A stretch of 64,000 nt of DNA from Pirellulaceae bacterium (GCA_041748315.1 JBGTDM010000087.1:3502-67501), one strand, 5' to 3'; shown: positions 1 to 64,000, counted from the first letter of the stretch. Notes: generated by a model not told the origin, from the letters alone. Numbers and translations are program-made.

Positions 1-65
1 AGCTTGGGAATCGAGAAAAAATAACTGTTCTGACTCGATCATTGAATTGACAATACGTCGAAACA

Positions 66-566
66 TTACATTGAAGTCAACGTTTCAGCGACTCCACGGT
101 TTCTAGCCTGCATGGCCAAGCGAAAGGCTTCATCGTCTCCATATTTGTCGCAGGAAAAACTGCGAGTCCGTCGTCGGCCTTCTGCATCCGTCCATTGCGC
201 GACCCAAAAATGGTAAGTGAACTCATAGCCTCCACGGTACTCGATTTGGACTGCCGGACGAACTCCGACAACCCCAGAAGTATTCCGTGACGATGGGTGC
301 TGTGCGAGCTCCTTGACGGTATAGTTTCGGGAAATTTCCAGCAAGTGATCGCGATACTCCTTGGCGGCTGCTAAAGCAGCTCGTTTACCATTATGAGCGT
401 TATCGGCGAAGTACCGATCAAACCTTTGTCCGCGTCGCTGCAGTCGCACCTGCCATCCACAATTGAAATTCCCCGCTGACGAAATCGTCTCGATCCTCGA
501 GATATTTCGCATCGTTGGGCTACGTCGCTGGGTTCGATTGAAATTAAGTTTTCGTTTCTTGGACAT
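66..566 (-). CDS. AP2-domain DNA-binding protein (two AP2-like repeats)
   Basis: ORF 66..668. The first ATG is at 566 (MSKKRKL...). There are two AP2/ERF-type segments: GWQVRLQRRGQRFDRYF..KRAALAAAKEYRD and GVRP..YHFWVAQW..RRRTRSFS..DEAFRLAMQARN. Confidence 0.6.
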   Translation of the reverse strand: MSKKRKLNFNRTQRRSPTMRNISRIETISSAGNFNCGWQVRLQRRGQRFDRYFADNAHNGKRAALAAAKEYRDHLLEISRNYTVKELAQHPSSRNTSGVVGVRPAVQIEYRGGYEFTYHFWVAQWTDAEGRRRTRSFSCDKYGDDEAFRLAMQARNRGVAETLTSM

Positions 567-759
567 GTCATTTTGCCAGGCGACACGATAAATGACGCAT
601 TGCGTGCTTGATCCTATTGAAGAATGCATCGACCGGCTGATCGAGGTCTTTCCATCTCTGAGAAGCAACTTGCGTACATCAAAATAATCTAATCACAGCA
701 AAGCAAAAGAACAGCCCTGCAGATTGAATTTCTGCAAAATTTGGACATGCCTCAAACAA

Positions 760-1818
760 CTATTGAGCCGAAGAGCGGTATCCATCTGGCCCGCCTGAGA
801 TGAGTCTTCCTTCAGGAAGCGGCCAAACCGCAGTCTGAAATCCGACCTGTTGTAAATACGATTTGACCCGATTGAATTCGGGGTAACTATCGGGGTAAAC
901 CCAAATTGAAACGGTCGTTTTATCGGGTTGCAACCGGCTCAATTCGCTCAATAATCTGGAATTGGGTTGTAGGGCATCGTCTACACGCTCACCGATATTT
1001 TCCGCAATCGGCATTAGTACGAAGCGACGAAACGCAACTTTCCGCTCGCTGACAATCCCGATTTGAGTTGCCGTCTGTAGTTCTTCGGCTTCAAGTGTAT
1101 ATTGCAATCGAAAGTTCTGGATTGGACCGACCGTTTCCACCGTTTGATTGGACGACTTCAATTTCTCGGCCTTCAGTTTCCACTCGCCGCGCATTCTATC
1201 GACCAGAGCATCCACCGGAACAAAAGCGATTCGACCCTGCAGGATTCTCACATGCACTTCATCGTTAAACACCGTTTTTGCAAGCGGTGTTGGATAATGT
1301 ACAATGGTCTCGGCCTGCGCCTTTTGCTCGAGCTCAATCGTTTGATACTCGGCCTTCGCACGGTTAAGTTCCTGAGATAGGGCGGCGAATTGCCGGTCCA
1401 GTTGAAGATGTTCGATCTCGTTTTGCTCCAATTCCAGCTCGTTCGTCGCCCGGACATTTTCAAGTTGTTGGATTTCCATTAGCAATCGTTGTCGCTCGAA
1501 TCGTAGATGGTCTGAGAATTTGGATTGATCGGAAATATTGCCTTCCATGCTGTGAATATCGTCGAGCAAACTAACGGAATTTAGACGGGCACTTGCCAAT
1601 CGCCGTTCCAGGGAATCCAGGTCGACCGGCTCGGAAGAGAGAGCAACCGGCATTGCCAAACCCAGTGAAGAGCCTGCGTGGGCGCCGACGACAACCACCA
1701 AAATAATCAAAATCCCGACAAGGTTGGCGACAATATCCAGGAACGCATCGTTGCCAGGTGTCTCGCTTGACGGCGAGCGCTGTCCTCGACGACGTTGCAT
1801 TTTTCGATAGTTTGACAT
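760..1818 (-). CDS. ExbD/TolR-like single-pass membrane protein with long coiled-coil stalk
   Basis: ORF 760..1833 starts at a TTG. An ATG at 1818 gives MSNYRKMQRRRG. The N-terminal TM helix NDAFLDIVANLVGILIILVVVV resembles the ExbD/TolR helix, including the Asp. A coiled coil of more than 100 aa follows. The C-terminus TTVSIWVYPDSYPEFNRVKSYLQQVGFQTAVWPL fits the ExbD C-terminal pattern. Confidence 0.6.
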   Translation of the reverse strand: MSNYRKMQRRRGQRSPSSETPGNDAFLDIVANLVGILIILVVVVGAHAGSSLGLAMPVALSSEPVDLDSLERRLASARLNSVSLLDDIHSMEGNISDQSKFSDHLRFERQRLLMEIQQLENVRATNELELEQNEIEHLQLDRQFAALSQELNRAKAEYQTIELEQKAQAETIVHYPTPLAKTVFNDEVHVRILQGRIAFVPVDALVDRMRGEWKLKAEKLKSSNQTVETVGPIQNFRLQYTLEAEELQTATQIGIVSERKVAFRRFVLMPIAENIGERVDDALQPNSRLLSELSRLQPDKTTVSIWVYPDSYPEFNRVKSYLQQVGFQTAVWPLPEGRLISGGPDGYRSSAQ

Positions 1819-1861
1819 CGTGATCGATTCCAAAAGCGCAGCGTTTCAGTTCAACTGGCCG

Positions 1862-3574
1862 TTAATTCGACGTTTCCATTTCCAACCCGCTGTTACTCAA
1901 AAGTTTTGCAAGACGTCGATAGTTCGCCTCGCCCCCCGCCTTTAAATTGATCCTCAATACCGGTTTCCAATAACCTCCTGGTCCAGCGATTCCCCAGTGT
2001 TCAATGACAGACCAGATCGAGTGCACAAAATGTTCCAACGAGTCATCGACCGAACGATCGATGCTCACCGTAATGGCATTATGGTTGGAGTTGTTACCAT
2101 CTTCGATAACAAATCGATCTGGGTAACACAACACTTGAATCGGGCGGCGATAGGCGATCGCATTTGCCGTTGATGCCGGCAGCGCCCATTGGTCACCTCG
2201 ATGGGACCGATGGGGCTCCTGGGCGGTTGCATTTGACTGCGATGCCGACGGATTCGGAGGCTGACCGATGTTCAATTGAAGTGTGTCACCGGCGACCGAG
2301 CTGCTCTGCATCCGTGAATCAAGCTCACCCTCAGCGCCACGCCCCCCACTTGAACTAACAAGATTCTCTGAATGCGGGCTTTTTGACTTAGTTCCATCCT
2401 TCTCGAACTGGCTTGTTGCGAAATGTTGGTCAATGAAAGATTGGTCAAATGCAATCCCCGAATCACGATCCGATCGATTACCTTGCGACCGATCCTGTTG
2501 ATCATTCCCAAAAACCGCCTCATTAAAGTCACTTCCGGTCGATTGACTCCGGCCACTTACCCAACCTTCGTCGGCTGAAGCCGACGAACTATTCTGGCCT
2601 GGTCTTCCGTTGTCTCCGCGCTCCCGATTGATTCCGGGTGATTGAAAAACCTGTCCTCGAGATTCCATGACCGCCACTAACCGTTCCTGTTTTCTCAGCG
2701 ACTCGTCAATCACCCGATTCAACTCTGCAATCAAGGCTGGGTCGACGGCACCAAAGTCAAGCGTTTTGTCTGATTCGACCAACTCATATCCAAACTCATC
2801 ATCCCAGCTTTTCATTCCGCGTCGGGCTAACGCAAAATAACTTTCGCCGCCGGGGCGAATGACCAATAATGGATAGGCTTGACCGCTGTCGCTTTCCAGT
2901 TGATTACGGCGCTGATACTGGCGTATGGCCAGCAGGCACGCGTCTAACGGATTCCCCGGCAGGACAGGGAATGTAAAATCTCGTTCCGTCAATTGGATTG
3001 CCCCAGGTTGAATGAATAACCCCTGCTTGGTGCATTCGATGTAAATGGGTCGACGAGCAGTTCCGGAGTTCCCTTTGTAAGGAACGATCGAGAACCTGGT
3101 TTGGTTATTGTCGCGTGTTGTCCGCAGCGCATCCGTTTTGGTTTTCAATTCAGAAATTTGGCTCTCGACATTTTTGATTTCCACGTCGAGTTCTTTGATC
3201 GAGAGATGCGCCGAAATCTTCTGCTCCGAGCGCGCATTACTTTGGCGCATGACCCGAAGTTCGTTTTGCAATTGTCGAATCTCGTTTTCGAGGTAGCCCC
3301 GTTCGTCTCGAGCCTGAGAGAGTCGATGCTGCAAATCAGGACGCAAGCCAAGGAGACCGTCAATTCTCAACGTCTCATCGAGCAATGCTGCCTCCAAGGC
3401 AATAGCTTTTTCGGCGGACCGTTGTAGGACATCTGACTGGCTACCATCCGGATGATCAGCGGCTTTAACTGCGAGAACAAGCAACACGATCAACACACCC
3501 ATTGTGCAGATCAATACCGCCAAGAATGGAAAAAGTGATACAGCGGTCGTATCAATACGTCCACGGTTGATCAT
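1862..3574 (-). CDS. ExbD/TolR-like paralogue (TM Asp replaced by Ala) with coiled coil, two ExbD-like folds and a long low-complexity linker
   Basis: The ATG at 3574 overlaps the upstream stop (ATGA at 3571-3574). The TM helix is SLFPFLAVLICTMGVLIVLL. A coiled coil spans about aa 45-160. Two ExbD-like segments are present: PLLVIRPGGESYFALARRGMKSW and PVLRINLKAGGEANYRRLAKLLSNSGLEME. An S/G/D/N/Q-rich linker spans about aa 305-470. Confidence 0.6.
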   Translation of the reverse strand: MINRGRIDTTAVSLFPFLAVLICTMGVLIVLLVLAVKAADHPDGSQSDVLQRSAEKAIALEAALLDETLRIDGLLGLRPDLQHRLSQARDERGYLENEIRQLQNELRVMRQSNARSEQKISAHLSIKELDVEIKNVESQISELKTKTDALRTTRDNNQTRFSIVPYKGNSGTARRPIYIECTKQGLFIQPGAIQLTERDFTFPVLPGNPLDACLLAIRQYQRRNQLESDSGQAYPLLVIRPGGESYFALARRGMKSWDDEFGYELVESDKTLDFGAVDPALIAELNRVIDESLRKQERLVAVMESRGQVFQSPGINRERGDNGRPGQNSSSASADEGWVSGRSQSTGSDFNEAVFGNDQQDRSQGNRSDRDSGIAFDQSFIDQHFATSQFEKDGTKSKSPHSENLVSSSGGRGAEGELDSRMQSSSVAGDTLQLNIGQPPNPSASQSNATAQEPHRSHRGDQWALPASTANAIAYRRPIQVLCYPDRFVIEDGNNSNHNAITVSIDRSVDDSLEHFVHSIWSVIEHWGIAGPGGYWKPVLRINLKAGGEANYRRLAKLLSNSGLEMETSN

Positions 3575-5250
3575 GCGGCACGCTTGTGATCAGTTTCAGT
3601 TTGGGCTTGAGCTGAGCCAGGATTCTCGGCACGGGCGCGAGTTGCACGCTGGAGGTCTGCTAAACGTCGCGTCATCGGTGTTACATCAGTGTTAATGGCT
3701 GAGTTGTCGATCACCTGAACCTCTTCTTCGTTAAACTTGTCATGCGCAGAAATCATTTGCGCAACCGGTTCGTCCCCTGAGTTTACGGAGTCATACTCGG
3801 CGTCTTCCGTCGACTCTGAAAAGACTCGAATCTGATCTGTCGTGCCGGTGTGCTTGGCGCTTGGCAGCGATTGTTCGATTCGAAATTCCAGCAGTCGGAT
3901 GGCCGATGCTAGATCTGTTGAAGTCTCTTGCAACGAACTTGAAGCCGGAAGCGAACTCAAAAATGAAAGCAGGTTTTCCTGTAGATTCCGCAACTCAGTA
4001 AATGAGTTGGTCAGGTGGTCAATTGATCCAACGTCCTTGGCAAGTTTCTCATGTTGTCGGGAAATCTGACGGGTCAAATCGGAAAGCGATGTATGCCACT
4101 GATGAATTCGTTGTTCAAGTGTTTTGTCTGCCTTGGAAATCGAGTTTGAGAGTTCCAAAGCCAATTTGCTCGTTGAGTTGTTGATTGCGTTCGACAATTC
4201 CACCTGCACAACATGCTTGGCAGCGTCCAGCGACTCCACCCAGGAAGCCTGTGCTGCCAGGATCGAGTGATTCCAAAGCGAGCATTGTTTGGTTACGAGT
4301 CGTTCCGTGGATGCGACTAATGTCTCTCCCATTTGGCGAATCGCTCGCAAGTGTCCGTCTTCCTTTTCAAGCTCAATCGTAAAAAACTGATTCAACTGGG
4401 TTCGAGCATGTTCATCGACAGCAATCAACAATTGCGACTCAAAACGATCCGCCACAAACTGGCAAAACATCAAGATAATTGAAAAGGTTAATGCCAAAGC
4501 GGTGGTATCAAAGGCAATGTACAGGCTTGATTGAAGCCCGGCCATCATGCTTTGGAAATCGTTTTCAGGACCAACCGCAATGCCGCCAAGCGCTTCAGAG
4601 ATCCCCAGTACCGTCCCCAAAAATCCCAACATCGGTGTGGCCCAGATCAAAATCCGAACGAGTGAGTATCGCTCAAATTTCTGGTTTGCGTCATTGTCTG
4701 AAAGGTACTTTAGTTCGTCATCCAAACCGCCCGCCGAATGATGTTGTTTGACGTAACCCAGTGCCGCCTGAAACCGCTTCCATAAATACGAACGTTGCAT
4801 TCGCCTTGGGATGCCCAGCAGCCGTTCCTGGAGACGGGAAATTCGCTGCTCGATGGGGATGGCACCGATGTCGACCGGAATCGACGGTTCATTTGGACTC
4901 GAATTACTCGGCTCGGGCGCTATGGCTGTATGCTCGCTACTCCGTCGCATGCCAAACCAATGCCGGCGAATCCGTCCTCGCTTCTCATGCAAAGTGACTC
5001 TTCTAAGAGAAATAAATTGATCTAGAACATCAGCTCCGACCAATAGTAGCGAAACGAGACCCACCAGAAACATCGCGGTCGTTACCTTGGAAACCGAATG
5101 TCCAACGATGTACCTTCGAATCAACTCATCGTCGATCAATCCCTTTTCAATTGCACCGACCAACACAAAATAGACGCCCAACCCCATCACCAACGGGAAG
5201 AGAAGTGTCGGTACAATCGCGAGCCATGATGTCGAGCGAGTTTGGAACAC
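3571..5250 (-). CDS. MotA/TolQ/ExbB-family proton channel protein with ~290-aa C-terminal coiled-coil/acidic tail
   Basis: GTG start at 5250. Four hydrophobic helices are arranged in MotA-like topology. The family signature region is WATPMLGFLGTVLGISEALGG, followed by a second helix pair member, LYIAFDTTALALTFSIILMF. A long helical tail follows. Confidence 0.75.
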   Translation of the reverse strand: MFQTRSTSWLAIVPTLLFPLVMGLGVYFVLVGAIEKGLIDDELIRRYIVGHSVSKVTTAMFLVGLVSLLLVGADVLDQFISLRRVTLHEKRGRIRRHWFGMRRSSEHTAIAPEPSNSSPNEPSIPVDIGAIPIEQRISRLQERLLGIPRRMQRSYLWKRFQAALGYVKQHHSAGGLDDELKYLSDNDANQKFERYSLVRILIWATPMLGFLGTVLGISEALGGIAVGPENDFQSMMAGLQSSLYIAFDTTALALTFSIILMFCQFVADRFESQLLIAVDEHARTQLNQFFTIELEKEDGHLRAIRQMGETLVASTERLVTKQCSLWNHSILAAQASWVESLDAAKHVVQVELSNAINNSTSKLALELSNSISKADKTLEQRIHQWHTSLSDLTRQISRQHEKLAKDVGSIDHLTNSFTELRNLQENLLSFLSSLPASSSLQETSTDLASAIRLLEFRIEQSLPSAKHTGTTDQIRVFSESTEDAEYDSVNSGDEPVAQMISAHDKFNEEEVQVIDNSAINTDVTPMTRRLADLQRATRARAENPGSAQAQTETDHKRAA

Positions 5251-5554
5251 GGAATTAGTGAACTTTCAAAAATCGATTCTGGTTGGCGCGATACTTCCTC
5301 GCAAAAGCTGCGAAAAGCGGTATACGGAGTTATCCTTAAAATCGGAATAGTCAACGCAGTTTATTAAGCGATTCAAGCAAACTATTGTCGAAATCAGAAC
5401 ATTCGTGGCACGAAGCACGCTAGCAGCTATTGTCAAGCTGAATTCGAAACAATTCCCAAAGTTCCACAACTGAGATCGCCGATACCAATCCATGTTGACA
5501 AGATCAACACAAAGGGAAATTGCAGTTGCCTTGCAATTACCCAGGGGGGGACTA

Positions 5555-5592
5555 GTCCGGAATCTGCCATTGGCATTCCGGGCTTTTTTTTT
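5555..5592 (+). terminator. Strong intrinsic terminator on + strand with no upstream + strand CDS (possible sRNA 3' end)
   Basis: The stem GTCCGGAAT(5555-5563)/ATTCCGGGC(5575-5583) has an inner GCCA/TGGC extension and is followed by nine T (5584-5592). An upstream hairpin AATTGCA/TGCAATT lies at 5518-5538. TTGACA occurs at 5495-5500. Confidence 0.5.
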
Positions 5593-6053
5593 GGAATTCC
5601 TCCTCGCGCGAGAAACGGTGCGACTTGATCTTGCGCCCCATCAATCGGATTCGTTTGGCTTCACCTTACCCAATCGAAAGTTCCCGGTTCATTCAAAATC
5701 TGCACCATTCGGGAGCACAACGTCTGCCTCGCTTTAAGATTGCATTGCGATCGAACAGCATGTGACTCCAAATCCGCAAGCACTTCCGATTCCATCGAAA
5801 CATGCAACGACCGGGCGCGGGGTGAACGCTCGAATTACACCAAATTGGTTGCTGCAATTTCCATCCGTTGAAAAATTTAATCCCGAAGCCTTAGAACTAT
5901 GGAGTTTGCTCAAGTAACATTCCATTGTTCTTGACGGTCCAATCTAATCCAAAGAAGAACTGAAGGTTTTGAGTAACGCCATCAAGGCGCGACACGATCC
6001 CCAGGTGTACGGACCCAGTCGACTTTCTTCGCAGCGTCCGGCAGTTGGATGTT

Positions 6054-7085
6054 CTATTCAGGATTTGGCTTACCTGGGTGGTTGTCTTCAATCCGTCGTT
6101 TAATTCCATCAACATCCAAACTGTTGGGTTCATCGTAATCCTGGTGCTCCTTCAATTCGTCAAGCCCCAGTTTGAGAGGCGCAACTCCCGATTCTGGAAC
6201 CGCTCCACCCGCTGACCAGATGATGGCATTTGCCACAATCTTTTGAAAATTTTTATTCCCCCAGTTCCAATGGAAATGACCTCCGGTAAAGCCAAAACCT
6301 CGACCGCCATCGTCGCGCTGCATCGCCCAAGCCACGTGCTGAGGCTCGCCAGCCTTGCTTCTAACATAAGGGTTGCCGCTATGCGGTCCATCGGGGCGGC
6401 TTAAGGTGTCTTTGGGCGGAATAGCGGTCAGAATGGGTGTTATTCCGTCCATGTTGTCTCGAAAACGCATATGGTAATACCACTCGTCATTGATTGCGAA
6501 GGGTTGCACGCCATTTCCGATTGGGTGTTCGGGGATTTCTGTAAATTTCGCGGTCCAGTGCGGAGTCACCGACCAATCGGTTTCAAAATAGCCGCCAATC
6601 CAGTTTAGAAAAAAATCGCCTGATTCACCTTTGGGAACTTCGACAGCATAGTGAATGCACACGATCCCGATCTGTTTCTCGACCAGCGCCTGAACAGTTT
6701 CTAAATTTCGGTTGACTGGATGTCCATTTCCACCGTCGCTATACATGACGATTGCATCAAAACGACTCAAGTCTTCCTCCGGCCATTGATGTTTAAAGAC
6801 CGTGCAATCGATTCCGGGAAATGCACTTTGTAATGTCTTTGCCAAAAGCATGCAGCCGGCATAATGTTCGTGCGAGCCGTAGCCGTGGCTGGGGCGTCCT
6901 GCTAAAAATGCGATCCTCAATTGCTTTGGATCCTTGGCGGAGAATGACTCATCCTGGGAAATCAGGTGATTGGAATATCCCGAAAACCACAACGCGCCAA
7001 TGACCATGCACGCTGATTTAACGAAAAGGGACGAACGGAGACGACGAAAATGTTGGTGCTTCTTCAAGCGTTGATTTGAATTCAT
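6054..7085 (-). CDS. ThuA-domain (glutamine amidotransferase-like) secreted protein
   Basis: ORF 6054..7097. An ATG at 7085 gives MNSNQRLKK plus a signal-like hydrophobic stretch. The overall pattern (RIAFLAGRPSHGYGSHEH.., FDAIVMYSDGGNGHP) is typical of ThuA-like proteins as I remember them. Confidence 0.6.
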   Translation of the reverse strand: MNSNQRLKKHQHFRRLRSSLFVKSACMVIGALWFSGYSNHLISQDESFSAKDPKQLRIAFLAGRPSHGYGSHEHYAGCMLLAKTLQSAFPGIDCTVFKHQWPEEDLSRFDAIVMYSDGGNGHPVNRNLETVQALVEKQIGIVCIHYAVEVPKGESGDFFLNWIGGYFETDWSVTPHWTAKFTEIPEHPIGNGVQPFAINDEWYYHMRFRDNMDGITPILTAIPPKDTLSRPDGPHSGNPYVRSKAGEPQHVAWAMQRDDGGRGFGFTGGHFHWNWGNKNFQKIVANAIIWSAGGAVPESGVAPLKLGLDELKEHQDYDEPNSLDVDGIKRRIEDNHPGKPNPE

Positions 7086-7321
7086 CTTGATTTCCAATTA
7101 ATTTACTGATGGTAACATTGAGGATTTTCCGAAACGCAAGTTTGCCAGGTTTATCAGTTGATCAATGTTAATTGATGTGGCGAACCTAGCTGATGATGCC
7201 GAACCTGATTATATTGTTTATTTACTCTACAGGCTAACGCCGACAAAATTGTCCTTTTCCAAAAGCCAATTCACCGTGCCCATTCGACAAGCTTAAGTAA
7301 TTCCCGGGGACCTTTCAAACA

Positions 7322-8296
7322 ATGTCAAACATCAAACGAATACTCGTCACCGGTGGAGCAGGGTTTTTAGGTTCGCATCTATGCGAACGGCTGGTCGATC
7401 AAGGGCACGATGTCATTTGCCTCGACAATTTTTTTACCAGCCAAAAAAGCAATGTAACTCACTTGCTCGATCACACAAATTTTGAACTCATTCGGCATGA
7501 TGTCATCCATCCCGTCTGGTTGGAAGTGGACCAGATTTACAACCTGGCTTGCCCGGCTGCCCCTGGACACTATCAGTATAATCCGATCAAGACGATGAAG
7601 ACTAGTGTGACGGGGGCCATCAATCTATTGGGAATGGCAAAACGCTGCCATGCACGAATCATGCAGGCATCGACCAGTGAAGTCTATGGTGATCCCGAAG
7701 AGCATCCGCAACGCGAATCGTATCGAGGCAATGTCAATCCGATCGGACCTCGAGCTTGTTACGATGAAGGTAAACGGGCGGCAGAAACCTTGTTTATGGA
7801 CTACCATCGTATGAATCGTACGGACATCCGCATCGCTCGGATCTTCAACACTTATGGGCCGCGCATGCATCCGTTTGACGGGCGAGTTGTCTCGAACTTC
7901 ATACGTCAAGCTCTCGCCGATGAAGAGATCACGATTTTTGGCGATGGCTCACAAACTCGATCATTTTGTTATCGAGACGATTTGGTCGAGGGCTTTATCC
8001 GTTTGATGAACTCGGACGAATCGCTCCATTTCCCGATTAACCTGGGTAACCCCGGTGAATACACCATCAAACAACTCGCCGAACTAACCGTCGAACTCGT
8101 TGGATCATCCTCAAAACTGGTGTACAAAGACCTTCCGGCAGACGATCCGACTCGACGCCAACCCGACATAACATTGGCCAAAAAGCATTTGAATTGGGAA
8201 CCAAACGTGCCGCTGCTTGAAGGGTTGCAGAAGACGATCGATTGGTTCAAAACGATTGATCCAGAGCATTACCGCCCCCCGACCCCGAATTTTTGA
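7322..8296 (+). CDS. UDP-glucuronate decarboxylase (UDP-xylose synthase), extended SDR
   Basis: Rossmann motif [12 protein letters not shown], catalytic YDEGKR (YxxxK), and the characteristic [11 protein letters not shown] and VSNFI segments. Confidence 0.85.
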
Positions 8297-8405
8297 GGAG
8301 ATCAATCCTTGGACGTGGCCTTGGTAATCGTTGTGACCATTCGATGCGTGCCAGCGGGGCTCTCGTTCGAGTTTGATCGTCACTGACCTGCGCAGGTCCA
8401 AAACG

Positions 8406-9203
8406 TTAATCGGTTTCTGCAAGTTCACCAGGCTCGATCTCGACAACTTTGCCCTCCTCGAGTCGGACAATTCGATCGGCACGACAAGCAACTGATTCGT
8501 CATGCGTGACGATGACCACGGTGATCCCTTCTTCACGATTCAATCGAATCAACGTCTTCATCACTTCGTCACCATTTTTGCGATCGAGATTACCCGTTGG
8601 CTCGTCGGCTAACAGCAACATCGGACAACTGATAAGAGCGCGTGCAATTGCCGTCCGTTGCATTTCGCCTCCAGAAAGCTGATTGGGGCGATGCTGAATG
8701 CGATGGGACAATCCGACCAGTTCCAGTATCTCCTTGGCTCGTGCGATAAATTTGGATCGTTTTCTGAAATACCCGAAAACACCTTGTTCGATCATACGAG
8801 GCACCAGGACGTTTTCCAATGTCGTCAATTCTGGAAGCAGATGGTAAAACTGGAAAATCATCCCTATTTTCTGGTTTCTCAATTTATCGCGTTCTCTTCG
8901 CGGTGCGTTATCAATGCGCTTATCTCGAAACCAAATCTCGCCTCGATCGGGCTCGTCCAGAGTACCCAGCAGATGCAATAAAGTGCTTTTCCCCGAACCG
9001 CTTTGCCCAACAATTGAGATTATCTTTTTCTCCGGCAATGAGAGATCGACACCGCGCAACACCGGAATTTCGATCTTTCCTTTATAGAAACTTTTGTGCA
9101 AATCAACCGTGGTGAGAATCGACGGATGGTTGACACGAAGTGGATGTCTGCGAATATCAGACTCTCGCGAAGTATTCATGATCCGGACGTGCGCCTCGTT
9201 CAT
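8406..9203 (-). CDS. ABC transporter ATP-binding protein (LolD/MacB-like)
   Basis: Walker A GQSGSGKST, signature LSGGEMQR, Walker B LLLADEPTGNLD. ATG at 9203 (the ORF-track start at 9215 is a TTG). It lies 3' of the FtsX-type permease gene. Confidence 0.85.
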   Translation of the reverse strand: MNEAHVRIMNTSRESDIRRHPLRVNHPSILTTVDLHKSFYKGKIEIPVLRGVDLSLPEKKIISIVGQSGSGKSTLLHLLGTLDEPDRGEIWFRDKRIDNAPRRERDKLRNQKIGMIFQFYHLLPELTTLENVLVPRMIEQGVFGYFRKRSKFIARAKEILELVGLSHRIQHRPNQLSGGEMQRTAIARALISCPMLLLADEPTGNLDRKNGDEVMKTLIRLNREEGITVVIVTHDESVACRADRIVRLEEGKVVEIEPGELAETD

Positions 9204-9260
9204 GTAGTATTCCAATCTTTTAACATTTTGAAAATGATAACGCGATGACTTACAACGGGA

Positions 9261-10871
9261 TTACTCGTACCGCAGAGCTTTGACGGGGTGCATCCGCGCC
9301 GCTCGTAATGCGGGCAGCACGCTCGCCAACACGGCGATTAACATCGCCCCAATTGCAACTCCGACGACCATCCATGGGTTCACAATCGTCGGGATACTGT
9401 CAAAGTAATAGATGGTCGGATCAAAGATTTCCCGGCCTGACAAATAGCCAAGGAGGGTGGCAATGTCGTTAATGTAAAGTACAAACAGGAGTCCCAATAC
9501 GATTCCAACGCCGGTTCCTACCGTACCCAAGGAAAGGCCATAGGTAAGAAATATTGACATCACTCCACCACTGGGAGCACCGAGTGATTTAAGGATTCCA
9601 ATATCTTTGGTCTTCTCGACGACGATCATGTAAAACGTTGCCAAAATTCCAAAGCCTGCGACGGCGATGATCAGGAACAATAAAATGTTGAGAATCGTTA
9701 ACTCCAAATTGACAGCGCTCAACAATGGACGTTGCGTATCCTGCCAAGTCTGAATGACATAACCGGTTTCGAAGGGTGGAAACCTGGCTTGCAATTTGTC
9801 GCGTGCAACATCCAGTTTTGTACCCGGTTTCAACTTGATCTGAATCGCAGAAACGCTCGTCATTCCAGTTTCCGGTTGAATCATGCCACGAAGCCTCTGC
9901 ATTTTAGACAACGGCATGAACGCAAACGTGCTGTCGTATTCGTGCATTTTCGAACTATAAAAATCCACCACCGTGCAATTTTCACGAACGGCATTGGGGT
10001 TAGCGCCGGCCGTTGGCAATGTGATGTAAACATCGTCCCCCGGTCGAATCATAAACGATTCCATATTTTCACCCGTTTCAGGGTCTTTGTACTTTCGGCT
10101 GGAAATTGCGATTCCCAAGACGATTCCGGTATGCTGATCGCGCCGCGCGTCGAAGATTTGATCGATGGTCGGACCAGGCAAATGTCGATCAAAGGCATCT
10201 CGCATGGGGGGTGCGCCTGCCGTTGAGGCATTGATTTCGTCAAACTCGTCAATGGTTTTGATCACTTGGGGCAACTTGGGAAGCTCGATCACGCCCGTCA
10301 AATCTTGAGGCACTGGAGCGGATTGCCGATTCATTTGCACCAACCTCTCGTACTGCAGATTGGCCTCTTCGTTCCACGCTGCAATCATCCTGCGATGTTC
10401 CCAGCCGCACACGCCCAACGACTCATCATAGCCATCCGCTTGCAGCTCAAAACTGAGCTTTTTTCGATGATTTGTATTCATCAAGAAGGGGTGAAAATCG
10501 GTGACTTGTCCAAACGATTGATCGTCGATGCCAATGAGCAAGATCTGCTGTGTCATTGGGAAACCATTCACCTCGAAGTGCATCAAGGCTGGAACTCGCA
10601 CCACCGCCGTCAATTGCTCAAGATCGTCACCTAGAACTTGCTTGATCTCGTGGATGTGATACTCCGGATGATAGATGACTCCCAACCCAGGAGCTGCGAT
10701 TTCTACATCGGACAGGATACCATGCAGTCGTGCATGCATTTCGGTGATGAAGCCAGCCATCACACTATTCACGACAATCAACGTCGCTACACCCAAAGTC
10801 ACGCTGACCACCGAGGCCAATGCAATAAATCGGGTCCGTAGGTACCGCCAGGAAAGCAGTAGTTTATACAT
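9261..10871 (-). CDS. FtsX-family ABC permease (LolC/LolE-like)
   Basis: N-terminal LSWRYLRTRF plus a TM helix, a large periplasmic loop, and a C-terminal FtsX region (KDIGILKSLGA, three TM helices). ATG at 10871. Confidence 0.8.
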   Translation of the reverse strand: MYKLLLSWRYLRTRFIALASVVSVTLGVATLIVVNSVMAGFITEMHARLHGILSDVEIAAPGLGVIYHPEYHIHEIKQVLGDDLEQLTAVVRVPALMHFEVNGFPMTQQILLIGIDDQSFGQVTDFHPFLMNTNHRKKLSFELQADGYDESLGVCGWEHRRMIAAWNEEANLQYERLVQMNRQSAPVPQDLTGVIELPKLPQVIKTIDEFDEINASTAGAPPMRDAFDRHLPGPTIDQIFDARRDQHTGIVLGIAISSRKYKDPETGENMESFMIRPGDDVYITLPTAGANPNAVRENCTVVDFYSSKMHEYDSTFAFMPLSKMQRLRGMIQPETGMTSVSAIQIKLKPGTKLDVARDKLQARFPPFETGYVIQTWQDTQRPLLSAVNLELTILNILLFLIIAVAGFGILATFYMIVVEKTKDIGILKSLGAPSGGVMSIFLTYGLSLGTVGTGVGIVLGLLFVLYINDIATLLGYLSGREIFDPTIYYFDSIPTIVNPWMVVGVAIGAMLIAVLASVLPALRAARMHPVKALRYE

Positions 10872-10935
10872 CAATCATCCTTGATTTTCTGTGGAAAAGG
10901 GGAGGTCGGCCCGTCGCTCTGACGGCCCGCCAAGT

Positions 10936-12519
10936 TTAACTCTTTGTCGATTCTGATCGCATCAGCGGAAATAAAATCACATCGCGAATCGATTGCGAAT
11001 CCGTCAACAACATCACCAACCGATCAATGCCGATTCCCAATCCTCCTGCGGGCGGCATTCCATTTCGCAACGCTCGAACAAAATCGAGATCCATTCTGGC
11101 CATCGAGTCTTCCGTTGAAAGCCCAGCCAATTGGGTTTCGAACAGTCGCTGTTGCAAATCGGGATCGTTCAGTTCCGTATATGCGTTAGCTAATTCGACA
11201 CCGCATACGAACAATTCAAACCGCTCGGCAATCGTCGGGTCATTCGCCTTTCGCTTGGTCAACGGGCAAATACTCGCGGGATAGTCGATGACAAACAGGG
11301 GACCGAGCAACGCATCTTCGACTTTGGCTTCGAAAATCTCGTTTTTGATCACGTCAGCATGCTTGGCATCAACCTCCAATCCAATTGACTTGGCATAATC
11401 TTTTACTGCGCCTTCGTCTAATGGGTCAACGCCGGTATGCTCGGCTAGCAAATCATTGTATGGACGTCTTTCAAACGGAGGCGATAAATCAAGCTTCTGT
11501 TCACCCCACGTTACCAGCGTTCCCAATCCGATGGCTTTGCTAGCGTTGGCGATCACGGCCTCGGTCAAGTCCATCATCGATTCATAATTTCCATAGGCCT
11601 GATAGACCTCCAGCATCGTGAATTCCGGATTGTGTCGCGGACTGATACCCTCATTTCGGTAAACGCGTCCAAGTTCGTAGACTCGCTCAAGTCCACCGAC
11701 CATCAGTCGCTTTAAATGTAACTCCAAAGCAATTCGCATGAACAGGTCCATGCCCAAGGCATTATGAAATGTCTCAAAAGGCCTCGCGGCGGCGCCCCCG
11801 GCAATGGTATGAAGCGTGGGGCCTTCGATTTCCACAAATTGATGCTGGTCTAATGTGTTACGGATCGACTGCACGATCTTGGTGCGATTCAAAAACCGTT
11901 CGCGTGATTCCGAATTGTAAGCCAGATCGATATAACGAAGGCGTTGCCGAAGTTCAGGGTCGACGAGCCCGACATGCTTTGCTGGAGGGGGTTCGATGGT
12001 CTTGGTTAAGAAATGAATCTTCTCGGCAAAGATCGACAGTTCACCTCGCATCGTCATCTTCAATTCACCATCGACGCCGATCAGATCACCGAGATCGAGA
12101 TTTTGGACCAGTTGCCAGTTCTCTTCACCAACCTGGTTCTTTCCAATAAAAAGCTGGATCGTGCCAGTCCAATCCTGTAAATCGATGAATTGAAGCTTCC
12201 CAGTATCGCGATGTAGGACAATGCGTCCGGCCGCGCGAACTTGCGGACCGACTAACTCGCCACCCCCATGTTCTTGCTTCCAAGCTCGTAAATCGAAACC
12301 GTCATAAAACTGAGGACCGTCAATCAACTGGCCATCGGTGGTTTGGAACTTGATCTCATCTTCCCGAGCCCGGATATCGCTAATCCAACTGCGGTTGTCA
12401 AACCGCCCACCCCACGGGTCGATGCCTAACGCAACGATATTTTTAAGTTTAGCGCGGCGCGCGGCAATCACCGCATTGATATCCTCAGGCTCCTCGGCCT
12501 CACTTCTAGTTTCACTCAT
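10936..12519 (-). CDS. lysS: Lysine--tRNA ligase (class II)
   Basis: Class II motifs FVEIEGPTLH, RVYRNEGISPRHNPEFTMLE and GGLGIGIDRLVMLL. The likely start is the ATG at 12519 (MSETRSEAEE) or the one at 12534. The ORF extends to 12651. Confidence 0.9.
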   Translation of the reverse strand: MSETRSEAEEPEDINAVIAARRAKLKNIVALGIDPWGGRFDNRSWISDIRAREDEIKFQTTDGQLIDGPQFYDGFDLRAWKQEHGGGELVGPQVRAAGRIVLHRDTGKLQFIDLQDWTGTIQLFIGKNQVGEENWQLVQNLDLGDLIGVDGELKMTMRGELSIFAEKIHFLTKTIEPPPAKHVGLVDPELRQRLRYIDLAYNSESRERFLNRTKIVQSIRNTLDQHQFVEIEGPTLHTIAGGAAARPFETFHNALGMDLFMRIALELHLKRLMVGGLERVYELGRVYRNEGISPRHNPEFTMLEVYQAYGNYESMMDLTEAVIANASKAIGLGTLVTWGEQKLDLSPPFERRPYNDLLAEHTGVDPLDEGAVKDYAKSIGLEVDAKHADVIKNEIFEAKVEDALLGPLFVIDYPASICPLTKRKANDPTIAERFELFVCGVELANAYTELNDPDLQQRLFETQLAGLSTEDSMARMDLDFVRALRNGMPPAGGLGIGIDRLVMLLTDSQSIRDVILFPLMRSESTKS

Positions 12520-13105
12520 GCGATTCGTTGTCATTAAAAAGGGCTTGGATATTGCTGAAACAAGCGGGCTCCGCACTTGTTCTCGTCGGCATTGGTACTG
12601 GACTTCACAAACGTTGGGTTTCGGATAATTATCTTGAAAGATCTGTATCAACCTCCGCGAGCCAACGCCGGAATCCGATCTATTCTAGCTTGTTTCTGCC
12701 ATCTTGCACGCGGGCATCGATTATCGTCCAGCGATAGGTGAAGTCTTTTCAAATCGTTTTTTGGGGTACCGTCGTTCTCAAATGCAGCGCTCTCGGCTGG
12801 CTGTTCTCAGCCTCAGGTGCCTCAGTGCTTCGCTCCATTCTTAGTGCGGGCCAGGCCCGGGGACTCAATATGTGAACACCTTGCGCCCGGATTACCGTCT
12901 GAGTGCAGAAAAAGTGATCGATGTCGCTGATCCAACAATGTTGGCGGAGGCTACATGAGGCCGCGATGGAGGTCCTGGACGGGTGATGTGCCAACCTGTG
13001 CCGCACATGGTGGCAAGTCACTCAGAAAAATCGAAGTGAACGCACGTTTAATCGCAGCCCAACCTGCCATTGCGCTTGAGCAGCACAAGCGGCGGGAGGA
13101 ATACT

Positions 13106-13936
13106 TCAATTCGTGAACCTGGCGACGATTCGATTCGCCAAGGTCGGGAACAATCGATCCAGCCAAACTAGTCCCCAGCCCGACCATGAAAGGATGATTT
13201 CATTCCGGCCGTTTTTCATCGCTGCGATGGTCTTGCGGGCGACGTGGGTGGGCGACTGGGCCTGCGAGAGCTTCCAAGGCTTGCCTGTCGAATTCTCCAA
13301 CACCGAGTCAAAAAATTCACTGTCGGTTGTACTCGGGCTGACCAATAATACATCGATCCCGGACTCGACCAACTCCGCTCGCAATGCATCGGAGAATCCG
13401 TGCAACGCGAATTTGCTGGCGCAGTATTCACTTTTGAGTGGCACCGCGCGATGGCCAAGCACGCTGCTGACATTGACAATCAACGGTCGGTTCTCTGCAT
13501 GCATGTAAGGGATCGCCATTCGAGTCAACTCGGCCGGAGCAAAAAAGTTGACTTCCATCACTTTTCGAAGTCTTTCCGCCTGTGCGTGGACGTATGCGCC
13601 GATCGCACCGACACCCGCATTGTTGATCAACACATCGATGCCTCCCCAAGCGTGAACGGCCGTCTCGATCACTTTTAAGCGACAAGCGGGATCACAGATA
13701 TCGCCAGGTACAACCAGGTATTGGTTGGCATTTTCCTCGTCGCTGCTCGTCGCTGATTGCACGTTGGATGAATTGTCCCGTAGGGCATTGGCTAAATCTT
13801 GAAGTCGATCCTCACGACGCGCGGTCAATAGGAGCCGACTCGTGACATTGGCAAGTTGATTGGCCAATTCAAATCCGATACCTGATGAGGCACCGGTGAT
13901 GATGATGCGTTTGTTATCCAAATCACGGCGGGCCAT
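13106..13936 (-). CDS. SDR-family oxidoreductase
   Basis: ITGASSGIG, NNAG and YCASK motifs. The ATG overlaps the hflX stop (TGATG at 13934-13938). Confidence 0.8.
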   Translation of the reverse strand: MARRDLDNKRIIITGASSGIGFELANQLANVTSRLLLTARREDRLQDLANALRDNSSNVQSATSSDEENANQYLVVPGDICDPACRLKVIETAVHAWGGIDVLINNAGVGAIGAYVHAQAERLRKVMEVNFFAPAELTRMAIPYMHAENRPLIVNVSSVLGHRAVPLKSEYCASKFALHGFSDALRAELVESGIDVLLVSPSTTDSEFFDSVLENSTGKPWKLSQAQSPTHVARKTIAAMKNGRNEIILSWSGWGLVWLDRLFPTLANRIVARFTN

Positions 13937-15312
13937 CAGGCGACATCATCCATCGCTTGGTGAATAGAAGCCGGTTTTATATCGGGCGCAAGACGCGAAC
14001 GCTGCTCATCAGATGTCGCAGGTGATTCATCCTGATCCCGGTCATGAACCACGATTTCCTCAGCGAGGATTCGCCCCAAGTATTTCTGAGGAATTCGACA
14101 ATGCACAATCGCTCGATCAGCTTCGTAACGAGTCGACAGGACTTCACCATGTTCCGCCAAGTAAGCCATCAGGCGACCATTGCCAACATCCGTCACAATG
14201 TCCACATTGCGGAATGCCCTGCTGAGCGCATCGCTTACGGCCACCGCCAATCGCTCCATTCCGAGCCCGGTTTTGGCACTAACCTTAATCGCGTGTGGAT
14301 AGCGACTTTGTAACCGTTCAAGGTGCTTTTGCGCGTCTGGGTGATCGACTTTGTTGAGAATTAACAGGGTGTCCTTTTCATCGATCTCGAGTTCGCGTAA
14401 AACGCCGTACACGGCGCCGATCTGTTCAATCACCGCTTCGTTACTGGCGTCGGCAACATGCAACAACAAGTCTGCTTTGCGTGTCTCTTCCAAGGTGGCT
14501 CGAAAACTGGCGATTAAATTATGCGGAAGATCTCGAATAAAACCGACGGTATCACTAAGTAGAACCGGTCCCCAACTCGGCAACTGCCAGCGTCGAGTTC
14601 GGGTGTCGAGCGTCGCAAAGAGCTTGTCTTCGGCCAACACGTCGGCGTTGGTCAGCAGATTCATCAATGTGCTCTTGCCTGCGTTGGTATAGCCAACGAT
14701 CGAAACGGTCATAAAACCGCGGCGGGATGATACGGTTCGCTGCTTTCGCAATTCAACCTGTTTGAGCTCTTGCTTTAGGTCGCTGATTCGCTTCTCGACG
14801 AGTCGGCGGTCGGTTTCCAATTGTTTTTCACCAGGACCGCGCATCCCAACCCCCATTTTAATACGGGACAAGTGGGTCCACATTCGCTTGAGCCGGGGGA
14901 GCGAGTATTCAAGTTGTGCCAACTCGACGGCGAGTCGCGCCTCGTAGGTTTTCGCATGCGTGGCAAAAATGTCCAGAATCAACTCGGTCCGATCGAGTAC
15001 TTTGACCTTCAACTCCTTTTCCAGATTTCGCCGTTGACCGGGTGACAGGTCGTTATCAAATAAGACGACATCGGCAGCGTGAAATTCAACCAGTCGAGCA
15101 AGTTCTTCGACCTTCCCCTTACCGAGATAAGTCGTGGTGTCCGGCTTCTCACGTCGTTGCGTCATCGAACCCAACACCAGAGCTCCCGACGTCTCAGCCA
15201 AGCCCGTGATCTCAGCCAACGGGTCGAATTCAAGCGGATGGTCGGGAAGAATGACTCGCACGACGATGGCGATTTCATTCTGGATCGAGTGCGGTTTTGC
15301 GCGATCGTACAC
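13936..15312 (-). CDS. hflX: GTPase HflX
   Basis: HflX N-terminal domain (LFDNDLSPGQRRNLE), G1 motif GYTNAGKSTL, G3 motif DTVGFI, NKVD. GTG start. Confidence 0.9.
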   Translation of the reverse strand: MYDRAKPHSIQNEIAIVVRVILPDHPLEFDPLAEITGLAETSGALVLGSMTQRREKPDTTTYLGKGKVEELARLVEFHAADVVLFDNDLSPGQRRNLEKELKVKVLDRTELILDIFATHAKTYEARLAVELAQLEYSLPRLKRMWTHLSRIKMGVGMRGPGEKQLETDRRLVEKRISDLKQELKQVELRKQRTVSSRRGFMTVSIVGYTNAGKSTLMNLLTNADVLAEDKLFATLDTRTRRWQLPSWGPVLLSDTVGFIRDLPHNLIASFRATLEETRKADLLLHVADASNEAVIEQIGAVYGVLRELEIDEKDTLLILNKVDHPDAQKHLERLQSRYPHAIKVSAKTGLGMERLAVAVSDALSRAFRNVDIVTDVGNGRLMAYLAEHGEVLSTRYEADRAIVHCRIPQKYLGRILAEEIVVHDRDQDESPATSDEQRSRLAPDIKPASIHQAMDDVA

Positions 15313-15618
15313 AGGTAAGGTGTCGCTCCTTTGTGGTTTAGTTCAAGTTACGAGAGTTGGGGGGTTCAGAACAAGATGCATTCAGAGGCAAGCTCAATTG
15401 CATCAACCGGAACCCGCATCGAATCAATGACAGTCGTTTACAATACGCTGTTCACCTAAATCTTAGCACATCGATCAAAAAAGTGAAATTTGGCGACATT
15501 TCACTTGGAAAAAATAGTAAAACCCTGCTGCTTTTCACCCGCTCGCTCGGATTTTTGCGACAATTGAGTCAAGCGACGATAACGCTGGTCCCGGTTCGTA
15601 AACAGACTGTTGGAAATG

Positions 15619-16764
15619 TTATTCGTTTTCTCGACTTCCGGCAGAATGATCACGGGGCGAATCATCAACGGGAATCACAGTTGCGTCAACTTCTTTCGAC
15701 GGTTCTTCTGCTGACAAGTCCGGTTTGAGCGTCAATAACACGCGCGTGCCTCTGGCAGGGATATTGTCAGTGAACGCCTCAAACATCCAATTCCCTTCCA
15801 TATCGCTGCTTTCGATCGGCAGATCCATTGTCGCGATGGTAAAGTTAGAGACGCATACGAGCATTCCTGCATCACCACCGTAAAGCGTTTCACCTGTGTT
15901 AGGATCTTCCTGGGTAATACTCCCACCGAAAACCCAATCGATATGAAGCGCTTTTCGCGAAATTGAATTAAGGACCATCGACTTGGCATCGACCGTCTTC
16001 GGTTGGCCGTCTTCCAACCAGGTGACATCGATACGAATTTTTGTGCCGGAGGCTGGAACATACTCTGGATCGTAGCTGACAGGCGAGCCTACGACGGCTC
16101 CAACAGCCAGCAGTGCCGCATGGACGTTGAAAGCCGACGAGTTGACCGCTACAACCGACTCATGCTCTTTCAGAAAGGCAGGACAGGCGAACATCTCCAA
16201 TATACCGCGACGCAAACAAATCCGTCCGCCAACGACGACATGTTTACTTTTCATGTCCACCCAAATCTCTTCGTCTTGTGAAAGCCGTATCCACGACTCG
16301 TCAATCGGAGGCAGCACAGAATCACGTACGAGCCGATCTTCGACGTAATCGTCTTCGCTATAATCGTCCAGGGAATCCATTTCATCATCACCATCGAGCT
16401 CGACACCATCTTTTTTGAGCTCTGAGTCTTGCAATTGTGGACGGCCCTCATCCCGCCCTTCAAATGCAGTTGCGTCGCGGACATTTTTCGGTTGTTGCAA
16501 GATGATTGAATTCTGAGCGGACGATTCGCTTTCACCGCCCGTTGGCGCGGAATCAGGTGGACGCTTTGTTATGCTGTCCTCAATTTCATCGGAATCCGAA
16601 GCTTGTGATGCGGGCTTGCTGGACTGGGGAGCTTCAATCGCGTGATCGCGTGACGTGGATGGCACAGCCTGGCTTTGATCGGTATCATTTGCCGTTCGTT
16701 GGCAACCGCAAAGTAACACGCAAGCGATCATCGCAGTCAACTTCAGCAGATTTCGATCTAACAT
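15619..16764 (-). CDS. Lipoprotein with acidic low-complexity N-terminal region and conserved C-terminal domain (possibly YdjY-like)
   Basis: The signal/lipobox MLDRNLLKLTAMIACVLLCGC is followed by a D/E/S-rich stretch. The C-terminal region (ILEMFACP..NVHAALLAVGA) resembles what I recall as the YdjY domain, but this is not verified. Confidence 0.45.
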   Translation of the reverse strand: MLDRNLLKLTAMIACVLLCGCQRTANDTDQSQAVPSTSRDHAIEAPQSSKPASQASDSDEIEDSITKRPPDSAPTGGESESSAQNSIILQQPKNVRDATAFEGRDEGRPQLQDSELKKDGVELDGDDEMDSLDDYSEDDYVEDRLVRDSVLPPIDESWIRLSQDEEIWVDMKSKHVVVGGRICLRRGILEMFACPAFLKEHESVVAVNSSAFNVHAALLAVGAVVGSPVSYDPEYVPASGTKIRIDVTWLEDGQPKTVDAKSMVLNSISRKALHIDWVFGGSITQEDPNTGETLYGGDAGMLVCVSNFTIATMDLPIESSDMEGNWMFEAFTDNIPARGTRVLLTLKPDLSAEEPSKEVDATVIPVDDSPRDHSAGSRENE

Positions 16765-17073
16765 AAAAACTCTTTCTTCGTCTAAGTCGAAAAGCCATGC
16801 ACAAACGGTTGGCGAACAGACAAGTGGCTAAATACAAACAGCGTGTTTCATTCATGATTCTACGCAACTTCATTGTTCACTCAACCTGAAAACATTTTTT
16901 CGCGGCGGGTTCGTATCGTCACCGAAAAGGTGCTACCGGCGAATGGGGTATTTCTTAACATCGCCGAGTTCGCATGGTAGATGCGAATTGCGAGCTTATT
17001 CCAACACCAGTCGTTTCAGGTATGCACTTGACCATCCATAACCACAACCCGATGCCGAAACAAAATAGCACCA

Positions 17074-18009
17074 TCAAGATTGCGCCAAATTTCGGAGTAC
17101 TTTCGGTAGAGGGAATTGGACACTCTCACTTCTCACCTCGCGCACTTCAACATCGGCGTCGTAACGATGCTCCAACCATTCGATGCATTGTTGAACGACG
17201 GTTTCCGGTGCGCTGGCACCAGCGGTAACGAGTACGGTTTTCGTGTCAGCAAACCATTCCGGTCGCAGATCCAAAGGACCATCGATAAGATACGCTGGAA
17301 TCCCGACATCGTTGGCAAGTTCACGCAATCGTTGGCTATTGGAACTGTTTTGACTTCCTAGCACAACACAGATGTCGGCTTCCTTCGCTAAACTGCGAAC
17401 CGCTTCCTGCCGATTCTGTGTCGCATAACAGATATCATCTTTTGGCGGACTAACAAGACTCGGATATTTTGATCGCAATCGCTCAATAATTCGATTGGCG
17501 TCATCGACAGATAATGTCGTCTGAGTCAGATAGGCAACCCTGGAATCAAGCGGCACGGTCAGGCGATCGACGTCCTCGACCGATTCGACCAGAATCATTG
17601 CGTCCGGTGCTTCGCCCATCGTGCCAATGACTTCATCGTGGCCATCGTGACCAATTAGAAAAATCGTATACCCTTCTTTGGCATACTTGATCGCCTCGAG
17701 ATGGACCTTCGTGACCAGTGGGCAAGTGGCATCGATGGCATTGAGTTTTCGCTGTCTTGCGATTGCACGAATTTCTGGGGAGATTCCATGAGCGGAAAAC
17801 AACAAGTTCGCCCCCATTGGAACTTCCGCCAAATCATCGACAAAGATTGCACCACGATTGGTGAATGAACGCACAACGTATTGATTATGAACGATCTCAT
17901 GATAGACGTAGATTGGCGTTCCGAACGCTTGAATTGCAAGATCAAGGCTATCGATCGCCATATGAACGCCCGCACAAAATCCTCGCGGACTGGCCAAAAG
18001 CACTTTCAT
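17074..18009 (-). CDS. ispH: 4-hydroxy-3-methylbut-2-enyl diphosphate reductase
   Basis: The ATG at 18009 is preceded by a GGAGG ribosome-binding site. Motifs PRGFCAGV, HEIVHN and SAHG, plus Cys ligand contexts. Confidence 0.9.
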   Translation of the reverse strand: MKVLLASPRGFCAGVHMAIDSLDLAIQAFGTPIYVYHEIVHNQYVVRSFTNRGAIFVDDLAEVPMGANLLFSAHGISPEIRAIARQRKLNAIDATCPLVTKVHLEAIKYAKEGYTIFLIGHDGHDEVIGTMGEAPDAMILVESVEDVDRLTVPLDSRVAYLTQTTLSVDDANRIIERLRSKYPSLVSPPKDDICYATQNRQEAVRSLAKEADICVVLGSQNSSNSQRLRELANDVGIPAYLIDGPLDLRPEWFADTKTVLVTAGASAPETVVQQCIEWLEHRYDADVEVREVRSESVQFPLPKVLRNLAQS

Positions 18010-18473
18010 AAATTCCTCCAACTCGTATCATAGTCGACCGCAGGCAGTCCGGCGAGGTAACGTGTTGTTTTTGAGAGTTAATTGGATCGAAACCGTGTGA
18101 ATCTATTTTTTGTAAGTCGCCACTCGTTGTCAGCCGATACGGGGGGTAACAACGCAACGGAATCCAGTGTTTATTGTTTGTGTCGCGAGTTTCGCTGTCA
18201 ATGCAATTCAATGCTCAACTTCGGAAGAGTTCCTGATGGTCTGCAATGCCGACGTAGGTTTCGATTCGTAGTTCCTCTAGACCCATCGACCGAACCTACA
18301 ATTCAGTTGACCACTCATGTGGCTGCATGGCAAAAACCTCGCACGTGATCCGTACCTGACCGCAGCTTCGACGCCATGAATTGATTGGGCCGAGATCGGT
18401 CTCATCGGGAGTACCGAAGCTTGATAAAAATCGTTAGAATAGGTCGCCATCGCGTAGGAAGGAAGAAATTGAA

Positions 18474-19397
18474 ATGCCAGGCACCAACGAATCGATCCAA
18501 TCAAAACCTGTTTCCCTGTCCGAAAGCAATCATGTATGCGATCAGTTGACTCGCAAACATTTTCGTGACTATCGTTGGGTCGTTGGCAACCTGCCTCGGG
18601 AGCAACGCGACCAGGTTTTTGCATTGACGGCCTATTTGACGCGAGCCCTTGAACTGATGGACTCGCAAGTCTCGGCAATCGCTCGACGAGACGAATGGCA
18701 GGAATGGCGTGATCAAGTTCGTGATGGATTGCGTAACAATTTTCGATTGCCGGAGTTGCCTGCGATTGTCGACGCCGTGAATCGGCTTGAAATTCCGCGC
18801 GAGTATCTATTCGATGTGCAGGCGGGAGTCGAATTAGCGATCCGCTGCAAGAAATTTGAGGCATTCGACCAATGGATGCAAATGGCATCGCGAATTGGTG
18901 GATCAATGATGCTCGCCATGGTGCATGTCCTCGGTTTCGAAAAGCCGGGATTTGAGGAAGCTGCAATGGCTTGTGGCGAGGCTTTTTTTCTGGTGCAACT
19001 CATGGATGAAATGGGAAATGGATTCCATAATCTGATGCTGTATGCACCACGCATGATCGCGAGAAACTGTAACGTCCATTTGGAAGGTATCAATCCGAAA
19101 AATCCTGGTGTGGAATATGCTCGATTTATTCGATCCTTGACTGCCCGAATCGAGCCAAAATTCGAACAGGGTGGGAAACTCGTTAACTTCATGTCGTTCG
19201 ACGGTAAGCGAGTCATCCGATCACTGGTGGCCATCCACTGGCAGATGTTCGTTAAAATGAAACAACACCCGGAATTCGTATTGCAACGGCGACATCAATT
19301 AAGTGCAAAAGAGATGTTGCAGTTGCGGTTTAAACATTTGATGGGCCTGGAGGGGCACGTGCCGGTGATCCATGAAGGATCGTCCAACCATCATTGA
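18474..19397 (+). CDS. Squalene/phytoene synthase-family protein with degenerate Asp-rich motifs
   Basis: The pattern matches the SQS/PSY fold: LPREQRDQVFALTAYLTRALELMD; FEAFDQWMQMASRIGGSMML; GEAFFLVQLMDEMGNG. Both canonical DxxxD-type motifs are altered. Confidence 0.55.
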   Translation: MPGTNESIQSKPVSLSESNHVCDQLTRKHFRDYRWVVGNLPREQRDQVFALTAYLTRALELMDSQVSAIARRDEWQEWRDQVRDGLRNNFRLPELPAIVDAVNRLEIPREYLFDVQAGVELAIRCKKFEAFDQWMQMASRIGGSMMLAMVHVLGFEKPGFEEAAMACGEAFFLVQLMDEMGNGFHNLMLYAPRMIARNCNVHLEGINPKNPGVEYARFIRSLTARIEPKFEQGGKLVNFMSFDGKRVIRSLVAIHWQMFVKMKQHPEFVLQRRHQLSAKEMLQLRFKHLMGLEGHVPVIHEGSSNHH

Positions 19398-19443
19398 AGT
19401 GCCAAGTTCATCTTCGATTAATCTAAAACCAAAAATAGAAATC

Positions 19444-19596
19444 ATGCCGAAATTTTTGAGTGTTGTGATCGTATCCTTAATTCTGGGGATCGCCTGTGGT
19501 TGGGTGCTTTTTGCATTGGTTTATTTTAATGTCGATGAAACATTTGAGCCTCGAAACCCAGCAGCGACCTCGAACGAGTTTCGTCCATCGGAATAG
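19444..19596 (+). CDS. Small single-pass membrane protein (hypothetical)
   Basis: The ATG at 19444 gives MPKFLSVVIVSLILGIACGWVLFALVYF... (50 aa). Only ORF and hydrophobicity evidence supports it. Confidence 0.3.
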   Translation: MPKFLSVVIVSLILGIACGWVLFALVYFNVDETFEPRNPAATSNEFRPSE

Positions 19597-19869
19597 AAAC
19601 AGATCAAGTCGTTTCGCCTCGCGACGATAGCAATTGCGTAAAATCATTACGGAATGTGCAAAGTTCGGAGTTTACCAGATCGAACAAAATCATTATGCTG
19701 AAGAGGCATCTAGACGTTTCATCAGTGGTTTCGGTGACAATCGCTGAGGAACCTGCGATTTAATGGTTTCTTGCCATGTTTCAGGTTGGGGAAGTTTTCC
19801 GATATCCTCGCTTGTCGGCGAACCGCAATTGGAAATCTGGATAGGCATTCGCATCGATCTCTCAATTTC

Positions 19870-21528
19870 ATGGAATGGACTACTTCAATGATTGCGAAGT
19901 ATTGGTGGTTTCCGTTGTGCATCAGTTGTTTATCATTAGCAGTGCTTGGGCAACTGACTCATTCACCGCATGGCGGAATCTCCGAATTGGCGGAGTGTTT
20001 TCTCTCCGCCGATACGGCACGAAACCAAGGTCCTCGTTATCGATCTGATGCCAGCCCTGAATCCCAAGATCAAGACGATGAAGCCAGGCAGGTTGAGCGA
20101 ACCGATCCGCATCTGTTCGTCGATTGGCCCAATCCCGATTTTGTGCTGTTTGTATCGGGACGGCAACACGGATACATCGAACCTTGTGGTTGTACGGGAT
20201 TGGAAAACCAAAAAGGTGGCTTGATGCGACGACATCAATTCATGAAAGAATTAAAACAAAAAAACTGGCCTGTTGTCCCAATCGACACCGGTAACCAGAT
20301 TCGGCGTTTCGGAATTCAGCCCAGTTTGAAACTTGGTAAAACCTATGAAGCCCTTTGTCAAATCATGAATTACCAAGCGATCGGGTTTGGTCCTGATGAT
20401 CTAAAGCTACCAGCAACGGATATCCTGCAAAACATGCTCAATGGCCAAGGGATCACCAATCCATTTGTCTCCGCAAACGTTGTTTTTCTTGATTCCAACG
20501 AGTTCACCACCCCCTACCGGATCATTGAAGTTGCTGGCAAGCGAATTTTTGTCACGATGGTACTGGGCGACGAACATCTCGAAAATATACGGTCAGCGGA
20601 TTTGACCGTTAGCGCAGTAACGCCCGCTCTCAACAGACTCGTTCCAGTCATTGCCGCCGAGGCTTGTGACGCATCCGTACTGGTTGCATTCACTTCGCTG
20701 GAAAATAGCGAGGCAATCGCAAAGCAGTTCCCGCATTTTGATTTGTTAGTAACTTGTGGCGGAGCCGGTGAACCGACACTCGTTCCCGAGCGCATTCAGG
20801 TCAATGACCACGTTACCCAGATGATTCAAGTTGGCTCCAAGGGAATGTACGTCGGAGTTGTAGGTTTCTTTGCCAATGATTCGACACCAATCCGTTATCA
20901 ACGAGTTCCCATGGATGATCGGTTCCAGGACTCTGATGAGATCATCAAGGTGTTTATCGACTATCAAAAACAACTGGAGGGCCTTGGACTGGACGGCTTG
21001 AGTGTCAAGCCGATCTCCCATCCATCGGGACGACGGTTTATTGGTAGTGAAGCTTGTTATGATTGCCATGACGAAGAATGGGAAATCTGGCGACATGGAA
21101 TCGATATGGATGAGGATGAAATTGGACCCCATTGGCGAGCGACACTTGACTTGACGGAACCCACGCAACGAGTCTTCGTCCAGCGCCACTTCGATCCGGA
21201 ATGTTTGAGTTGCCATGTGACCGGCTGGAATCCACAACACTATTATCCGTACTTGTCTGGATACTTGTCACTGAAGGACGAACTGCTTCATGGAAATGGT
21301 TGTGAGAACTGCCACGGACCAGGTTACGAGCATGTCATGGCCGAAATGGGTGAAATGTCCGCATCAGAGCAGGAAATTGAGCTTTTTCGCCGAGAACTGC
21401 GAGTGACATTGGATGAAGCTCGTGAATCACTCTGCGTTCAATGTCATGATCTGGATAATAGCCCAGACTTCCACCACGAGGGTGGGTTCGATGAGTATTG
21501 GTCCAAAGTTAAACATGGCGGTGAATAA
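19870..21528 (+). CDS. Multihaem c-type cytochrome (4 CxxCH) with large N-terminal non-haem domain
   Basis: Four CxxCH motifs occur in the C-terminal 150 aa: CYDCH, CLSCH, CENCH and CVQCH. The ATG at 19870 gives a signal-like MEWTTSMIAKYWWFPLCISCLSLAVLG. The ORF extends to 19771. Confidence 0.75.
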   Translation: MEWTTSMIAKYWWFPLCISCLSLAVLGQLTHSPHGGISELAECFLSADTARNQGPRYRSDASPESQDQDDEARQVERTDPHLFVDWPNPDFVLFVSGRQHGYIEPCGCTGLENQKGGLMRRHQFMKELKQKNWPVVPIDTGNQIRRFGIQPSLKLGKTYEALCQIMNYQAIGFGPDDLKLPATDILQNMLNGQGITNPFVSANVVFLDSNEFTTPYRIIEVAGKRIFVTMVLGDEHLENIRSADLTVSAVTPALNRLVPVIAAEACDASVLVAFTSLENSEAIAKQFPHFDLLVTCGGAGEPTLVPERIQVNDHVTQMIQVGSKGMYVGVVGFFANDSTPIRYQRVPMDDRFQDSDEIIKVFIDYQKQLEGLGLDGLSVKPISHPSGRRFIGSEACYDCHDEEWEIWRHGIDMDEDEIGPHWRATLDLTEPTQRVFVQRHFDPECLSCHVTGWNPQHYYPYLSGYLSLKDELLHGNGCENCHGPGYEHVMAEMGEMSASEQEIELFRRELRVTLDEARESLCVQCHDLDNSPDFHHEGGFDEYWSKVKHGGE

Positions 21529-21792
21529 TCTGGATTATCAAATTGGTCTGGAGGTTGACTCGAATTGATCGCTGTTCTGACGCACGAGTTCCCTGTTGAG
21601 TGAGGACTTTTTTCTCTAATAAATCCTTCTGGCGGTTTCAGCTTATTGATCTCCAACCATCGATACAATTTCGCATTTGTTCGCGAGAAATATCGTGCGA
21701 ATCATCGGTTTCGATACTGATTCCGATTACGTTCGATGGACCGTAGCACGTGCCCAAGTCCGCAATATTCGGTATAATTGCCGTCAGGTGTC

Positions 21793-21931
21793 TTAGCCCT
21801 ACAACGCCGGCTCGATGAAAAGCTGTAGGCCAGCCTTTCCAGGCTGACGCCGTTTACCTGGTTTGTGCCAAACCGGGAGGATTGGGTCAGCCTGGAAAGG
21901 CTGACGTACATGCCTTGCGCTGTAGGATTAG
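21793..21931. repeat. MITE-like nested-palindrome element, copy 1 (~131 bp core flanked by TTAG/TTAG)
   Basis: About 95 percent identical to 27882..28021. Terminal inverted repeats are CCTACA(A/G)CGC...GCGC(T/C)GTAGG. Internal hairpins are CAGCCTTTCCAGGCTG (21831-21846), GGTTTGtgcCAAACC (21860-21874) and GTCAGCCTGGAAAGGCTGAC (21886-21905). Confidence 0.8.
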
Positions 21932-22064
21932 CTGACCTTTGGATTGGCAACCAAAGAACTTCCGCTGGAGAAACTGTCAGCAAATCCTGTTTTATCGAAT
22001 AACATTTCCGCATCCAGTCCAATGTCTGGAATTCATTTGACGCCCTCCGTAATTCGATTTTGAA

Positions 22065-22889
22065 ATGGAGATCATCACCATGTTTAAGAACTTGGTCATT
22101 TTGTGGCTCATCGTGGCATCCATCGGCTGCACAAAATCCGAAGACGTCAGTCAACGGGGCCCTGAGATGAAAGGTGAAACAATTGCGAACAGCTCTCGCT
22201 CCGAACATGACTCGGTCATTGACAAACACTCCAGTAATTCTTTAATTGAGGACTCCGTCCACCAGCAGGCCAGGCAAAAGATGATTGAATTAGATTTGCG
22301 ATCTCGCGGCATTCGTGATCAACGTGTGCTCAACAGTATTGAGCAAGTGCCACGTCATCTGTTCGTCGACCCGGAATATAAGCAGCAAGCCTATGATGAC
22401 AATCCTTTGCCCATCGGATATGGCCAGACGATTTCCCAACCCTATATTGTGGCTTTGATGACTGAATTGGTCGAACCCAAGCCAACTCACCGCGCTTTGG
22501 ATATAGGAACCGGAAGTGGTTATCAGGCAGCCGTATTGTCTGGCTTGGTCAAAGAAGTTTACAGTATTGAAATTGTTGAACCATTGGCCAACGCTTCGTC
22601 GCAACGACTCCGCGATCTCAACTACGGGAATGTTGCGGTCCGTCATGGTGACGGCTACCAGGGATGGGTGGACAAGGCACCGTTCGATATCATCATCGTC
22701 GCCGCAGCACCCGATCATGTACCGGAACCCCTGGTCGAACAACTTGCGCCGGGAGGAAAAATGGTGATTCCTGTCGGCGATACCTATCAGGAGCTCCTTC
22801 TGATCGAAAAACTCGCAGACGGTACCACCCGCAAAACCACGATCGCGCCCGTCGCGTTTGTTCCCATGACTGGCGAAGCGCAAAAGTAA
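22065..22889 (+). CDS. pcm: Protein-L-isoaspartate O-methyltransferase with lipoprotein-type leader
   Basis: ISQPYIVALM and SAM-binding LDIGTGSGYQAAVLS motifs. N-terminal lipobox-like LIVASIGC. Confidence 0.85.
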   Translation: MEIITMFKNLVILWLIVASIGCTKSEDVSQRGPEMKGETIANSSRSEHDSVIDKHSSNSLIEDSVHQQARQKMIELDLRSRGIRDQRVLNSIEQVPRHLFVDPEYKQQAYDDNPLPIGYGQTISQPYIVALMTELVEPKPTHRALDIGTGSGYQAAVLSGLVKEVYSIEIVEPLANASSQRLRDLNYGNVAVRHGDGYQGWVDKAPFDIIIVAAAPDHVPEPLVEQLAPGGKMVIPVGDTYQELLLIEKLADGTTRKTTIAPVAFVPMTGEAQK

Positions 22890-22992
22890 CCATGACGTAC
22901 CGGTGTCCGGCAACCGCGTACAGAATTTATTTGGAGTTCCGATCCTTTTGAACCGCTGCAAAAAAGTAAAGTACTGTGCAATTAAGCGAGGG

Positions 22993-25900
22993 CTATCTGA
23001 GAATCGGTGGCGAATCGCTCAGCGGTTCGGTCGATAGTGTGACCGGTCGAAAAATTCCACCAGCACCGAACCAGTCATACACGGCAACGGCAATTTGTAT
23101 CGTTTCACCAGCCTGAACAAATCGCGAAATATCCAAACTGATTCTCTTATCAAACGCCGTTTCGCGCGTTTCAATATCGCCAACCGCACCTACAATTTCA
23201 CCATTGACATAGATGTCGGCATAGTCGTCGATTCCCGTAAAATTCAAATACGTAGTCGATGACGACCATTCATCTGAAATCTCGACTTGAATTCGATACC
23301 AAGCCCAATAGTCAAGATCCGCATAACCTTGCCCCTCCCAATGACGGTCGGCGCGAATTTGTGCCCATGCATTGTCGTCAAAATCCACCGCAAACCAACT
23401 TTGCGCCCGACCGACCTCATCCGGGTCCGGTCGAAATTGCCAAAGACGTTGGTGGAGCGGGATCGCTTGCCTCTCCAGTTCGGCCGTTAAAAGAGCCAGG
23501 TTCTCCATCCGCTCAATCCGATTGATGGCCGTGGGGTACGATCTTTGACGCAATTCTTCATTCCATTGATTCGCCAGCCAATGACCAACTGAATTAGTAT
23601 CTCCCCATAGTTTTAAAGTACTGACCAACAACTCGCCTGACTCCCCGACACCCATTCGAAATACAAGCCCGTGCGTTTTGACCTCGCGTCGATCGTGATT
23701 GTCCCATAACAAGAGAAGGGGATCCGTACGATGCAGGTAGTGATCCATCTCAGGAACGACTGGCCCTGCCAGGTCAAAATGTTGCAACTCACTGAACATG
23801 GTTTCTAATGGACTGGCTTCGTTGGCGTCGGATTGAAAGGGTAACATCCAGTGGGCATCAGGTCGCAACGTCGCCAAAGAACCGCGTAGAAACCAATGTT
23901 CGGATACGGGAAGGCTCCCCTCTTTGCCATCTGGCATCATCCATATCTTCCCGCCACGCTCAAGGAAACCCAACAGAGCGGAATCGAGTCGACGGGTAAG
24001 AACAACCTGATCGAGTTCATAGTCATCGGTGACTCGATCATCGGGAATTTTAAGTAACGTTGCCAGTTCACGCGCGGACTCGTGAACCAATACTCCCGAA
24101 AAAGACGCGGCGGTCATTCGAGGAAATACCCAGATCGACCATTCGTTGGTTACCTCACGGGTTCTTTCATCAATCGCTTGCCGTGCTTGATCAACGTGCC
24201 GGGCATCGGTTAACCAAGTCGCTCGAATCAACCAACGTTCCGGCTTCAAAACATCAGGAAGCGTCCAGTCCAGTGTATAGCGCACACGAAAATCATCGTC
24301 TTTCTGGGGCCCTTGCGAGATTCGAATCTCCACAGGTTCATATCCTGGTTTCTGGAGTTCGACGTGTAGACGTCCTCTTTCAATCGTGCCGGGATCTCCA
24401 GCCGTAACAACATGAATCGTCGACTCCGTTCGATCGTTAGCAAAAAAACTGCGACGATCGCTCTCGGTCACAAGCAGCAACATCGTATCACCTTGAAACT
24501 TCCAATCGGCCGGAGTATTTTTTGGCTGGTCTTCAAAGTCAATTAACCCCATCGCCGCCTTTGGAAAGTCACGAATGACACTGACGACATATCCACCATA
24601 TTGAACTTCACGACGATAAGTCTCGATCTGGTATTTGCGCATCAACATCCCGTACCGAATTGACAACGGCAACAATAAGGCCGGATCAAAGCTCCTCGAA
24701 CGACGTTTGGCCAATGCGTCGACCGATTCCTGCCAACGGAGGTTGTCCGCAACAAACCAGGGACCATGTGCCGGTGAGCTGTTTGCGAACTCCAACATCT
24801 TTGGAGTGGGAATCGTCCAGGAATCCGCAGCGATCGCTTCGCCCAACATCAGGGGCTTGGTCTCCCGTTCGGCGATGTAGCTGCGCAGTCGATCAAGCGT
24901 TTGCACCCAGGTGTGATTGTTGCCGTAGGGATGATCGTCGAAAAAATCGTACACTCGATTCCAGGAGATCCAACTGCTGTCGTCGACAACGATGGCTCCG
25001 GGTACATAAGCTTTGCACAAGTCATACAGAGCCTGAATCACTGACAGTTCGGCACTGGGCCCGGTTTCACAGGTCAAACTTCGCAGGACAACGCTGGGAT
25101 GGTTACGATCAAACTGGAAAAACTCCGCGTACTCGCGTCGCAATTCCTCAAGATGTTTGCCGTCCAACCGCGGATGCCAAGTTGGATACTCGATCCAAGC
25201 CAGCATTCCCATCTCGTCGCATAATTCCAAGTACCGTTTGGGGGGGATCCAAAGGCAAAACTTCATCATGTTAAACCCGCGCTGCTGAGCGAATTCAATC
25301 TCCCGCCGCATCCACGCTTCGTCGAGACTCGGTGCAACACTTGGCGGAGCATAACCCCAATTGAGCACTCCTCGGAGAATGATTGAATCTCCGTTGATTA
25401 AAAACCGATCGCCGTCCGTCACGATCGTGCACCAGCCACTGTTCACAATCACGTTGTCCAAGACACGTCCAGCTACAGCGGTACGGGACGCGCCAACACC
25501 GCTCTTGCCGGGGTTAGTGTCAAGCAATTCGACTGCAATTTCGTACAATTTTGGATGATTTGGCGACCAGCGTTCAGCCTCAAACGGTAGTTGCACATCG
25601 GCAGAGAATACTCGTTCAACATAGCCACTTTCCTGGGAACCAATCACCCATGGAACCTCGCCGTCGTTTGGCAAAATCTTGGCTGAAATAATTTGTGCAG
25701 TCTGCCAATCTTGACTTGATCGACCCCTTACTAAAGGCTTTTCCCGGATCGAAATACGGCCGTTGAAATCAGCTTCGGGGAGACTGGAAAAAGGTATCGC
25801 CACCTGTATGCGATCGGATTCTAACCACTGTATGTGAGCCGCATCGGCAATCAGAAATTGCGGCGATTCAGTAAGCCAAGCCTTGACCGGTTGCCACAAT

Positions 25901-26388
25901 CCGCCGAAATGATGGGTGACGATCGGTAAAAACCCCTGCGTATTGTGGCCTACCTTTTCATCGACTTCCACGGTTAATGGCCACGGCTGGTCGTTCGGAA
26001 GTTGCTTGGCCGCTTCCGTAGCGTCGAAGGTAAACGGTGTCCAAGCCCCCAGGTGCTCGCCAAGTTTCTTATCGCCGAGATAAACCCGCGCCAACGTTGC
26101 AGCGCCCGCGAAGCGAATGAGCAGGCGTTGTCCCCCATCAAGTTGCGCAGGAGAAATCGATGTTCGATAAATCGAGACTCCGTCGAAGTTGACATCGATC
26201 TGGTCTTCAATCGTTCCCGGCACCGAGACACCTTGAAACGTTTGCCCCCCATCCAAAGAAACTTGCCAAGGCCCGAATTGAACTTCCTGCGGATTTACGA
26301 CATTGACACTCAATGCCAAAATGAAAAAACTGGCTAACAACACCTTTATGCATGGCATGAGCCAAGGAAACCTACTCATCACTGACAT
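22993..26388 (-). CDS. Glycoside hydrolase family 2-like protein (sugar-binding domains at both ends, central TIM-barrel region)
   Basis: Signal peptide. An N-terminal GH2 sugar-binding-like region (DGVSIYRT..LLIRFAGAATLARVYLGDKKLGEH). A central segment GFNMMKFCLWIPPKRYLELCDEMGMLAWIE. A C-terminal second jelly-roll-like segment (WAWYRIQV..DIYVNGEIVG). Confidence 0.6.
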   Translation of the reverse strand: MSVMSRFPWLMPCIKVLLASFFILALSVNVVNPQEVQFGPWQVSLDGGQTFQGVSVPGTIEDQIDVNFDGVSIYRTSISPAQLDGGQRLLIRFAGAATLARVYLGDKKLGEHLGAWTPFTFDATEAAKQLPNDQPWPLTVEVDEKVGHNTQGFLPIVTHHFGGLWQPVKAWLTESPQFLIADAAHIQWLESDRIQVAIPFSSLPEADFNGRISIREKPLVRGRSSQDWQTAQIISAKILPNDGEVPWVIGSQESGYVERVFSADVQLPFEAERWSPNHPKLYEIAVELLDTNPGKSGVGASRTAVAGRVLDNVIVNSGWCTIVTDGDRFLINGDSIILRGVLNWGYAPPSVAPSLDEAWMRREIEFAQQRGFNMMKFCLWIPPKRYLELCDEMGMLAWIEYPTWHPRLDGKHLEELRREYAEFFQFDRNHPSVVLRSLTCETGPSAELSVIQALYDLCKAYVPGAIVVDDSSWISWNRVYDFFDDHPYGNNHTWVQTLDRLRSYIAERETKPLMLGEAIAADSWTIPTPKMLEFANSSPAHGPWFVADNLRWQESVDALAKRRSRSFDPALLLPLSIRYGMLMRKYQIETYRREVQYGGYVVSVIRDFPKAAMGLIDFEDQPKNTPADWKFQGDTMLLLVTESDRRSFFANDRTESTIHVVTAGDPGTIERGRLHVELQKPGYEPVEIRISQGPQKDDDFRVRYTLDWTLPDVLKPERWLIRATWLTDARHVDQARQAIDERTREVTNEWSIWVFPRMTAASFSGVLVHESARELATLLKIPDDRVTDDYELDQVVLTRRLDSALLGFLERGGKIWMMPDGKEGSLPVSEHWFLRGSLATLRPDAHWMLPFQSDANEASPLETMFSELQHFDLAGPVVPEMDHYLHRTDPLLLLWDNHDRREVKTHGLVFRMGVGESGELLVSTLKLWGDTNSVGHWLANQWNEELRQRSYPTAINRIERMENLALLTAELERQAIPLHQRLWQFRPDPDEVGRAQSWFAVDFDDNAWAQIRADRHWEGQGYADLDYWAWYRIQVEISDEWSSSTTYLNFTGIDDYADIYVNGEIVGAVGDIETRETAFDKRISLDISRFVQAGETIQIAVAVYDWFGAGGIFRPVTLSTEPLSDSPPILR

Positions 26389-26422
26389 CTCGTTCGCTCA
26401 TTCGGATTGCGTGTAGCTAATT

Positions 26423-27616
26423 TTATTCGGCCGTAACCGGTTCGGCTTCCAATTCGGCAACCGCTTCACCAACCCCTTGCAGTTCCTCGATGTAGCCACC
26501 GGCACTCATGATTTTTGCCTTGATTTCATCGGTCACATCAGGATTCTCAAGCAGGAAGTTGCGAGCCTTCTCTTTCCCCTGACCTAAATGAGTTGAACCA
26601 TATTTGAACCAGGCACCACTTCGCATCACGATCTTGTGGGCGACACCCAAGTCCAGAATATCCCCTTCATAACTGATGCCATTCGTATGCATCATGTCGA
26701 ATTCAGCAATCCGGAATGGCGGGGCTACTTTATTCTTGACAATCTTCACTTTGACGCGCTGTCCAACAACTTCTTCACCTTCTTTGAGTGCACCGGTGCG
26801 ACGAACATCGACGCGAACAGATGTGTAGAATTTAAGCGCGCGACCGCCCGGTGTTGTTTCCGGGCTACCAAACATGACACCGATTTTCTCGCGAATCTGG
26901 TTAATAAAGACGGTACAGGTCTTGCTCTTACTGATGACACCAGTTAGTTTTCGCATCGACTGACTCATCAGGCGAGCCTGTAATCCGATATGCGAATCGC
27001 CGATCTCGCCTTCCAGTTCCTGGCGAGGCACGAGTGCAGCCACGGAGTCAATAACGATGATATCGACTGAATTGGACTTGATCAACATTTCGCAGATCTG
27101 CATCGCTTCTTCACCACTACTCGGTTGACTTACCAGCAGGGTATCGAGTTGAACTCCCAGTTTCTTGGCCCAAGTCGGATCAAACGCGTGCTCGGCATCG
27201 ATAAACGCTGCGATACCGCCGTTCTTCTGAGCTTGCGCGATGGCATGCAATGCAATCGTCGTCTTGCCGCTCGACTCCGGTCCGAAAATCTCGATGATAC
27301 GACCGCAGGGTAACCCTTGGCCTCCCAAGGCAATATCCATGGACAGGCTACCCGTCGAAATTCCCCGAATCCGAGAATGGCCATCAGTACCCAGTGCCAT
27401 AATCGCTCCATCTCCAAATTGCTTTTCAATTTGTTGTACCGCGGTTTTTAGATGTTCGTTTTCATTGAGCATGATCTCAACTGGATTCAGGCTTATCTTC
27501 TTTTTCACGTCCGATTTGGACTCGATCGTTTTAGTAGACTTTTCTTTTCTAGCCATTTTGTTGGTCCTTGCTGGGGAGGGATTGTCCGCATTAGTTTCTG
27601 TTCGAGTCGACGTCAT
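26423..27616 (-). CDS. recA: Recombinase RecA with basic N-terminal extension
   Basis: [11 protein letters not shown], Walker [19 protein letters not shown]. The ATG at 27616 has a GGAG ribosome-binding site. An alternative ATG lies at 27556. Confidence 0.95.
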
Positions 27617-27730
27617 GGTTTACTCCGTTTTAGAGGCTGAGCATTCGCCAAAGGAACTCCATTTGAGCACCTTCAACCTAAGTCCAAGTACCTGCAATTT
27701 CAAGTAGTGATATATCTATACTTCGCTGAA

Positions 27731-27759
27731 CCCAGGACACGTTCGGTCCGGGGTTTTTT
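27731..27759 (+). terminator. Orphan intrinsic-terminator-like hairpin on + strand upstream of recA
   Basis: CCC-A-GGAC / GTCC-G-GGG stem with a 7-nt loop, then TTTTTT (27754-27759). No + strand CDS lies upstream. Confidence 0.3.
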
Positions 27760-27881
27760 GTAAACTCTGGATTCCAGCATAGAATCCGATAAGACCCGAA
27801 TTTCGACGAGTGTAAAAGAACGTCGACAGCCGGAACCGTGAACCGAGAAAAGGCGTTAGTGATCGTCCAATTGGACCCTCG

Positions 27882-28021
27882 TTAAGTCCTACAGCGCCGG
27901 CGCGATGCAAAGCTGTAGGCCAGCCTTTTCAGGCTGACGCCGTTTACCTGATTTGTGCCAAACCGGGAGGATTGGGTCAGCCTGGAAAGGCTGACGTACA
28001 TACCTTGCGCCGTAGGATTAA
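27882..28021. repeat. MITE-like nested-palindrome element, copy 2 (flanked by TTAA/TTAA)
   Basis: Same orientation and architecture as 21793..21931. About 7 substitutions over about 131 bp. Confidence 0.8.
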
Positions 28022-28721
28022 ATGGACCGTCTCGTCATGTGGATCGTCGAGCCGAGTTCGGGTTTGCCGCTGATCGAATCATGGCTATTAGTGTCCTTGG
28101 GTTTATTGCCCATAACGAGCGCGAGATTTTTTTTATTCGGCAAAAGCTCTTGCTTCCACTAAATGGGTCCCTTGGCATGAAAATCTGCCGATTTTCGCTA
28201 TAAAGAACTCGACCACCAAATGGTATCTTGCCTTACAGTTCAGACAGACAACTTCGTCGAGGATTCACTCGAAACAACCTACCGGCGGACACTGGTGTGG
28301 TCATTTAATCACGGAAAGGCTTGTTTTACGAAAACTTCGTACTTTCGCGGGATTTAGAACTCTGACGGTCCCGTTAAACATTCAACTCCTGCTATGATAC
28401 GGCAAATCCGGACCCAGTGTATTCTCCCTATTTTGAATAATCGTCAGATTTTTAATGTTTGCGAGATTGACACTGGGACCTCAATTACTAGACTGACCTG
28501 TTGGAATTTAGTTGAAACGACCAGTTTAAGTTGTCAACATTTTCGACCATCGAATGAAATGAACGGTGTAACGCCAATAAGGTTTTGCAAAGTTCAATAG
28601 GTGTGCCAATCCATTGGATTAGCTGGGTCGGTTTCGAGAATTTGCACTGGGACTTACGACGCGTCCCTAACATTGTCCCATTGTCCCTGCTTCCTTGATT
28701 TACTTTCTGAGAGGTGATTTT

Positions 28722-29621
28722 ATGAAACGACATCTTTGCGCCGCGTTTATGTTAGCGGCATCTCTTGCATTCGCTTGGACAAACAACGTTCAAGCCCAGA
28801 GTGAAGTGTTTGCTTTTGACCTGCGGTTTGCCGCAAGCAACAACCTGTTTTCGTTTGATCCAACGGTTCCATTGGTCCATACCCAGATTGGCCCGAGCCC
28901 ACTAGATTGGGTAACGTTTGCACTCGATTTTAACGCGACTGGCAGCACACTTTTTGCCGTCAACCATTTAGGTGGGGCAAGTAATAACACGATCGGCACT
29001 GTGAATTTGACGACGGCTGCATTCACTCCTAATGCCATTATTACAGGCGACTTTGGTGCTACCGGCAGTCCCACCGGACTGTCGATTGATCCCACTACGG
29101 GAAGTGCCTTTTTGTCGCACACAACACAACTGTTTGACCTCGATCTTTCATCGGGTGTTTCCACATTAATCGGTGATTTCACTGGATTGACTCCAGGTGG
29201 TGCGGCCATCGGTCTAGTCATCGATATTGCCATTGATAACTTTGGTAATATGTTTGCTCACGATATCAGCAATGATGCATTGTGGCAAATCGATAGCACA
29301 AATGGGGATGCAACCTTTATTGGGTTTAGCGGACTTGCGGCAAACTTTGCTCAAGGCATGGATTTTGATCCGTCGACCAATTTGCTCTATGCTGCGATTT
29401 ACACCGGCGGTGGAACGGGTTCTTGGGGAACATGGGATACGACGACCGGAGTATTTACCGAGATTGAGCCGCTGCCTAATTTTCCCGATCCAAATGGCAA
29501 TGGGCGCGAACTTGAGGTCGCCATCCGGTCGCTGGTTGTGATTCCGGAACCTGGCAGTTTAGCGCTGGTCATGGTCGGCGCGGCAACCTGCCTGTTTACA
29601 AGGCGTCGCAGGACTGTATGA
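28722..29621 (+). CDS. PEP-CTERM sorting-domain protein
   Basis: The ATG at 28722 follows GAGAGGTGA. Signal peptide MKRHLCAAFMLAASLAFAW. C-terminal VIPEPGSLALVMVGAATCLFTRRRR. Confidence 0.8.
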   Translation: MKRHLCAAFMLAASLAFAWTNNVQAQSEVFAFDLRFAASNNLFSFDPTVPLVHTQIGPSPLDWVTFALDFNATGSTLFAVNHLGGASNNTIGTVNLTTAAFTPNAIITGDFGATGSPTGLSIDPTTGSAFLSHTTQLFDLDLSSGVSTLIGDFTGLTPGGAAIGLVIDIAIDNFGNMFAHDISNDALWQIDSTNGDATFIGFSGLAANFAQGMDFDPSTNLLYAAIYTGGGTGSWGTWDTTTGVFTEIEPLPNFPDPNGNGRELEVAIRSLVVIPEPGSLALVMVGAATCLFTRRRRTV

Positions 29622-29664
29622 GTCGCATTGTCGATCTTTGAACAGCAATAGTACGTAAAGTACG

Positions 29665-29689
29665 AGGGGCCGCAGGGCCCCTTTTTTTG
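29665..29689 (+). terminator. Intrinsic terminator of the PEP-CTERM gene
   Basis: AGGGGCC-gcag-GGCCCCT followed by TTTTTTT. Confidence 0.75.
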
Positions 29690-29946
29690 TTGCCAAATCC
29701 TAAACGACCCTAAGCGAGTTTAGTGCATGATCCCGTTTCACAAATTGGGTCCTTCACGTTGTGGTGAAACTCACGGGGCGCTTGTTTGGGACGCGGTAAA
29801 TTCTCGCCCCCAGCCTCAGTGCACATATAGAACAACATTTTTACGGCTGAGCGACAGGGTTGCGTTGGCGAGGCACATTGGATTTGGCCTTCTCCCGATT
29901 TGGATTGTGTTTCTCGGCAAAAGATTTCTCGCCGTCACCTTGTATC

Positions 29947-30327
29947 TCAAGGAAATCTCGATCGGCCCCGCGTTTTAAAACGGCGCGACGCGAATGTCAA
30001 TCCAGTGGCCAATATCAGAAGTAGCAATCCACTCGGTTCTGGAATGGCGCCAATGGTCAGCCTGCCGTTGGATGGATTGAAAGTGACCAGCTCGCCATGA
30101 GTTAATCCGGTAATCGTCAAGCTGTCGAAATCTCCGCCATAGTTGGCGAAGTTGGCAAACAGATCGACGGTGCCAGGCAGGTACTCGCCGCCAAAGAAAC
30201 GAAGCGTCAGAGCGCCATCAAAGCTCACCGTATCGCTTCCATCGTTGAAGATGGAATCGAAAGTGCCAGCCGTTAACAACGGGTTCTTGAAATCGAAAAA
30301 GGTCTCCGCAGTATCGGCCAGAGTCAA
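29947..30327 (-). CDS. Short PEP-CTERM domain protein, likely a 5'-truncated remnant
   Basis: C-terminal IPEPSGLLLLILATGLTFASRR. There is no signal peptide, the start is a TTG, and an in-frame stop lies 15 codons upstream. The sequence resembles the C-terminal module of the neighbouring 1189-aa protein. A REP cluster sits immediately 5'. Confidence 0.45.
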   Translation of the reverse strand: MTLADTAETFFDFKNPLLTAGTFDSIFNDGSDTVSFDGALTLRFFGGEYLPGTVDLFANFANYGGDFDSLTITGLTHGELVTFNPSNGRLTIGAIPEPSGLLLLILATGLTFASRRFKTRGRSRFP

Positions 30328-30437
30328 ATCGCCAAAGGCGAGTGAAATGTAAATGTTCGTAACTCTTTTCTAACTGAGGTATTGAATAAAACGCTACAGT
30401 GCGAGAAACGCTCGCGTGACTTTGTCTTGCATCAACC

Positions 30438-30602
30438 GTTGGAGTTCACGCTTCAGCGTGTCTTTCATCAACCGTTGGAGTTCACGCTTCAGCGTGTCTT
30501 TCATCAACCGTTGGAGTTCACGCTTTAGCGTGTCTTCCCGATACAAATAATGAACGCTTCGTAAACAAATTCGCGCGAACAGCCTGAAGGCTAAACCCCA
30601 AC
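30438..30602 (+). repeat. REP cluster: three tandem left-type REPs (36-bp period) plus one degenerate right-type REP
   Basis: GTTGGAGTTCACGCTT(C/T)AGCGTG occurs at 30438-30460, 30474-30496 and 30510-30532. CAGCCTGAAGGCTAAACCCCAAC occurs at 30580-30602. Confidence 0.85.
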
Positions 30603-33600
30603 TCGAACACGCCTTTTGCCGACGAGTGCAACAAACGCCACCATCAAGAACAGGCCGCTTGAGGGTTCAGGAATCGCTGTAAACACGCTCAGCGTGCCGT
30701 GCGAATACAATTGCGTAGTGTTCCAGTGCAACCCGCTAGACAAACTCGGCAAGTCCAACAGTCCAAAAGTCCCCGTCCAATTGCCATGGACTTCAAAGAT
30801 CTGAAAACTATCTCCAGCTGATGGCATAAAGGCTGGATCGCCTTCATTGAGTCCAATCAGATCGACCGTCATGGCACCTAGTTGCAGAGTCAGGTCTTTA
30901 TGGAAAATGAATTGATCGAACTCGGGAAGGAACGCATCTGTCCCCGCGATCTCGACCAACAAGTTGCTGGTTGGGCCAAGCGTCACGTTGAACGAAAACT
31001 CTTGGCGCGAGGGGCTGTTTCCAATCCCCAGCGAACCTTCGAAAAAGACATTGCCGTCTCCCGTCAGTAGGGCGCCATCGCGAAGTTGAACGTGATCAAA
31101 GAATACGGCGTTGGACGAGGACGACACTCTTAACTCGGCCCCCCCTTTGACCTCCAACGATTCGAAAAACGTGGCGGTACTTCCGCCAGTGACGATGATT
31201 TGCGATTCATCAAAACTTACGATCGGCGCGTAAAGGTCGGAGAAGCCCCCCGAATACAGCATCTGGCCGTAGTTTTCGAGCGAAGGAGCGATCAATGTGC
31301 CACGGCCCGTCATTCGTCCGCCGAACTGGTTCTCCACGGTCGAGTCAAACGTCAATTTCTTCCCTGCATCGACGCTCACAAGCCCGGTGGAAGCGTTAAT
31401 GAAACTTCCTTCAATCCGTCCGTCGCCGGAGAGCAATCCGTGATTGGTCAGGGTCGCCGACGAGGTCGCGACACGGGCGTTTGCTCCTGCCAGGAGGATT
31501 TCGCCATAATTCGCCAGCGTGTTGGATTGTAGACGACCGCCGTTGCCGATCGACACAAATCCATCGCTCCCCACTTCGGTGTGATGAGCGACGTTGAGTG
31601 TTTGCTGATTGCCCAGAGTCAAGGTCGAACCCAACGCGCCACTGGATCCAACCTGGAGTCCGCCCGCACCGGTGATTCCCAGCGCACCCTTGACGAAATC
31701 GAACGTGCCGCCGGGTTGAATTGCAAGTTCACCGGTGGAAAGTGAGCCGCCATCGAGCTTGAGTGTGCGGAAGGAGTTCACGGTCGTTGTCCCGGTCAGT
31801 GCCAACTGCCGGTTGGATTCCAGAGTCACATTCCCGTTTCCGAGCAGACCGCCGCTGCCGACAGTCAAATCGCCTCCATAAGAAAGTGAGCCAGAGTGAA
31901 AGTTCACCGTGCCACCCTGTCTATCCAGCAGCCCCAAATTGGCAAAGCCGCCGTCGATGTTAATCGTACCGGTGTTGTGAACGACGGTTCCAGCAGATCC
32001 AGCAATAAACGTCCCGCCCTCAAGTAAATTCAGTGTAGCCGTTCCAGAAATCCCATTTCCCAGGACCAAGCCGCTTCCGATGGTCTGCGTTAAAAGTGAG
32101 TTCGACCCAGTTACGGTAATGCTGCCTATTTGGCTTAATGGATCGGCATTCCCAAATGTGTTTGCGACCGTCACTTGGCCGGCTGTCATGCTTGCCCCAC
32201 TCTCAATCGAGAGCAAACCAGTGGTTCCCGGCGCTGTCGAACTACCTAAAGCGATGCTACCAACATTTCCTGAAGCGCCATTCGTCAGCGAAATATCTGC
32301 TGTGTGCCCCCCCCAACCCCAAGATGAAAATGAGGAACCAGTGTTCAAGGTCGACCCGACTCCGTCGACAACCAACGTTGCCGAACCCGTGAAAGCTCCG
32401 ATTGCAAGGTCATTTGTGGCTCTGAGTTGGCTGCCGTCCCGAATATTCCACGTGGTTCCAGAACTCAGGGAATCGTAATCCGAGGTACCCAGATCAATCA
32501 CAGCACCATCTCCAGCATTTAGAGTTCTGCCCGCCGCCAGCACGAAGTCGCCTCCATTGCTACTATTGATTGAGCCGCCGTTGACATTGACATCGCTCCT
32601 TGCAAAGAAAGCACTGCCAGTTCCTATACTGACGCTCCCTGTCTTGTTGATCGTTGTCAGATTGGTATGAGTTTCAAACAGACCATTATTCAAAACATTG
32701 AGCGTCGCAGATCCACCAGAATTTTGTCCAATTGTCAGTGTGGTTCCAACTCCCGACTGAGCCATCGCCGCATCATCAACGTTGACGACGCCTGTAGACG
32801 CGGTACCCGATGTTGCGATGTTTAACGTCGCAACGTTCATGCTAGCGCCACTTTCGACGTTGACGGTACCTGAACCACTGGATGCTCCGACATTGATTCT
32901 TTGTATTGTAGCGGTCGCTCCATTGCGAAGAGTTACGTTTGCCGAATGCCCATTGGCTCCCCAATTGGAAGTAGTAATTCCCGAAGTGCTCAAAGTTGAA
33001 CCGGCTCCGTCGACAGTTACCATCGTCGTTCCGTTGTCCACGCCGATGTGCATCGCACCGGTTGAGGACAATTCGGCACCGCTATTGATGTTCCAGGTGG
33101 TACCGCCTGAGAGAGTGTTTGTGCCGCCCATATTGATTTGGGCATCGTTACTGGCCGTGAGCGTGCGACCGGAGGCGAGATTGAAATTCCCGCTAGAGCG
33201 CGAAATCGTACCGCCGTCGACGTTCACATCGCCGTTGGCATTAAATGTTCCACCAGTCACGAAAATTTCACCGGTGGCGTTAACCGTAGTCAAGCCTGTT
33301 CCCGTGTTGTACGTCCCACCACTGTCGGCTTGAACTGTGGATCTAACCACGGCATTGGATGCTTTGCCTATGTTCAAAGTTGAACTGCCCGTTTGTGTCA
33401 CAGTCGAACCATTGCCGGTTACGTAAATGAGTCCCAGTTGCCCTGCAACGTTGCCATCCCCAATGTTAGCGTTTCCAAAAGAAAATGTACTACCCGAGTA
33501 CAATTCAAGAATTCCCGATGTGCTGGGGCCACCCCCAATTCGTAGCGATCCGGCCATCGAGCCAGTGGCACCGTTGAAAAGTCTCAATATCCCGTCACCA

Positions 33601-34160
33601 TTGGTAGAGCCTCCTAACGTGTTTTGGCCTAGGAATGAACTAGTGAGCTTAGCGGTTGATCCGTTGAGCTGTATACTACCAGCCGAACCGTTACCTACGT
33701 GGATCGCACCGACGCTGGATACTTCACCAGCGTTGACAAACAAAGTGGAATTTCCCGATAACGTCAGCCCGGAAAATCGCACGTCCAACTTGAAAATACC
33801 ATCGGGATTGATGGTCAAAGAGCCCCCCGAAATCGTCGAAGCCCCAGTCAGCGAATAGGTCGCATTCGTGCCACTAGGTCGAAAAATAGTATTGCCCGAT
33901 TGATGTTGCAACGAAGCGTTGAAGGGGCTGTAATTGAAAGTGGCGGTCGAGTTTGTCCCGGTGTTGAAGACGGCTGTATCGAGTTCGCCCGGTGGGCCTC
34001 CGCTAGGGCTCCAATTGAAGCTTTCTCCAAACGAGCTCCCAGTCGAAAAGAGTGGCGACCAATTGTAGCTCGATTGCCCTTGCGCGACGCTTCCAGTCAG
34101 GCAGCACCAAGAGCCGATGGCGATGACCAGTATGCCCGCAACAAATTTCTGCGGTCTCAT
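30591..34160 (-). CDS. Large beta-helical repeat surface protein (autotransporter-associated beta-strand repeat type) with PEP-CTERM anchor
   Basis: The ATG at 34160 gives MRPQKFVAGILVIAIGSWCC (signal peptide); the ORF extends to 34337. It has G/T/S/N-rich reiterated modules (VDGAGSTL..., VDGVGSTL...) and a C-terminal IPEPSSGLFLMVAFVALVGKRR. Confidence 0.8.
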   Translation of the reverse strand: MRPQKFVAGILVIAIGSWCCLTGSVAQGQSSYNWSPLFSTGSSFGESFNWSPSGGPPGELDTAVFNTGTNSTATFNYSPFNASLQHQSGNTIFRPSGTNATYSLTGASTISGGSLTINPDGIFKLDVRFSGLTLSGNSTLFVNAGEVSSVGAIHVGNGSAGSIQLNGSTAKLTSSFLGQNTLGGSTNGDGILRLFNGATGSMAGSLRIGGGPSTSGILELYSGSTFSFGNANIGDGNVAGQLGLIYVTGNGSTVTQTGSSTLNIGKASNAVVRSTVQADSGGTYNTGTGLTTVNATGEIFVTGGTFNANGDVNVDGGTISRSSGNFNLASGRTLTASNDAQINMGGTNTLSGGTTWNINSGAELSSTGAMHIGVDNGTTMVTVDGAGSTLSTSGITTSNWGANGHSANVTLRNGATATIQRINVGASSGSGTVNVESGASMNVATLNIATSGTASTGVVNVDDAAMAQSGVGTTLTIGQNSGGSATLNVLNNGLFETHTNLTTINKTGSVSIGTGSAFFARSDVNVNGGSINSSNGGDFVLAAGRTLNAGDGAVIDLGTSDYDSLSSGTTWNIRDGSQLRATNDLAIGAFTGSATLVVDGVGSTLNTGSSFSSWGWGGHTADISLTNGASGNVGSIALGSSTAPGTTGLLSIESGASMTAGQVTVANTFGNADPLSQIGSITVTGSNSLLTQTIGSGLVLGNGISGTATLNLLEGGTFIAGSAGTVVHNTGTINIDGGFANLGLLDRQGGTVNFHSGSLSYGGDLTVGSGGLLGNGNVTLESNRQLALTGTTTVNSFRTLKLDGGSLSTGELAIQPGGTFDFVKGALGITGAGGLQVGSSGALGSTLTLGNQQTLNVAHHTEVGSDGFVSIGNGGRLQSNTLANYGEILLAGANARVATSSATLTNHGLLSGDGRIEGSFINASTGLVSVDAGKKLTFDSTVENQFGGRMTGRGTLIAPSLENYGQMLYSGGFSDLYAPIVSFDESQIIVTGGSTATFFESLEVKGGAELRVSSSSNAVFFDHVQLRDGALLTGDGNVFFEGSLGIGNSPSRQEFSFNVTLGPTSNLLVEIAGTDAFLPEFDQFIFHKDLTLQLGAMTVDLIGLNEGDPAFMPSAGDSFQIFEVHGNWTGTFGLLDLPSLSSGLHWNTTQLYSHGTLSVFTAIPEPSSGLFLMVAFVALVGKRRVRVGV

Positions 34161-34473
34161 CGTTTTTGCGATGGTGCCCCACCGTCTGACCAAGCCTGAC
34201 GAGACGCAATCCACCAGCGGTTGACCCCGTTTGGTATCTTTACTTCGTGTCAACGCGCGAGTTCCGGACCAAGAAAAAGCTAGTTTTCCTGCGTTCAATT
34301 TGGTTTTACAGCTGAGTTGTTTGTACGGTCTTGTCACAATTTGGGTCCTCTATTAGATGATGCCTGAGCGATATCGCTATGACACTGGGCGATGAAGAAC
34401 GATCAAACCGGACGAGAAAATTCCTGAATCGAGGATTAATTTTTTATTTTTCAAGTCAGGCGTTGGAGTTTCG

Positions 34474-34870
34474 GTTGGAGTTCACGCTTTAGCGTGCTTG
34501 TCGCGTATAATCAAACATTGCATGAAGAAAGATGCGCGCAGGCAGCCTAAAGGCTGAACTCCAACGTCGGTACGCAAGCGTTGGAGTTCACGCTTTAGCG
34601 TGTTTTTCGCCTACAATCAAACATTGCATGAAGAAAGCCGCGCGCAGGCAGCCTAAAGGCTGAACTCCAACTTCTGGACGCATTCGTTGGAGTTCACGCT
34701 TTAGCGTGTTTTTCACCTACAATCAAACATTGCATGAAGAAAGCCCCGCGCAGGCAGCCTAAAGGCTGAACTCCAACTTCTGGACGCATTCGTTGGAGTT
34801 CACGCTTTAGCGCGTTTTTACTGCGAACACAAAAAGGTGCGCGCAAGCAGCCTGAAGGCTGAACTCCAAC
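34474..34870 (+). repeat. Array of four REP doublets upstream of the RAYT gene (106-bp period)
   Basis: Doublets lie at 34474-34565, 34580-34671, 34686-34777 and 34792-34870. Each is GTTGGAGTTCACGCTTTAGCGTG ... CAGCCT(A/G)AAGGCTGAACTCCAAC. Confidence 0.9.
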
Positions 34871-34916
34871 GGCGAATTCCAACAAACGATTCAACACAAT
34901 TTCCGGGAGCGGCTGG

Positions 34917-35537
34917 ATGACGAAATCGAGCATGTATCGCTGGCGGCGAATGTCGGCAGAACAACGTGCCGAGGTGTTACAATGTCGTCAACAGCATCAG
35001 GTCCCCTGGCACAGCCCGCCACATTACACGAGCGAAACAAATCTCTACTTGATCACGGCCGCTTGTTACGAGCATCGTCCCGTCATCGGTCATTCGATAG
35101 TGCGAATGACCGCGTTCGAGCATTGGCTGTTGGGAACCGCCAACGGTTCATGTACCAACGTGTATTGTTGGACGGTGTTGCCCAATCATTATCATCTGCT
35201 CGTTGAAACCACTGAAGTAAAGAATCTTTTGCTGCAATTGGGCCGTTTGCACGGGCGAACATCGTTCCAATGGAATGGTGAGGAAAGCTGCCGCAGACGC
35301 AAGGTTTGGTGCAATGCGGCAGAAACCGGAATGAAGTCCGAGCGGCACTATTGGGCCAGTTTCGTTTATGTCCTGCACAATGCGGTAAAACATGGTTATG
35401 TTTCCAAGTGGCAGGACTGGCCGTTTTGCAATGCGCGAGCGTTTTTAGAGAACGAAGGAATCGATAGGGCTCGCCATTTATGGCAGGAGTATCCGATCAA
35501 CGACTACGGCACTGATTGGGACCCAGCCGATATGTGA
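34917..35537 (+). CDS. REP-associated tyrosine transposase (RAYT; IS200/IS605-like HUH Y1 transposase domain)
   Basis: HUH motif LPNHYHLLV (H91-Y92-H93) and a Tyr motif YVLHNAVKHGYV (Y151). The gene is flanked by REP arrays on both sides. Confidence 0.8.
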   Translation: MTKSSMYRWRRMSAEQRAEVLQCRQQHQVPWHSPPHYTSETNLYLITAACYEHRPVIGHSIVRMTAFEHWLLGTANGSCTNVYCWTVLPNHYHLLVETTEVKNLLLQLGRLHGRTSFQWNGEESCRRRKVWCNAAETGMKSERHYWASFVYVLHNAVKHGYVSKWQDWPFCNARAFLENEGIDRARHLWQEYPINDYGTDWDPADM

Positions 35538-35565
35538 AGTGGAAATTTGAATTCACGATGGAGTG

Positions 35566-35942
35566 GTTGGAGTGCACGCTTTAGCGGGTTATTACTGCGA
35601 ACACAAACAGTGGCGCGCAGGCAGCCTGAAGGCTGAACTCCAACTTCGTACGCAAGCGTTGGAGTTCACGCTTTAGCGTGTTTTTCGCCAACAATCGAAC
35701 ATTGCATAAAGAAAGGCGCGCAGGCAGCCTGAAGGCTGAACTCCAACTTCGTACGCAAGCGTTGGAGTTCACGCTTTAGCGTGTTTTTCGCATACAATCA
35801 AACATTGCATAAAGAAAGGCGCGCAAGCAGCCTGAAGGCTGAACTCCAGCTTCGTACGCAAGCGTTGGAGTTCACGCTTTAGCGTGTTTTTACTGCGAAC
35901 ACAAACAGTGGCGCGCAGGCAGCCTAAAGGCTGAACTCCAAC
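35566..35942 (+). repeat. Array of four REP doublets downstream of the RAYT gene (92/103/103-bp spacing)
   Basis: Doublets lie at 35566-35644, 35658-35747, 35761-35850 and 35864-35942. They have the same orientation as the upstream array. Confidence 0.9.
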
Positions 35943-38900
35943 TCGTCGAGCAACGCCTGGAACTCGGCACGAGATCGAAGTTCGTCAAGTTCTGACGACT
36001 GTTCAAGATAGTGACGCCATTTGGGTGATTCAAAGTAGCCCAATTCAACTGCGGTTTGCAGACTGGATATGGCACGTTGAGAGAAATCACCGATGGACGA
36101 TTCGCGATCCTGGCCATCGGCGGTTGACCTGGTTCGTAAAGCTTGAGCGATCAATGCAAAACACCGTCCCTGCTGCATCCAAAGACTGCCACGCTGGCCA
36201 AGTTGGTCTACCACGAGTTCCAACAGTTCTTCCGCTTTCTCCAATCGATCTCCCAAAGCCAATGCGGCAGCCAATCGAAGCCGATGCAAGGGACTGGGTT
36301 CCGGAAATGCCGATTCCACGACAAACTGCCAAGCGGCGATCGATTCATCGACCCTCGCCAAATTCTCCAACGCGTTCGCCAAATTGGTATACGTTTGCGA
36401 AATCGCGTGTCTTAATTGCGGGTTGTTGGCATGTTCTTCGCGCAATGAAACCGACAATTCCAATGCCTGTTCAGAATGTTCGAGAACCAATTCCCAAGTT
36501 TCCAGCTCGACAGCAAACGCCGCCAGATTGACTTCACAGTTAACCATACCCATACGTGCGTTGAACGATCCAGGATTTCGGTCCAAAACCGATTCAAATA
36601 ATTGCTGGGCGGAAGTAACTCGTGCTCGTGCTGCCAAGAAGTCTTTAGCATGATTTCCCAGCGCAGCCCCATAGTTAAGTTTAGCCAAGCCAGCGTCGAT
36701 TAGATTATTGACGGAAGCTGGGTTTAACTCGACTAATTGATCGCATGCTTGCTCGTTCAGACGGAAATTCTCGAGCGCTTCTTCGATCTCACCCAATTCT
36801 AGGCAGGCCACTGCTAAAGCGCCTCGCATAATTGCGGGATCCCTGACATGAGCCTCGACGGCCGGAAACACGTTGGCCAAATCATCGGCAATCGCAGTGG
36901 CCTCGTCCAGGGTTTCCCGGGCGCCTTCAAAATTCCGGCCCATCATTGCCAGCAACGAACGGTTGTACAAAAACTTTAATAGTGTGTGATTATCAGCGGG
37001 CGTCGTATTCGGTCGGCTGGCAAATTCCCTCAATCCCACAACGACTTCATCCGAAAGCGCAATTGCCTCGGCCAGGTTTCCCGTGGCTCGCCGGGCATTC
37101 GCGAGATTGCCTTTGCTGATTAACAATTCGCGTTTTAAATCTTCGTTTTCCTGATTTGTGGCTAGCAATTGTTCGCGCAGGCCAACGACCATTTCATAAA
37201 GTTCTTGCGATTCATCCGGCTGACGCATCTCACGCAGCATGGTACCTTTCTGTTGCCAGAGGTTGGCCAACTGATTGAGAACCTCGAAGTGTAATGGCTG
37301 GTTCGCAAACAAGATTTGCTGACCTTCGATTGCGCCGTTTAAAGTCGACATCGCTTCGTTTGGGTTGCCAAGCACCATATGCTGTGACGCAATTCTCGCG
37401 AGCGATCCATTCAAGAGCAGTAACCGCGTCAATTCTTCGGGTGTTTGAGCAAGCAATTGACGAAGCAACTGTTCGGATTGCATGAAATTCTCCAGTGCCG
37501 CATCGGGTTGACCCAGATCCGCATGAATTTCACCAAGCCGAAAATGGGCTCGTTCGATTTCCGACAACAACGCCTCGTCATCCTCACTTTGCGCTAAGAA
37601 ACCAACATAATAGTGAAGCGCGGATTGGAGTAGCTCGTGGCGCAACGAGGTCAACCCAGGAATATTTAGCATGCGGTTGTTGGCGACTTGGGTAAAATAA
37701 TCATCGACCGTCTGCTTGGCGGCAAGGAATCGCTCATCCGATTGATGTTGCGCCACCATTGTCGCTTTGTTGGCCAACCTGGCTTCGGACAATGCTTTCG
37801 AAGTCGAGGTCCAGCCCAAGTACGACGTGATCAAACTGATTGCCAAAAAAAGCAAAGCCGCCGATCCAACCAAACTCAATAACGGATTGCGTTTCGACCA
37901 CCGGAGTACGCGCTGCCAGCGCGGAACAGGACGGGCTAGTACTGGCTTTTCATCCAGAAACCGCTGTAAGTCCATGTGTAAGTCATACGCGGAGTCATAG
38001 CGATCTGCCGACGATTTCTCCAGGCACTTGAGGCAAATTGATTCCAAGTCCCGGGAGACCGATTTTCGGATCGCCCGGGGAGGAACGGGAATCTGTTGAC
38101 GCACCATATCCAATGTCTCAAGGGGGGAGTCCGCTGAAAAAGGTGGTCGGTTGGTCAACATGTAATACAAGATGGCGCCTAATCCATAGACGTCCGCACG
38201 GCCGTCAATTCCATCGAACTTGCCGGTCGCCTGTTCGGGAGCCATGAAACCAGGTGTGCCAACGATCAACTCACTTGTTGAAGTTTCCAAGTTTTGGTCA
38301 AGGCGCAACGCCAAACCAAAATCAGTGATCCAAGGTTTGTCACCCGACATCAGAATATTGTTGGGTTTCAGGTCTCGGTGCAGCACATGTCGGCTATGGG
38401 CATGTTGGATGGCTTCCGCCAACGTGGAGATGAGCTGTGCCGTCGCGGTCGCGTTCATGGGACCATGACGTCTAAGCCACTCACCCAAGTTAACGCCCTT
38501 GATCAATTCAGATGCGATATAGCAAATTGGGCCGTCTTCGCCGGCCTCCAGGACACCCACGATATTCGGGTGACTCAGCGCGGCCGCCGCGCGACCTTCT
38601 CTCAAAAATCGGCGGCGTTGATCGAGTGACAAAATGGCTTCTGGTCGAGGAACTTTCAGGGCGACAACCCGATCGAGGCGATCGTCATAGGCAGTAAACA
38701 CCATGCCAAAACCACCCTGGCCGACGCCGGATCGGACTTGGAAACGACCGATTCGCAAACCACGAAATGAGTCCAATTCTGCTTCGTCGTGAGTCACCTC
38801 AGACGCATTCGCAAAACCGTAGGTCACGGAATCCCCGGCAGCGTCATCGGTGTCTTCATTGGCTGGGAACAAAGCACGAGAATCGCCATACGTATCCGTC

Positions 38901-39286
38901 GCAACTGCACGCGGCGTCTCCAGGTTGACTTCAGAATCGTCCAGTCGTTCAACGGATCGATCGTCGAATTTCACGGGAAATCCCTCGGCGTTGCGCGGCT
39001 CTGGGGTCCCTTGGGTGGGCTGTGATATTTCTGCGACACGGCTTCGTCGCATTTTTTCCAAGATGTTTAGCAACCCTTTTAGCGAAGCGAGTTGGACATT
39101 CTCGTTAATATCTTTCGTGATTTCAGCGTCGCCTGAACGATCCGCTGGGTCGATTGCACCGATGCGGAAACTGGAATCGTCCTGAGCCAGAATTTCTTTA
39201 TGAGTCTCAACCAGTTGGTTTTCAAGGCTCGGATCAGGCACTTCGTTTTTTGATTTAGACCGCGAAAGGTCCTTGTTTTGTCCCAT
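35924..39286 (-). CDS. Ser/Thr protein kinase with one TM helix and ~600-aa TPR-rich C-terminal domain
   Basis: Kinase motifs GQGGFGMV, VALK, HRDLKPNNIL, DFGLA and GTPGFMAPE. TM helix LLSLVGSAALLFLAISLITSYLGW. TPR-like repeats follow. ATG at 39286 (the ORF-track TTG is at 39298). Confidence 0.9.
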   Translation of the reverse strand: MGQNKDLSRSKSKNEVPDPSLENQLVETHKEILAQDDSSFRIGAIDPADRSGDAEITKDINENVQLASLKGLLNILEKMRRSRVAEISQPTQGTPEPRNAEGFPVKFDDRSVERLDDSEVNLETPRAVATDTYGDSRALFPANEDTDDAAGDSVTYGFANASEVTHDEAELDSFRGLRIGRFQVRSGVGQGGFGMVFTAYDDRLDRVVALKVPRPEAILSLDQRRRFLREGRAAAALSHPNIVGVLEAGEDGPICYIASELIKGVNLGEWLRRHGPMNATATAQLISTLAEAIQHAHSRHVLHRDLKPNNILMSGDKPWITDFGLALRLDQNLETSTSELIVGTPGFMAPEQATGKFDGIDGRADVYGLGAILYYMLTNRPPFSADSPLETLDMVRQQIPVPPRAIRKSVSRDLESICLKCLEKSSADRYDSAYDLHMDLQRFLDEKPVLARPVPRWQRVLRWSKRNPLLSLVGSAALLFLAISLITSYLGWTSTSKALSEARLANKATMVAQHQSDERFLAAKQTVDDYFTQVANNRMLNIPGLTSLRHELLQSALHYYVGFLAQSEDDEALLSEIERAHFRLGEIHADLGQPDAALENFMQSEQLLRQLLAQTPEELTRLLLLNGSLARIASQHMVLGNPNEAMSTLNGAIEGQQILFANQPLHFEVLNQLANLWQQKGTMLREMRQPDESQELYEMVVGLREQLLATNQENEDLKRELLISKGNLANARRATGNLAEAIALSDEVVVGLREFASRPNTTPADNHTLLKFLYNRSLLAMMGRNFEGARETLDEATAIADDLANVFPAVEAHVRDPAIMRGALAVACLELGEIEEALENFRLNEQACDQLVELNPASVNNLIDAGLAKLNYGAALGNHAKDFLAARARVTSAQQLFESVLDRNPGSFNARMGMVNCEVNLAAFAVELETWELVLEHSEQALELSVSLREEHANNPQLRHAISQTYTNLANALENLARVDESIAAWQFVVESAFPEPSPLHRLRLAAALALGDRLEKAEELLELVVDQLGQRGSLWMQQGRCFALIAQALRTRSTADGQDRESSIGDFSQRAISSLQTAVELGYFESPKWRHYLEQSSELDELRSRAEFQALLDELEFSL

Positions 39287-39399
39287 AGTACTTTGCAACC
39301 CAAGCTATGATGCGTAACCCTTTGATACCACATGCCATCTTGCCCATATCCCACCTTGGCGAGATTTCGGCATGAAACCGGACAACAAAAACACTTTTA

Positions 39400-40068
39400 T
39401 TATTTCAGCTGATTCCAGGATATCGAATCCATTTCAGGATACTTGGTATTTAGAACCTCCTTAAGCCGCAGTAATGCACGCGACCAGAGTTTTCGTGCAG
39501 CATCCTCGCCGGTGCCAAAAAATTCACCAATTTCACCGAAACTCATTTCCTGCCAGTTTCGCATCTCGATGACTTTTTGGTAATTCGGTGGCAAATCTGA
39601 AAGTGCATTTTGGACCATTCGGAACTGCTCATGTTGTGAAGACAACGTCGCCGGCGTCTCCATTGGATCGACTAACGATATTTTTGGACCCGAGGACCCT
39701 TCGATTGGAATCTCGGCATTCGTTTGTCGTCGAGCCGTCCCTTTAAACCGTCGACGGGCATCGATCAGGTCATGTCGCAGAATCTGTCGCACCCAACCTT
39801 GCAATGCATCGATTGATTTCCCCTGAAATTCGGCAAATTTTCGGTGAGCAACGATCAACGCGCTTTGCACCAGGTCGGAAGCCCCGAATTTTGCTTGCAG
39901 ATCACGATCAACTTCTTGGTTGGCGATCAAAAGCAGGTAGGTGCGGAGACTTTCGACCACGTTGGCAACTGCCTCGGCATCTCCAGCGATGGCACGTTGC
40001 AACAATTCCTCGAAATCACTACCTCGCTGGCGCGGAATGTCATCATTCGACTTGGCTTCGTCTGGCAT
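39400..40068 (-). CDS. ECF-type RNA polymerase sigma factor (kinase-associated type)
   Basis: Sigma-70 region 2 (DLVQSALIVAHRKF..WVRQILRHDLIDARRR) and region 4 (LPPNYQKVIEMRNWQEMSFGEIGEFFG..ARKLWSRALLRLKE). It lies directly upstream of the kinase gene. Confidence 0.85.
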   Translation of the reverse strand: MPDEAKSNDDIPRQRGSDFEELLQRAIAGDAEAVANVVESLRTYLLLIANQEVDRDLQAKFGASDLVQSALIVAHRKFAEFQGKSIDALQGWVRQILRHDLIDARRRFKGTARRQTNAEIPIEGSSGPKISLVDPMETPATLSSQHEQFRMVQNALSDLPPNYQKVIEMRNWQEMSFGEIGEFFGTGEDAARKLWSRALLRLKEVLNTKYPEMDSISWNQLK

Positions 40069-40538
40069 AAGTCAGGTTCTGGGGCGGAATGAAACGCGAA
40101 CGGCAAATGGCCAAAGGAAACGAGAAAAGACCAATATACCATTATGATGGCCAAATGTGTTTAAATCATTGCCGATTAAGGCCGATCCACTTCGATCTTT
40201 GGGGATTTGCCCCTTTTGAGAATGCTTCTTCACAGATGGTACGGCCGCGCGGCTTTATGGAGCGTGAAATGACTTCTTTCGCAACGCAGCCTCTCAGAAT
40301 TTACCCCAAATGGTGGCTGATGCTCTTTGATTGATGCTTGATTATTGTCTCAGGCAAGCCCATGACCACGTGTTCGGTTGTATGGGGCACGGGCATCGCC
40401 GATTTTAACACGTTCATTGAATTACCAGCACCGAGCAAGAGTCCAGCATCGCGGAGTTTGGGGGGATGGCAAGGCGGGATCGTGGAAGCACCGCCGCCGC
40501 AGACGTTGTTACGAACGCGGCTCGGTTTGTCGAATGAT

Positions 40539-41927
40539 TTAGCCGTGAGCAAAGTAATTTTGAACGGCCAAGTCTAAAGTTTGTTGATTGACCGTCAATG
40601 GCTTTTCATGGAATTCGCAGAAGTCGCGGATTTGTTTGAGCAAGTCATCGACATGACTGAATCTCATTTTGCGGTCAATGTCCAAATATGCCGTTTTGAC
40701 CAGATAGTCCACCCATTCATCTTCAACATTAAAGCCAAACGACCGTGCGCGCGTTTTGAAGAGCTCGCTGAACTGTTCGGGAGTTGGGTCACCGATAAGG
40801 ACTTTGTACGGGATGCGACGCAGGAATGCCTCATCGACAATATTTCTGGGACTGAGGTTAGTGGCGAAAATCAACAACTGATCGAACGGGACTTGAACCT
40901 GTCGCCCTGATGGGAGGCAAATGTAATCGTATCGCGACTCCATCGGTACAATCCAGCGATTGAGCAGTCCAACAGGGCTGATTCGTTGGCGACCGAAGTC
41001 ATCAACCACCAGACAACCACAGTTGCTTTTGAGGTGAAATGGAGCCTCGACAATCCCGGTCACTGGATTGTTTGTCGCTTCCAGATGGCTAAGTGCCAAT
41101 TCACCGCCCACGGTGATAACTGGACGACGGATGCGAACCCACCGCTCATCGATTCCACGTTCTTCCAGGAGACCGGTGGATTGTGGCAACGGACATGGTT
41201 CGTGAACCATTGGGTCGAACAGGCGGATGATCTCTCCGCCGACAACCAGAGTACGCGGAATCCAGATGTACGGGCTAAGTGCCCTCACCAAACGCTTGGC
41301 AATGCTTGATTTTCCGTTTCCGGGAGGACCATAAAGAAACAGGCTTGAGCCACTGCTCAATGCCTGTCCAACTTGGCTAATGATCATTGGGTTGACTGTC
41401 AAGTCACTCAAGGCCTGGCGGACCTGGTCGTAAGTGGGCCGCAGGTTTTGGAGCGACTGAATCTTCACCGCTTGTTGATAGTCGGCCAAACTCACGGGGG
41501 ATGAGCCACAAAACGTGCATTGTTTCATGCTCTCACGAGCCTGATCGATCCCCTTTGCGGTCAACTCATATTGATAGTCTCCTCCCATCGATGAACCTCG
41601 ATAGCCAATCAGAAGTTGATTGCGCAACGAGAGCAGCAGCGGCTCGACAATCAGAAACGAAAGCTTGATTTGGTTGGCGATTCCGCGACCCGTATGCGTC
41701 CCACGAATATAGAGGAACCGAAGTATGATTCGGAAGACATCCATTTCCTCAAGCGAGGCCGCCTCGAGTGTTTGAGGTTGCACTGGAATGAACTCATCAG
41801 GCTTGTCGAACGATTGAACCGAGGCCCGTTTGGTTTCACCCGGTGCCGATTGATTGGGGACGGACAGGTTGCCTGGAACCGAGATTGTCGAGAATTCGGA
41901 GGCGTTGTTTGAATCAATTGTTTCCAT
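40539..41927 (-). CDS. AAA+ ATPase with N-terminal helical/wHTH-like domain
   Basis: Walker A LYGPPGNGKSS, Walker B CLVVDDFG, sensor-1 IFATN, and an Arg-finger-like DEAFLRRI. Confidence 0.7.
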   Translation of the reverse strand: METIDSNNASEFSTISVPGNLSVPNQSAPGETKRASVQSFDKPDEFIPVQPQTLEAASLEEMDVFRIILRFLYIRGTHTGRGIANQIKLSFLIVEPLLLSLRNQLLIGYRGSSMGGDYQYELTAKGIDQARESMKQCTFCGSSPVSLADYQQAVKIQSLQNLRPTYDQVRQALSDLTVNPMIISQVGQALSSGSSLFLYGPPGNGKSSIAKRLVRALSPYIWIPRTLVVGGEIIRLFDPMVHEPCPLPQSTGLLEERGIDERWVRIRRPVITVGGELALSHLEATNNPVTGIVEAPFHLKSNCGCLVVDDFGRQRISPVGLLNRWIVPMESRYDYICLPSGRQVQVPFDQLLIFATNLSPRNIVDEAFLRRIPYKVLIGDPTPEQFSELFKTRARSFGFNVEDEWVDYLVKTAYLDIDRKMRFSHVDDLLKQIRDFCEFHEKPLTVNQQTLDLAVQNYFAHG

Positions 41928-42149
41928 GTGTAACTCGTAAAACTGACATGACTGTCACAAGCTAATCGTGATTGCTGCGGGTGCCTGTTAGTTGTGAATT
42001 CGACCGATCGCAGAGATTTCTTCAACCTAACCATGGTTGATGGAATCACGCCGCTGATTCATCAATAAAACTGGCCTCTTCGGAATAATTAGAAGGCATT
42101 TCGTCAACTGTGGGCTATGCTCCATAGAGCGCAATCGAGGGAATACCAA

Positions 42150-42917
42150 ATGATTCATGCACGCCAATTGAAAAAGTCGTATAGCGATCCGTTGGTGGGA
42201 GAATTTATGGCTGTCGATTCGATAAGTTTCGACGCGCTCCCCGGACAGATTTTCGGACTGTTGGGTCCCAATGGTGCAGGCAAAACGACCGTCTTGCGCA
42301 TTCTAAGTACATTGTTGAAACCAAGTTCCGGAACGGTAACAGTCAATGGTTTTGACGTCGTTAAGCAAGCTGAACAGGTTCGTTATCAGCTGGGTTTTGT
42401 TTCCAATAATACCGCGATTTATGATCGAATGACCGGTTGGGAAATGGTAAGACATTTTGGGCGGCTCTACGGAATGACCGAGTCGACACTCGATCAACGG
42501 ATGGAAACGTTATTCAAGCGATTTCACATGGAGCGATTACGTAACTTGTTGGGCGCAAAAATGTCCACCGGGATGAAACAAAAAGTCTCAATCGCTCGGG
42601 CGCTAATTCACGATCCCCCCGTGCTGATCTTCGATGAGGCAACGTCGGGACTGGATATTTTGGCAGCGCGCGAAGTCCTTGATACGGTTCAATTATTACG
42701 TGATCAGGGGAAATGCATCGTGTTCTCCTCACACATTATGAGCGAGGTCAAACGGATCTGTGACCGAGTCGCAATCATGCACCGTGGGCAGATTCTTGAC
42801 TGCGGTACGATCGATGAATTGATTGTCAGCCACAAGCAACATGACTTGGAAGAATTGTTTTTCCAACTAGTCTCGGCGAGCGAACAAATGGAAACACCAA
42901 CCTCAACCGAATGTTGA
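42150..42917 (+). CDS. ABC transporter ATP-binding protein (ABC-2/NatA-like)
   Basis: Walker A GPNGAGKTT, signature MSTGMKQK, Walker B LIFDEATSGLD. The ATG at 42150 (MIHARQL) follows GAGGGAA. The ORF extends to 42117. Confidence 0.85.
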   Translation: MIHARQLKKSYSDPLVGEFMAVDSISFDALPGQIFGLLGPNGAGKTTVLRILSTLLKPSSGTVTVNGFDVVKQAEQVRYQLGFVSNNTAIYDRMTGWEMVRHFGRLYGMTESTLDQRMETLFKRFHMERLRNLLGAKMSTGMKQKVSIARALIHDPPVLIFDEATSGLDILAAREVLDTVQLLRDQGKCIVFSSHIMSEVKRICDRVAIMHRGQILDCGTIDELIVSHKQHDLEELFFQLVSASEQMETPTSTEC

Positions 42918-42920
42918 TCG

Positions 42921-45212
42921 ATGAACTGGAAAAACATCAAATTTATATTTCAACGCGAGATCATCGATCAACTGCGCGATCGCCGAACTCTGTTTACGAT
43001 TCTGGTGTTACCGTTGATTCTGTACCCACTTCTGGGGACGGTACTTCTGCAAACCGCTCAGTTTATGCATAAGACGCCGGCAACCGTTTGGGTCGTCGGA
43101 GCCGACCGATTGCCGCAAGCAATCAAACTTATTGAAGGAGATCGGTTTGTTGAGGGACTCGCCGATGTGGCCACCTTGAAAGCACTACAGGTTGAAACGA
43201 ATCAGGAAATGTCTCAAAACATTGAACAGACGATCCTGAAGCGGTGGACACGGCATGAATCCAACAATGCAGACGAGTTTAAACTTTCAAACCTCGATGT
43301 TGAGTTAAAACGCTGGATTCAAGAGAAAATGAACCTGCATCACATCGATGTCCTCCTCTGGGTTCCTATGGACTTTCGGCAGGCAGGTGACTCGATTATG
43401 GGCTCAGAGCCGACAATTTCAAACTTTCAAATCATCGTGAACTCGGCTCGCGACAAGTCACCATTGGCGGGTGCCGATGTCCATCGAATTTTGGGGAATT
43501 GGCGAGCGCAGCTAATTGAAGCAAACTTCACGGAACGAAAGCTTTCATTCAATCTGGCTTTCCCATTTGCGATCGAGGCAGTCGATGTCGTCGAGGGGTC
43601 GTTAAAGCAGGTTGCCGTGTGGGCGAAGATCCTACCGTTCGTCGTGATGTTATGGGCCTTAACGGGAGCCTTTTATCCTGCAATCGATCTCTGTGCCGGC
43701 GAAAAAGAGCGGGGAACGCTGGAGACGTTGTTGAGTAGCCCAGCAGCTCGATCCGAGATTGTACTTGGCAAATGGATGACCATCATGGTCTTCAGCGTTA
43801 GTAATGCCGTGTTGAATTTATTCAGTATGACGCTCACGGGTCTACTTGTGTTGAAAAACCTCAGTGGAGCCGCACCCGTGGGAGTCATCTCGCAAATTGG
43901 ACTCCCTCCAGTCAGCGCGATTCCGTGGATTGTCATCGGGTTGCTGCCGGTCGCCGCCATGTTCAGTGCACTCGCTTTAGCACTCGCGTCGTTTGCCAGA
44001 AGTTCTAAAGAGGGGCAATACTATTTGATTCCATTGTTAATGGCTTTGCTTCCCTTGATGATGCTTTCAATCATGCCCTCCACGTCCTTGGATTTAGGCA
44101 CCAGCTTTATTCCTGTGACCGGCATGATGTTACTGCTACGCAATATGATTGAGGGGAATCACGGACTGGTGCTGCAGTTTGCCTGCCCCGTCCTTGCAAC
44201 GACGATTGCCTGTTGCTGGTTGAGCGTGCGCTGGGCTGTGAGCCAATTCAATAACGAAAATGTCTTGTTTCGTTCCAGCGACCAATTTGGTGTGACGATT
44301 TGGTTCAAGCAAGTCATGCGCGATCGCGGAATGAAACCGGCAATTGGACATGCCGTGCTATGTTTCATCACCATTCTGATCGTCAAGTTCTTCCTTGGTC
44401 TAGCGGTGACGATGCCGGGCTCCTGGGGTGAGTTTGCCAAACAAATCCTGATTATTCAAATCGCTGCGATTGCCGTTCCAGCAATCTTAATGGCGGCGAT
44501 TTTAACGCGTTGCGCCAAAGATACATTACGGCTGAAGACAGCTCGTCCCGGAATCATGGCAGCGTCTGTTTTACTGGCAATCATGCTTTATCCCAGTCTG
44601 GCGTTCGTTGGTAAACTTGTCATGCACGTTTATCCGCCCAGCGCGGAATTGCAACTCCTGGAATTATCGCTTGGCGCCATCATTGATTCCGCGCCAGGAA
44701 TTATCGCAGTGTTGGTGGTGTTCGCACTGGTACCGGCCGTCTGTGAAGAGTTAGCCTTCCGAGGCTTCATGCTTTCTGGATTGGAATCCCTCCGCGGGCG
44801 CTGGTCGGCCGTGTTGTTGACAAGTCTGTTTTTCGGAGCGACCCATGCCGTGTTCCAGCAATCGATCATGGCATTTATCATTGGAGTGGTTTTAGGCGTG
44901 ATTGCCTTACGCACGGGAAGTATCCTCCCCTGTATCCTCTTTCATTTAACTCACAATGGTATGACGGTCGTCATGTCTCGGGTCCGTGGCCTCGCCTCAA
45001 GCGATTCTCCGTTTCGCTGGTTTTTGCAAGAGGTTGAAAGTGATGGTCGCGTTTATGTCGAATTCCAACCGATTGCCATCGTGGGCATGGCCATCTTGGC
45101 TACGTTACTGCTTGCATGGATCTGGAAACAAAAGCCACGCCAGGATTTAACTCACTCCGATCGCTCTCCTCAGTTTCCCGAAGAGCTTTTGATCTCAACC
45201 CACTCAAGATGA
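42921..45212 (+). CDS. ABC-2 permease fused to CPBP (CAAX-type) intramembrane metalloprotease domain
   Basis: The N-terminal ABC-2/NatB-like permease has a large extracytoplasmic loop. The C-terminal CPBP motifs are EELAFRGF, FFGATHA and HLTHN. Confidence 0.8.
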   Translation: MNWKNIKFIFQREIIDQLRDRRTLFTILVLPLILYPLLGTVLLQTAQFMHKTPATVWVVGADRLPQAIKLIEGDRFVEGLADVATLKALQVETNQEMSQNIEQTILKRWTRHESNNADEFKLSNLDVELKRWIQEKMNLHHIDVLLWVPMDFRQAGDSIMGSEPTISNFQIIVNSARDKSPLAGADVHRILGNWRAQLIEANFTERKLSFNLAFPFAIEAVDVVEGSLKQVAVWAKILPFVVMLWALTGAFYPAIDLCAGEKERGTLETLLSSPAARSEIVLGKWMTIMVFSVSNAVLNLFSMTLTGLLVLKNLSGAAPVGVISQIGLPPVSAIPWIVIGLLPVAAMFSALALALASFARSSKEGQYYLIPLLMALLPLMMLSIMPSTSLDLGTSFIPVTGMMLLLRNMIEGNHGLVLQFACPVLATTIACCWLSVRWAVSQFNNENVLFRSSDQFGVTIWFKQVMRDRGMKPAIGHAVLCFITILIVKFFLGLAVTMPGSWGEFAKQILIIQIAAIAVPAILMAAILTRCAKDTLRLKTARPGIMAASVLLAIMLYPSLAFVGKLVMHVYPPSAELQLLELSLGAIIDSAPGIIAVLVVFALVPAVCEELAFRGFMLSGLESLRGRWSAVLLTSLFFGATHAVFQQSIMAFIIGVVLGVIALRTGSILPCILFHLTHNGMTVVMSRVRGLASSDSPFRWFLQEVESDGRVYVEFQPIAIVGMAILATLLLAWIWKQKPRQDLTHSDRSPQFPEELLISTHSR

Positions 45213-46420
45213 CGGGCGCATTGGCCGAATAATTCGTCGTACGGATTACGGATATTGCTACTGATCGGGATTCGCAGAAATCGAGCCAACAGTCCTGGCT
45301 TAACGTCCCCGACATCCTGTTGAAGATCAAGTGCAATCGCACCATTCCAGGTCCCCATTCCTAAAATCGTTTGAGGTTCCAGCCAGGGAAACGTCTCGTT
45401 CATGCACTGAAGTTCTCGCCAAAGCGACAAGTCCGGGTTTGAGGCTCGCGAATCGGTTCCGACACCAACATTGATTCGTCGTTGCAGAAGTTGTTTCAGC
45501 GGATACTCGGAATGCTGGAAAAACCGGTGCGTCCGTGGACAGTATACGACCGTAAATTGAGGTTGTCGCGAAATGAAATCCATTTCCTGATCGGTCAGAT
45601 AGTTCCCATGAATGAGCAGACAACTCCGAGAGGATTGCAGCAAATTGAGATAATCGGCAATCGTCGTGCACGACATCGCATCCCCAGGAAACCACGCACC
45701 CAATTTCTTCAACAACGTGACAAACGGCCCGGACTGCGAACACAACAGGTCGATTTCAAGCGGTGTTTCGGCAAGATGCATTGCAAGCGGAACATCAAAA
45801 TTTATCGATTGACCTATTAATTGGCGCAGCAGACTCAATCCGACTGAATAGGGTGCATGGGGACTGATTCCAAAACGCCATGTTTGTGGAATCTGTGCAG
45901 AGTTACGGTTCAATTCATTCAGCAAATATTCAGTGCCTGCGACGATCGCATCTTCCCGGCGTGGATCGTTCCCCAGGCGTTCTATAAAAAACCTCCCTAG
46001 CAACCGTTCATCGATTCCGTTTGATTCAAGCAACCATGGGCTGGTCGCAACTTCTCCAACGGCGATGGTACCCGCCTCGATTGATTCCCGAATTCCATTT
46101 GGGATTGCGGTAAGCGCTGCTTCCGTTCGACCCAGTCGTTCGGCAATGACCAGTTCAATCCACCGCGTGAATTCGATTCCAGCGAAACCAAGTGGTTCGC
46201 TCAAATGACTGAATTCCAGGTGTGTATGCGCGTTGACTAAACCTGGAATCACAGCAACATCACCCAAATCGACCATTTGGGATTTTGATGCGGCATGTTT
46301 TTTGGTTGTATAGGCCTCGACACGACTGATTCGATTGCCGGACACGGTGATCACACCGTCGCGTATCGGCGAACGGCAACTGGGGACTACCCACTGAGCG
46401 CGCAGCGTAGACTCGATCAT
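45170..46420 (-). CDS. Amidohydrolase-family protein (deaminase/chlorohydrolase-like)
   Basis: Metal-binding VNAHTHLE. Later HG..L and GTDS segments. The start overlaps the upstream stop (ATGA at 46417-46420). Confidence 0.7.
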   Translation of the reverse strand: MIESTLRAQWVVPSCRSPIRDGVITVSGNRISRVEAYTTKKHAASKSQMVDLGDVAVIPGLVNAHTHLEFSHLSEPLGFAGIEFTRWIELVIAERLGRTEAALTAIPNGIRESIEAGTIAVGEVATSPWLLESNGIDERLLGRFFIERLGNDPRREDAIVAGTEYLLNELNRNSAQIPQTWRFGISPHAPYSVGLSLLRQLIGQSINFDVPLAMHLAETPLEIDLLCSQSGPFVTLLKKLGAWFPGDAMSCTTIADYLNLLQSSRSCLLIHGNYLTDQEMDFISRQPQFTVVYCPRTHRFFQHSEYPLKQLLQRRINVGVGTDSRASNPDLSLWRELQCMNETFPWLEPQTILGMGTWNGAIALDLQQDVGDVKPGLLARFLRIPISSNIRNPYDELFGQCARHLEWVEIKSSSGN

Positions 46421-47676
46421 TCAACCTCCCGCTCGGCAAGAATCGCAATTGAGGAAGAATGCCGACGCGTAATAAATAGCGTTCGTCGTTGGGTACCCAA
46501 TAATTTGAGTTTGGCGTATCGATGTTGAGTCGCCAAATCGATTCCCCGGCACTTAAACTCCAGATCACCGATATCGAAGGATCTCAACATGGACTCGATC
46601 CGTTTTCGATCTGCAGCGCACGAATCCATGATGCGAAACCGCGCAGCCAATCCATGGGAGATTTTCGAGCCGATCAAATAAGCGATGGCTGGGCTGACTC
46701 GTTTCAAACCAAACTGTCGAGCGAACTGGTCGAACAACCCCGATGCAATCAAGGTTGAGTGTACATCATAGATATAGGAATTGACCTCAATCTCTGAGGA
46801 AATGTCGGCGTCCAGCGGAATTTGATTTTGAACTGGGCAATATCCGCCATACTGGCTGAGAACTTCGCCGGAGTCGCCCACGACGGTGGCAACTCTTGCG
46901 TGCGTGCCATCGATCAAATCGCCAAACCAGCAAACCTGTTGCTTGGACTCGCGAGGATCGCCGATCCATTCACGTTGCAGATGGACTGGCGCGGCGAAAT
47001 TCAGTTTTGCGGCCGGGGCCAGCTTCAACGCGACGTGGGGATGTCTTGCGATGATGGACGTCACTTGATCCAGACGGGGTTCACAGTGTTCAGGATCAAC
47101 GGTTCGGATATCGGCCGGCCTTCGATCAGGATCAATATGAATCGAACAATTTTCAGCAAACCTCACGTCCGCGATATCGGCTTGTTTAACCTGTACCGAC
47201 AGTGGGCCGGTCTCGCGCGCACAAACTTGACAATTAGCCATAGCAAACAGGCATGAGACGCTATCCCGATCAACGGCCGTCGTCGGATACGACTCCGAAA
47301 ACGCGATAAGGTCACCTCCAATTCCGCAGCAGAGGTCGGCGACTTCAATGGCTGATTTAAAGCGATTCGACTTATACGTCGCCAGATTTTCTGACGTTGC
47401 CTGTTGTAACCCCTTCGCGGTGAAAAACATCTGATCATGCCTGTGGAATTTATGACGTGCACGATTACGCAGTTCGGACTGCTCGACGACCAAACGGGAT
47501 CGGCCAACAGAAATCTGTTGGCGTAGCCGTTGAAGCATTTTTAGAGTATCCACTCCCTGCTGCAAATCACTGCGACAGCGATCAAGCCAGATCACGGCGT
47601 CGTCGCTGATCAGCCAACGAATGTCGTGCAACTCTTGACGAGTCAAACCAAATTGCGCATTAGAATTGACTTTCAT
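46417..47676 (-). CDS. Class I SAM-dependent methyltransferase with C-terminal extension
   Basis: Motif I VADLCCGIGGDLIAF. The ATG at 47676 was verified in the sequence. Confidence 0.65.
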   Translation of the reverse strand: MKVNSNAQFGLTRQELHDIRWLISDDAVIWLDRCRSDLQQGVDTLKMLQRLRQQISVGRSRLVVEQSELRNRARHKFHRHDQMFFTAKGLQQATSENLATYKSNRFKSAIEVADLCCGIGGDLIAFSESYPTTAVDRDSVSCLFAMANCQVCARETGPLSVQVKQADIADVRFAENCSIHIDPDRRPADIRTVDPEHCEPRLDQVTSIIARHPHVALKLAPAAKLNFAAPVHLQREWIGDPRESKQQVCWFGDLIDGTHARVATVVGDSGEVLSQYGGYCPVQNQIPLDADISSEIEVNSYIYDVHSTLIASGLFDQFARQFGLKRVSPAIAYLIGSKISHGLAARFRIMDSCAADRKRIESMLRSFDIGDLEFKCRGIDLATQHRYAKLKLLGTQRRTLFITRRHSSSIAILAEREVE

Positions 47677-47933
47677 AGGCAGTGGAGTTCAATCGCCTGA
47701 ATCAACAGATTGAATCAGGAATCCTTACGGGTTATCTTGGGAACGATTACGAAATCGTTAATTGTCTGGCCGAACGAGGAAGCCCCTGGCGATCCATTCA
47801 CTTCGTTTCGGATAATTGCACCTTGCATCAATTCCACTCAAGAACGGTTGATGATCAAACATCCTCGTTGGAATCATTGTGATTCCGTTTGACGTCCGTC
47901 GTAGATTAACCAGAACAAATTGACAGTAAAAAC

Positions 47934-48344
47934 ATGGCGAATTACGAAGAGCATCTGTTGATCTACTTGAACCTTGCTCGGCACGCGAAACAAAAATTGC
48001 GGATGTCAGAGTATTATCGACTGATGATACTCTCTGCAACCGCCGCTTACGAGTTAGAGTTGAAGGGGATTTCAGCTTATTGTCGACAGTTAATTCTAAA
48101 GAACAATCCTGGACATATGATCGGCCGCTATCCGACGATGGATGAGGCCCGGGCGAACCCGGATTTCCAGTATTTTCTCTCTCAAGTGCGGAGACAGTTT
48201 CCGATCGAGTATGCGGAAACAGAGCTGGAAAAATTGGGAGTCGACTATCGTGACGATTTAGTCGATGCGGGGACGGTCGAAGCTTACTTAAGTGGACTCT
48301 TGGGAGTTGAATACGAGTGGATTCTTGAACATTTTGGTGATTGA
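47934..48344 (+). CDS. Hypothetical protein
   Basis: A 136-aa ORF with an ATG start. No motif recognised. Confidence 0.45.
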   Translation: MANYEEHLLIYLNLARHAKQKLRMSEYYRLMILSATAAYELELKGISAYCRQLILKNNPGHMIGRYPTMDEARANPDFQYFLSQVRRQFPIEYAETELEKLGVDYRDDLVDAGTVEAYLSGLLGVEYEWILEHFGD

Positions 48345-48465
48345 TTCAGTGTCCCGTGGCGTAGCGTTCACGACCTTTAAACATCAATTGAACGTCTCAA
48401 AGTGAAGCAGCGCAGGTTCATTCTGATGGATTTTGCAACGAAGCCGGATTCGTCGCTGCGTTCAT

Positions 48466-49299
48466 TTACGCGGCGCGGCGATCTGCTTCATTCGCGTCCG
48501 TCGTGCCATCCTCTGCGTGTTCGTCAAATTCCGGCTTGGGAAGACTGTGGTTGAGTTCCCATAGCCGAGCCTGCTTCATAAACGAGTAGAAAGCAGCCAT
48601 CCAAGCCAATTGCAATCCAGCTTTGCCGTCAAGGATTCCACCCTGCAAAATGTATTCTCGAAAGAATCGGAAAACCGGGCGAACAAAGAGTTTAAAATAG
48701 GAAGTCCTCTGCCCTTGCTCGTACCATTGATCGGCTTGAAGCGTCGTGTAACGATGGAATTTTAGAAAGAGCTGATCGTAGTTCCACACGCTATAATGGA
48801 GAAACCGACCTTGTAAAGTTTCCACATTACTTGTTGGAATCGTTACTTCACCATGATCACTCGGCCCTTCGTAAAATCCGATATCTCGCTTAAAAAGCCT
48901 CAAAACCGAATCGGTGCGAGCATCACCCCAGTGAAGGCGGTGTCCCATGAAGTGGTTATCGCGAAAAATCCAATACCCGTCCGCTTGTGGACCGCGCGAA
49001 AGTAATAGTTTTATTTCTTCGGCCAATTGCGTAGTCACTCGTTCGTCGGCGTCGACGATCAGCACCCATTCATGGGAAGCTTGCGGTATGGCCCAGTTTT
49101 TGAAATCACCCGAGGTCACATAATCGCGTTGAATGACTCGTACCTTTTCATACCGACGGACAATTTCCAAAGTCCGGTCTGACGATCCGGAATCAGCGAT
49201 CAAAATCTCGTCCGCGATCTCCCTGAAGCTTTCGATGCAGGCTCCGATGTTGTCTTGCTCATCTTTGCAAGGCACAATTACGGTTAGCGGACGGTACAC
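48466..49299 (-). CDS. Glycosyltransferase family 2
   Basis: VIVPCKDEQDNI.., ILIADSGSSDRT and VDADE (DxD-like). The GTG start is preceded by AGGAGA. Confidence 0.8.
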   Translation of the reverse strand: MYRPLTVIVPCKDEQDNIGACIESFREIADEILIADSGSSDRTLEIVRRYEKVRVIQRDYVTSGDFKNWAIPQASHEWVLIVDADERVTTQLAEEIKLLLSRGPQADGYWIFRDNHFMGHRLHWGDARTDSVLRLFKRDIGFYEGPSDHGEVTIPTSNVETLQGRFLHYSVWNYDQLFLKFHRYTTLQADQWYEQGQRTSYFKLFVRPVFRFFREYILQGGILDGKAGLQLAWMAAFYSFMKQARLWELNHSLPKPEFDEHAEDGTTDANEADRRAA

Positions 49300-50012
49300 T
49301 AAAATTTCTCCTGGATACTAAATGCCAACATCGCAAACATTCAAACCACTTGATTAGGTCTTGAATTTCACGGAGTCACGAACCAAATTCGAATGAAATT
49401 CGAAATTGAGGCGAGCCATTCACTGGCCTGTGCGGGTGGAAACTAGAAAACTTGGGGAATCGTGTCAAATCCAATTCATCATGGTTTCAATTCATCAATG
49501 CTGTCCCTTCTGGCGATTTGGCTAAGACAGGGGATTCCGGGGGAGTAAATCGTTTTTTTGGCGTGGAGTTTGACCAAACCGCATCTTTGCATCTCCGTTG
49601 GTGGAATGACTCGATTTCCGGTTGGTCTAAGCCACGACGAAGTTCAAAACGACCCGTTGCAACTGGCTTGCTGCCAAATGATCGGGGCTCATTGATTACC
49701 AAGTAAAGTCGACAAGACCTATGGCCCCAATATCAAACCAGGACCGCCCCGCCGTTTTGTGAATTGATCCAACAAGCGCGACTAGCTATCATGCATACAG
49801 AGTGGTTATTGCGGATCAATTGTCTCTCATGGATTTGACCGGCAGTTAATTATCTTTACCGAGGGTTGGGTTCATTTTAACGCCTGCCGGTATTGGATCC
49901 CCTCGAACCAGTGCTTGATTCTTTCTGACACGGCGATTGGAAGTGCAAATCTGTGCCGACCGATGACGTTCAACTCGTTCGATAAAATTTTACTTTTTAC
50001 TTTTCACGAATA

Positions 50013-51422
50013 ATGATGCATCGTTTTGTGTCGGGTCTCAGTGTTTGGTTTTTGACGCTCTTCATCACCAGCGGGGTGGTATCGCAGAGCAAGGGCGACC
50101 GCGTTTTGGCGACGATGACTTTTGATACCAAGGTTTACGAACGCAAGGTGGACAAGGTCTATGCTGGAACGATTTACACCGTGACGGATGTCAATGGCAA
50201 CTGGGTATTGCTTGCCGGTGTCAGCGGGTGGTTGCCGAGTCAGTATACACTCTCTTTGGAAGCGGCATTGAAACAGATGGGGGAGCGGATTAGCCGACGC
50301 GAAGCGGATGAAGAAGCGTGGGCAACCCGTGGTCTAATCTACCTGGATCGGCACGAGTTCGCAAAAGCCTTTCATGATCTCAATACGGCGTTGAAGCTAA
50401 ATCCCGGCAAAGCTCAAACCTGGAATAATCGAGGGCTGACGTTATGGGGACAACGTAAACATGACCTTGCCATCAGCGACCTGGAAATGGCAATTCGGCT
50501 TGCGCCAAAATTCGCCGACGCTCATAACAATCTTGGGATGATCCACTATGAGCTTGGCGATCCAGTCAAAGCGATCACCTGTTATTCCGAAGCCATAAAG
50601 CATGCTTCGGAAAATCCCTGGTACTATCTGAATCGTGGTAGTGCACAAATGGAGAGCGGTAATCCGTCGGAAGCATTGGCTGACTATAATCGAGCCTTGC
50701 AACGCGATAAGAATATGGCCCTGGCCTATTTGGGGCGAAGCAACGTCTTGATGAGTCGTTTGAATTGGAAGGAAGCCGAAGCGAACGTCAATGAGGCCTT
50801 GAAAATCCAGCCAACACTGGCTGCCGGCTACAATAAACGTGGCTGGATTCGTTACAATCTCGAAAGGCATGACGAGGCGCTTGCCGATCTTGATCAAGCC
50901 TTGAAACTCGATGACCAAATGGTCGAAGCCTATAACAATCGGGGAGTTGTTTACGCCAAGTTGGCCAAGTATGAACAGGCAATCGCCAACTATGACCTGG
51001 CCTTGGAACTGGAGCAAAGCAATGCTCTGGTAATCATGAACCGGGGTAAAGCGAAATTCAGTCTGGGGGAGGTCGCCGATGCTCAAACAGACTTTGAGAA
51101 GGCTTTGGAGTTTTCACCGAAATTTGACGATGCTTTGAATGCCTACGCGTGGTTCCTTGCCACGAACCCGGAACCGGAGTTTCGGAATGGAGAGAAAGCG
51201 ATTGAGTTAGCGCGTCGAGCATGTGAATTGACAGAGTGGTCCAAGTCAGACTTTCTTGATACGCTTGCCGCGGGCTATGCAGCCTCATCAGATTTTGAAA
51301 ACGCCATCAAGTACCAACAAGCTGCCATCAAGCTTGCAAACGAAACTCAGATGACCGTTTTCGTCGATCGTCTCGAGGGGTATCAAAACCAGAAACCCTA
51401 CCACGCCAGTTTTGGCAAGTGA
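50013..51422 (+). CDS. Secreted SH3-like plus tetratricopeptide-repeat protein
   Basis: Signal peptide. An SH3b-like segment (GTIYTVTDVNGNWVLLAGVSGWLPSQY). About 9 TPR units (A..Y.N.G....G....A..D...A..L.P). Confidence 0.75.
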   Translation: MMHRFVSGLSVWFLTLFITSGVVSQSKGDRVLATMTFDTKVYERKVDKVYAGTIYTVTDVNGNWVLLAGVSGWLPSQYTLSLEAALKQMGERISRREADEEAWATRGLIYLDRHEFAKAFHDLNTALKLNPGKAQTWNNRGLTLWGQRKHDLAISDLEMAIRLAPKFADAHNNLGMIHYELGDPVKAITCYSEAIKHASENPWYYLNRGSAQMESGNPSEALADYNRALQRDKNMALAYLGRSNVLMSRLNWKEAEANVNEALKIQPTLAAGYNKRGWIRYNLERHDEALADLDQALKLDDQMVEAYNNRGVVYAKLAKYEQAIANYDLALELEQSNALVIMNRGKAKFSLGEVADAQTDFEKALEFSPKFDDALNAYAWFLATNPEPEFRNGEKAIELARRACELTEWSKSDFLDTLAAGYAASSDFENAIKYQQAAIKLANETQMTVFVDRLEGYQNQKPYHASFGK

Positions 51423-51536
51423 ACAGCGCAACACTCTATTGCAGACATTTGTCTCGCACACGGGATTCCTTACGAGATGTTTTTAGGGTCGTATTCAGTT
51501 TCAAGTTCCCCTACTTTTTATGCGAATTCGACCGCA

Positions 51537-53132
51537 TTAGTATGGCAATCCGGATTCGGTCGTTTCGTCCCACAGTTGCTGCAACATGCGCTTTGGCGAT
51601 CGCCCATACTCACCCCAAACGGAAATGACCTGATCCCCTAAGGTCGAGCGAGGCCCCAACTCATCCATGTAACATGTAAGTTTCATGTAAACAACCTGTT
51701 CATCAGGTCCGTGCGATTCATTCCACCGTTTCACCATATACATCGCAAGTGGCTCTCTGAAATCTGCCAAGAACTGTCCGGTCAGGTTGTGGTGCAGCTT
51801 GCGCCAATAGTGATTGGGAATCGTCGCTCGCGCAAATTTGGGCCGCTCGAAATCGACCGGAGCATTTCGAAAGATATCAACACGTTGACCATTCGCCAAA
51901 TCGGCGTCGTAGACAAACCATGGATTGTATTGAGGTGGGATGTCAAACATCCGGAAATGTTGATCGACATTCAAACTTGCACCGGTCAACACCAAAGGTC
52001 GCGGCATCCATCGCGAGTCGATATTTCCGAGATTCCACCAAAAAAAGAACACGATAAAAATCAGCAAGCAAGCGTTGGTCAACCACTGTGCGCCACGTCT
52101 CCATTCCACACAATGACGAAGGTGGTCGTACCCGGTTACTCGTTTCTTAGGTTTCCTGCGACCATGATTTTTTGTCGGCGCAAAGACTCGATCCAGTATT
52201 CTTGTAACGTTGCGCACCGCTGGCCAATTCCAAAACGAATCAGGCAGCAACGGCAACCAGCCCGCCATGCTAATGTAGGAAAAAAGTCCGATGGCCATCG
52301 TAAGAGCGATCACTCCATGCATCAACCAAAACGAAATGATATTCAGCCAGCGCATTGCATGGGTCCATACTGGCAGAAACAACAACAAGGGGAGGCCGAT
52401 CTCGCCCACGACGGTCGCCCAGGAAACCAGCTTCATCAGATATGGAAAATGCAAAACAAAATTTGCCGTCTCGCGCGTGTAGATACTCAAATGCATGACG
52501 TAGTCGAGCGCTTCACCACGAAACCAGATCTCATTACACTTGGAGAGCCCGGTAAACAGATACATGTAACACAACTGCAGAATGACCCCGGCCGTTGCAA
52601 AACTGGAGACCTGCTTCAGGACAGCGCTGCCCTTGCGTTTCGCATCCCATGACCAATATGCGCCCAATGGCAAAAACATCGACCAGAACAACAACATCTT
52701 CAGCAACATGTCTCCGGACGTATTGAGCAAAGGATTGCGCGCCTGCATCGATGCGACAAGAATCCATAATAGCACGCTGGCAACACGGGTGTAGAATCCC
52801 ACGAGCAGACAGACGGCGACAACGGCTGTCAGGCAGAACAAAAATGCTTGAAACTCAACCGCTCCAGAAAGCTTGTGAAGCGACCAGTAACTAAACGCTT
52901 CGCTGCCGCTCGCTATCACGTAAAAGTCATCGGCCAGAGCTCGAGTAAAATACCCGTCGTCGGTAAACATGGCGCGAAGTAAACTGGACCTCGCACATAA
53001 ATCGATCAGGACCAACACTGAGATTGCCATCCGAAACAAGGCCAGTGATCGGACATCACAACGAAATACCCGCTGCAAGTATCGAGTCAATCCCGAACGT
53101 CGGGGGGCTTGCGATAGGAGTTGATGGTTCAT
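51537..53132 (-). CDS. HTTM-domain (vitamin K-dependent gamma-carboxylase-like) polytopic membrane protein
   Basis: The ATG at 53132 gives MNHQLL; the ORF-track TTG is at 53180. The N-terminal SLALFRMAISVLVLIDL and multiple TM helices are typical of HTTM, followed by a soluble C-terminal domain. Confidence 0.6.
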   Translation of the reverse strand: MNHQLLSQAPRRSGLTRYLQRVFRCDVRSLALFRMAISVLVLIDLCARSSLLRAMFTDDGYFTRALADDFYVIASGSEAFSYWSLHKLSGAVEFQAFLFCLTAVVAVCLLVGFYTRVASVLLWILVASMQARNPLLNTSGDMLLKMLLFWSMFLPLGAYWSWDAKRKGSAVLKQVSSFATAGVILQLCYMYLFTGLSKCNEIWFRGEALDYVMHLSIYTRETANFVLHFPYLMKLVSWATVVGEIGLPLLLFLPVWTHAMRWLNIISFWLMHGVIALTMAIGLFSYISMAGWLPLLPDSFWNWPAVRNVTRILDRVFAPTKNHGRRKPKKRVTGYDHLRHCVEWRRGAQWLTNACLLIFIVFFFWWNLGNIDSRWMPRPLVLTGASLNVDQHFRMFDIPPQYNPWFVYDADLANGQRVDIFRNAPVDFERPKFARATIPNHYWRKLHHNLTGQFLADFREPLAMYMVKRWNESHGPDEQVVYMKLTCYMDELGPRSTLGDQVISVWGEYGRSPKRMLQQLWDETTESGLPY

Positions 53133-53489
53133 CGCAAAATGCCTGGCGAGGGGGTGATCATATTCATGGCACGTCAACAAGTTCGCTCATCTAGTCTGCA
53201 CCTATTCGTTTTCGGCTGGTCGAAAAAGTTTTCCCAATCGAAAAAGTCGCTTCCGCGAGAGTTTGCAGCAGGTCCGCCGACAAAATCGAATTAACCGCGC
53301 ATATGCATCGCTCGTGGTTGTCACCTTGAATTAGAATTCGTAATCTGGAAGTTTAATTGCTCCCTCCGACTCGACGAAGAAGCATCATGCTCGCTCTCTG
53401 CGGTAGAACGTTGATCCGTTTGCTTGTGGATTAGCTTTTATACGACGACATGCTGTGAAATCGACCTGAACTTCGACAGGATTGTGCCG

Positions 53490-54509
53490 TCAGGATCGGA
53501 CCAGTCCAGCAATACAGTCGAGATCAAGTTGTGCAAACTGATTCGCCTTGAAATATTCGATTGCGATTGCACCCATCGCTGCGTTATCTGTGCAGAGTTC
53601 GAGAGGTGCAATGTGTAATCTGAGTTCTCGTGTTGACGCGGCTACATTAAGCTGCTCGCGAAGCAACTGATTGGCAGCCACTCCTCCACCAACGCACAAT
53701 GTCGGCAGGCCGAAGCGATCGACCGCTTGGAACGTTTTGGTGATCAGGCAATCGACAACCGCTTGTTGAAAACTTGCCGCAACATCCGCTTTGAATTGCG
53801 GATGGAGGTCGAGTGTCGAAAAATCAACTTTGCCCGGACCGGCAATCTCGTACCGGACGGCCGTTTTTAGACCGCTAAAGCTGAACTTTAATGTCTCATC
53901 CCGCAAATAACTACGCGGAAACTTGAAGCGCTCGGGGTCACCCGTGAGGGCCAAACGGGATAGTGCTGGACCACCGGGAAACGGCAGGCCAAGCATACTG
54001 CCAACTTTATCGAACGCTTCGCCTGCAGCATCATCAATTGTTCCCCCGAGTAACTCAAAATCAAGCGCGCTTTTGCAGTGGTAAAGATGCGTGTGCCCAC
54101 CGCTTACAATCAAGCCAATGCAAGGAAAAATCTCCTCGCGACTGGAGATTTTGCATGCGTAAATATGAGCGTGCAGGTGATTGATGGCGATGAGTGGTTT
54201 GTTCAGAACAAGGCAAAGTGTTTTCGCTGCCATCAGTCCAACCACCAGCGAACCGGCTAACCCAGGCGTCGTCGCTACGGCGATTGCGTCAAGTTGATCG
54301 AGTGATACGGAAGCTCGCGTCAATGCCTCATGTATGACTGGCAGAATTCGTTCGACGTGAGCGCGAGCTGCAATTTCTGGTACAACGCCCTGAAATTTCT
54401 GATGGAGCTGCTCCTGAGTCGCCACGATACTTGAAAGGATCTCCAAATCCTCAGTTACAATCGCCGCTGCTGTTTCATCACAAGTCGACTCAATTGTCAA
54501 GATTTTCAT
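53490..54509 (-). CDS. tsaD: tRNA N6-adenosine threonylcarbamoyltransferase
   Basis: MKILTIESTCDETAAAIV, HLHAHIYA, SGGHTHLY and GGGVAAN. Confidence 0.9.
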   Translation of the reverse strand: MKILTIESTCDETAAAIVTEDLEILSSIVATQEQLHQKFQGVVPEIAARAHVERILPVIHEALTRASVSLDQLDAIAVATTPGLAGSLVVGLMAAKTLCLVLNKPLIAINHLHAHIYACKISSREEIFPCIGLIVSGGHTHLYHCKSALDFELLGGTIDDAAGEAFDKVGSMLGLPFPGGPALSRLALTGDPERFKFPRSYLRDETLKFSFSGLKTAVRYEIAGPGKVDFSTLDLHPQFKADVAASFQQAVVDCLITKTFQAVDRFGLPTLCVGGGVAANQLLREQLNVAASTRELRLHIAPLELCTDNAAMGAIAIEYFKANQFAQLDLDCIAGLVRS

Positions 54510-54656
54510 ACAATGCGGCTCGGTAAAACACTGGGAATATCAGTTATTTTTACGCGAAACCAAAACTTTGCCAGATGGATGTCTCAAAAATGTTTGTATC
54601 ATCCATTGAAATCCCGTATCATGGGCCGGTAGTGAACATCCACTTGGGGGAATCCG

Positions 54657-55076
54657 ATGAATCTATCAGTAACCGATCAGCAAACGAGACTTGCTTTGTG
54701 GACACCAAGCTGGTACGAATTGGATCAATCTCTGGAAACAGGAGTTACATCACGATTCTGGTTTTTTCAAAGTGCGCCGTGTGACTATCCAGAAGTCGAA
54801 CGATACAATTTTGTGTTTTTTAACCAATTATCCTCTGCATCTAACGTTCAAGTCCGCGAAGCGCGAGTCGTTCAGATGAAGCATGCAAAGTTGGGACCGA
54901 TTCAGAAGATCGACGCCGGAGGCCTGGACTACATATTTTTCCCGGTCGAAGGCAAGGAAGTCATCGTCAACGCTGAAGAAGATCCAGGAACCGTTTATGA
55001 TGCACCGCTGATTATCACCGACTGGTCGATTCAGGTGGAGCTAGCGGATGTTTCAGAACCGATTTGCAACTCATGA
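54657..55076 (+). CDS. Hypothetical protein
   Basis: A 139-aa ORF whose ATG follows GGGGGAA. It is divergent from tsaD. No motif recognised. Confidence 0.45.
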   Translation: MNLSVTDQQTRLALWTPSWYELDQSLETGVTSRFWFFQSAPCDYPEVERYNFVFFNQLSSASNVQVREARVVQMKHAKLGPIQKIDAGGLDYIFFPVEGKEVIVNAEEDPGTVYDAPLIITDWSIQVELADVSEPICNS

Positions 55077-55304
55077 TTTCCCATGAACGGGTGTCAAGCC
55101 AGCCGAGATTGAGCATTGGTTTAGCGGTATTTGTCCAGTTTTGTAGTGATCAACGCAAAATAAGTGGACATCTTGATTGGACAGAGTAAACGCCTTGGAA
55201 ATTCGAACCGTTAAGGTTGCGAGTGGAATCGCATGTTTGGCCCTATGAATCGAAACTTGTTAAAAATCGCGAAGGCCTGTTCCCTATTTTGATTGGGTTC
55301 GCCA

Positions 55305-55607
55305 ATGGCAAAAAAGAAGAAAACGAACAATGATGATCAATGTGAGGAATCGGTCTCGTTTGAGGATGCGGCTGAGCGGCTTGAGCAGATTGTTGATCGG
55401 CTTGAGGAAGGCAATTTGAACTTGGACGAGTCATTAAGCAGTTATGCCGAAGGAATCAAGTTGCTCAAGCGTTGTCACTCCATCTTACAAGAGGCTGAAA
55501 AGCAAGTTGAGCTTTTGACCTCGGTTGACGAAGCTGGACGCACGTTGACAACGCCGTTTGATGCATCGGCGAGCTCGATGGACGATCGCAGTCGTACACG
55601 GTCATAG
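55305..55607 (+). CDS. xseB: Exodeoxyribonuclease VII small subunit
   Basis: SFEDAAERLEQIVDRLEEGNLNLDESLSSYAEGIKLLKRC. ATG at 55305 (the ORF-track TTG is at 55293). Confidence 0.85.
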   Translation: MAKKKKTNNDDQCEESVSFEDAAERLEQIVDRLEEGNLNLDESLSSYAEGIKLLKRCHSILQEAEKQVELLTSVDEAGRTLTTPFDASASSMDDRSRTRS

Positions 55608-55799
55608 ATACGCTCCGCAGATTCAGTATCTAGAACAGATTTCGTGAACAGATTGGATGGCAACCATCGTTTTCAGGCGGAAGTTTGCGGGTTTTCACGG
55701 ACATTGATTCCCTTCTAAGTTAATTCGCGGTAAGATATCCAGTATATAAATAGATATTGATTCTCCCAACACCTGCGAGGCTCCCGGGGTTTGCCATTG

Positions 55800-56690
55800 A
55801 TGTCATCCAAAGCAGAAATCGAATCGAACCCAGTGACCGGTCAGCTTCGCGCGTTGATCAATCAGGCACTCGACCGATACTCGAGGTTTGGCGATGAATG
55901 TCCGAGGCCGTTGGCCGAAGCAATTCGCTATATGCTTTTGGCGCCGGGGAAACGTGTTCGCCCCTTACTTACGTTGCTGGCGGCCAAGGCTTGCGGGGGA
56001 TCCATCGATGACGCGCTCCCGGCTGCCTGTGCAGTCGAAATGATTCACACGTATACGTTAATTCATGATGACTTGCCCGCGATGGATAATGACGATTTTC
56101 GACGCGGGCAACCGACTTGTCACAGAAGATTTGACGAGGCGACAGCGATCTTGGCAGGTGATGCTTTGCAGACCATGGCGTTTGGCCTGATTGCTCGAGA
56201 GGTCAAAGTCGATGCGGCAGCCTGTATTGCGGCGCTTGCTGATGCGGCGGGCCCCAAGAACTTGATTGGTGGTCAAGTTGACGATTTAGCTGGTGGCAAG
56301 GGACCTATTTCATTGGCTCATCTTGAGAGCATCCATCGTCGGAAGACCGCCGCCCTCTTAAAGGTGGCACTTTGCCTGGGAGGAATGACGGCAGGTGCAT
56401 CAAGCGATCAAAGGCAAGCGTTGTGTGTTTTTGGCGAGAATCTCGGTTTGGCTTTCCAAATCGTCGATGATCTGTTGGATTTTTGCGGTGATTCAATCAA
56501 AATGGGAAAACAGTCGGGTAAAGACGAACAAAACGGCACCCTGACCTATCCGGTTCTACTGGGCGAACAGCAGAGCCGACAGCGCGCTCACCAGTTTATT
56601 GACCAAGCGAAATACAACCTGACGATATTTGGACCGGCTGCCGATCCGCTTCGCACCGTCGCTGACTTTGTTATCACACGAAATTTTTGA
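55800..56690 (+). CDS. ispA: Polyprenyl (farnesyl/geranylgeranyl) diphosphate synthase
   Basis: FARM motif IHDDLPAMDNDDFRRG and SARM motif FQIVDDLLD. ATG at 55800. Confidence 0.85.
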   Translation: MSSKAEIESNPVTGQLRALINQALDRYSRFGDECPRPLAEAIRYMLLAPGKRVRPLLTLLAAKACGGSIDDALPAACAVEMIHTYTLIHDDLPAMDNDDFRRGQPTCHRRFDEATAILAGDALQTMAFGLIAREVKVDAAACIAALADAAGPKNLIGGQVDDLAGGKGPISLAHLESIHRRKTAALLKVALCLGGMTAGASSDQRQALCVFGENLGLAFQIVDDLLDFCGDSIKMGKQSGKDEQNGTLTYPVLLGEQQSRQRAHQFIDQAKYNLTIFGPAADPLRTVADFVITRNF

Positions 56691-56693
56691 ACT

Positions 56694-58604
56694 ATGATCG
56701 ATTTGCTATCAACGATTCGTAATCCACTTCAACTGCATGGTCTTTCGTTGAAAGAACTGGAAAAGTTGGGCGAGGAAATTCGCGAAACATTGTATGGACT
56801 GCTGAATTCGAGATCGGCCCACTTTTCGTCAAATCTGGGGGTCGTCGAGTTGACGTTGGCATTGCACAGTGTATTCGATTTCAGTCGAGATCGCCTGATT
56901 TGGGACACGGGTCATCAGATCTATCCGCATAAATTGATCACGGGGCGGTTCGATCAATTTCATACCATTCGTACGCGCGGTGGCTTGATGGGTTACCCCA
57001 ATCCGCACGAAAGCAATTACGATTTATTCATGACTGGACACGCCGGCTGTAGCGTCGCGACCATGGTCGGATTGCATAGTGGCGACGTGTTGAATGGCGA
57101 AAGCGACCGTAAAGCTGTCGCTGTAATTGGCGATGGCGCCATGCCGTCGGGCATTGTATTTGAAGCACTCAATAATGCCGCCGAAATCAACAGCGATTTA
57201 TTGGTCATATTGAACGACAATGAAATGTCGATTTGTCCCAGAGTTGGCGGATTGGCAACTTATTTGGATCGTTTGCGATCGAATCCAATCTATTCCGGAT
57301 TGAAACATGAAGTCGTCAATATCTTGAACAAGGTACCAGTCTTTGGCGACCCGACTGAGCGTTTCCTGCAACAGCTTAAAGAGGGCTTTAAAGCGGGCAT
57401 GCATGGCGGCATGATGTTCGAGGAATTCGGCTTTCGATATTTCGGGCCGATTGATGGCCATGATATTCGAACTCTGAGGAAATACCTTAACATGCTGAAG
57501 GATCAAAAAGGGCCCCAACTTCTACATGTGCTGACACGAAAAGGGCATGGCTTTAAGCCGGCTGCCGAGGATCCTGTTTATTTTCACACACCACCGGCCT
57601 TTGAACGAAAAGGTGATGAAGCGGTTCCCAAATCAACTGGAGGGAATAAGGCCTACACCAATCATGCCAGCGATGCCATTGCCGATCAAATGGCTCACAA
57701 TGATCGAGTCACGGTTATCACGGCTGCGATGTGTCAGGGAAACAAACTGGAACCGATCCGGGATCGGTTTCCAAACCGGTTCTTCGACGTTGGGATTTGT
57801 GAATCGCATGCCGTAGCATTCGCCGCTGGACAAGCGAAGACAGGAATTCGACCGATTGTCGATATCTATAGCACGTTCCTTCAACGCAGCTACGATCAGA
57901 TTTTCCAAGAGGTCTGCCTGCAAAATTTGCCGGTCGTGTTCATGATGGACCGCGCAGGGCTCACGGCAAATGACGGTCCAACACACCACGGAACTTTCGA
58001 TATTGGCTATATGCGTATCATGCCCAACATGGTTGTGATGGCGCCTGGTGATGCCAACGATCTGGGAGCAATGTTGGATTTTGCTTTGCAACATGATTCT
58101 CCAACGGCGATTCGCTATCCCAAGGATACGGCCGCAGAGATCAACCGTCAGTTGCAACCCGTCGAGCTTGGCAAGGCAGAGGTCTTCCAGACGGGGACTC
58201 AAGGCACAATTATTTGCGCCGGAACTCAATTACAGGCTTGCTTGATGGCCGCCGAAGCATTGCATCACGAAGGAATTGATGTCGGTGTGATCAACGCTCG
58301 ATTTATCAAGCCCCTGGATGCCGACACTTTGTGCCGAGCGATTTGTGACTCCGATTTCATTGTGACCGTCGAAGAGGCAATGTTGATGGGTGGCTTCGGC
58401 TCAGCATTGCTGGAAATGGCCAACGACCGCCAACTGCGAACGGACCATATCAAACGTCTGGGAATTGATGACCGATTCGTTGAACATGGTGATCGCGAAG
58501 AACTATTGGCGGATCTAAAAATCGATCAGGCGGGCATCATGGCAACATGTCGTCAATTGGCCATTCGCTTCAGCAGTTTTGAGCAACAACAGCCCAGTTG
58601 TTGA
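56694..58604 (+). CDS. dxs: 1-deoxy-D-xylulose-5-phosphate synthase
   Basis: DTGHQIYPHKLITGR, TPP-binding GDGAMPSGIVFEALNNA and ICESHAV. Confidence 0.95.
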   Translation: MIDLLSTIRNPLQLHGLSLKELEKLGEEIRETLYGLLNSRSAHFSSNLGVVELTLALHSVFDFSRDRLIWDTGHQIYPHKLITGRFDQFHTIRTRGGLMGYPNPHESNYDLFMTGHAGCSVATMVGLHSGDVLNGESDRKAVAVIGDGAMPSGIVFEALNNAAEINSDLLVILNDNEMSICPRVGGLATYLDRLRSNPIYSGLKHEVVNILNKVPVFGDPTERFLQQLKEGFKAGMHGGMMFEEFGFRYFGPIDGHDIRTLRKYLNMLKDQKGPQLLHVLTRKGHGFKPAAEDPVYFHTPPAFERKGDEAVPKSTGGNKAYTNHASDAIADQMAHNDRVTVITAAMCQGNKLEPIRDRFPNRFFDVGICESHAVAFAAGQAKTGIRPIVDIYSTFLQRSYDQIFQEVCLQNLPVVFMMDRAGLTANDGPTHHGTFDIGYMRIMPNMVVMAPGDANDLGAMLDFALQHDSPTAIRYPKDTAAEINRQLQPVELGKAEVFQTGTQGTIICAGTQLQACLMAAEALHHEGIDVGVINARFIKPLDADTLCRAICDSDFIVTVEEAMLMGGFGSALLEMANDRQLRTDHIKRLGIDDRFVEHGDREELLADLKIDQAGIMATCRQLAIRFSSFEQQQPSC

Positions 58605-58751
58605 CGTGTATGTACTGATAATCGTCGTTTTGGTTGTGTTGCTCAACCGCGGCATGATGGCGATCCCATGAATTCGCCTTTATCAAGATTCATGTTGACT
58701 TGAGCCCGAGTTTTCGTCTTCTTCCAGAAATTTACTCGATTTTAGATTGCG

Positions 58752-59645
58752 ATGCTCGAAGAAGCCATTCAACGTGGATATGTGAAAACGGTTGTGCTCG
58801 GCTCGGGAGATCGTCGGCCCCGGATTTTGACCGAAGCGGATCGATTGAGAACTTCGATCGCCAACTTGATCGAAATCGTTGCCGAGGACTTTAGTTATCA
58901 GTTGGACCTGTCGACGGTCTTGGCGGATATGGCGATCGTCTTTGGTGGGGATGGATCGATTTTGAGAGCCGTTCGGCAAATGGGCGAGCGGCAACTGCCC
59001 ATCCTCGGAGTCAATCTGGGAAAACTGGGGTTTCTGGCTGACCTCCAACCTGCAGACGTCGTCCGTTCTTTGCACAAGATGTTGAATGGCCAATTCGAAA
59101 TCATCTCGCACCTGATGATCAGGTGCGAGGTCTATCGAGACGGAGTGCGGATCATCGATCGACGTGGTCTCAATGAGGTTGCGATTCTTAATGGTCCCCC
59201 ATTTGCGATATTGTCCATTGAATTGCAAGTCGATGCGGAGTTTGCCACGGTTTACAATTGTGATGGAATCATTGTGAGCACTCCAATTGGCTCAACCGCT
59301 CATAACCTTTCGGCCGGGGGTCCGATACTGCGTAAAAATCTGCAAGCATTTGTGATATCACCGATCAATCCACACACGTTGACCGTCCGACCGGTCGTCG
59401 ATACAGCGGATCGAATTTATGAGTTGAGGGTGAATAATCCCGGAAAAACGACATCGGTCGTGCTCGATGGGCAATCCTTAGTCACGATTGAATCCGGCGA
59501 TCGGGTGCGAGTTACCAAGGCACGACCCGTTTTCCAGTTGATTCAAATCGAGGGTCATGGGTATTATCGAACGCTTCGCGAGAAGTTGGGATGGGGAGGG
59601 AGCAGCAACTCAAATCATTCGAACATCATCGAACACGACGAATGA
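58752..59645 (+). CDS. nadK: NAD(+) kinase
   Basis: GGDGSILRA, NEVAI and DGIIVSTPIGSTAHNLSAGGPIL. Confidence 0.9.
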   Translation: MLEEAIQRGYVKTVVLGSGDRRPRILTEADRLRTSIANLIEIVAEDFSYQLDLSTVLADMAIVFGGDGSILRAVRQMGERQLPILGVNLGKLGFLADLQPADVVRSLHKMLNGQFEIISHLMIRCEVYRDGVRIIDRRGLNEVAILNGPPFAILSIELQVDAEFATVYNCDGIIVSTPIGSTAHNLSAGGPILRKNLQAFVISPINPHTLTVRPVVDTADRIYELRVNNPGKTTSVVLDGQSLVTIESGDRVRVTKARPVFQLIQIEGHGYYRTLREKLGWGGSSNSNHSNIIEHDE

Positions 59646-59678
59646 CGTCACGAGATGTTTTCAACAGGGAGGTTTAGC

Positions 59679-60677
59679 ATGGAATTCGGATTGAGACTTG
59701 GAATCGTCGTTGGATTCATTTGGATGGCACCGATGCAACTGTTGGGTCAACCCGGTTCGTCGGCAAATCAGAAACAACAGGAATCGTCACAACGCATCAC
59801 TGATGCCGCCAGCAACATCAATCGTCTACAGCGGTTTTCGTTGCGGTATGCATTGAAACCGGGTGAGGAACTTCGCTGGGACGTCGAACACATTGCCTCC
59901 GTTGAAACGAAAGTAGGTGAGCACCAGGAAAAATTGTCGTCTCGAACGAATTCGACCAAATTGTGGCGAGTGATTGAAGTCGATAGTCGCGGCAACATGA
60001 CGCTTCAAAACAGTGTGGAGCGCCTGAGTTTGTGGAACAAGACGGGGGACGACGAACCGGTCAGTTACGACAGTGAAAAAGGGGGACAACCCCCACCGAT
60101 GTTTGACGCTGCCGTTGCCAAGGTTGGTGTCGTTCTAGCTACCGTGACAATTGACCCCACGGGAAATTTGATCAGTCGCAATACGAACTTGTCTGAATCC
60201 AGTTTCGGTGTTGGCGACATCACGATTCCATTCCCAGACGAACCGATTGGAATCGGGCACCAGTGGAGTGTCAGCGGTGAGACTTCGGCACGACATGGCG
60301 ATGGTCGAGTCAAGACGATAAAATCCAGGCGGCTTTACACGTTGTCAGCGGTTGAAAATCAGGTTGCGATAATCGATTTCCAAACGGAGATTTTGACTCC
60401 GATTGAGGACCCAAAGATTGAATCGCAAATCATCCAAAAAAAGAACCGTGGAAAAATTAAGTTCGATTTGGCGGCTGGGCGCGTGCTTGCCCAGGAGATC
60501 GATTGGAAAGAACAGGTTCAGGGATTCGAGGGCGCCGAGAGTAATCTCGTTTATATGGCTCGCCTTTCTGAGCAAATACGCCTGCCGCGCGTTTCCAAAC
60601 GAAATCAAGTGGAGAATGATACGGCTGATCTGATCATCAAACCCCATGATGGCAAACCCGTCCTGCGCAAACGATAG
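59679..60677 (+). CDS. Secreted hypothetical protein
   Basis: The ATG at 59679 follows AGGGAGG. Signal-like MEFGLRLGIVVGFIWMAPMQLLG. No motif recognised. Confidence 0.55.
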   Translation: MEFGLRLGIVVGFIWMAPMQLLGQPGSSANQKQQESSQRITDAASNINRLQRFSLRYALKPGEELRWDVEHIASVETKVGEHQEKLSSRTNSTKLWRVIEVDSRGNMTLQNSVERLSLWNKTGDDEPVSYDSEKGGQPPPMFDAAVAKVGVVLATVTIDPTGNLISRNTNLSESSFGVGDITIPFPDEPIGIGHQWSVSGETSARHGDGRVKTIKSRRLYTLSAVENQVAIIDFQTEILTPIEDPKIESQIIQKKNRGKIKFDLAAGRVLAQEIDWKEQVQGFEGAESNLVYMARLSEQIRLPRVSKRNQVENDTADLIIKPHDGKPVLRKR

Positions 60678-60879
60678 TTGGGCCGCTGACCATCCCGTAT
60701 CTGGGAACACCGGTCAGGGACAATACGGGAACTTGGCGTGCGACCAATCAATGCGTGGTTCTCAGGTCAATCACCATTGATCGCACAGATTTGCTAGAGA
60801 TTGCAGTAGCGATATTCCAGCATTGGCTGCGGAATGGCAGCTCACCACTGCGCTTCTTTCGCACAACAATCAACTCGAC

Positions 60880-61518
60880 ATGAATCGCCGTGATATAATC
60901 CCTAAGAATCAAATTTTGCCTGGTAGGCATTTTAAAGTGAGGAGTCGATCCGTTAAGACTTTAGATGACTATGTCAATGAATTTGAAGAACTCTGGCAAG
61001 ATGCTGAAGCCATTTGGGATCGGCAGCAATACGAACGAGATTTTGAATCGTATGCGGGTGCTGATTATCGCGAGTTATTGCCCTGGCTGATGCGACTGCG
61101 CGACCAAACGACTAGTATTCTGGAATGGGGTTCCGGGCTCGGTGTCGTCACGATCATGGCGAGTCATCTGGGTTTTGACGCTTATGGTATCGAAGTTGAG
61201 CCTGTGTTATTGGATTTTAGCCAGGAACTGGCCGAACGGTTCGAAGCGAAATGTCAATTTGCCTTGGGCAGTTTTATTCCCGATGCATTCGTTTGGCGTC
61301 CGTCGGCTGGAGAAGAAGCCATCCGCACGTCCATCGATGATGCAGATGGTTATGATGCTCTAGGCATGGAACTTCACGATTTCGAACTTGTTTATGGCTA
61401 TCCATGGCCAACGGAACACGAGTTGTATCAAAATATTCTGCGGCAGTTTGGCTCGCCGAATGTCCAATTGTTGACCTACGACGCACGTGAAGGTGTTTCG
61501 GTAATGCGATTCAACTAA
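60880..61518 (+). CDS. Small class I SAM-dependent methyltransferase-like protein
   Basis: Motif I-like ILEWGSGLGVVTIMASHLG followed by AYGIEVEP. The start is uncertain (ATG at 60880; ORF-track TTG at 60823). Confidence 0.5.
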   Translation: MNRRDIIPKNQILPGRHFKVRSRSVKTLDDYVNEFEELWQDAEAIWDRQQYERDFESYAGADYRELLPWLMRLRDQTTSILEWGSGLGVVTIMASHLGFDAYGIEVEPVLLDFSQELAERFEAKCQFALGSFIPDAFVWRPSAGEEAIRTSIDDADGYDALGMELHDFELVYGYPWPTEHELYQNILRQFGSPNVQLLTYDAREGVSVMRFN

Positions 61519-61831
61519 CGATCGTTTTGGAAATTCAGTCTGGTACCGATGGAGCCATTAAATTAACAACCCGTCTCAGTTGCTCGGATGATCGTTGGTT
61601 ATGAGGTGTTTTGAGGTGTCAGGCGTCAAACGCGGGCGACTGGCAAGCATCGGTGAACACGGTCTCCTATTTCGTTCACGCCCTTTATTTTCAGGACGAA
61701 GCGCATGACCCATCGATCTTGCTTCGGGTTTTGGTATGGCTCGTCAACTGGTGTTCGCGATGAGTTTACCGTACATTCGACTCTCCCGGTAATCAGGTCT
61801 CGATAGCGCCCACAACTTTAAAATCGTATCA

Positions 61832-62233
61832 ATGAGCGATCCGAAATATCCCGGTGCTTCTTTCAATCGTCCCACTGGGCCACCCGTTGATTCGGCAAAC
61901 CCGTTCGCTCCACCGATCTCCGTTCCGTCGGCGACTCCTGCTCAATCTGATTCTCCAACCGCTTCGGCAATCGATGGGATCTTGCCAACTAACCCATTAG
62001 CGGCGATTTCATGCTACTTGGGGATCTTTTCGTTGATCACGTGTTTTGGTGGCGTACTTTTTGGACCGCTCGCCATTCTTTTAGGAGTTATAGGATTGAA
62101 GACCTGGAGGCTTCAAGAATCGAAATACGGCAAAACGATGTCATCAATTCGAGCATGGATTGGCATTGTTACCGGTGCACTGAGTATCCCGCTTTCCATT
62201 ATCGCTATTGTGATGGCTTTTATGAATAGGTAA
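61832..62233 (+). CDS. Small membrane protein (DUF4190-like: Pro-rich N-terminus plus two TM helices)
   Basis: The Pro/Ser-rich N-terminus is followed by AAISCYLGIFSLITCFGGVLFGPLAILLGVIGL and a second TM helix. Confidence 0.6.
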   Translation: MSDPKYPGASFNRPTGPPVDSANPFAPPISVPSATPAQSDSPTASAIDGILPTNPLAAISCYLGIFSLITCFGGVLFGPLAILLGVIGLKTWRLQESKYGKTMSSIRAWIGIVTGALSIPLSIIAIVMAFMNR

Positions 62234-62296
62234 CTCGAGATCGGCTCGTGAACAAGTTCGTGAACAATGCAGTCGACGATGCCCCAAAATTAAAAA

Positions 62297-62335
62297 GGGC
62301 TCGCCTGGATAACAATTCCAAGCGAGCCCTTTTTT
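62297..62335 (+). terminator. Intrinsic terminator (bidirectional-looking: A-run, stem, T-run)
   Basis: AAAAA-GGGCTCGC(62297-62304)...GCGAGCCC(62322-62329)-TTTTTT. Confidence 0.7.
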
Positions 62336-62760
62336 CCGTAAAAAGCTGGTATGGCTAAGGTCGAGCGGCTTGGTCGAAAAGAATTTCGACGGCTTCGTTT
62401 AGCTGATTATTAATTCGCCACACTTCGGCGATTCTTACCTTAGATTCACGGTCGACATCCTGTCAAAGTTCATTGGGTTACGAGTCAAGTCTCAATTTTG
62501 TTCAAACTCATCGTTTGCGGGAATGTCGATGAGTGGAACCAGGAAAAGCCCATGTCGATAGTGGTTTTCGTTATTGCAAGTGGTGTGCCAATCAAATGAC
62601 TGGCGGGGACAAAATTCTGGCAGATTGAGGATCATTCGACTAAACCGCAAAAAACGTTACATCTAGCATCGAAATGGTTCAAACCGGTGTTGCCATGATG
62701 ACCCGACTCAGTGTGCACCAAACGTGCAATTTGAAAACATTTCAAATTGCTAGCACGACT

Positions 62761-63414
62761 TTACAAATTCGTGGCGTCGAGATTGCGGACAAAACTGGTC
62801 GTAATGGCTGCAAGCACGAGTTGTTCTCGCTTGAAATCGCGATCTTCAGCTTGAATTAGCAAAACGAAGGTATGCTCCGAGGTGGTGAAGTAACGGATCC
62901 GGGCCTCGATTAACAAATCGAGGTAGAAGAAATTTGCGTCGTAGCCTGATAGGTGAAACTGTTCGATTTGCTCGGAGGTTTCTTCAAATTCGACAGAGTC
63001 GTAGTTTTTTTCCAATTCGAGGAGTATTTCGCGGGCGAGGCTTTGTGCATCGCTCGAATTGGGAAAAACGTGAAGATTCCAAATACTTCCTGCCGGCGAC
63101 TCAATGGTGATGTCGTAGGGTTTAAGATTGGTTGGGTGATTGTGAAGTTTCCAATTCTTCGGATACTGAATCTTGACTCCCGGGCCTTCGAAAACTGCTG
63201 TCATGCTTACATGCCATCTTTGGATGGAGGGTTCCAAAGCATTTATTTGGAGGCATGTGCTGGCATCTGTCAACACCTGAACGACCCGCCCATTTTCAAT
63301 GGACGCAAAAAGTTTACCTAACCGATATAGAAAGGACGGTCTGACTCTGTTAAGCTCTGCCGCTTTTTCAAGATGTTCCCTTGGTATTTCAGGTGAAACC
63401 GAACTGGTCAACAA
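62761..63414 (-). CDS. Hypothetical protein
   Basis: A 217-aa ORF with a TTG start in the ORF track. The true start is uncertain. No motif recognised. Confidence 0.4.
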   Translation of the reverse strand: MLTSSVSPEIPREHLEKAAELNRVRPSFLYRLGKLFASIENGRVVQVLTDASTCLQINALEPSIQRWHVSMTAVFEGPGVKIQYPKNWKLHNHPTNLKPYDITIESPAGSIWNLHVFPNSSDAQSLAREILLELEKNYDSVEFEETSEQIEQFHLSGYDANFFYLDLLIEARIRYFTTSEHTFVLLIQAEDRDFKREQLVLAAITTSFVRNLDATNL

Positions 63415-63434
63415 TCGCGGTTTGTCAGAATGAC

Positions 63435-64000
63435 ATGCAACGCATTTCTATTGCGATTGCGTCGTTGTTGTTTGTGGTCTCCGTGAATGGCTGTGGTTCA
63501 TTCCGGCACGTCCAGACCCAACAGCAGACGGCACAAGCTCGTGCGATCACCTATGATGGACTCAGTGCGATGCGACAGGGTCAAACTGAGCGTGCGACCC
63601 AACTTTTTGCCGAGGCAGCTTCACTTGCTCCCGATGATTTCCGAATTCATGAAAATATGGCAATCAGTTTAGCCGAGCAGGGCGCAATTGACGAGGCAAT
63701 TCAGCGTACCCAGGCGGCGATTCAGCTTTCTCCCGCGGAGACGCGCCTCCATGTGCAGCTAGGTCAATTGTACATGCGTCGGCATCAACCTCACTTGGCC
63801 GAAAATCAATCGAAGAAAGCTTTGCATCTCGATCGAAAATGTTGTGCCGCGTGGACATTGCAAGGGCAAGCGCAAGCCGCTCAGGGAAAACTTGACGAGG
63901 CATTGATCAGCTTGTTGCGTGCTGCATCGGTGGATCCGTATGATCAGCAAATTCCGTTCGAGATCGCTCACGTCTATCAGCGACAGGGGCGAAGTTCGTT
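63435..64000 (+). CDS. TPR-repeat lipoprotein (3'-partial, runs off window end)
   Basis: This ORF is not in the ORF track because it has no stop. I translated it by hand from the ATG at 63435: MQRISIAIASLLFVVSVNGCGSF (lipobox), then TPR-like units. The frame stays open to 64000. Confidence 0.7.
   Translation, partial: MQRISIAIASLLFVVSVNGCGSFRHVQTQQQTAQARAITYDGLSAMRQGQTERATQLFAEAASLAPDDFRIHENMAISLAEQGAIDEAIQRTQAAIQLSPAETRLHVQLGQLYMRRHQPHLAENQSKKALHLDRKCCAAWTLQGQAQAAQGKLDEALISLLRAASVDPYDQQIPFEIAHVYQRQGRSS

Follow-up and report, generated by a model that had tools for sequence, protein, structure and literature searches.

The window, i.e., the whole 64,000-nucleotide stretch of Pirellulaceae bacterium DNA analyzed here (GCA_041748315.1, JBGTDM010000087.1:3502-67501), carries three co-directional genes on its minus strand, G1 (3571–5250), G2 (1862–3574), and G3 (760–1833), for which ORF calling returned the coordinates of the original prediction. 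The features of the locus are listed below.

3571..5250, minus strand: G1, a 559-residue divergent MotA/TolQ/ExbB-family protein (ORF, PF01618, N-terminal conservation)
5005..5235, minus strand: TM1 and TM2 of G1, residues 6–82 (hydropathy, invariant columns)
4459..4725, minus strand: channel core of G1, residues 176–264 (extent of the Pfam match, invariant columns)
3574..4440, minus strand: cytoplasmic tail of G1, residues 271–559 (alignment, pI, periodicity)
1862..3574, minus strand: G2, a 570-residue bitopic protein without a Pfam or NCBIfam family (ORF)
3458..3541, minus strand: TM helix of G2, residues 12–39, VSLFPFLAVLICTMGVLIVLLVL (invariant columns, hydropathy)
3107..3442, minus strand: periplasmic coiled-coil stalk of G2, residues 45–156 (AF2 helices 45–121 and 126–156)
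2645..3067, minus strand: globular domain A of G2, residues 170–310 (AF2, β-β-α-β-α-β)
2195..2644, minus strand: disordered linker of G2, residues 311–460 (pLDDT <50; rich in Ser, Gly, Asn, and Gln)
1865..2182, minus strand: globular domain B of G2, residues 465–570 (AF2, β-β-β-α-β-α-β)
760..1833, minus strand: G3, a 357-residue bitopic protein (352 residues from the ATG at 1818) without a Pfam or NCBIfam family
1669..1755, minus strand: TM helix of G3, residues 27–55, GNDAFLDIVANLVGILIILVVVVGA (hydropathy, AF2 helix 29–55)
1321..1620, minus strand: periplasmic coiled-coil stalk of G3, residues 72–171 (AF2 single helix, pLDDT >90)
763..1278, minus strand: globular domain of G3, residues 186–357 (AF2 pLDDT >90, invariant columns)
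715..739, minus strand: terminator-like hairpin with a T-run, 21 nt past the G3 stop
66..668, minus strand: AP2-domain small-protein gene (likely start 566; PF00847, 39 bits)

G1 and G2 share the ATGA at 3571–3574, where the minus strand indeed reads CGT GCC GCA TGA with ATG ATC AAC overlapping, as had been predicted. The TAA of G2 is followed after 28 nt by the TTG start of G3 at 1833; this predicted gap holds with the TTG start, whereas a true start at the ATG at 1818, as used in the 352-residue NCBI call, would widen it to 43 nt. The GTG start of G1 at 5250 is backed by the family alignment, and the 538-residue NCBI call begins within TM1. The hairpin at 715..739 may mark the end of a three-gene operon, for which it is weak evidence since such sites are just as numerous in the region as shuffling would predict. 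An AP2-type gene lies downstream of the trio in 44 of the 68 loci with enough flank (43 on the same strand), and no AP2-like gene is found directly downstream of the distant trio in locus L085. The AP2 gene is a frequent, not universal, downstream neighbor and a candidate member of the system.

The synteny check suggested with the original prediction was run across Planctomycetota and identified the trio as a conserved unit: of 80 related loci, 73 have the genes in the order G1-G2-G3, and the remaining 7 are cut by contig ends. The G3 family comprises 807 clusters (50% identity; E ≤ 1e-30) and has no Pfam model. Those records of the trio family that carry a name all come from Planctomycetota, a group whose division machinery is atypical. 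The flanks of the trio are of a housekeeping kind, as is the region in the window (LysS, HflX, IspH, RecA, Dxs, TsaD, and NAD kinase). A Pfam scan of 34 window proteins (E ≤ 1e-5; E ≤ 1 for the four locus proteins) gave no TonB, Tol, Pal, OmpA, flagellar, or Zorya family, in line with the predicted absence of such genes from the window, and the annotated neighborhoods examined contain no separate ExbD, TolR, MotB, TonB, or TolA gene. Since this context is conserved, chromosomal, and housekeeping, it points to a role of the trio in envelope maintenance rather than in defense.

The channel protein G1

Pfam, homologues, and alignment together place G1 among the channel proteins of the MotA/TolQ/ExbB family and confirm its unusually long C-terminal extension. 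Residues 176–264 match MotA_ExbB (PF01618) with 34.2 bits, above the cut-off of 22.9, and PF01618 is precomputed for all of the 120 G1 homologues listed. Hydropathy reveals four hydrophobic segments (residues 6–39, 52–82, 197–226, and 242–270), and the loop between the second and third (residues 80–193) is basic, with a pI of 10.4. Such a loop fits the cytoplasm and therefore the N-in/C-in, MotA-like topology that had been proposed. TM1 and TM2 are connected by a short, conserved periplasmic loop (R46, Y47, G50, H51, and S54). The expected family signature, ATPMLGFLGTVLGISEALGG, is present and almost invariant in 40 homologues. Over the same number of sequences, TM3 carries PMLGFLGTVLG with T213 invariant, and TM4 carries AFDTTALAL with D248, T249, and T250 invariant. 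Both the GTV and the TT motifs that mark pore-lining Thr residues are thus found, with T213, T249, and T250 unchanged throughout.

The core of G1 aligns weakly, at the residue level, to PDB 8vvn_C, a 696-residue MotA/TolQ/ExbB-domain protein (E = 1.3), which is the only MotA-family chain in the PDB so aligned. With the help of this weak alignment, we take the motif Thr residues to be equivalent to T148 and T181 of ExbB. The G1 family profile retrieved no ExbB, TolQ, MotA, or ZorA chain from the PDB at E ≤ 1, because G1 is so divergent from the solved motors.

The tail (residues 271–559) is acidic, with pI values of 5.8 and 4.5. Its segment 276–470 is conserved, including W326, W337, D375, R381, W385, and Q386, and has an amphipathic period of about 3.65 residues, a signal reached by 0 of 500 shuffles. 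This period indicates a helical yet not strictly heptad structure; hence, the helical and acidic character claimed for the ~290-residue tail is borne out, whereas its heptad-like pattern is not a strict one. Residues 471–559 are variable, acidic, and without periodicity, and end in an invariant ...RAA.

As in ZorA-ZorB, a MotA-family channel is extended here by a long helical cytoplasmic C-terminus. The suggested likeness to ZorA stands as far as a channel with a tail is concerned but does not extend to the family, as NCBIfam ZorA_4 scores 13.8 bits where 500 are required. It is extremely improbable that the trio is a Zorya-like anti-phage or signaling system, in which G2 and G3 would sense envelope perturbation, the G1 tail would rotate, and the AP2 DNA-binding protein would read out the signal. 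The tail, the AP2-domain gene that often follows the trio (44 of the 68 loci), and the fact that the sole weak MotA-family alignment in the PDB is to the 696-residue 8vvn_C would suit such a system, but that AP2 gene is absent or inverted in a third of the loci and lies behind the terminator-like site. Moreover, none of the PADLOC ZorA, ZorB, and effector models matches at E ≤ 1, and neither ZorA nor ZorB is matched in NCBIfam; G2 and G3 lack a peptidoglycan-binding (OmpA-like) domain; and neither ZorC, D, E, F, or G effectors nor a nuclease or helicase neighbor accompanies the trio, which is conserved in chromosomal housekeeping neighborhoods of Planctomycetota rather than patchy in mobile defense islands.

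The stalked partners G2 and G3

By hhalign, G2 and G3 are related as distant paralogues (probability 97.3%, E 2e-11), and they share one layout, i.e., an N-terminal TM helix, a heptad stalk of ~100 residues, and a globular part. The single N-terminal TM helix predicted for each is supported by hydropathy, and the predicted coiled coils by long AF2 helices (G2 45–156, G3 72–171) with periods of 3.45 in G2 and 3.50 in G3, the latter reached by 0 of 500 shuffles. Domain A of G2 has pLDDT values >90 in most 10-residue blocks (range 64–97) and the conserved motifs RRPIYxEC, GNPLD, YPLLVxRP, and WDDEFGYEL. It is followed by a linker that varies from 102 to 302 residues among genomes and by domain B, whose similarity to domain A is weak (probability 74%, first strand only). 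G3 ends in the invariant ISGGPxGxRSSAQ.

Both TM helices are conserved on every face, 18 of 27 positions in G3 and 17 of 22 in G2 being at least 90% identical, as expected of helices enclosed in a pore and not of helices docked by one face. D33 and N37 of the G3 helix are invariant. The TM Asp typical of ExbD/TolR is thus present in G3 (D33), whereas the G2 helix invariably lacks it, has no acidic residue, and carries A19 at the position that a local alignment assigns to Asp25 of ExbD.

The lengths of the G2 and G3 stalks co-vary over 73 genomes (Pearson r 0.82, Spearman 0.64), and the correlation of stalk length with G2 linker length is ~0. This correlation is partly phylogenetic; contrasts between sister pairs give r = 0.69, a value that stems from three indels of matching direction (-22/-13, +16/+17, and -9/-10), and a non-significant Spearman coefficient of 0.16, with one discordant pair (+3/+16). 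The length of the G3 stalk also tracks that of the G1 tail (Spearman 0.73). A distantly related trio from a 12.7-Mb contig has parallel insertions in G2 and G3, acidic, Pro-rich, ~100 residues long, and located at the same position in the two proteins.

The original prediction had treated both partners as ExbD/TolR-like, and membership in that family was not supported by Pfam, PDB profile, hhalign, or Foldseek comparisons. PF02472 and the ExbD/TolR NCBIfam models did not match the G2 and G3 of the window at E ≤ 1. At E ≤ 10, PF02472 was absent from the 25 families most shared among 40 members of each family and from all hits of the window proteins; nor is it among the hits of three G2 homologues labelled ExbD by JGI. 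When the PDB was searched with profiles of the two families, no chain of ExbD, TolR, or MotB was retrieved, and hhalign against an ExbD/TolR mini-profile gave probabilities ≤1% for full-length proteins and ≤2.7% for separated segments. No ExbD/TolR chain was among the best 50 Foldseek matches of either model in the PDB; the best E values (0.036 and 0.014) belong to unrelated proteins and are not significant. The predicted β-β-α-β-α-β order is presumably the same as that of ExbD (2PFU), but full-length models with long helices make poor Foldseek queries.

The ExbD likeness is restricted to the TM helix, with FLD in G3 against FID, the sole G3 segment that hhalign aligns to ExbD, and PFLAV in G2 against PFIDV, in a local alignment to the ExbD pore helix that is not significant. 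The likeness noted earlier thus comes down to a short motif, in which G2 has Ala in place of the essential Asp; this had gone unremarked. The C-terminal segments said to fit the ExbD/TolR pattern show a visual motif likeness that no search supports. DAFLDIVANLVG and TTVSIWVYPDSY are G3 segments, and SLFPFLAVLICT and PVLRINLKAGG are G2 segments.

Other partner types were considered as well. A MotB/ZorB/Pal-type partner was rejected, as Pfam scans gave no OmpA or other peptidoglycan-binding family for G2 or G3. A SHLS motif with an essential His defines TM docking of the TonB/TolA type (PMC12204202); G2 does not show these features, VSLFPFLAVLICTMGVLIVLLVL being without His and no TonB_C/TolA_C match being found in Pfam. 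Overall, Pfam, NCBIfam, PADLOC, PDB profiles, hhalign, and Foldseek gave no tie of G2 or G3 to ExbD, TolR, MotB, or ZorB. Because their globular domains match nothing known, no target, such as peptidoglycan or an outer-membrane protein, can be named.

Relation to known systems

The trio resembles ExbB-ExbD and TolQ-TolR in its PF01618 channel subunit with PxLGxxGTV and TT motifs, in the single N-terminal TM helix of G3 with an Asp after a basic cytoplasmic stub, in the periplasmic location of the partner's C-terminal part, and in the adjacent, co-directional genes. It differs in the four TM segments and 290-residue C-terminal tail of G1 and in the length of G2 and G3, which are 2.5 to 4 times longer, bear ~100-residue coiled-coil stalks, and have no detectable ExbD/TolR sequence or fold match. 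Furthermore, it has two different partners, one of them Asp-less, and TonB, TolA, TolB, and Pal genes are absent near it.

In AglR-AglQ-AglS of Myxococcus xanthus gliding, one TolQ/MotA-like gene is likewise followed by two different single-TM partners, and these may form either homo- or heterodimers there as well (PMC9389320). However, AglQ and AglS are recognizable TolR/MotB homologues, both with Asp, whereas neither G2 nor G3 is recognizable and Asp is found only in G3; Glt-type gliding genes are absent near the trio.

The closest published concept to the trio is that of TolQ-like genes with vWA proteins carrying a 'transpore helix', which no tolR/exbD adjoins (PMC12204202). The paired proteins are heterologous and unrelated, each with an N-terminal pore-type helix, and were proposed as an axle with direct force transmission; the family has been described mainly in Proteobacteria and Verrucomicrobia (PMC12204202). 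In the periplasm, these proteins have a vWA domain, and Asp occurs in both of their helices (PMC12204202), whereas the trio combines a coiled coil with unclassified α/β domains and one Asp-less helix. Indeed, a vWA axle pair of this kind was rejected for G2 and G3, as Pfam scans found no VWA match and G2 lacks the Asp.

The trio has no sequence relationship to GldL-GldM of type IX secretion and gliding. That motor needs no separate TonB-like transducer; charge coupling is carried by a Glu of GldL and an Arg of GldM, and GldM is a homodimer of multi-domain arms, not a coiled-coil stalk. The likeness lies in an axle protein that is itself a long periplasmic arm (PMC9389320). Finally, 21 of 40 members of the G3 family show a weak match (best E 1.5e-5) to the N-terminal 155 positions of NCBIfam NF006543 (PRK09039, 'peptidoglycan-binding protein'), which cover a TM helix and a coiled coil. 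In this model a part named peptidoglycan-binding follows, but the G3-family scores are far under its 305-bit cut-off and an OmpA-type domain is absent from G3; coiled-coil composition may account for the match.

A proposed motor and its alternatives

As anticipated, the trio cannot be mapped onto a named system, having neither a PADLOC Zorya match, nor TonB/Tol/Pal/OmpA neighbors, nor a description in the literature searched. It is probably an uncharacterized ion-driven envelope machine that belongs to none of the Ton, Tol, flagellar, and Zorya types. We give an even chance to a more specific reading, namely that the trio is an ion-driven motor of the MotA/ExbB/TolQ 5:2 type, whose axle, the G2/G3 pair, has a periplasmic stalk of its own fused to it. 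Five G1 chains would form a channel ring in the inner membrane, and its pore would enclose one N-terminal helix each of G2 and G3, paired 1:1 as a heterodimeric axle. The lone axle Asp (G3 D33) and the Thr ring of G1 (T213, T249/T250) would provide the route for protons or another ion, perhaps assisted by the invariant membrane Asp D248. Force would run, we infer, from rotation or conformational cycling through the ~15-nm periplasmic G2/G3 coiled coil to three globular heads, of which the second head of G2, on its ~150-residue flexible tether, might extend as far as the wall or the outer membrane. On the cytoplasmic side, the helical tail of G1, being conserved, may act as a handle for a putative partner.

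In present 5:2 models, two Asp residues alternate, and we know of no characterized precedent for a single-Asp axle; G2 might lie outside the pore altogether. The divergence of G1 from solved motors, the unmatched globular domains, and the partly phylogenetic nature of the stalk-length correlation also weigh against this reading. In its favor are the channel-family membership of G1 with its invariant motif Thr residues, the invariant D33 of G3, the all-face conservation of both TM helices, the paralogy of G2 and G3 with their shared layout and co-varying heptad stalks, the parallel insertions in the distant trio, and the lack of a separate ExbD, TolR, MotB, TonB, or TolA gene in the neighborhoods examined. 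Furthermore, G2 and G3 are always encoded together behind G1, and TolQ-like genes with heterologous non-ExbD pairs carrying an Asp pore helix provide a precedent (PMC12204202).

A division of labor as in TolQRA, with a G3 homodimer as the axle in the G1 pentamer and G2 as a TolA/TonB-like transducer docked outside the ring or on the G3 stalk and reaching the outer membrane, is unlikely, though less so than the other alternatives. It would explain why the TM Asp occurs only in G3, and a G3 dimer, with its two equal Asp residues, would be compatible with alternation, the mechanism now accepted. The order of TM helix, helical part, linker of 102–302 residues, and small C-terminal domain in G2 also recalls the three-part plan of TolA/TonB (PMC12204202), but the G2 helix lacks the His of SHLS and is conserved on all faces, not one, and its PFLAV aligns locally, if not significantly, with the ExbD pore helix and not with the TonB helix. 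The missing TonB_C/TolA_C match in Pfam, the paralogy of G2 and G3, and their co-varying stalk lengths also argue against it.

The lack of the Asp in G2 could instead reflect two complexes, an active (G1)5(G3)2 and an Asp-less (G1)5(G2)2 that would be plugged, regulatory, or structural, e.g., an anchor or sensor, and in which D248 of G1 might substitute for the missing residue. The literature on AglRQS, undecided between homo- and heterodimers of two partner paralogues (PMC9389320), leaves room for this arrangement, which we consider quite improbable: the translational coupling of G1 and G2 through ATGA and the strict co-occurrence of the three genes suggest a single assembly, and concordant changes in stalk length are not needed if G2 and G3 never pair.

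Slightly less probable still is a non-motor, in which G1 would have degenerated from a channel-family protein into a scaffold while G2 and G3 served the planctomycete envelope as static coiled-coil spacers or tethers. Unclassifiable globular domains, the distance of G1 from solved motors, and the loss of the Asp from one of two axle candidates are what it would explain. By contrast, D33 of G3 and T213, T249, and T250 of G1 are invariant in 40 homologues with only ~33–55% identity to the window proteins, PMLGFLGTVLG of G1 is as well conserved, and such conservation of an ion path is hard to account for without ion coupling.

The phylum has been reported to possess a 'largely reduced' Tol-Pal set (PMC8871954). 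A speculative and rather improbable extension of the heterodimeric motor reading sees in the trio a trans-envelope motor specific to planctomycetes, whose asymmetric axle would combine a helix with Asp and one without and which would assume the tethering and constriction of the outer membrane for which Tol-Pal is responsible elsewhere. If true, the trio would be a mechanistically new 5:2 motor, with one proton-carrying residue per axle and its transducer fused as a coiled coil, and would represent a missing piece of planctomycete envelope biology.

Gene layout, distribution, and genomic neighborhood of the trio

The trio is a set of three co-directional minus-strand ORFs spanning 760–5250. It encodes G1, a channel protein of the MotA/TolQ/ExbB type, and G2 and G3, two single-TM partners with long stalks, i.e., coiled-coil helices following the TM helix.

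Features of the trio and of the gene directly downstream
3571–5250, minus strand: G1, ORF of 559 aa
1862–3574, minus strand: G2, ORF of 570 aa
760–1833, minus strand: G3, ORF of 357 aa
66–668 (likely start 566), minus strand: small AP2-domain protein (PF00847, 39 bits), directly downstream of G3

G1 ends and G2 begins within a shared ATGA, and the TAA of G2 is followed after 28 nt by the TTG of G3 (after 43 nt by the ATG of the 352-aa G3 call of NCBI). The GTG start of G1 at 5250 is favored by the family alignment; the 538-aa call of NCBI begins inside TM1. In this stretch (window 5187–5250, minus strand), the public call, P0001, places the start 21 codons past the GTG and thereby removes half of TM1. 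A terminator-like hairpin is located 21 nt past the G3 stop, although shuffled sequence yields such sites at least as often. Promoter and terminator counts in positions 1–7400 equal the shuffle expectation, and an Rfam scan of the same positions returned no RNA family. Neither an Rfam match nor a convincing minus-strand promoter of the sigma-70 type was found in the intergenic stretch upstream of G1 (5251–6053), which is unusually long at about 800 nt.

A pattern scan over one genome per species identified 464 stretches encoding G3 relatives. The best 80 of these 464 loci all belong to Planctomycetota (Pirellulaceae, Mariniblastus, and other MAG labels). The order G1-G2-G3 was found in 73 of the 80, and the remaining seven are cut by contig ends; the three-gene synteny whose absence would have counted against the original prediction is kept in relatives. 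At E ≤ 1e-30, the G3 family comprises 807 clusters (50% identity); its members measure 324–417 aa, apart from a few shorter, apparently truncated entries. Among the named records and retrieved genomes, the trio occurs only in Planctomycetota, in housekeeping chromosomal regions, and its flanks vary by lineage. In the window, they include ThuA, a gene of the sugar-nucleotide epimerase/dehydratase family, an ABC ATPase and FtsX-type permease pair that is LolD/LolE-like by reading, and a gene read as lysyl-tRNA synthetase. Instead, M16 peptidases flank the trio in the nearest relative, and UbiA and AP_endonuc_2 do so in Mariniblastus. Otherwise, the window is of housekeeping character (HflX, IspH, RecA, Dxs, TsaD, and NAD kinase), and no TonB, Tol, Pal, OmpA, flagellar, or defense family appeared among its Pfam-scanned proteins. 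Three further ORFs, of 1248, 462, and 381 aa (30591–34337, 40539–41927, and 15619–16764, all minus strand), are sizeable but were matched by no Pfam family at E ≤ 1e-5. A small sigma-70-family (ECF-like) factor adjoins a Ser/Thr protein kinase of 1124 aa that contains TPR repeats (35924–40068, minus strand); the two may form a signaling pair.

Downstream sequence is long enough in 68 loci; in 44 of these the AP2 gene follows the trio, 43 times on the same strand, and the median distance is 172 nt. Its homologues share 45–79% identity, and the protein is better conserved than G1–G3. In the related locus L082 the gene is inverted, and the distant trio of locus L085 is not directly followed by any AP2-like gene. 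Since it is frequent but not universal and can be inverted, it was provisionally counted as a frequent neighbor rather than a component.

The channel protein G1

G1 is matched by Pfam MotA_ExbB with 34.2 bits against a cut-off of 22.9, and PF01618 is carried by all 120 G1 homologues among the matches listed, in agreement with the channel assignment originally proposed. Hydropathy analysis revealed four TM segments (aa 6–39, 52–82, 197–226, and 242–270), a basic loop (pI 10.4) amid them, and a MotA-type N-in/C-in topology. The motifs PMLGFLGTVLG (T213) and AFDTTALAL (D248, T249, and T250) are invariant in 40 homologues sharing 33–55% identity with G1. D248 (window 4507–4509) is an invariant Asp inside TM4, directly before the conserved Thr-Thr; the corresponding residue is Leu in 8vvn_C, the only MotA-family chain of solved structure to align, and that weakly. 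As the putative axle has one Asp only, D248 might join the ion path.

The tail of G1 (aa 271–559) is acidic and consists of two parts. Residues 276–470 are conserved (W326, W337, D375, R381, W385, and Q386) and strongly amphipathic; their periodicity of about 3.65 residues was matched by 0 of 500 shuffles. Residues 471–559 are variable and lack periodicity. The C-terminus itself (3574–3582) ends in AA in every family member, usually as RAA (pattern [KR]xAA), and as RAA here. We presume, speculatively, that this Ala-Ala end is reminiscent of C-terminal degradation tags.

When the G1 family profile was compared with PDB sequences, no ExbB, TolQ, MotA, or ZorA chain was found at E ≤ 1. The G1 core alone gave a weak, insignificant alignment (E = 1.3) to 8vvn_C, a 696-residue MotA/TolQ/ExbB-domain protein. 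By sequence, G1 is far from the solved motors. NCBIfam ZorA_4 scored 13.8 bits on G1 against a cut-off of 500, and PADLOC matched no Zorya model to the trio. A Zorya-like defense role was judged unlikely because the genomic context is conserved and of housekeeping type and no Zorya model was matched.

The stalked partners G2 and G3

The AlphaFold2 model of G3 (mean pLDDT 82.6) contains a TM helix (29–55), a single helix (72–171), and a confident α/β domain (190–350). That of G2 (mean pLDDT 72.4) contains a TM helix (16–39), helices (45–156), and domain A (176–305), followed by a disordered linker (315–456) and domain B (473–568). The hydrophobic periods of the two stalks, 3.50 and 3.45, match the expectation for a heptad coiled coil. 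A profile–profile comparison aligned G2 with G3 over 204 collinear columns (probability 97.3%, E = 2e-11), which run from the N-terminus through the TM helix and the stalk into the first globular strands; at this level of sequence comparison, the two proteins are paralogues.

They also look like partners. Positions at least 90% identical account for 17 of the 22 TM-helix residues in G2 and 18 of 27 in G3 and are found on all faces, which suits helices enclosed by protein. Across 73 genomes, the spacing between TM motif and globular-domain motif in G3 correlates with that in G2 (Pearson 0.82, Spearman 0.64). Phylogeny accounts for part of this correlation, since the G3 stalk also varies in length with the G1 tail; the spacing shows no correlation with G2 linker length. 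Nearest-neighbor genome-pair contrasts of stalk length gave a Pearson value of 0.69, driven by three concordant indels (−22/−13, +16/+17, and −9/−10) with one pair discordant, and a Spearman value that was not significant. In L085 (5485–9254, on a 12.7-Mb contig), the distant trio has a G2 of 833 aa and a G3 of 417 aa, each with about 100 acidic, Pro-rich residues inserted at the same place, after the TM helix and before the coiled coil; their stalks have been extended in parallel. The G3 C-terminus (763–801) reads ISGGPxGxRSSAQ in nearly all homologues, including that of the distant trio, and the strictly conserved C-termini of G1 and G3 could be docking or recognition motifs.

The original prediction had placed G2 and G3 with ExbD/TolR. 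Scans of both proteins with Pfam, NCBIfam, and PADLOC returned no family, only coiled-coil noise. PF02472 was absent among the matches listed in Pfam scans at E ≤ 10 of 40 members each of the G2 and G3 families, and from all matches of three G2 homologues labeled ExbD by JGI. The G2 and G3 family profiles retrieved no ExbD, TolR, MotB, or ZorB sequence from the PDB. Foldseek searches of both full-length models against the PDB gave no significant match and no ExbD/TolR chain in the top 50; matches of G2 to uS11 and an integrase core (E ≥ 0.014) were taken as chance.

Canonical ExbD genes were sought for a local profile in 1.4 Mb of related loci and none was found, so the direct comparison rests on a three-sequence ExbD/TolR profile (two of them, E. 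coli and Serratia ExbD, checked against the PDB) and its sensitivity is limited. With this thin profile, hhalign probabilities were ≤1% for full-length G2 and G3 and ≤2.7% for separated segments. Comparison of the separated domains did not connect them with the ExbD C-domain, and the internal similarity it revealed was weak. The sole pieces aligned were ExbD F23-I24-D25 with G3 F31-L32-D33, and ExbD INVTPFIDVMLVLL with G2 VSLFPFLAVLICTM, in which G2 A19 occupies the position of the essential Asp. D33 of G3 is invariant in 40 sequences, and an acidic residue is present in the G2 TM helix in 0 of 40. Given the failed family searches and the short aligned pieces, the ExbD/TolR likeness is real only as a pore-helix motif. 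The prediction thus stands as an observation, including the MotA/ExbB channel, the conserved trio, and its uncharacterized status, but family membership of the partners is unsupported by the Pfam, PDB-profile, Foldseek, and hhalign comparisons.

Of 40 G3 homologues, 21 weakly match the first 155 positions of NCBIfam NF006543 (PRK09039, "peptidoglycan-binding protein"), the best E being 1.5e-5 (G3 N-terminal half, window 1327–1800). Among the matches that extend across the G3 TM helix, no other falls outside the generic coiled-coil families; a broader class of MotB-like partners with stalks is hinted at.

A putative motor with a proposed heterodimeric axle

A working motor of the MotA/ExbB type, in which G2 and G3 would be the axle proteins, is suggested by the invariant T213, T249, and T250 of G1 and D33 of G3, by the strict synteny, and by the lack of any separate gene for ExbD/TolR/MotB or TonB/TolA in the neighborhoods examined. 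In a TolQRA-like layout, the main rival, a homodimer of G3 would form the axle and G2 would be the transducer; the paralogy and the co-varying stalk lengths of G2 and G3 speak against it. A putative 5:1:1 complex with a G2/G3 heterodimeric axle is favored. In the periplasm, this axle would be prolonged as a coiled coil some 15 nm long with unclassified heads, the second of the G2 heads being flexibly tethered.

The closest published idea concerns TolQ-like genes without tolR/exbD that are followed by heterologous vWA protein pairs with a TolR-like "transpore helix" and an Asp (PMC12204202, section 8). The proposal there is that these vWA proteins turn within the pentamer and pass on force directly (PMC12204202). 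The trio shares this logic, yet it differs in its coiled-coil stalks, its other head domains, its one Asp-bearing helix only, and its tailed channel subunit. In AglRQS there are likewise two paralogous partners, but these, unlike those of the trio, each carry the Asp and are recognizable as TolR homologues (PMC9389320). Since the Tol-Pal set of planctomycetes is reported to be largely reduced (PMC8871954), a Tol-like envelope role for the trio is a reasonable guess. A literature search found no paper describing the trio system.

Ion-driven 5:2 motors, in which a channel pentamer surrounds two axle helices, form a small set comprising flagellar stators and the Ton, Tol, gliding, type IX secretion, and Zorya systems. 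They carry inner-membrane energy to other compartments, and every new variant so far has revealed a new coupling mode. The envelope and division biology of Planctomycetota is still poorly understood. Here, the trio represents a large family, with neither Pfam nor NCBIfam offering a model for G2 or G3, and it combines three testable oddities: an apparent heterodimeric axle with a single putative proton-binding Asp, a putative force-transmitting coiled coil fused straight to the axle, and a channel subunit with a conserved, predicted helical cytoplasmic tail.
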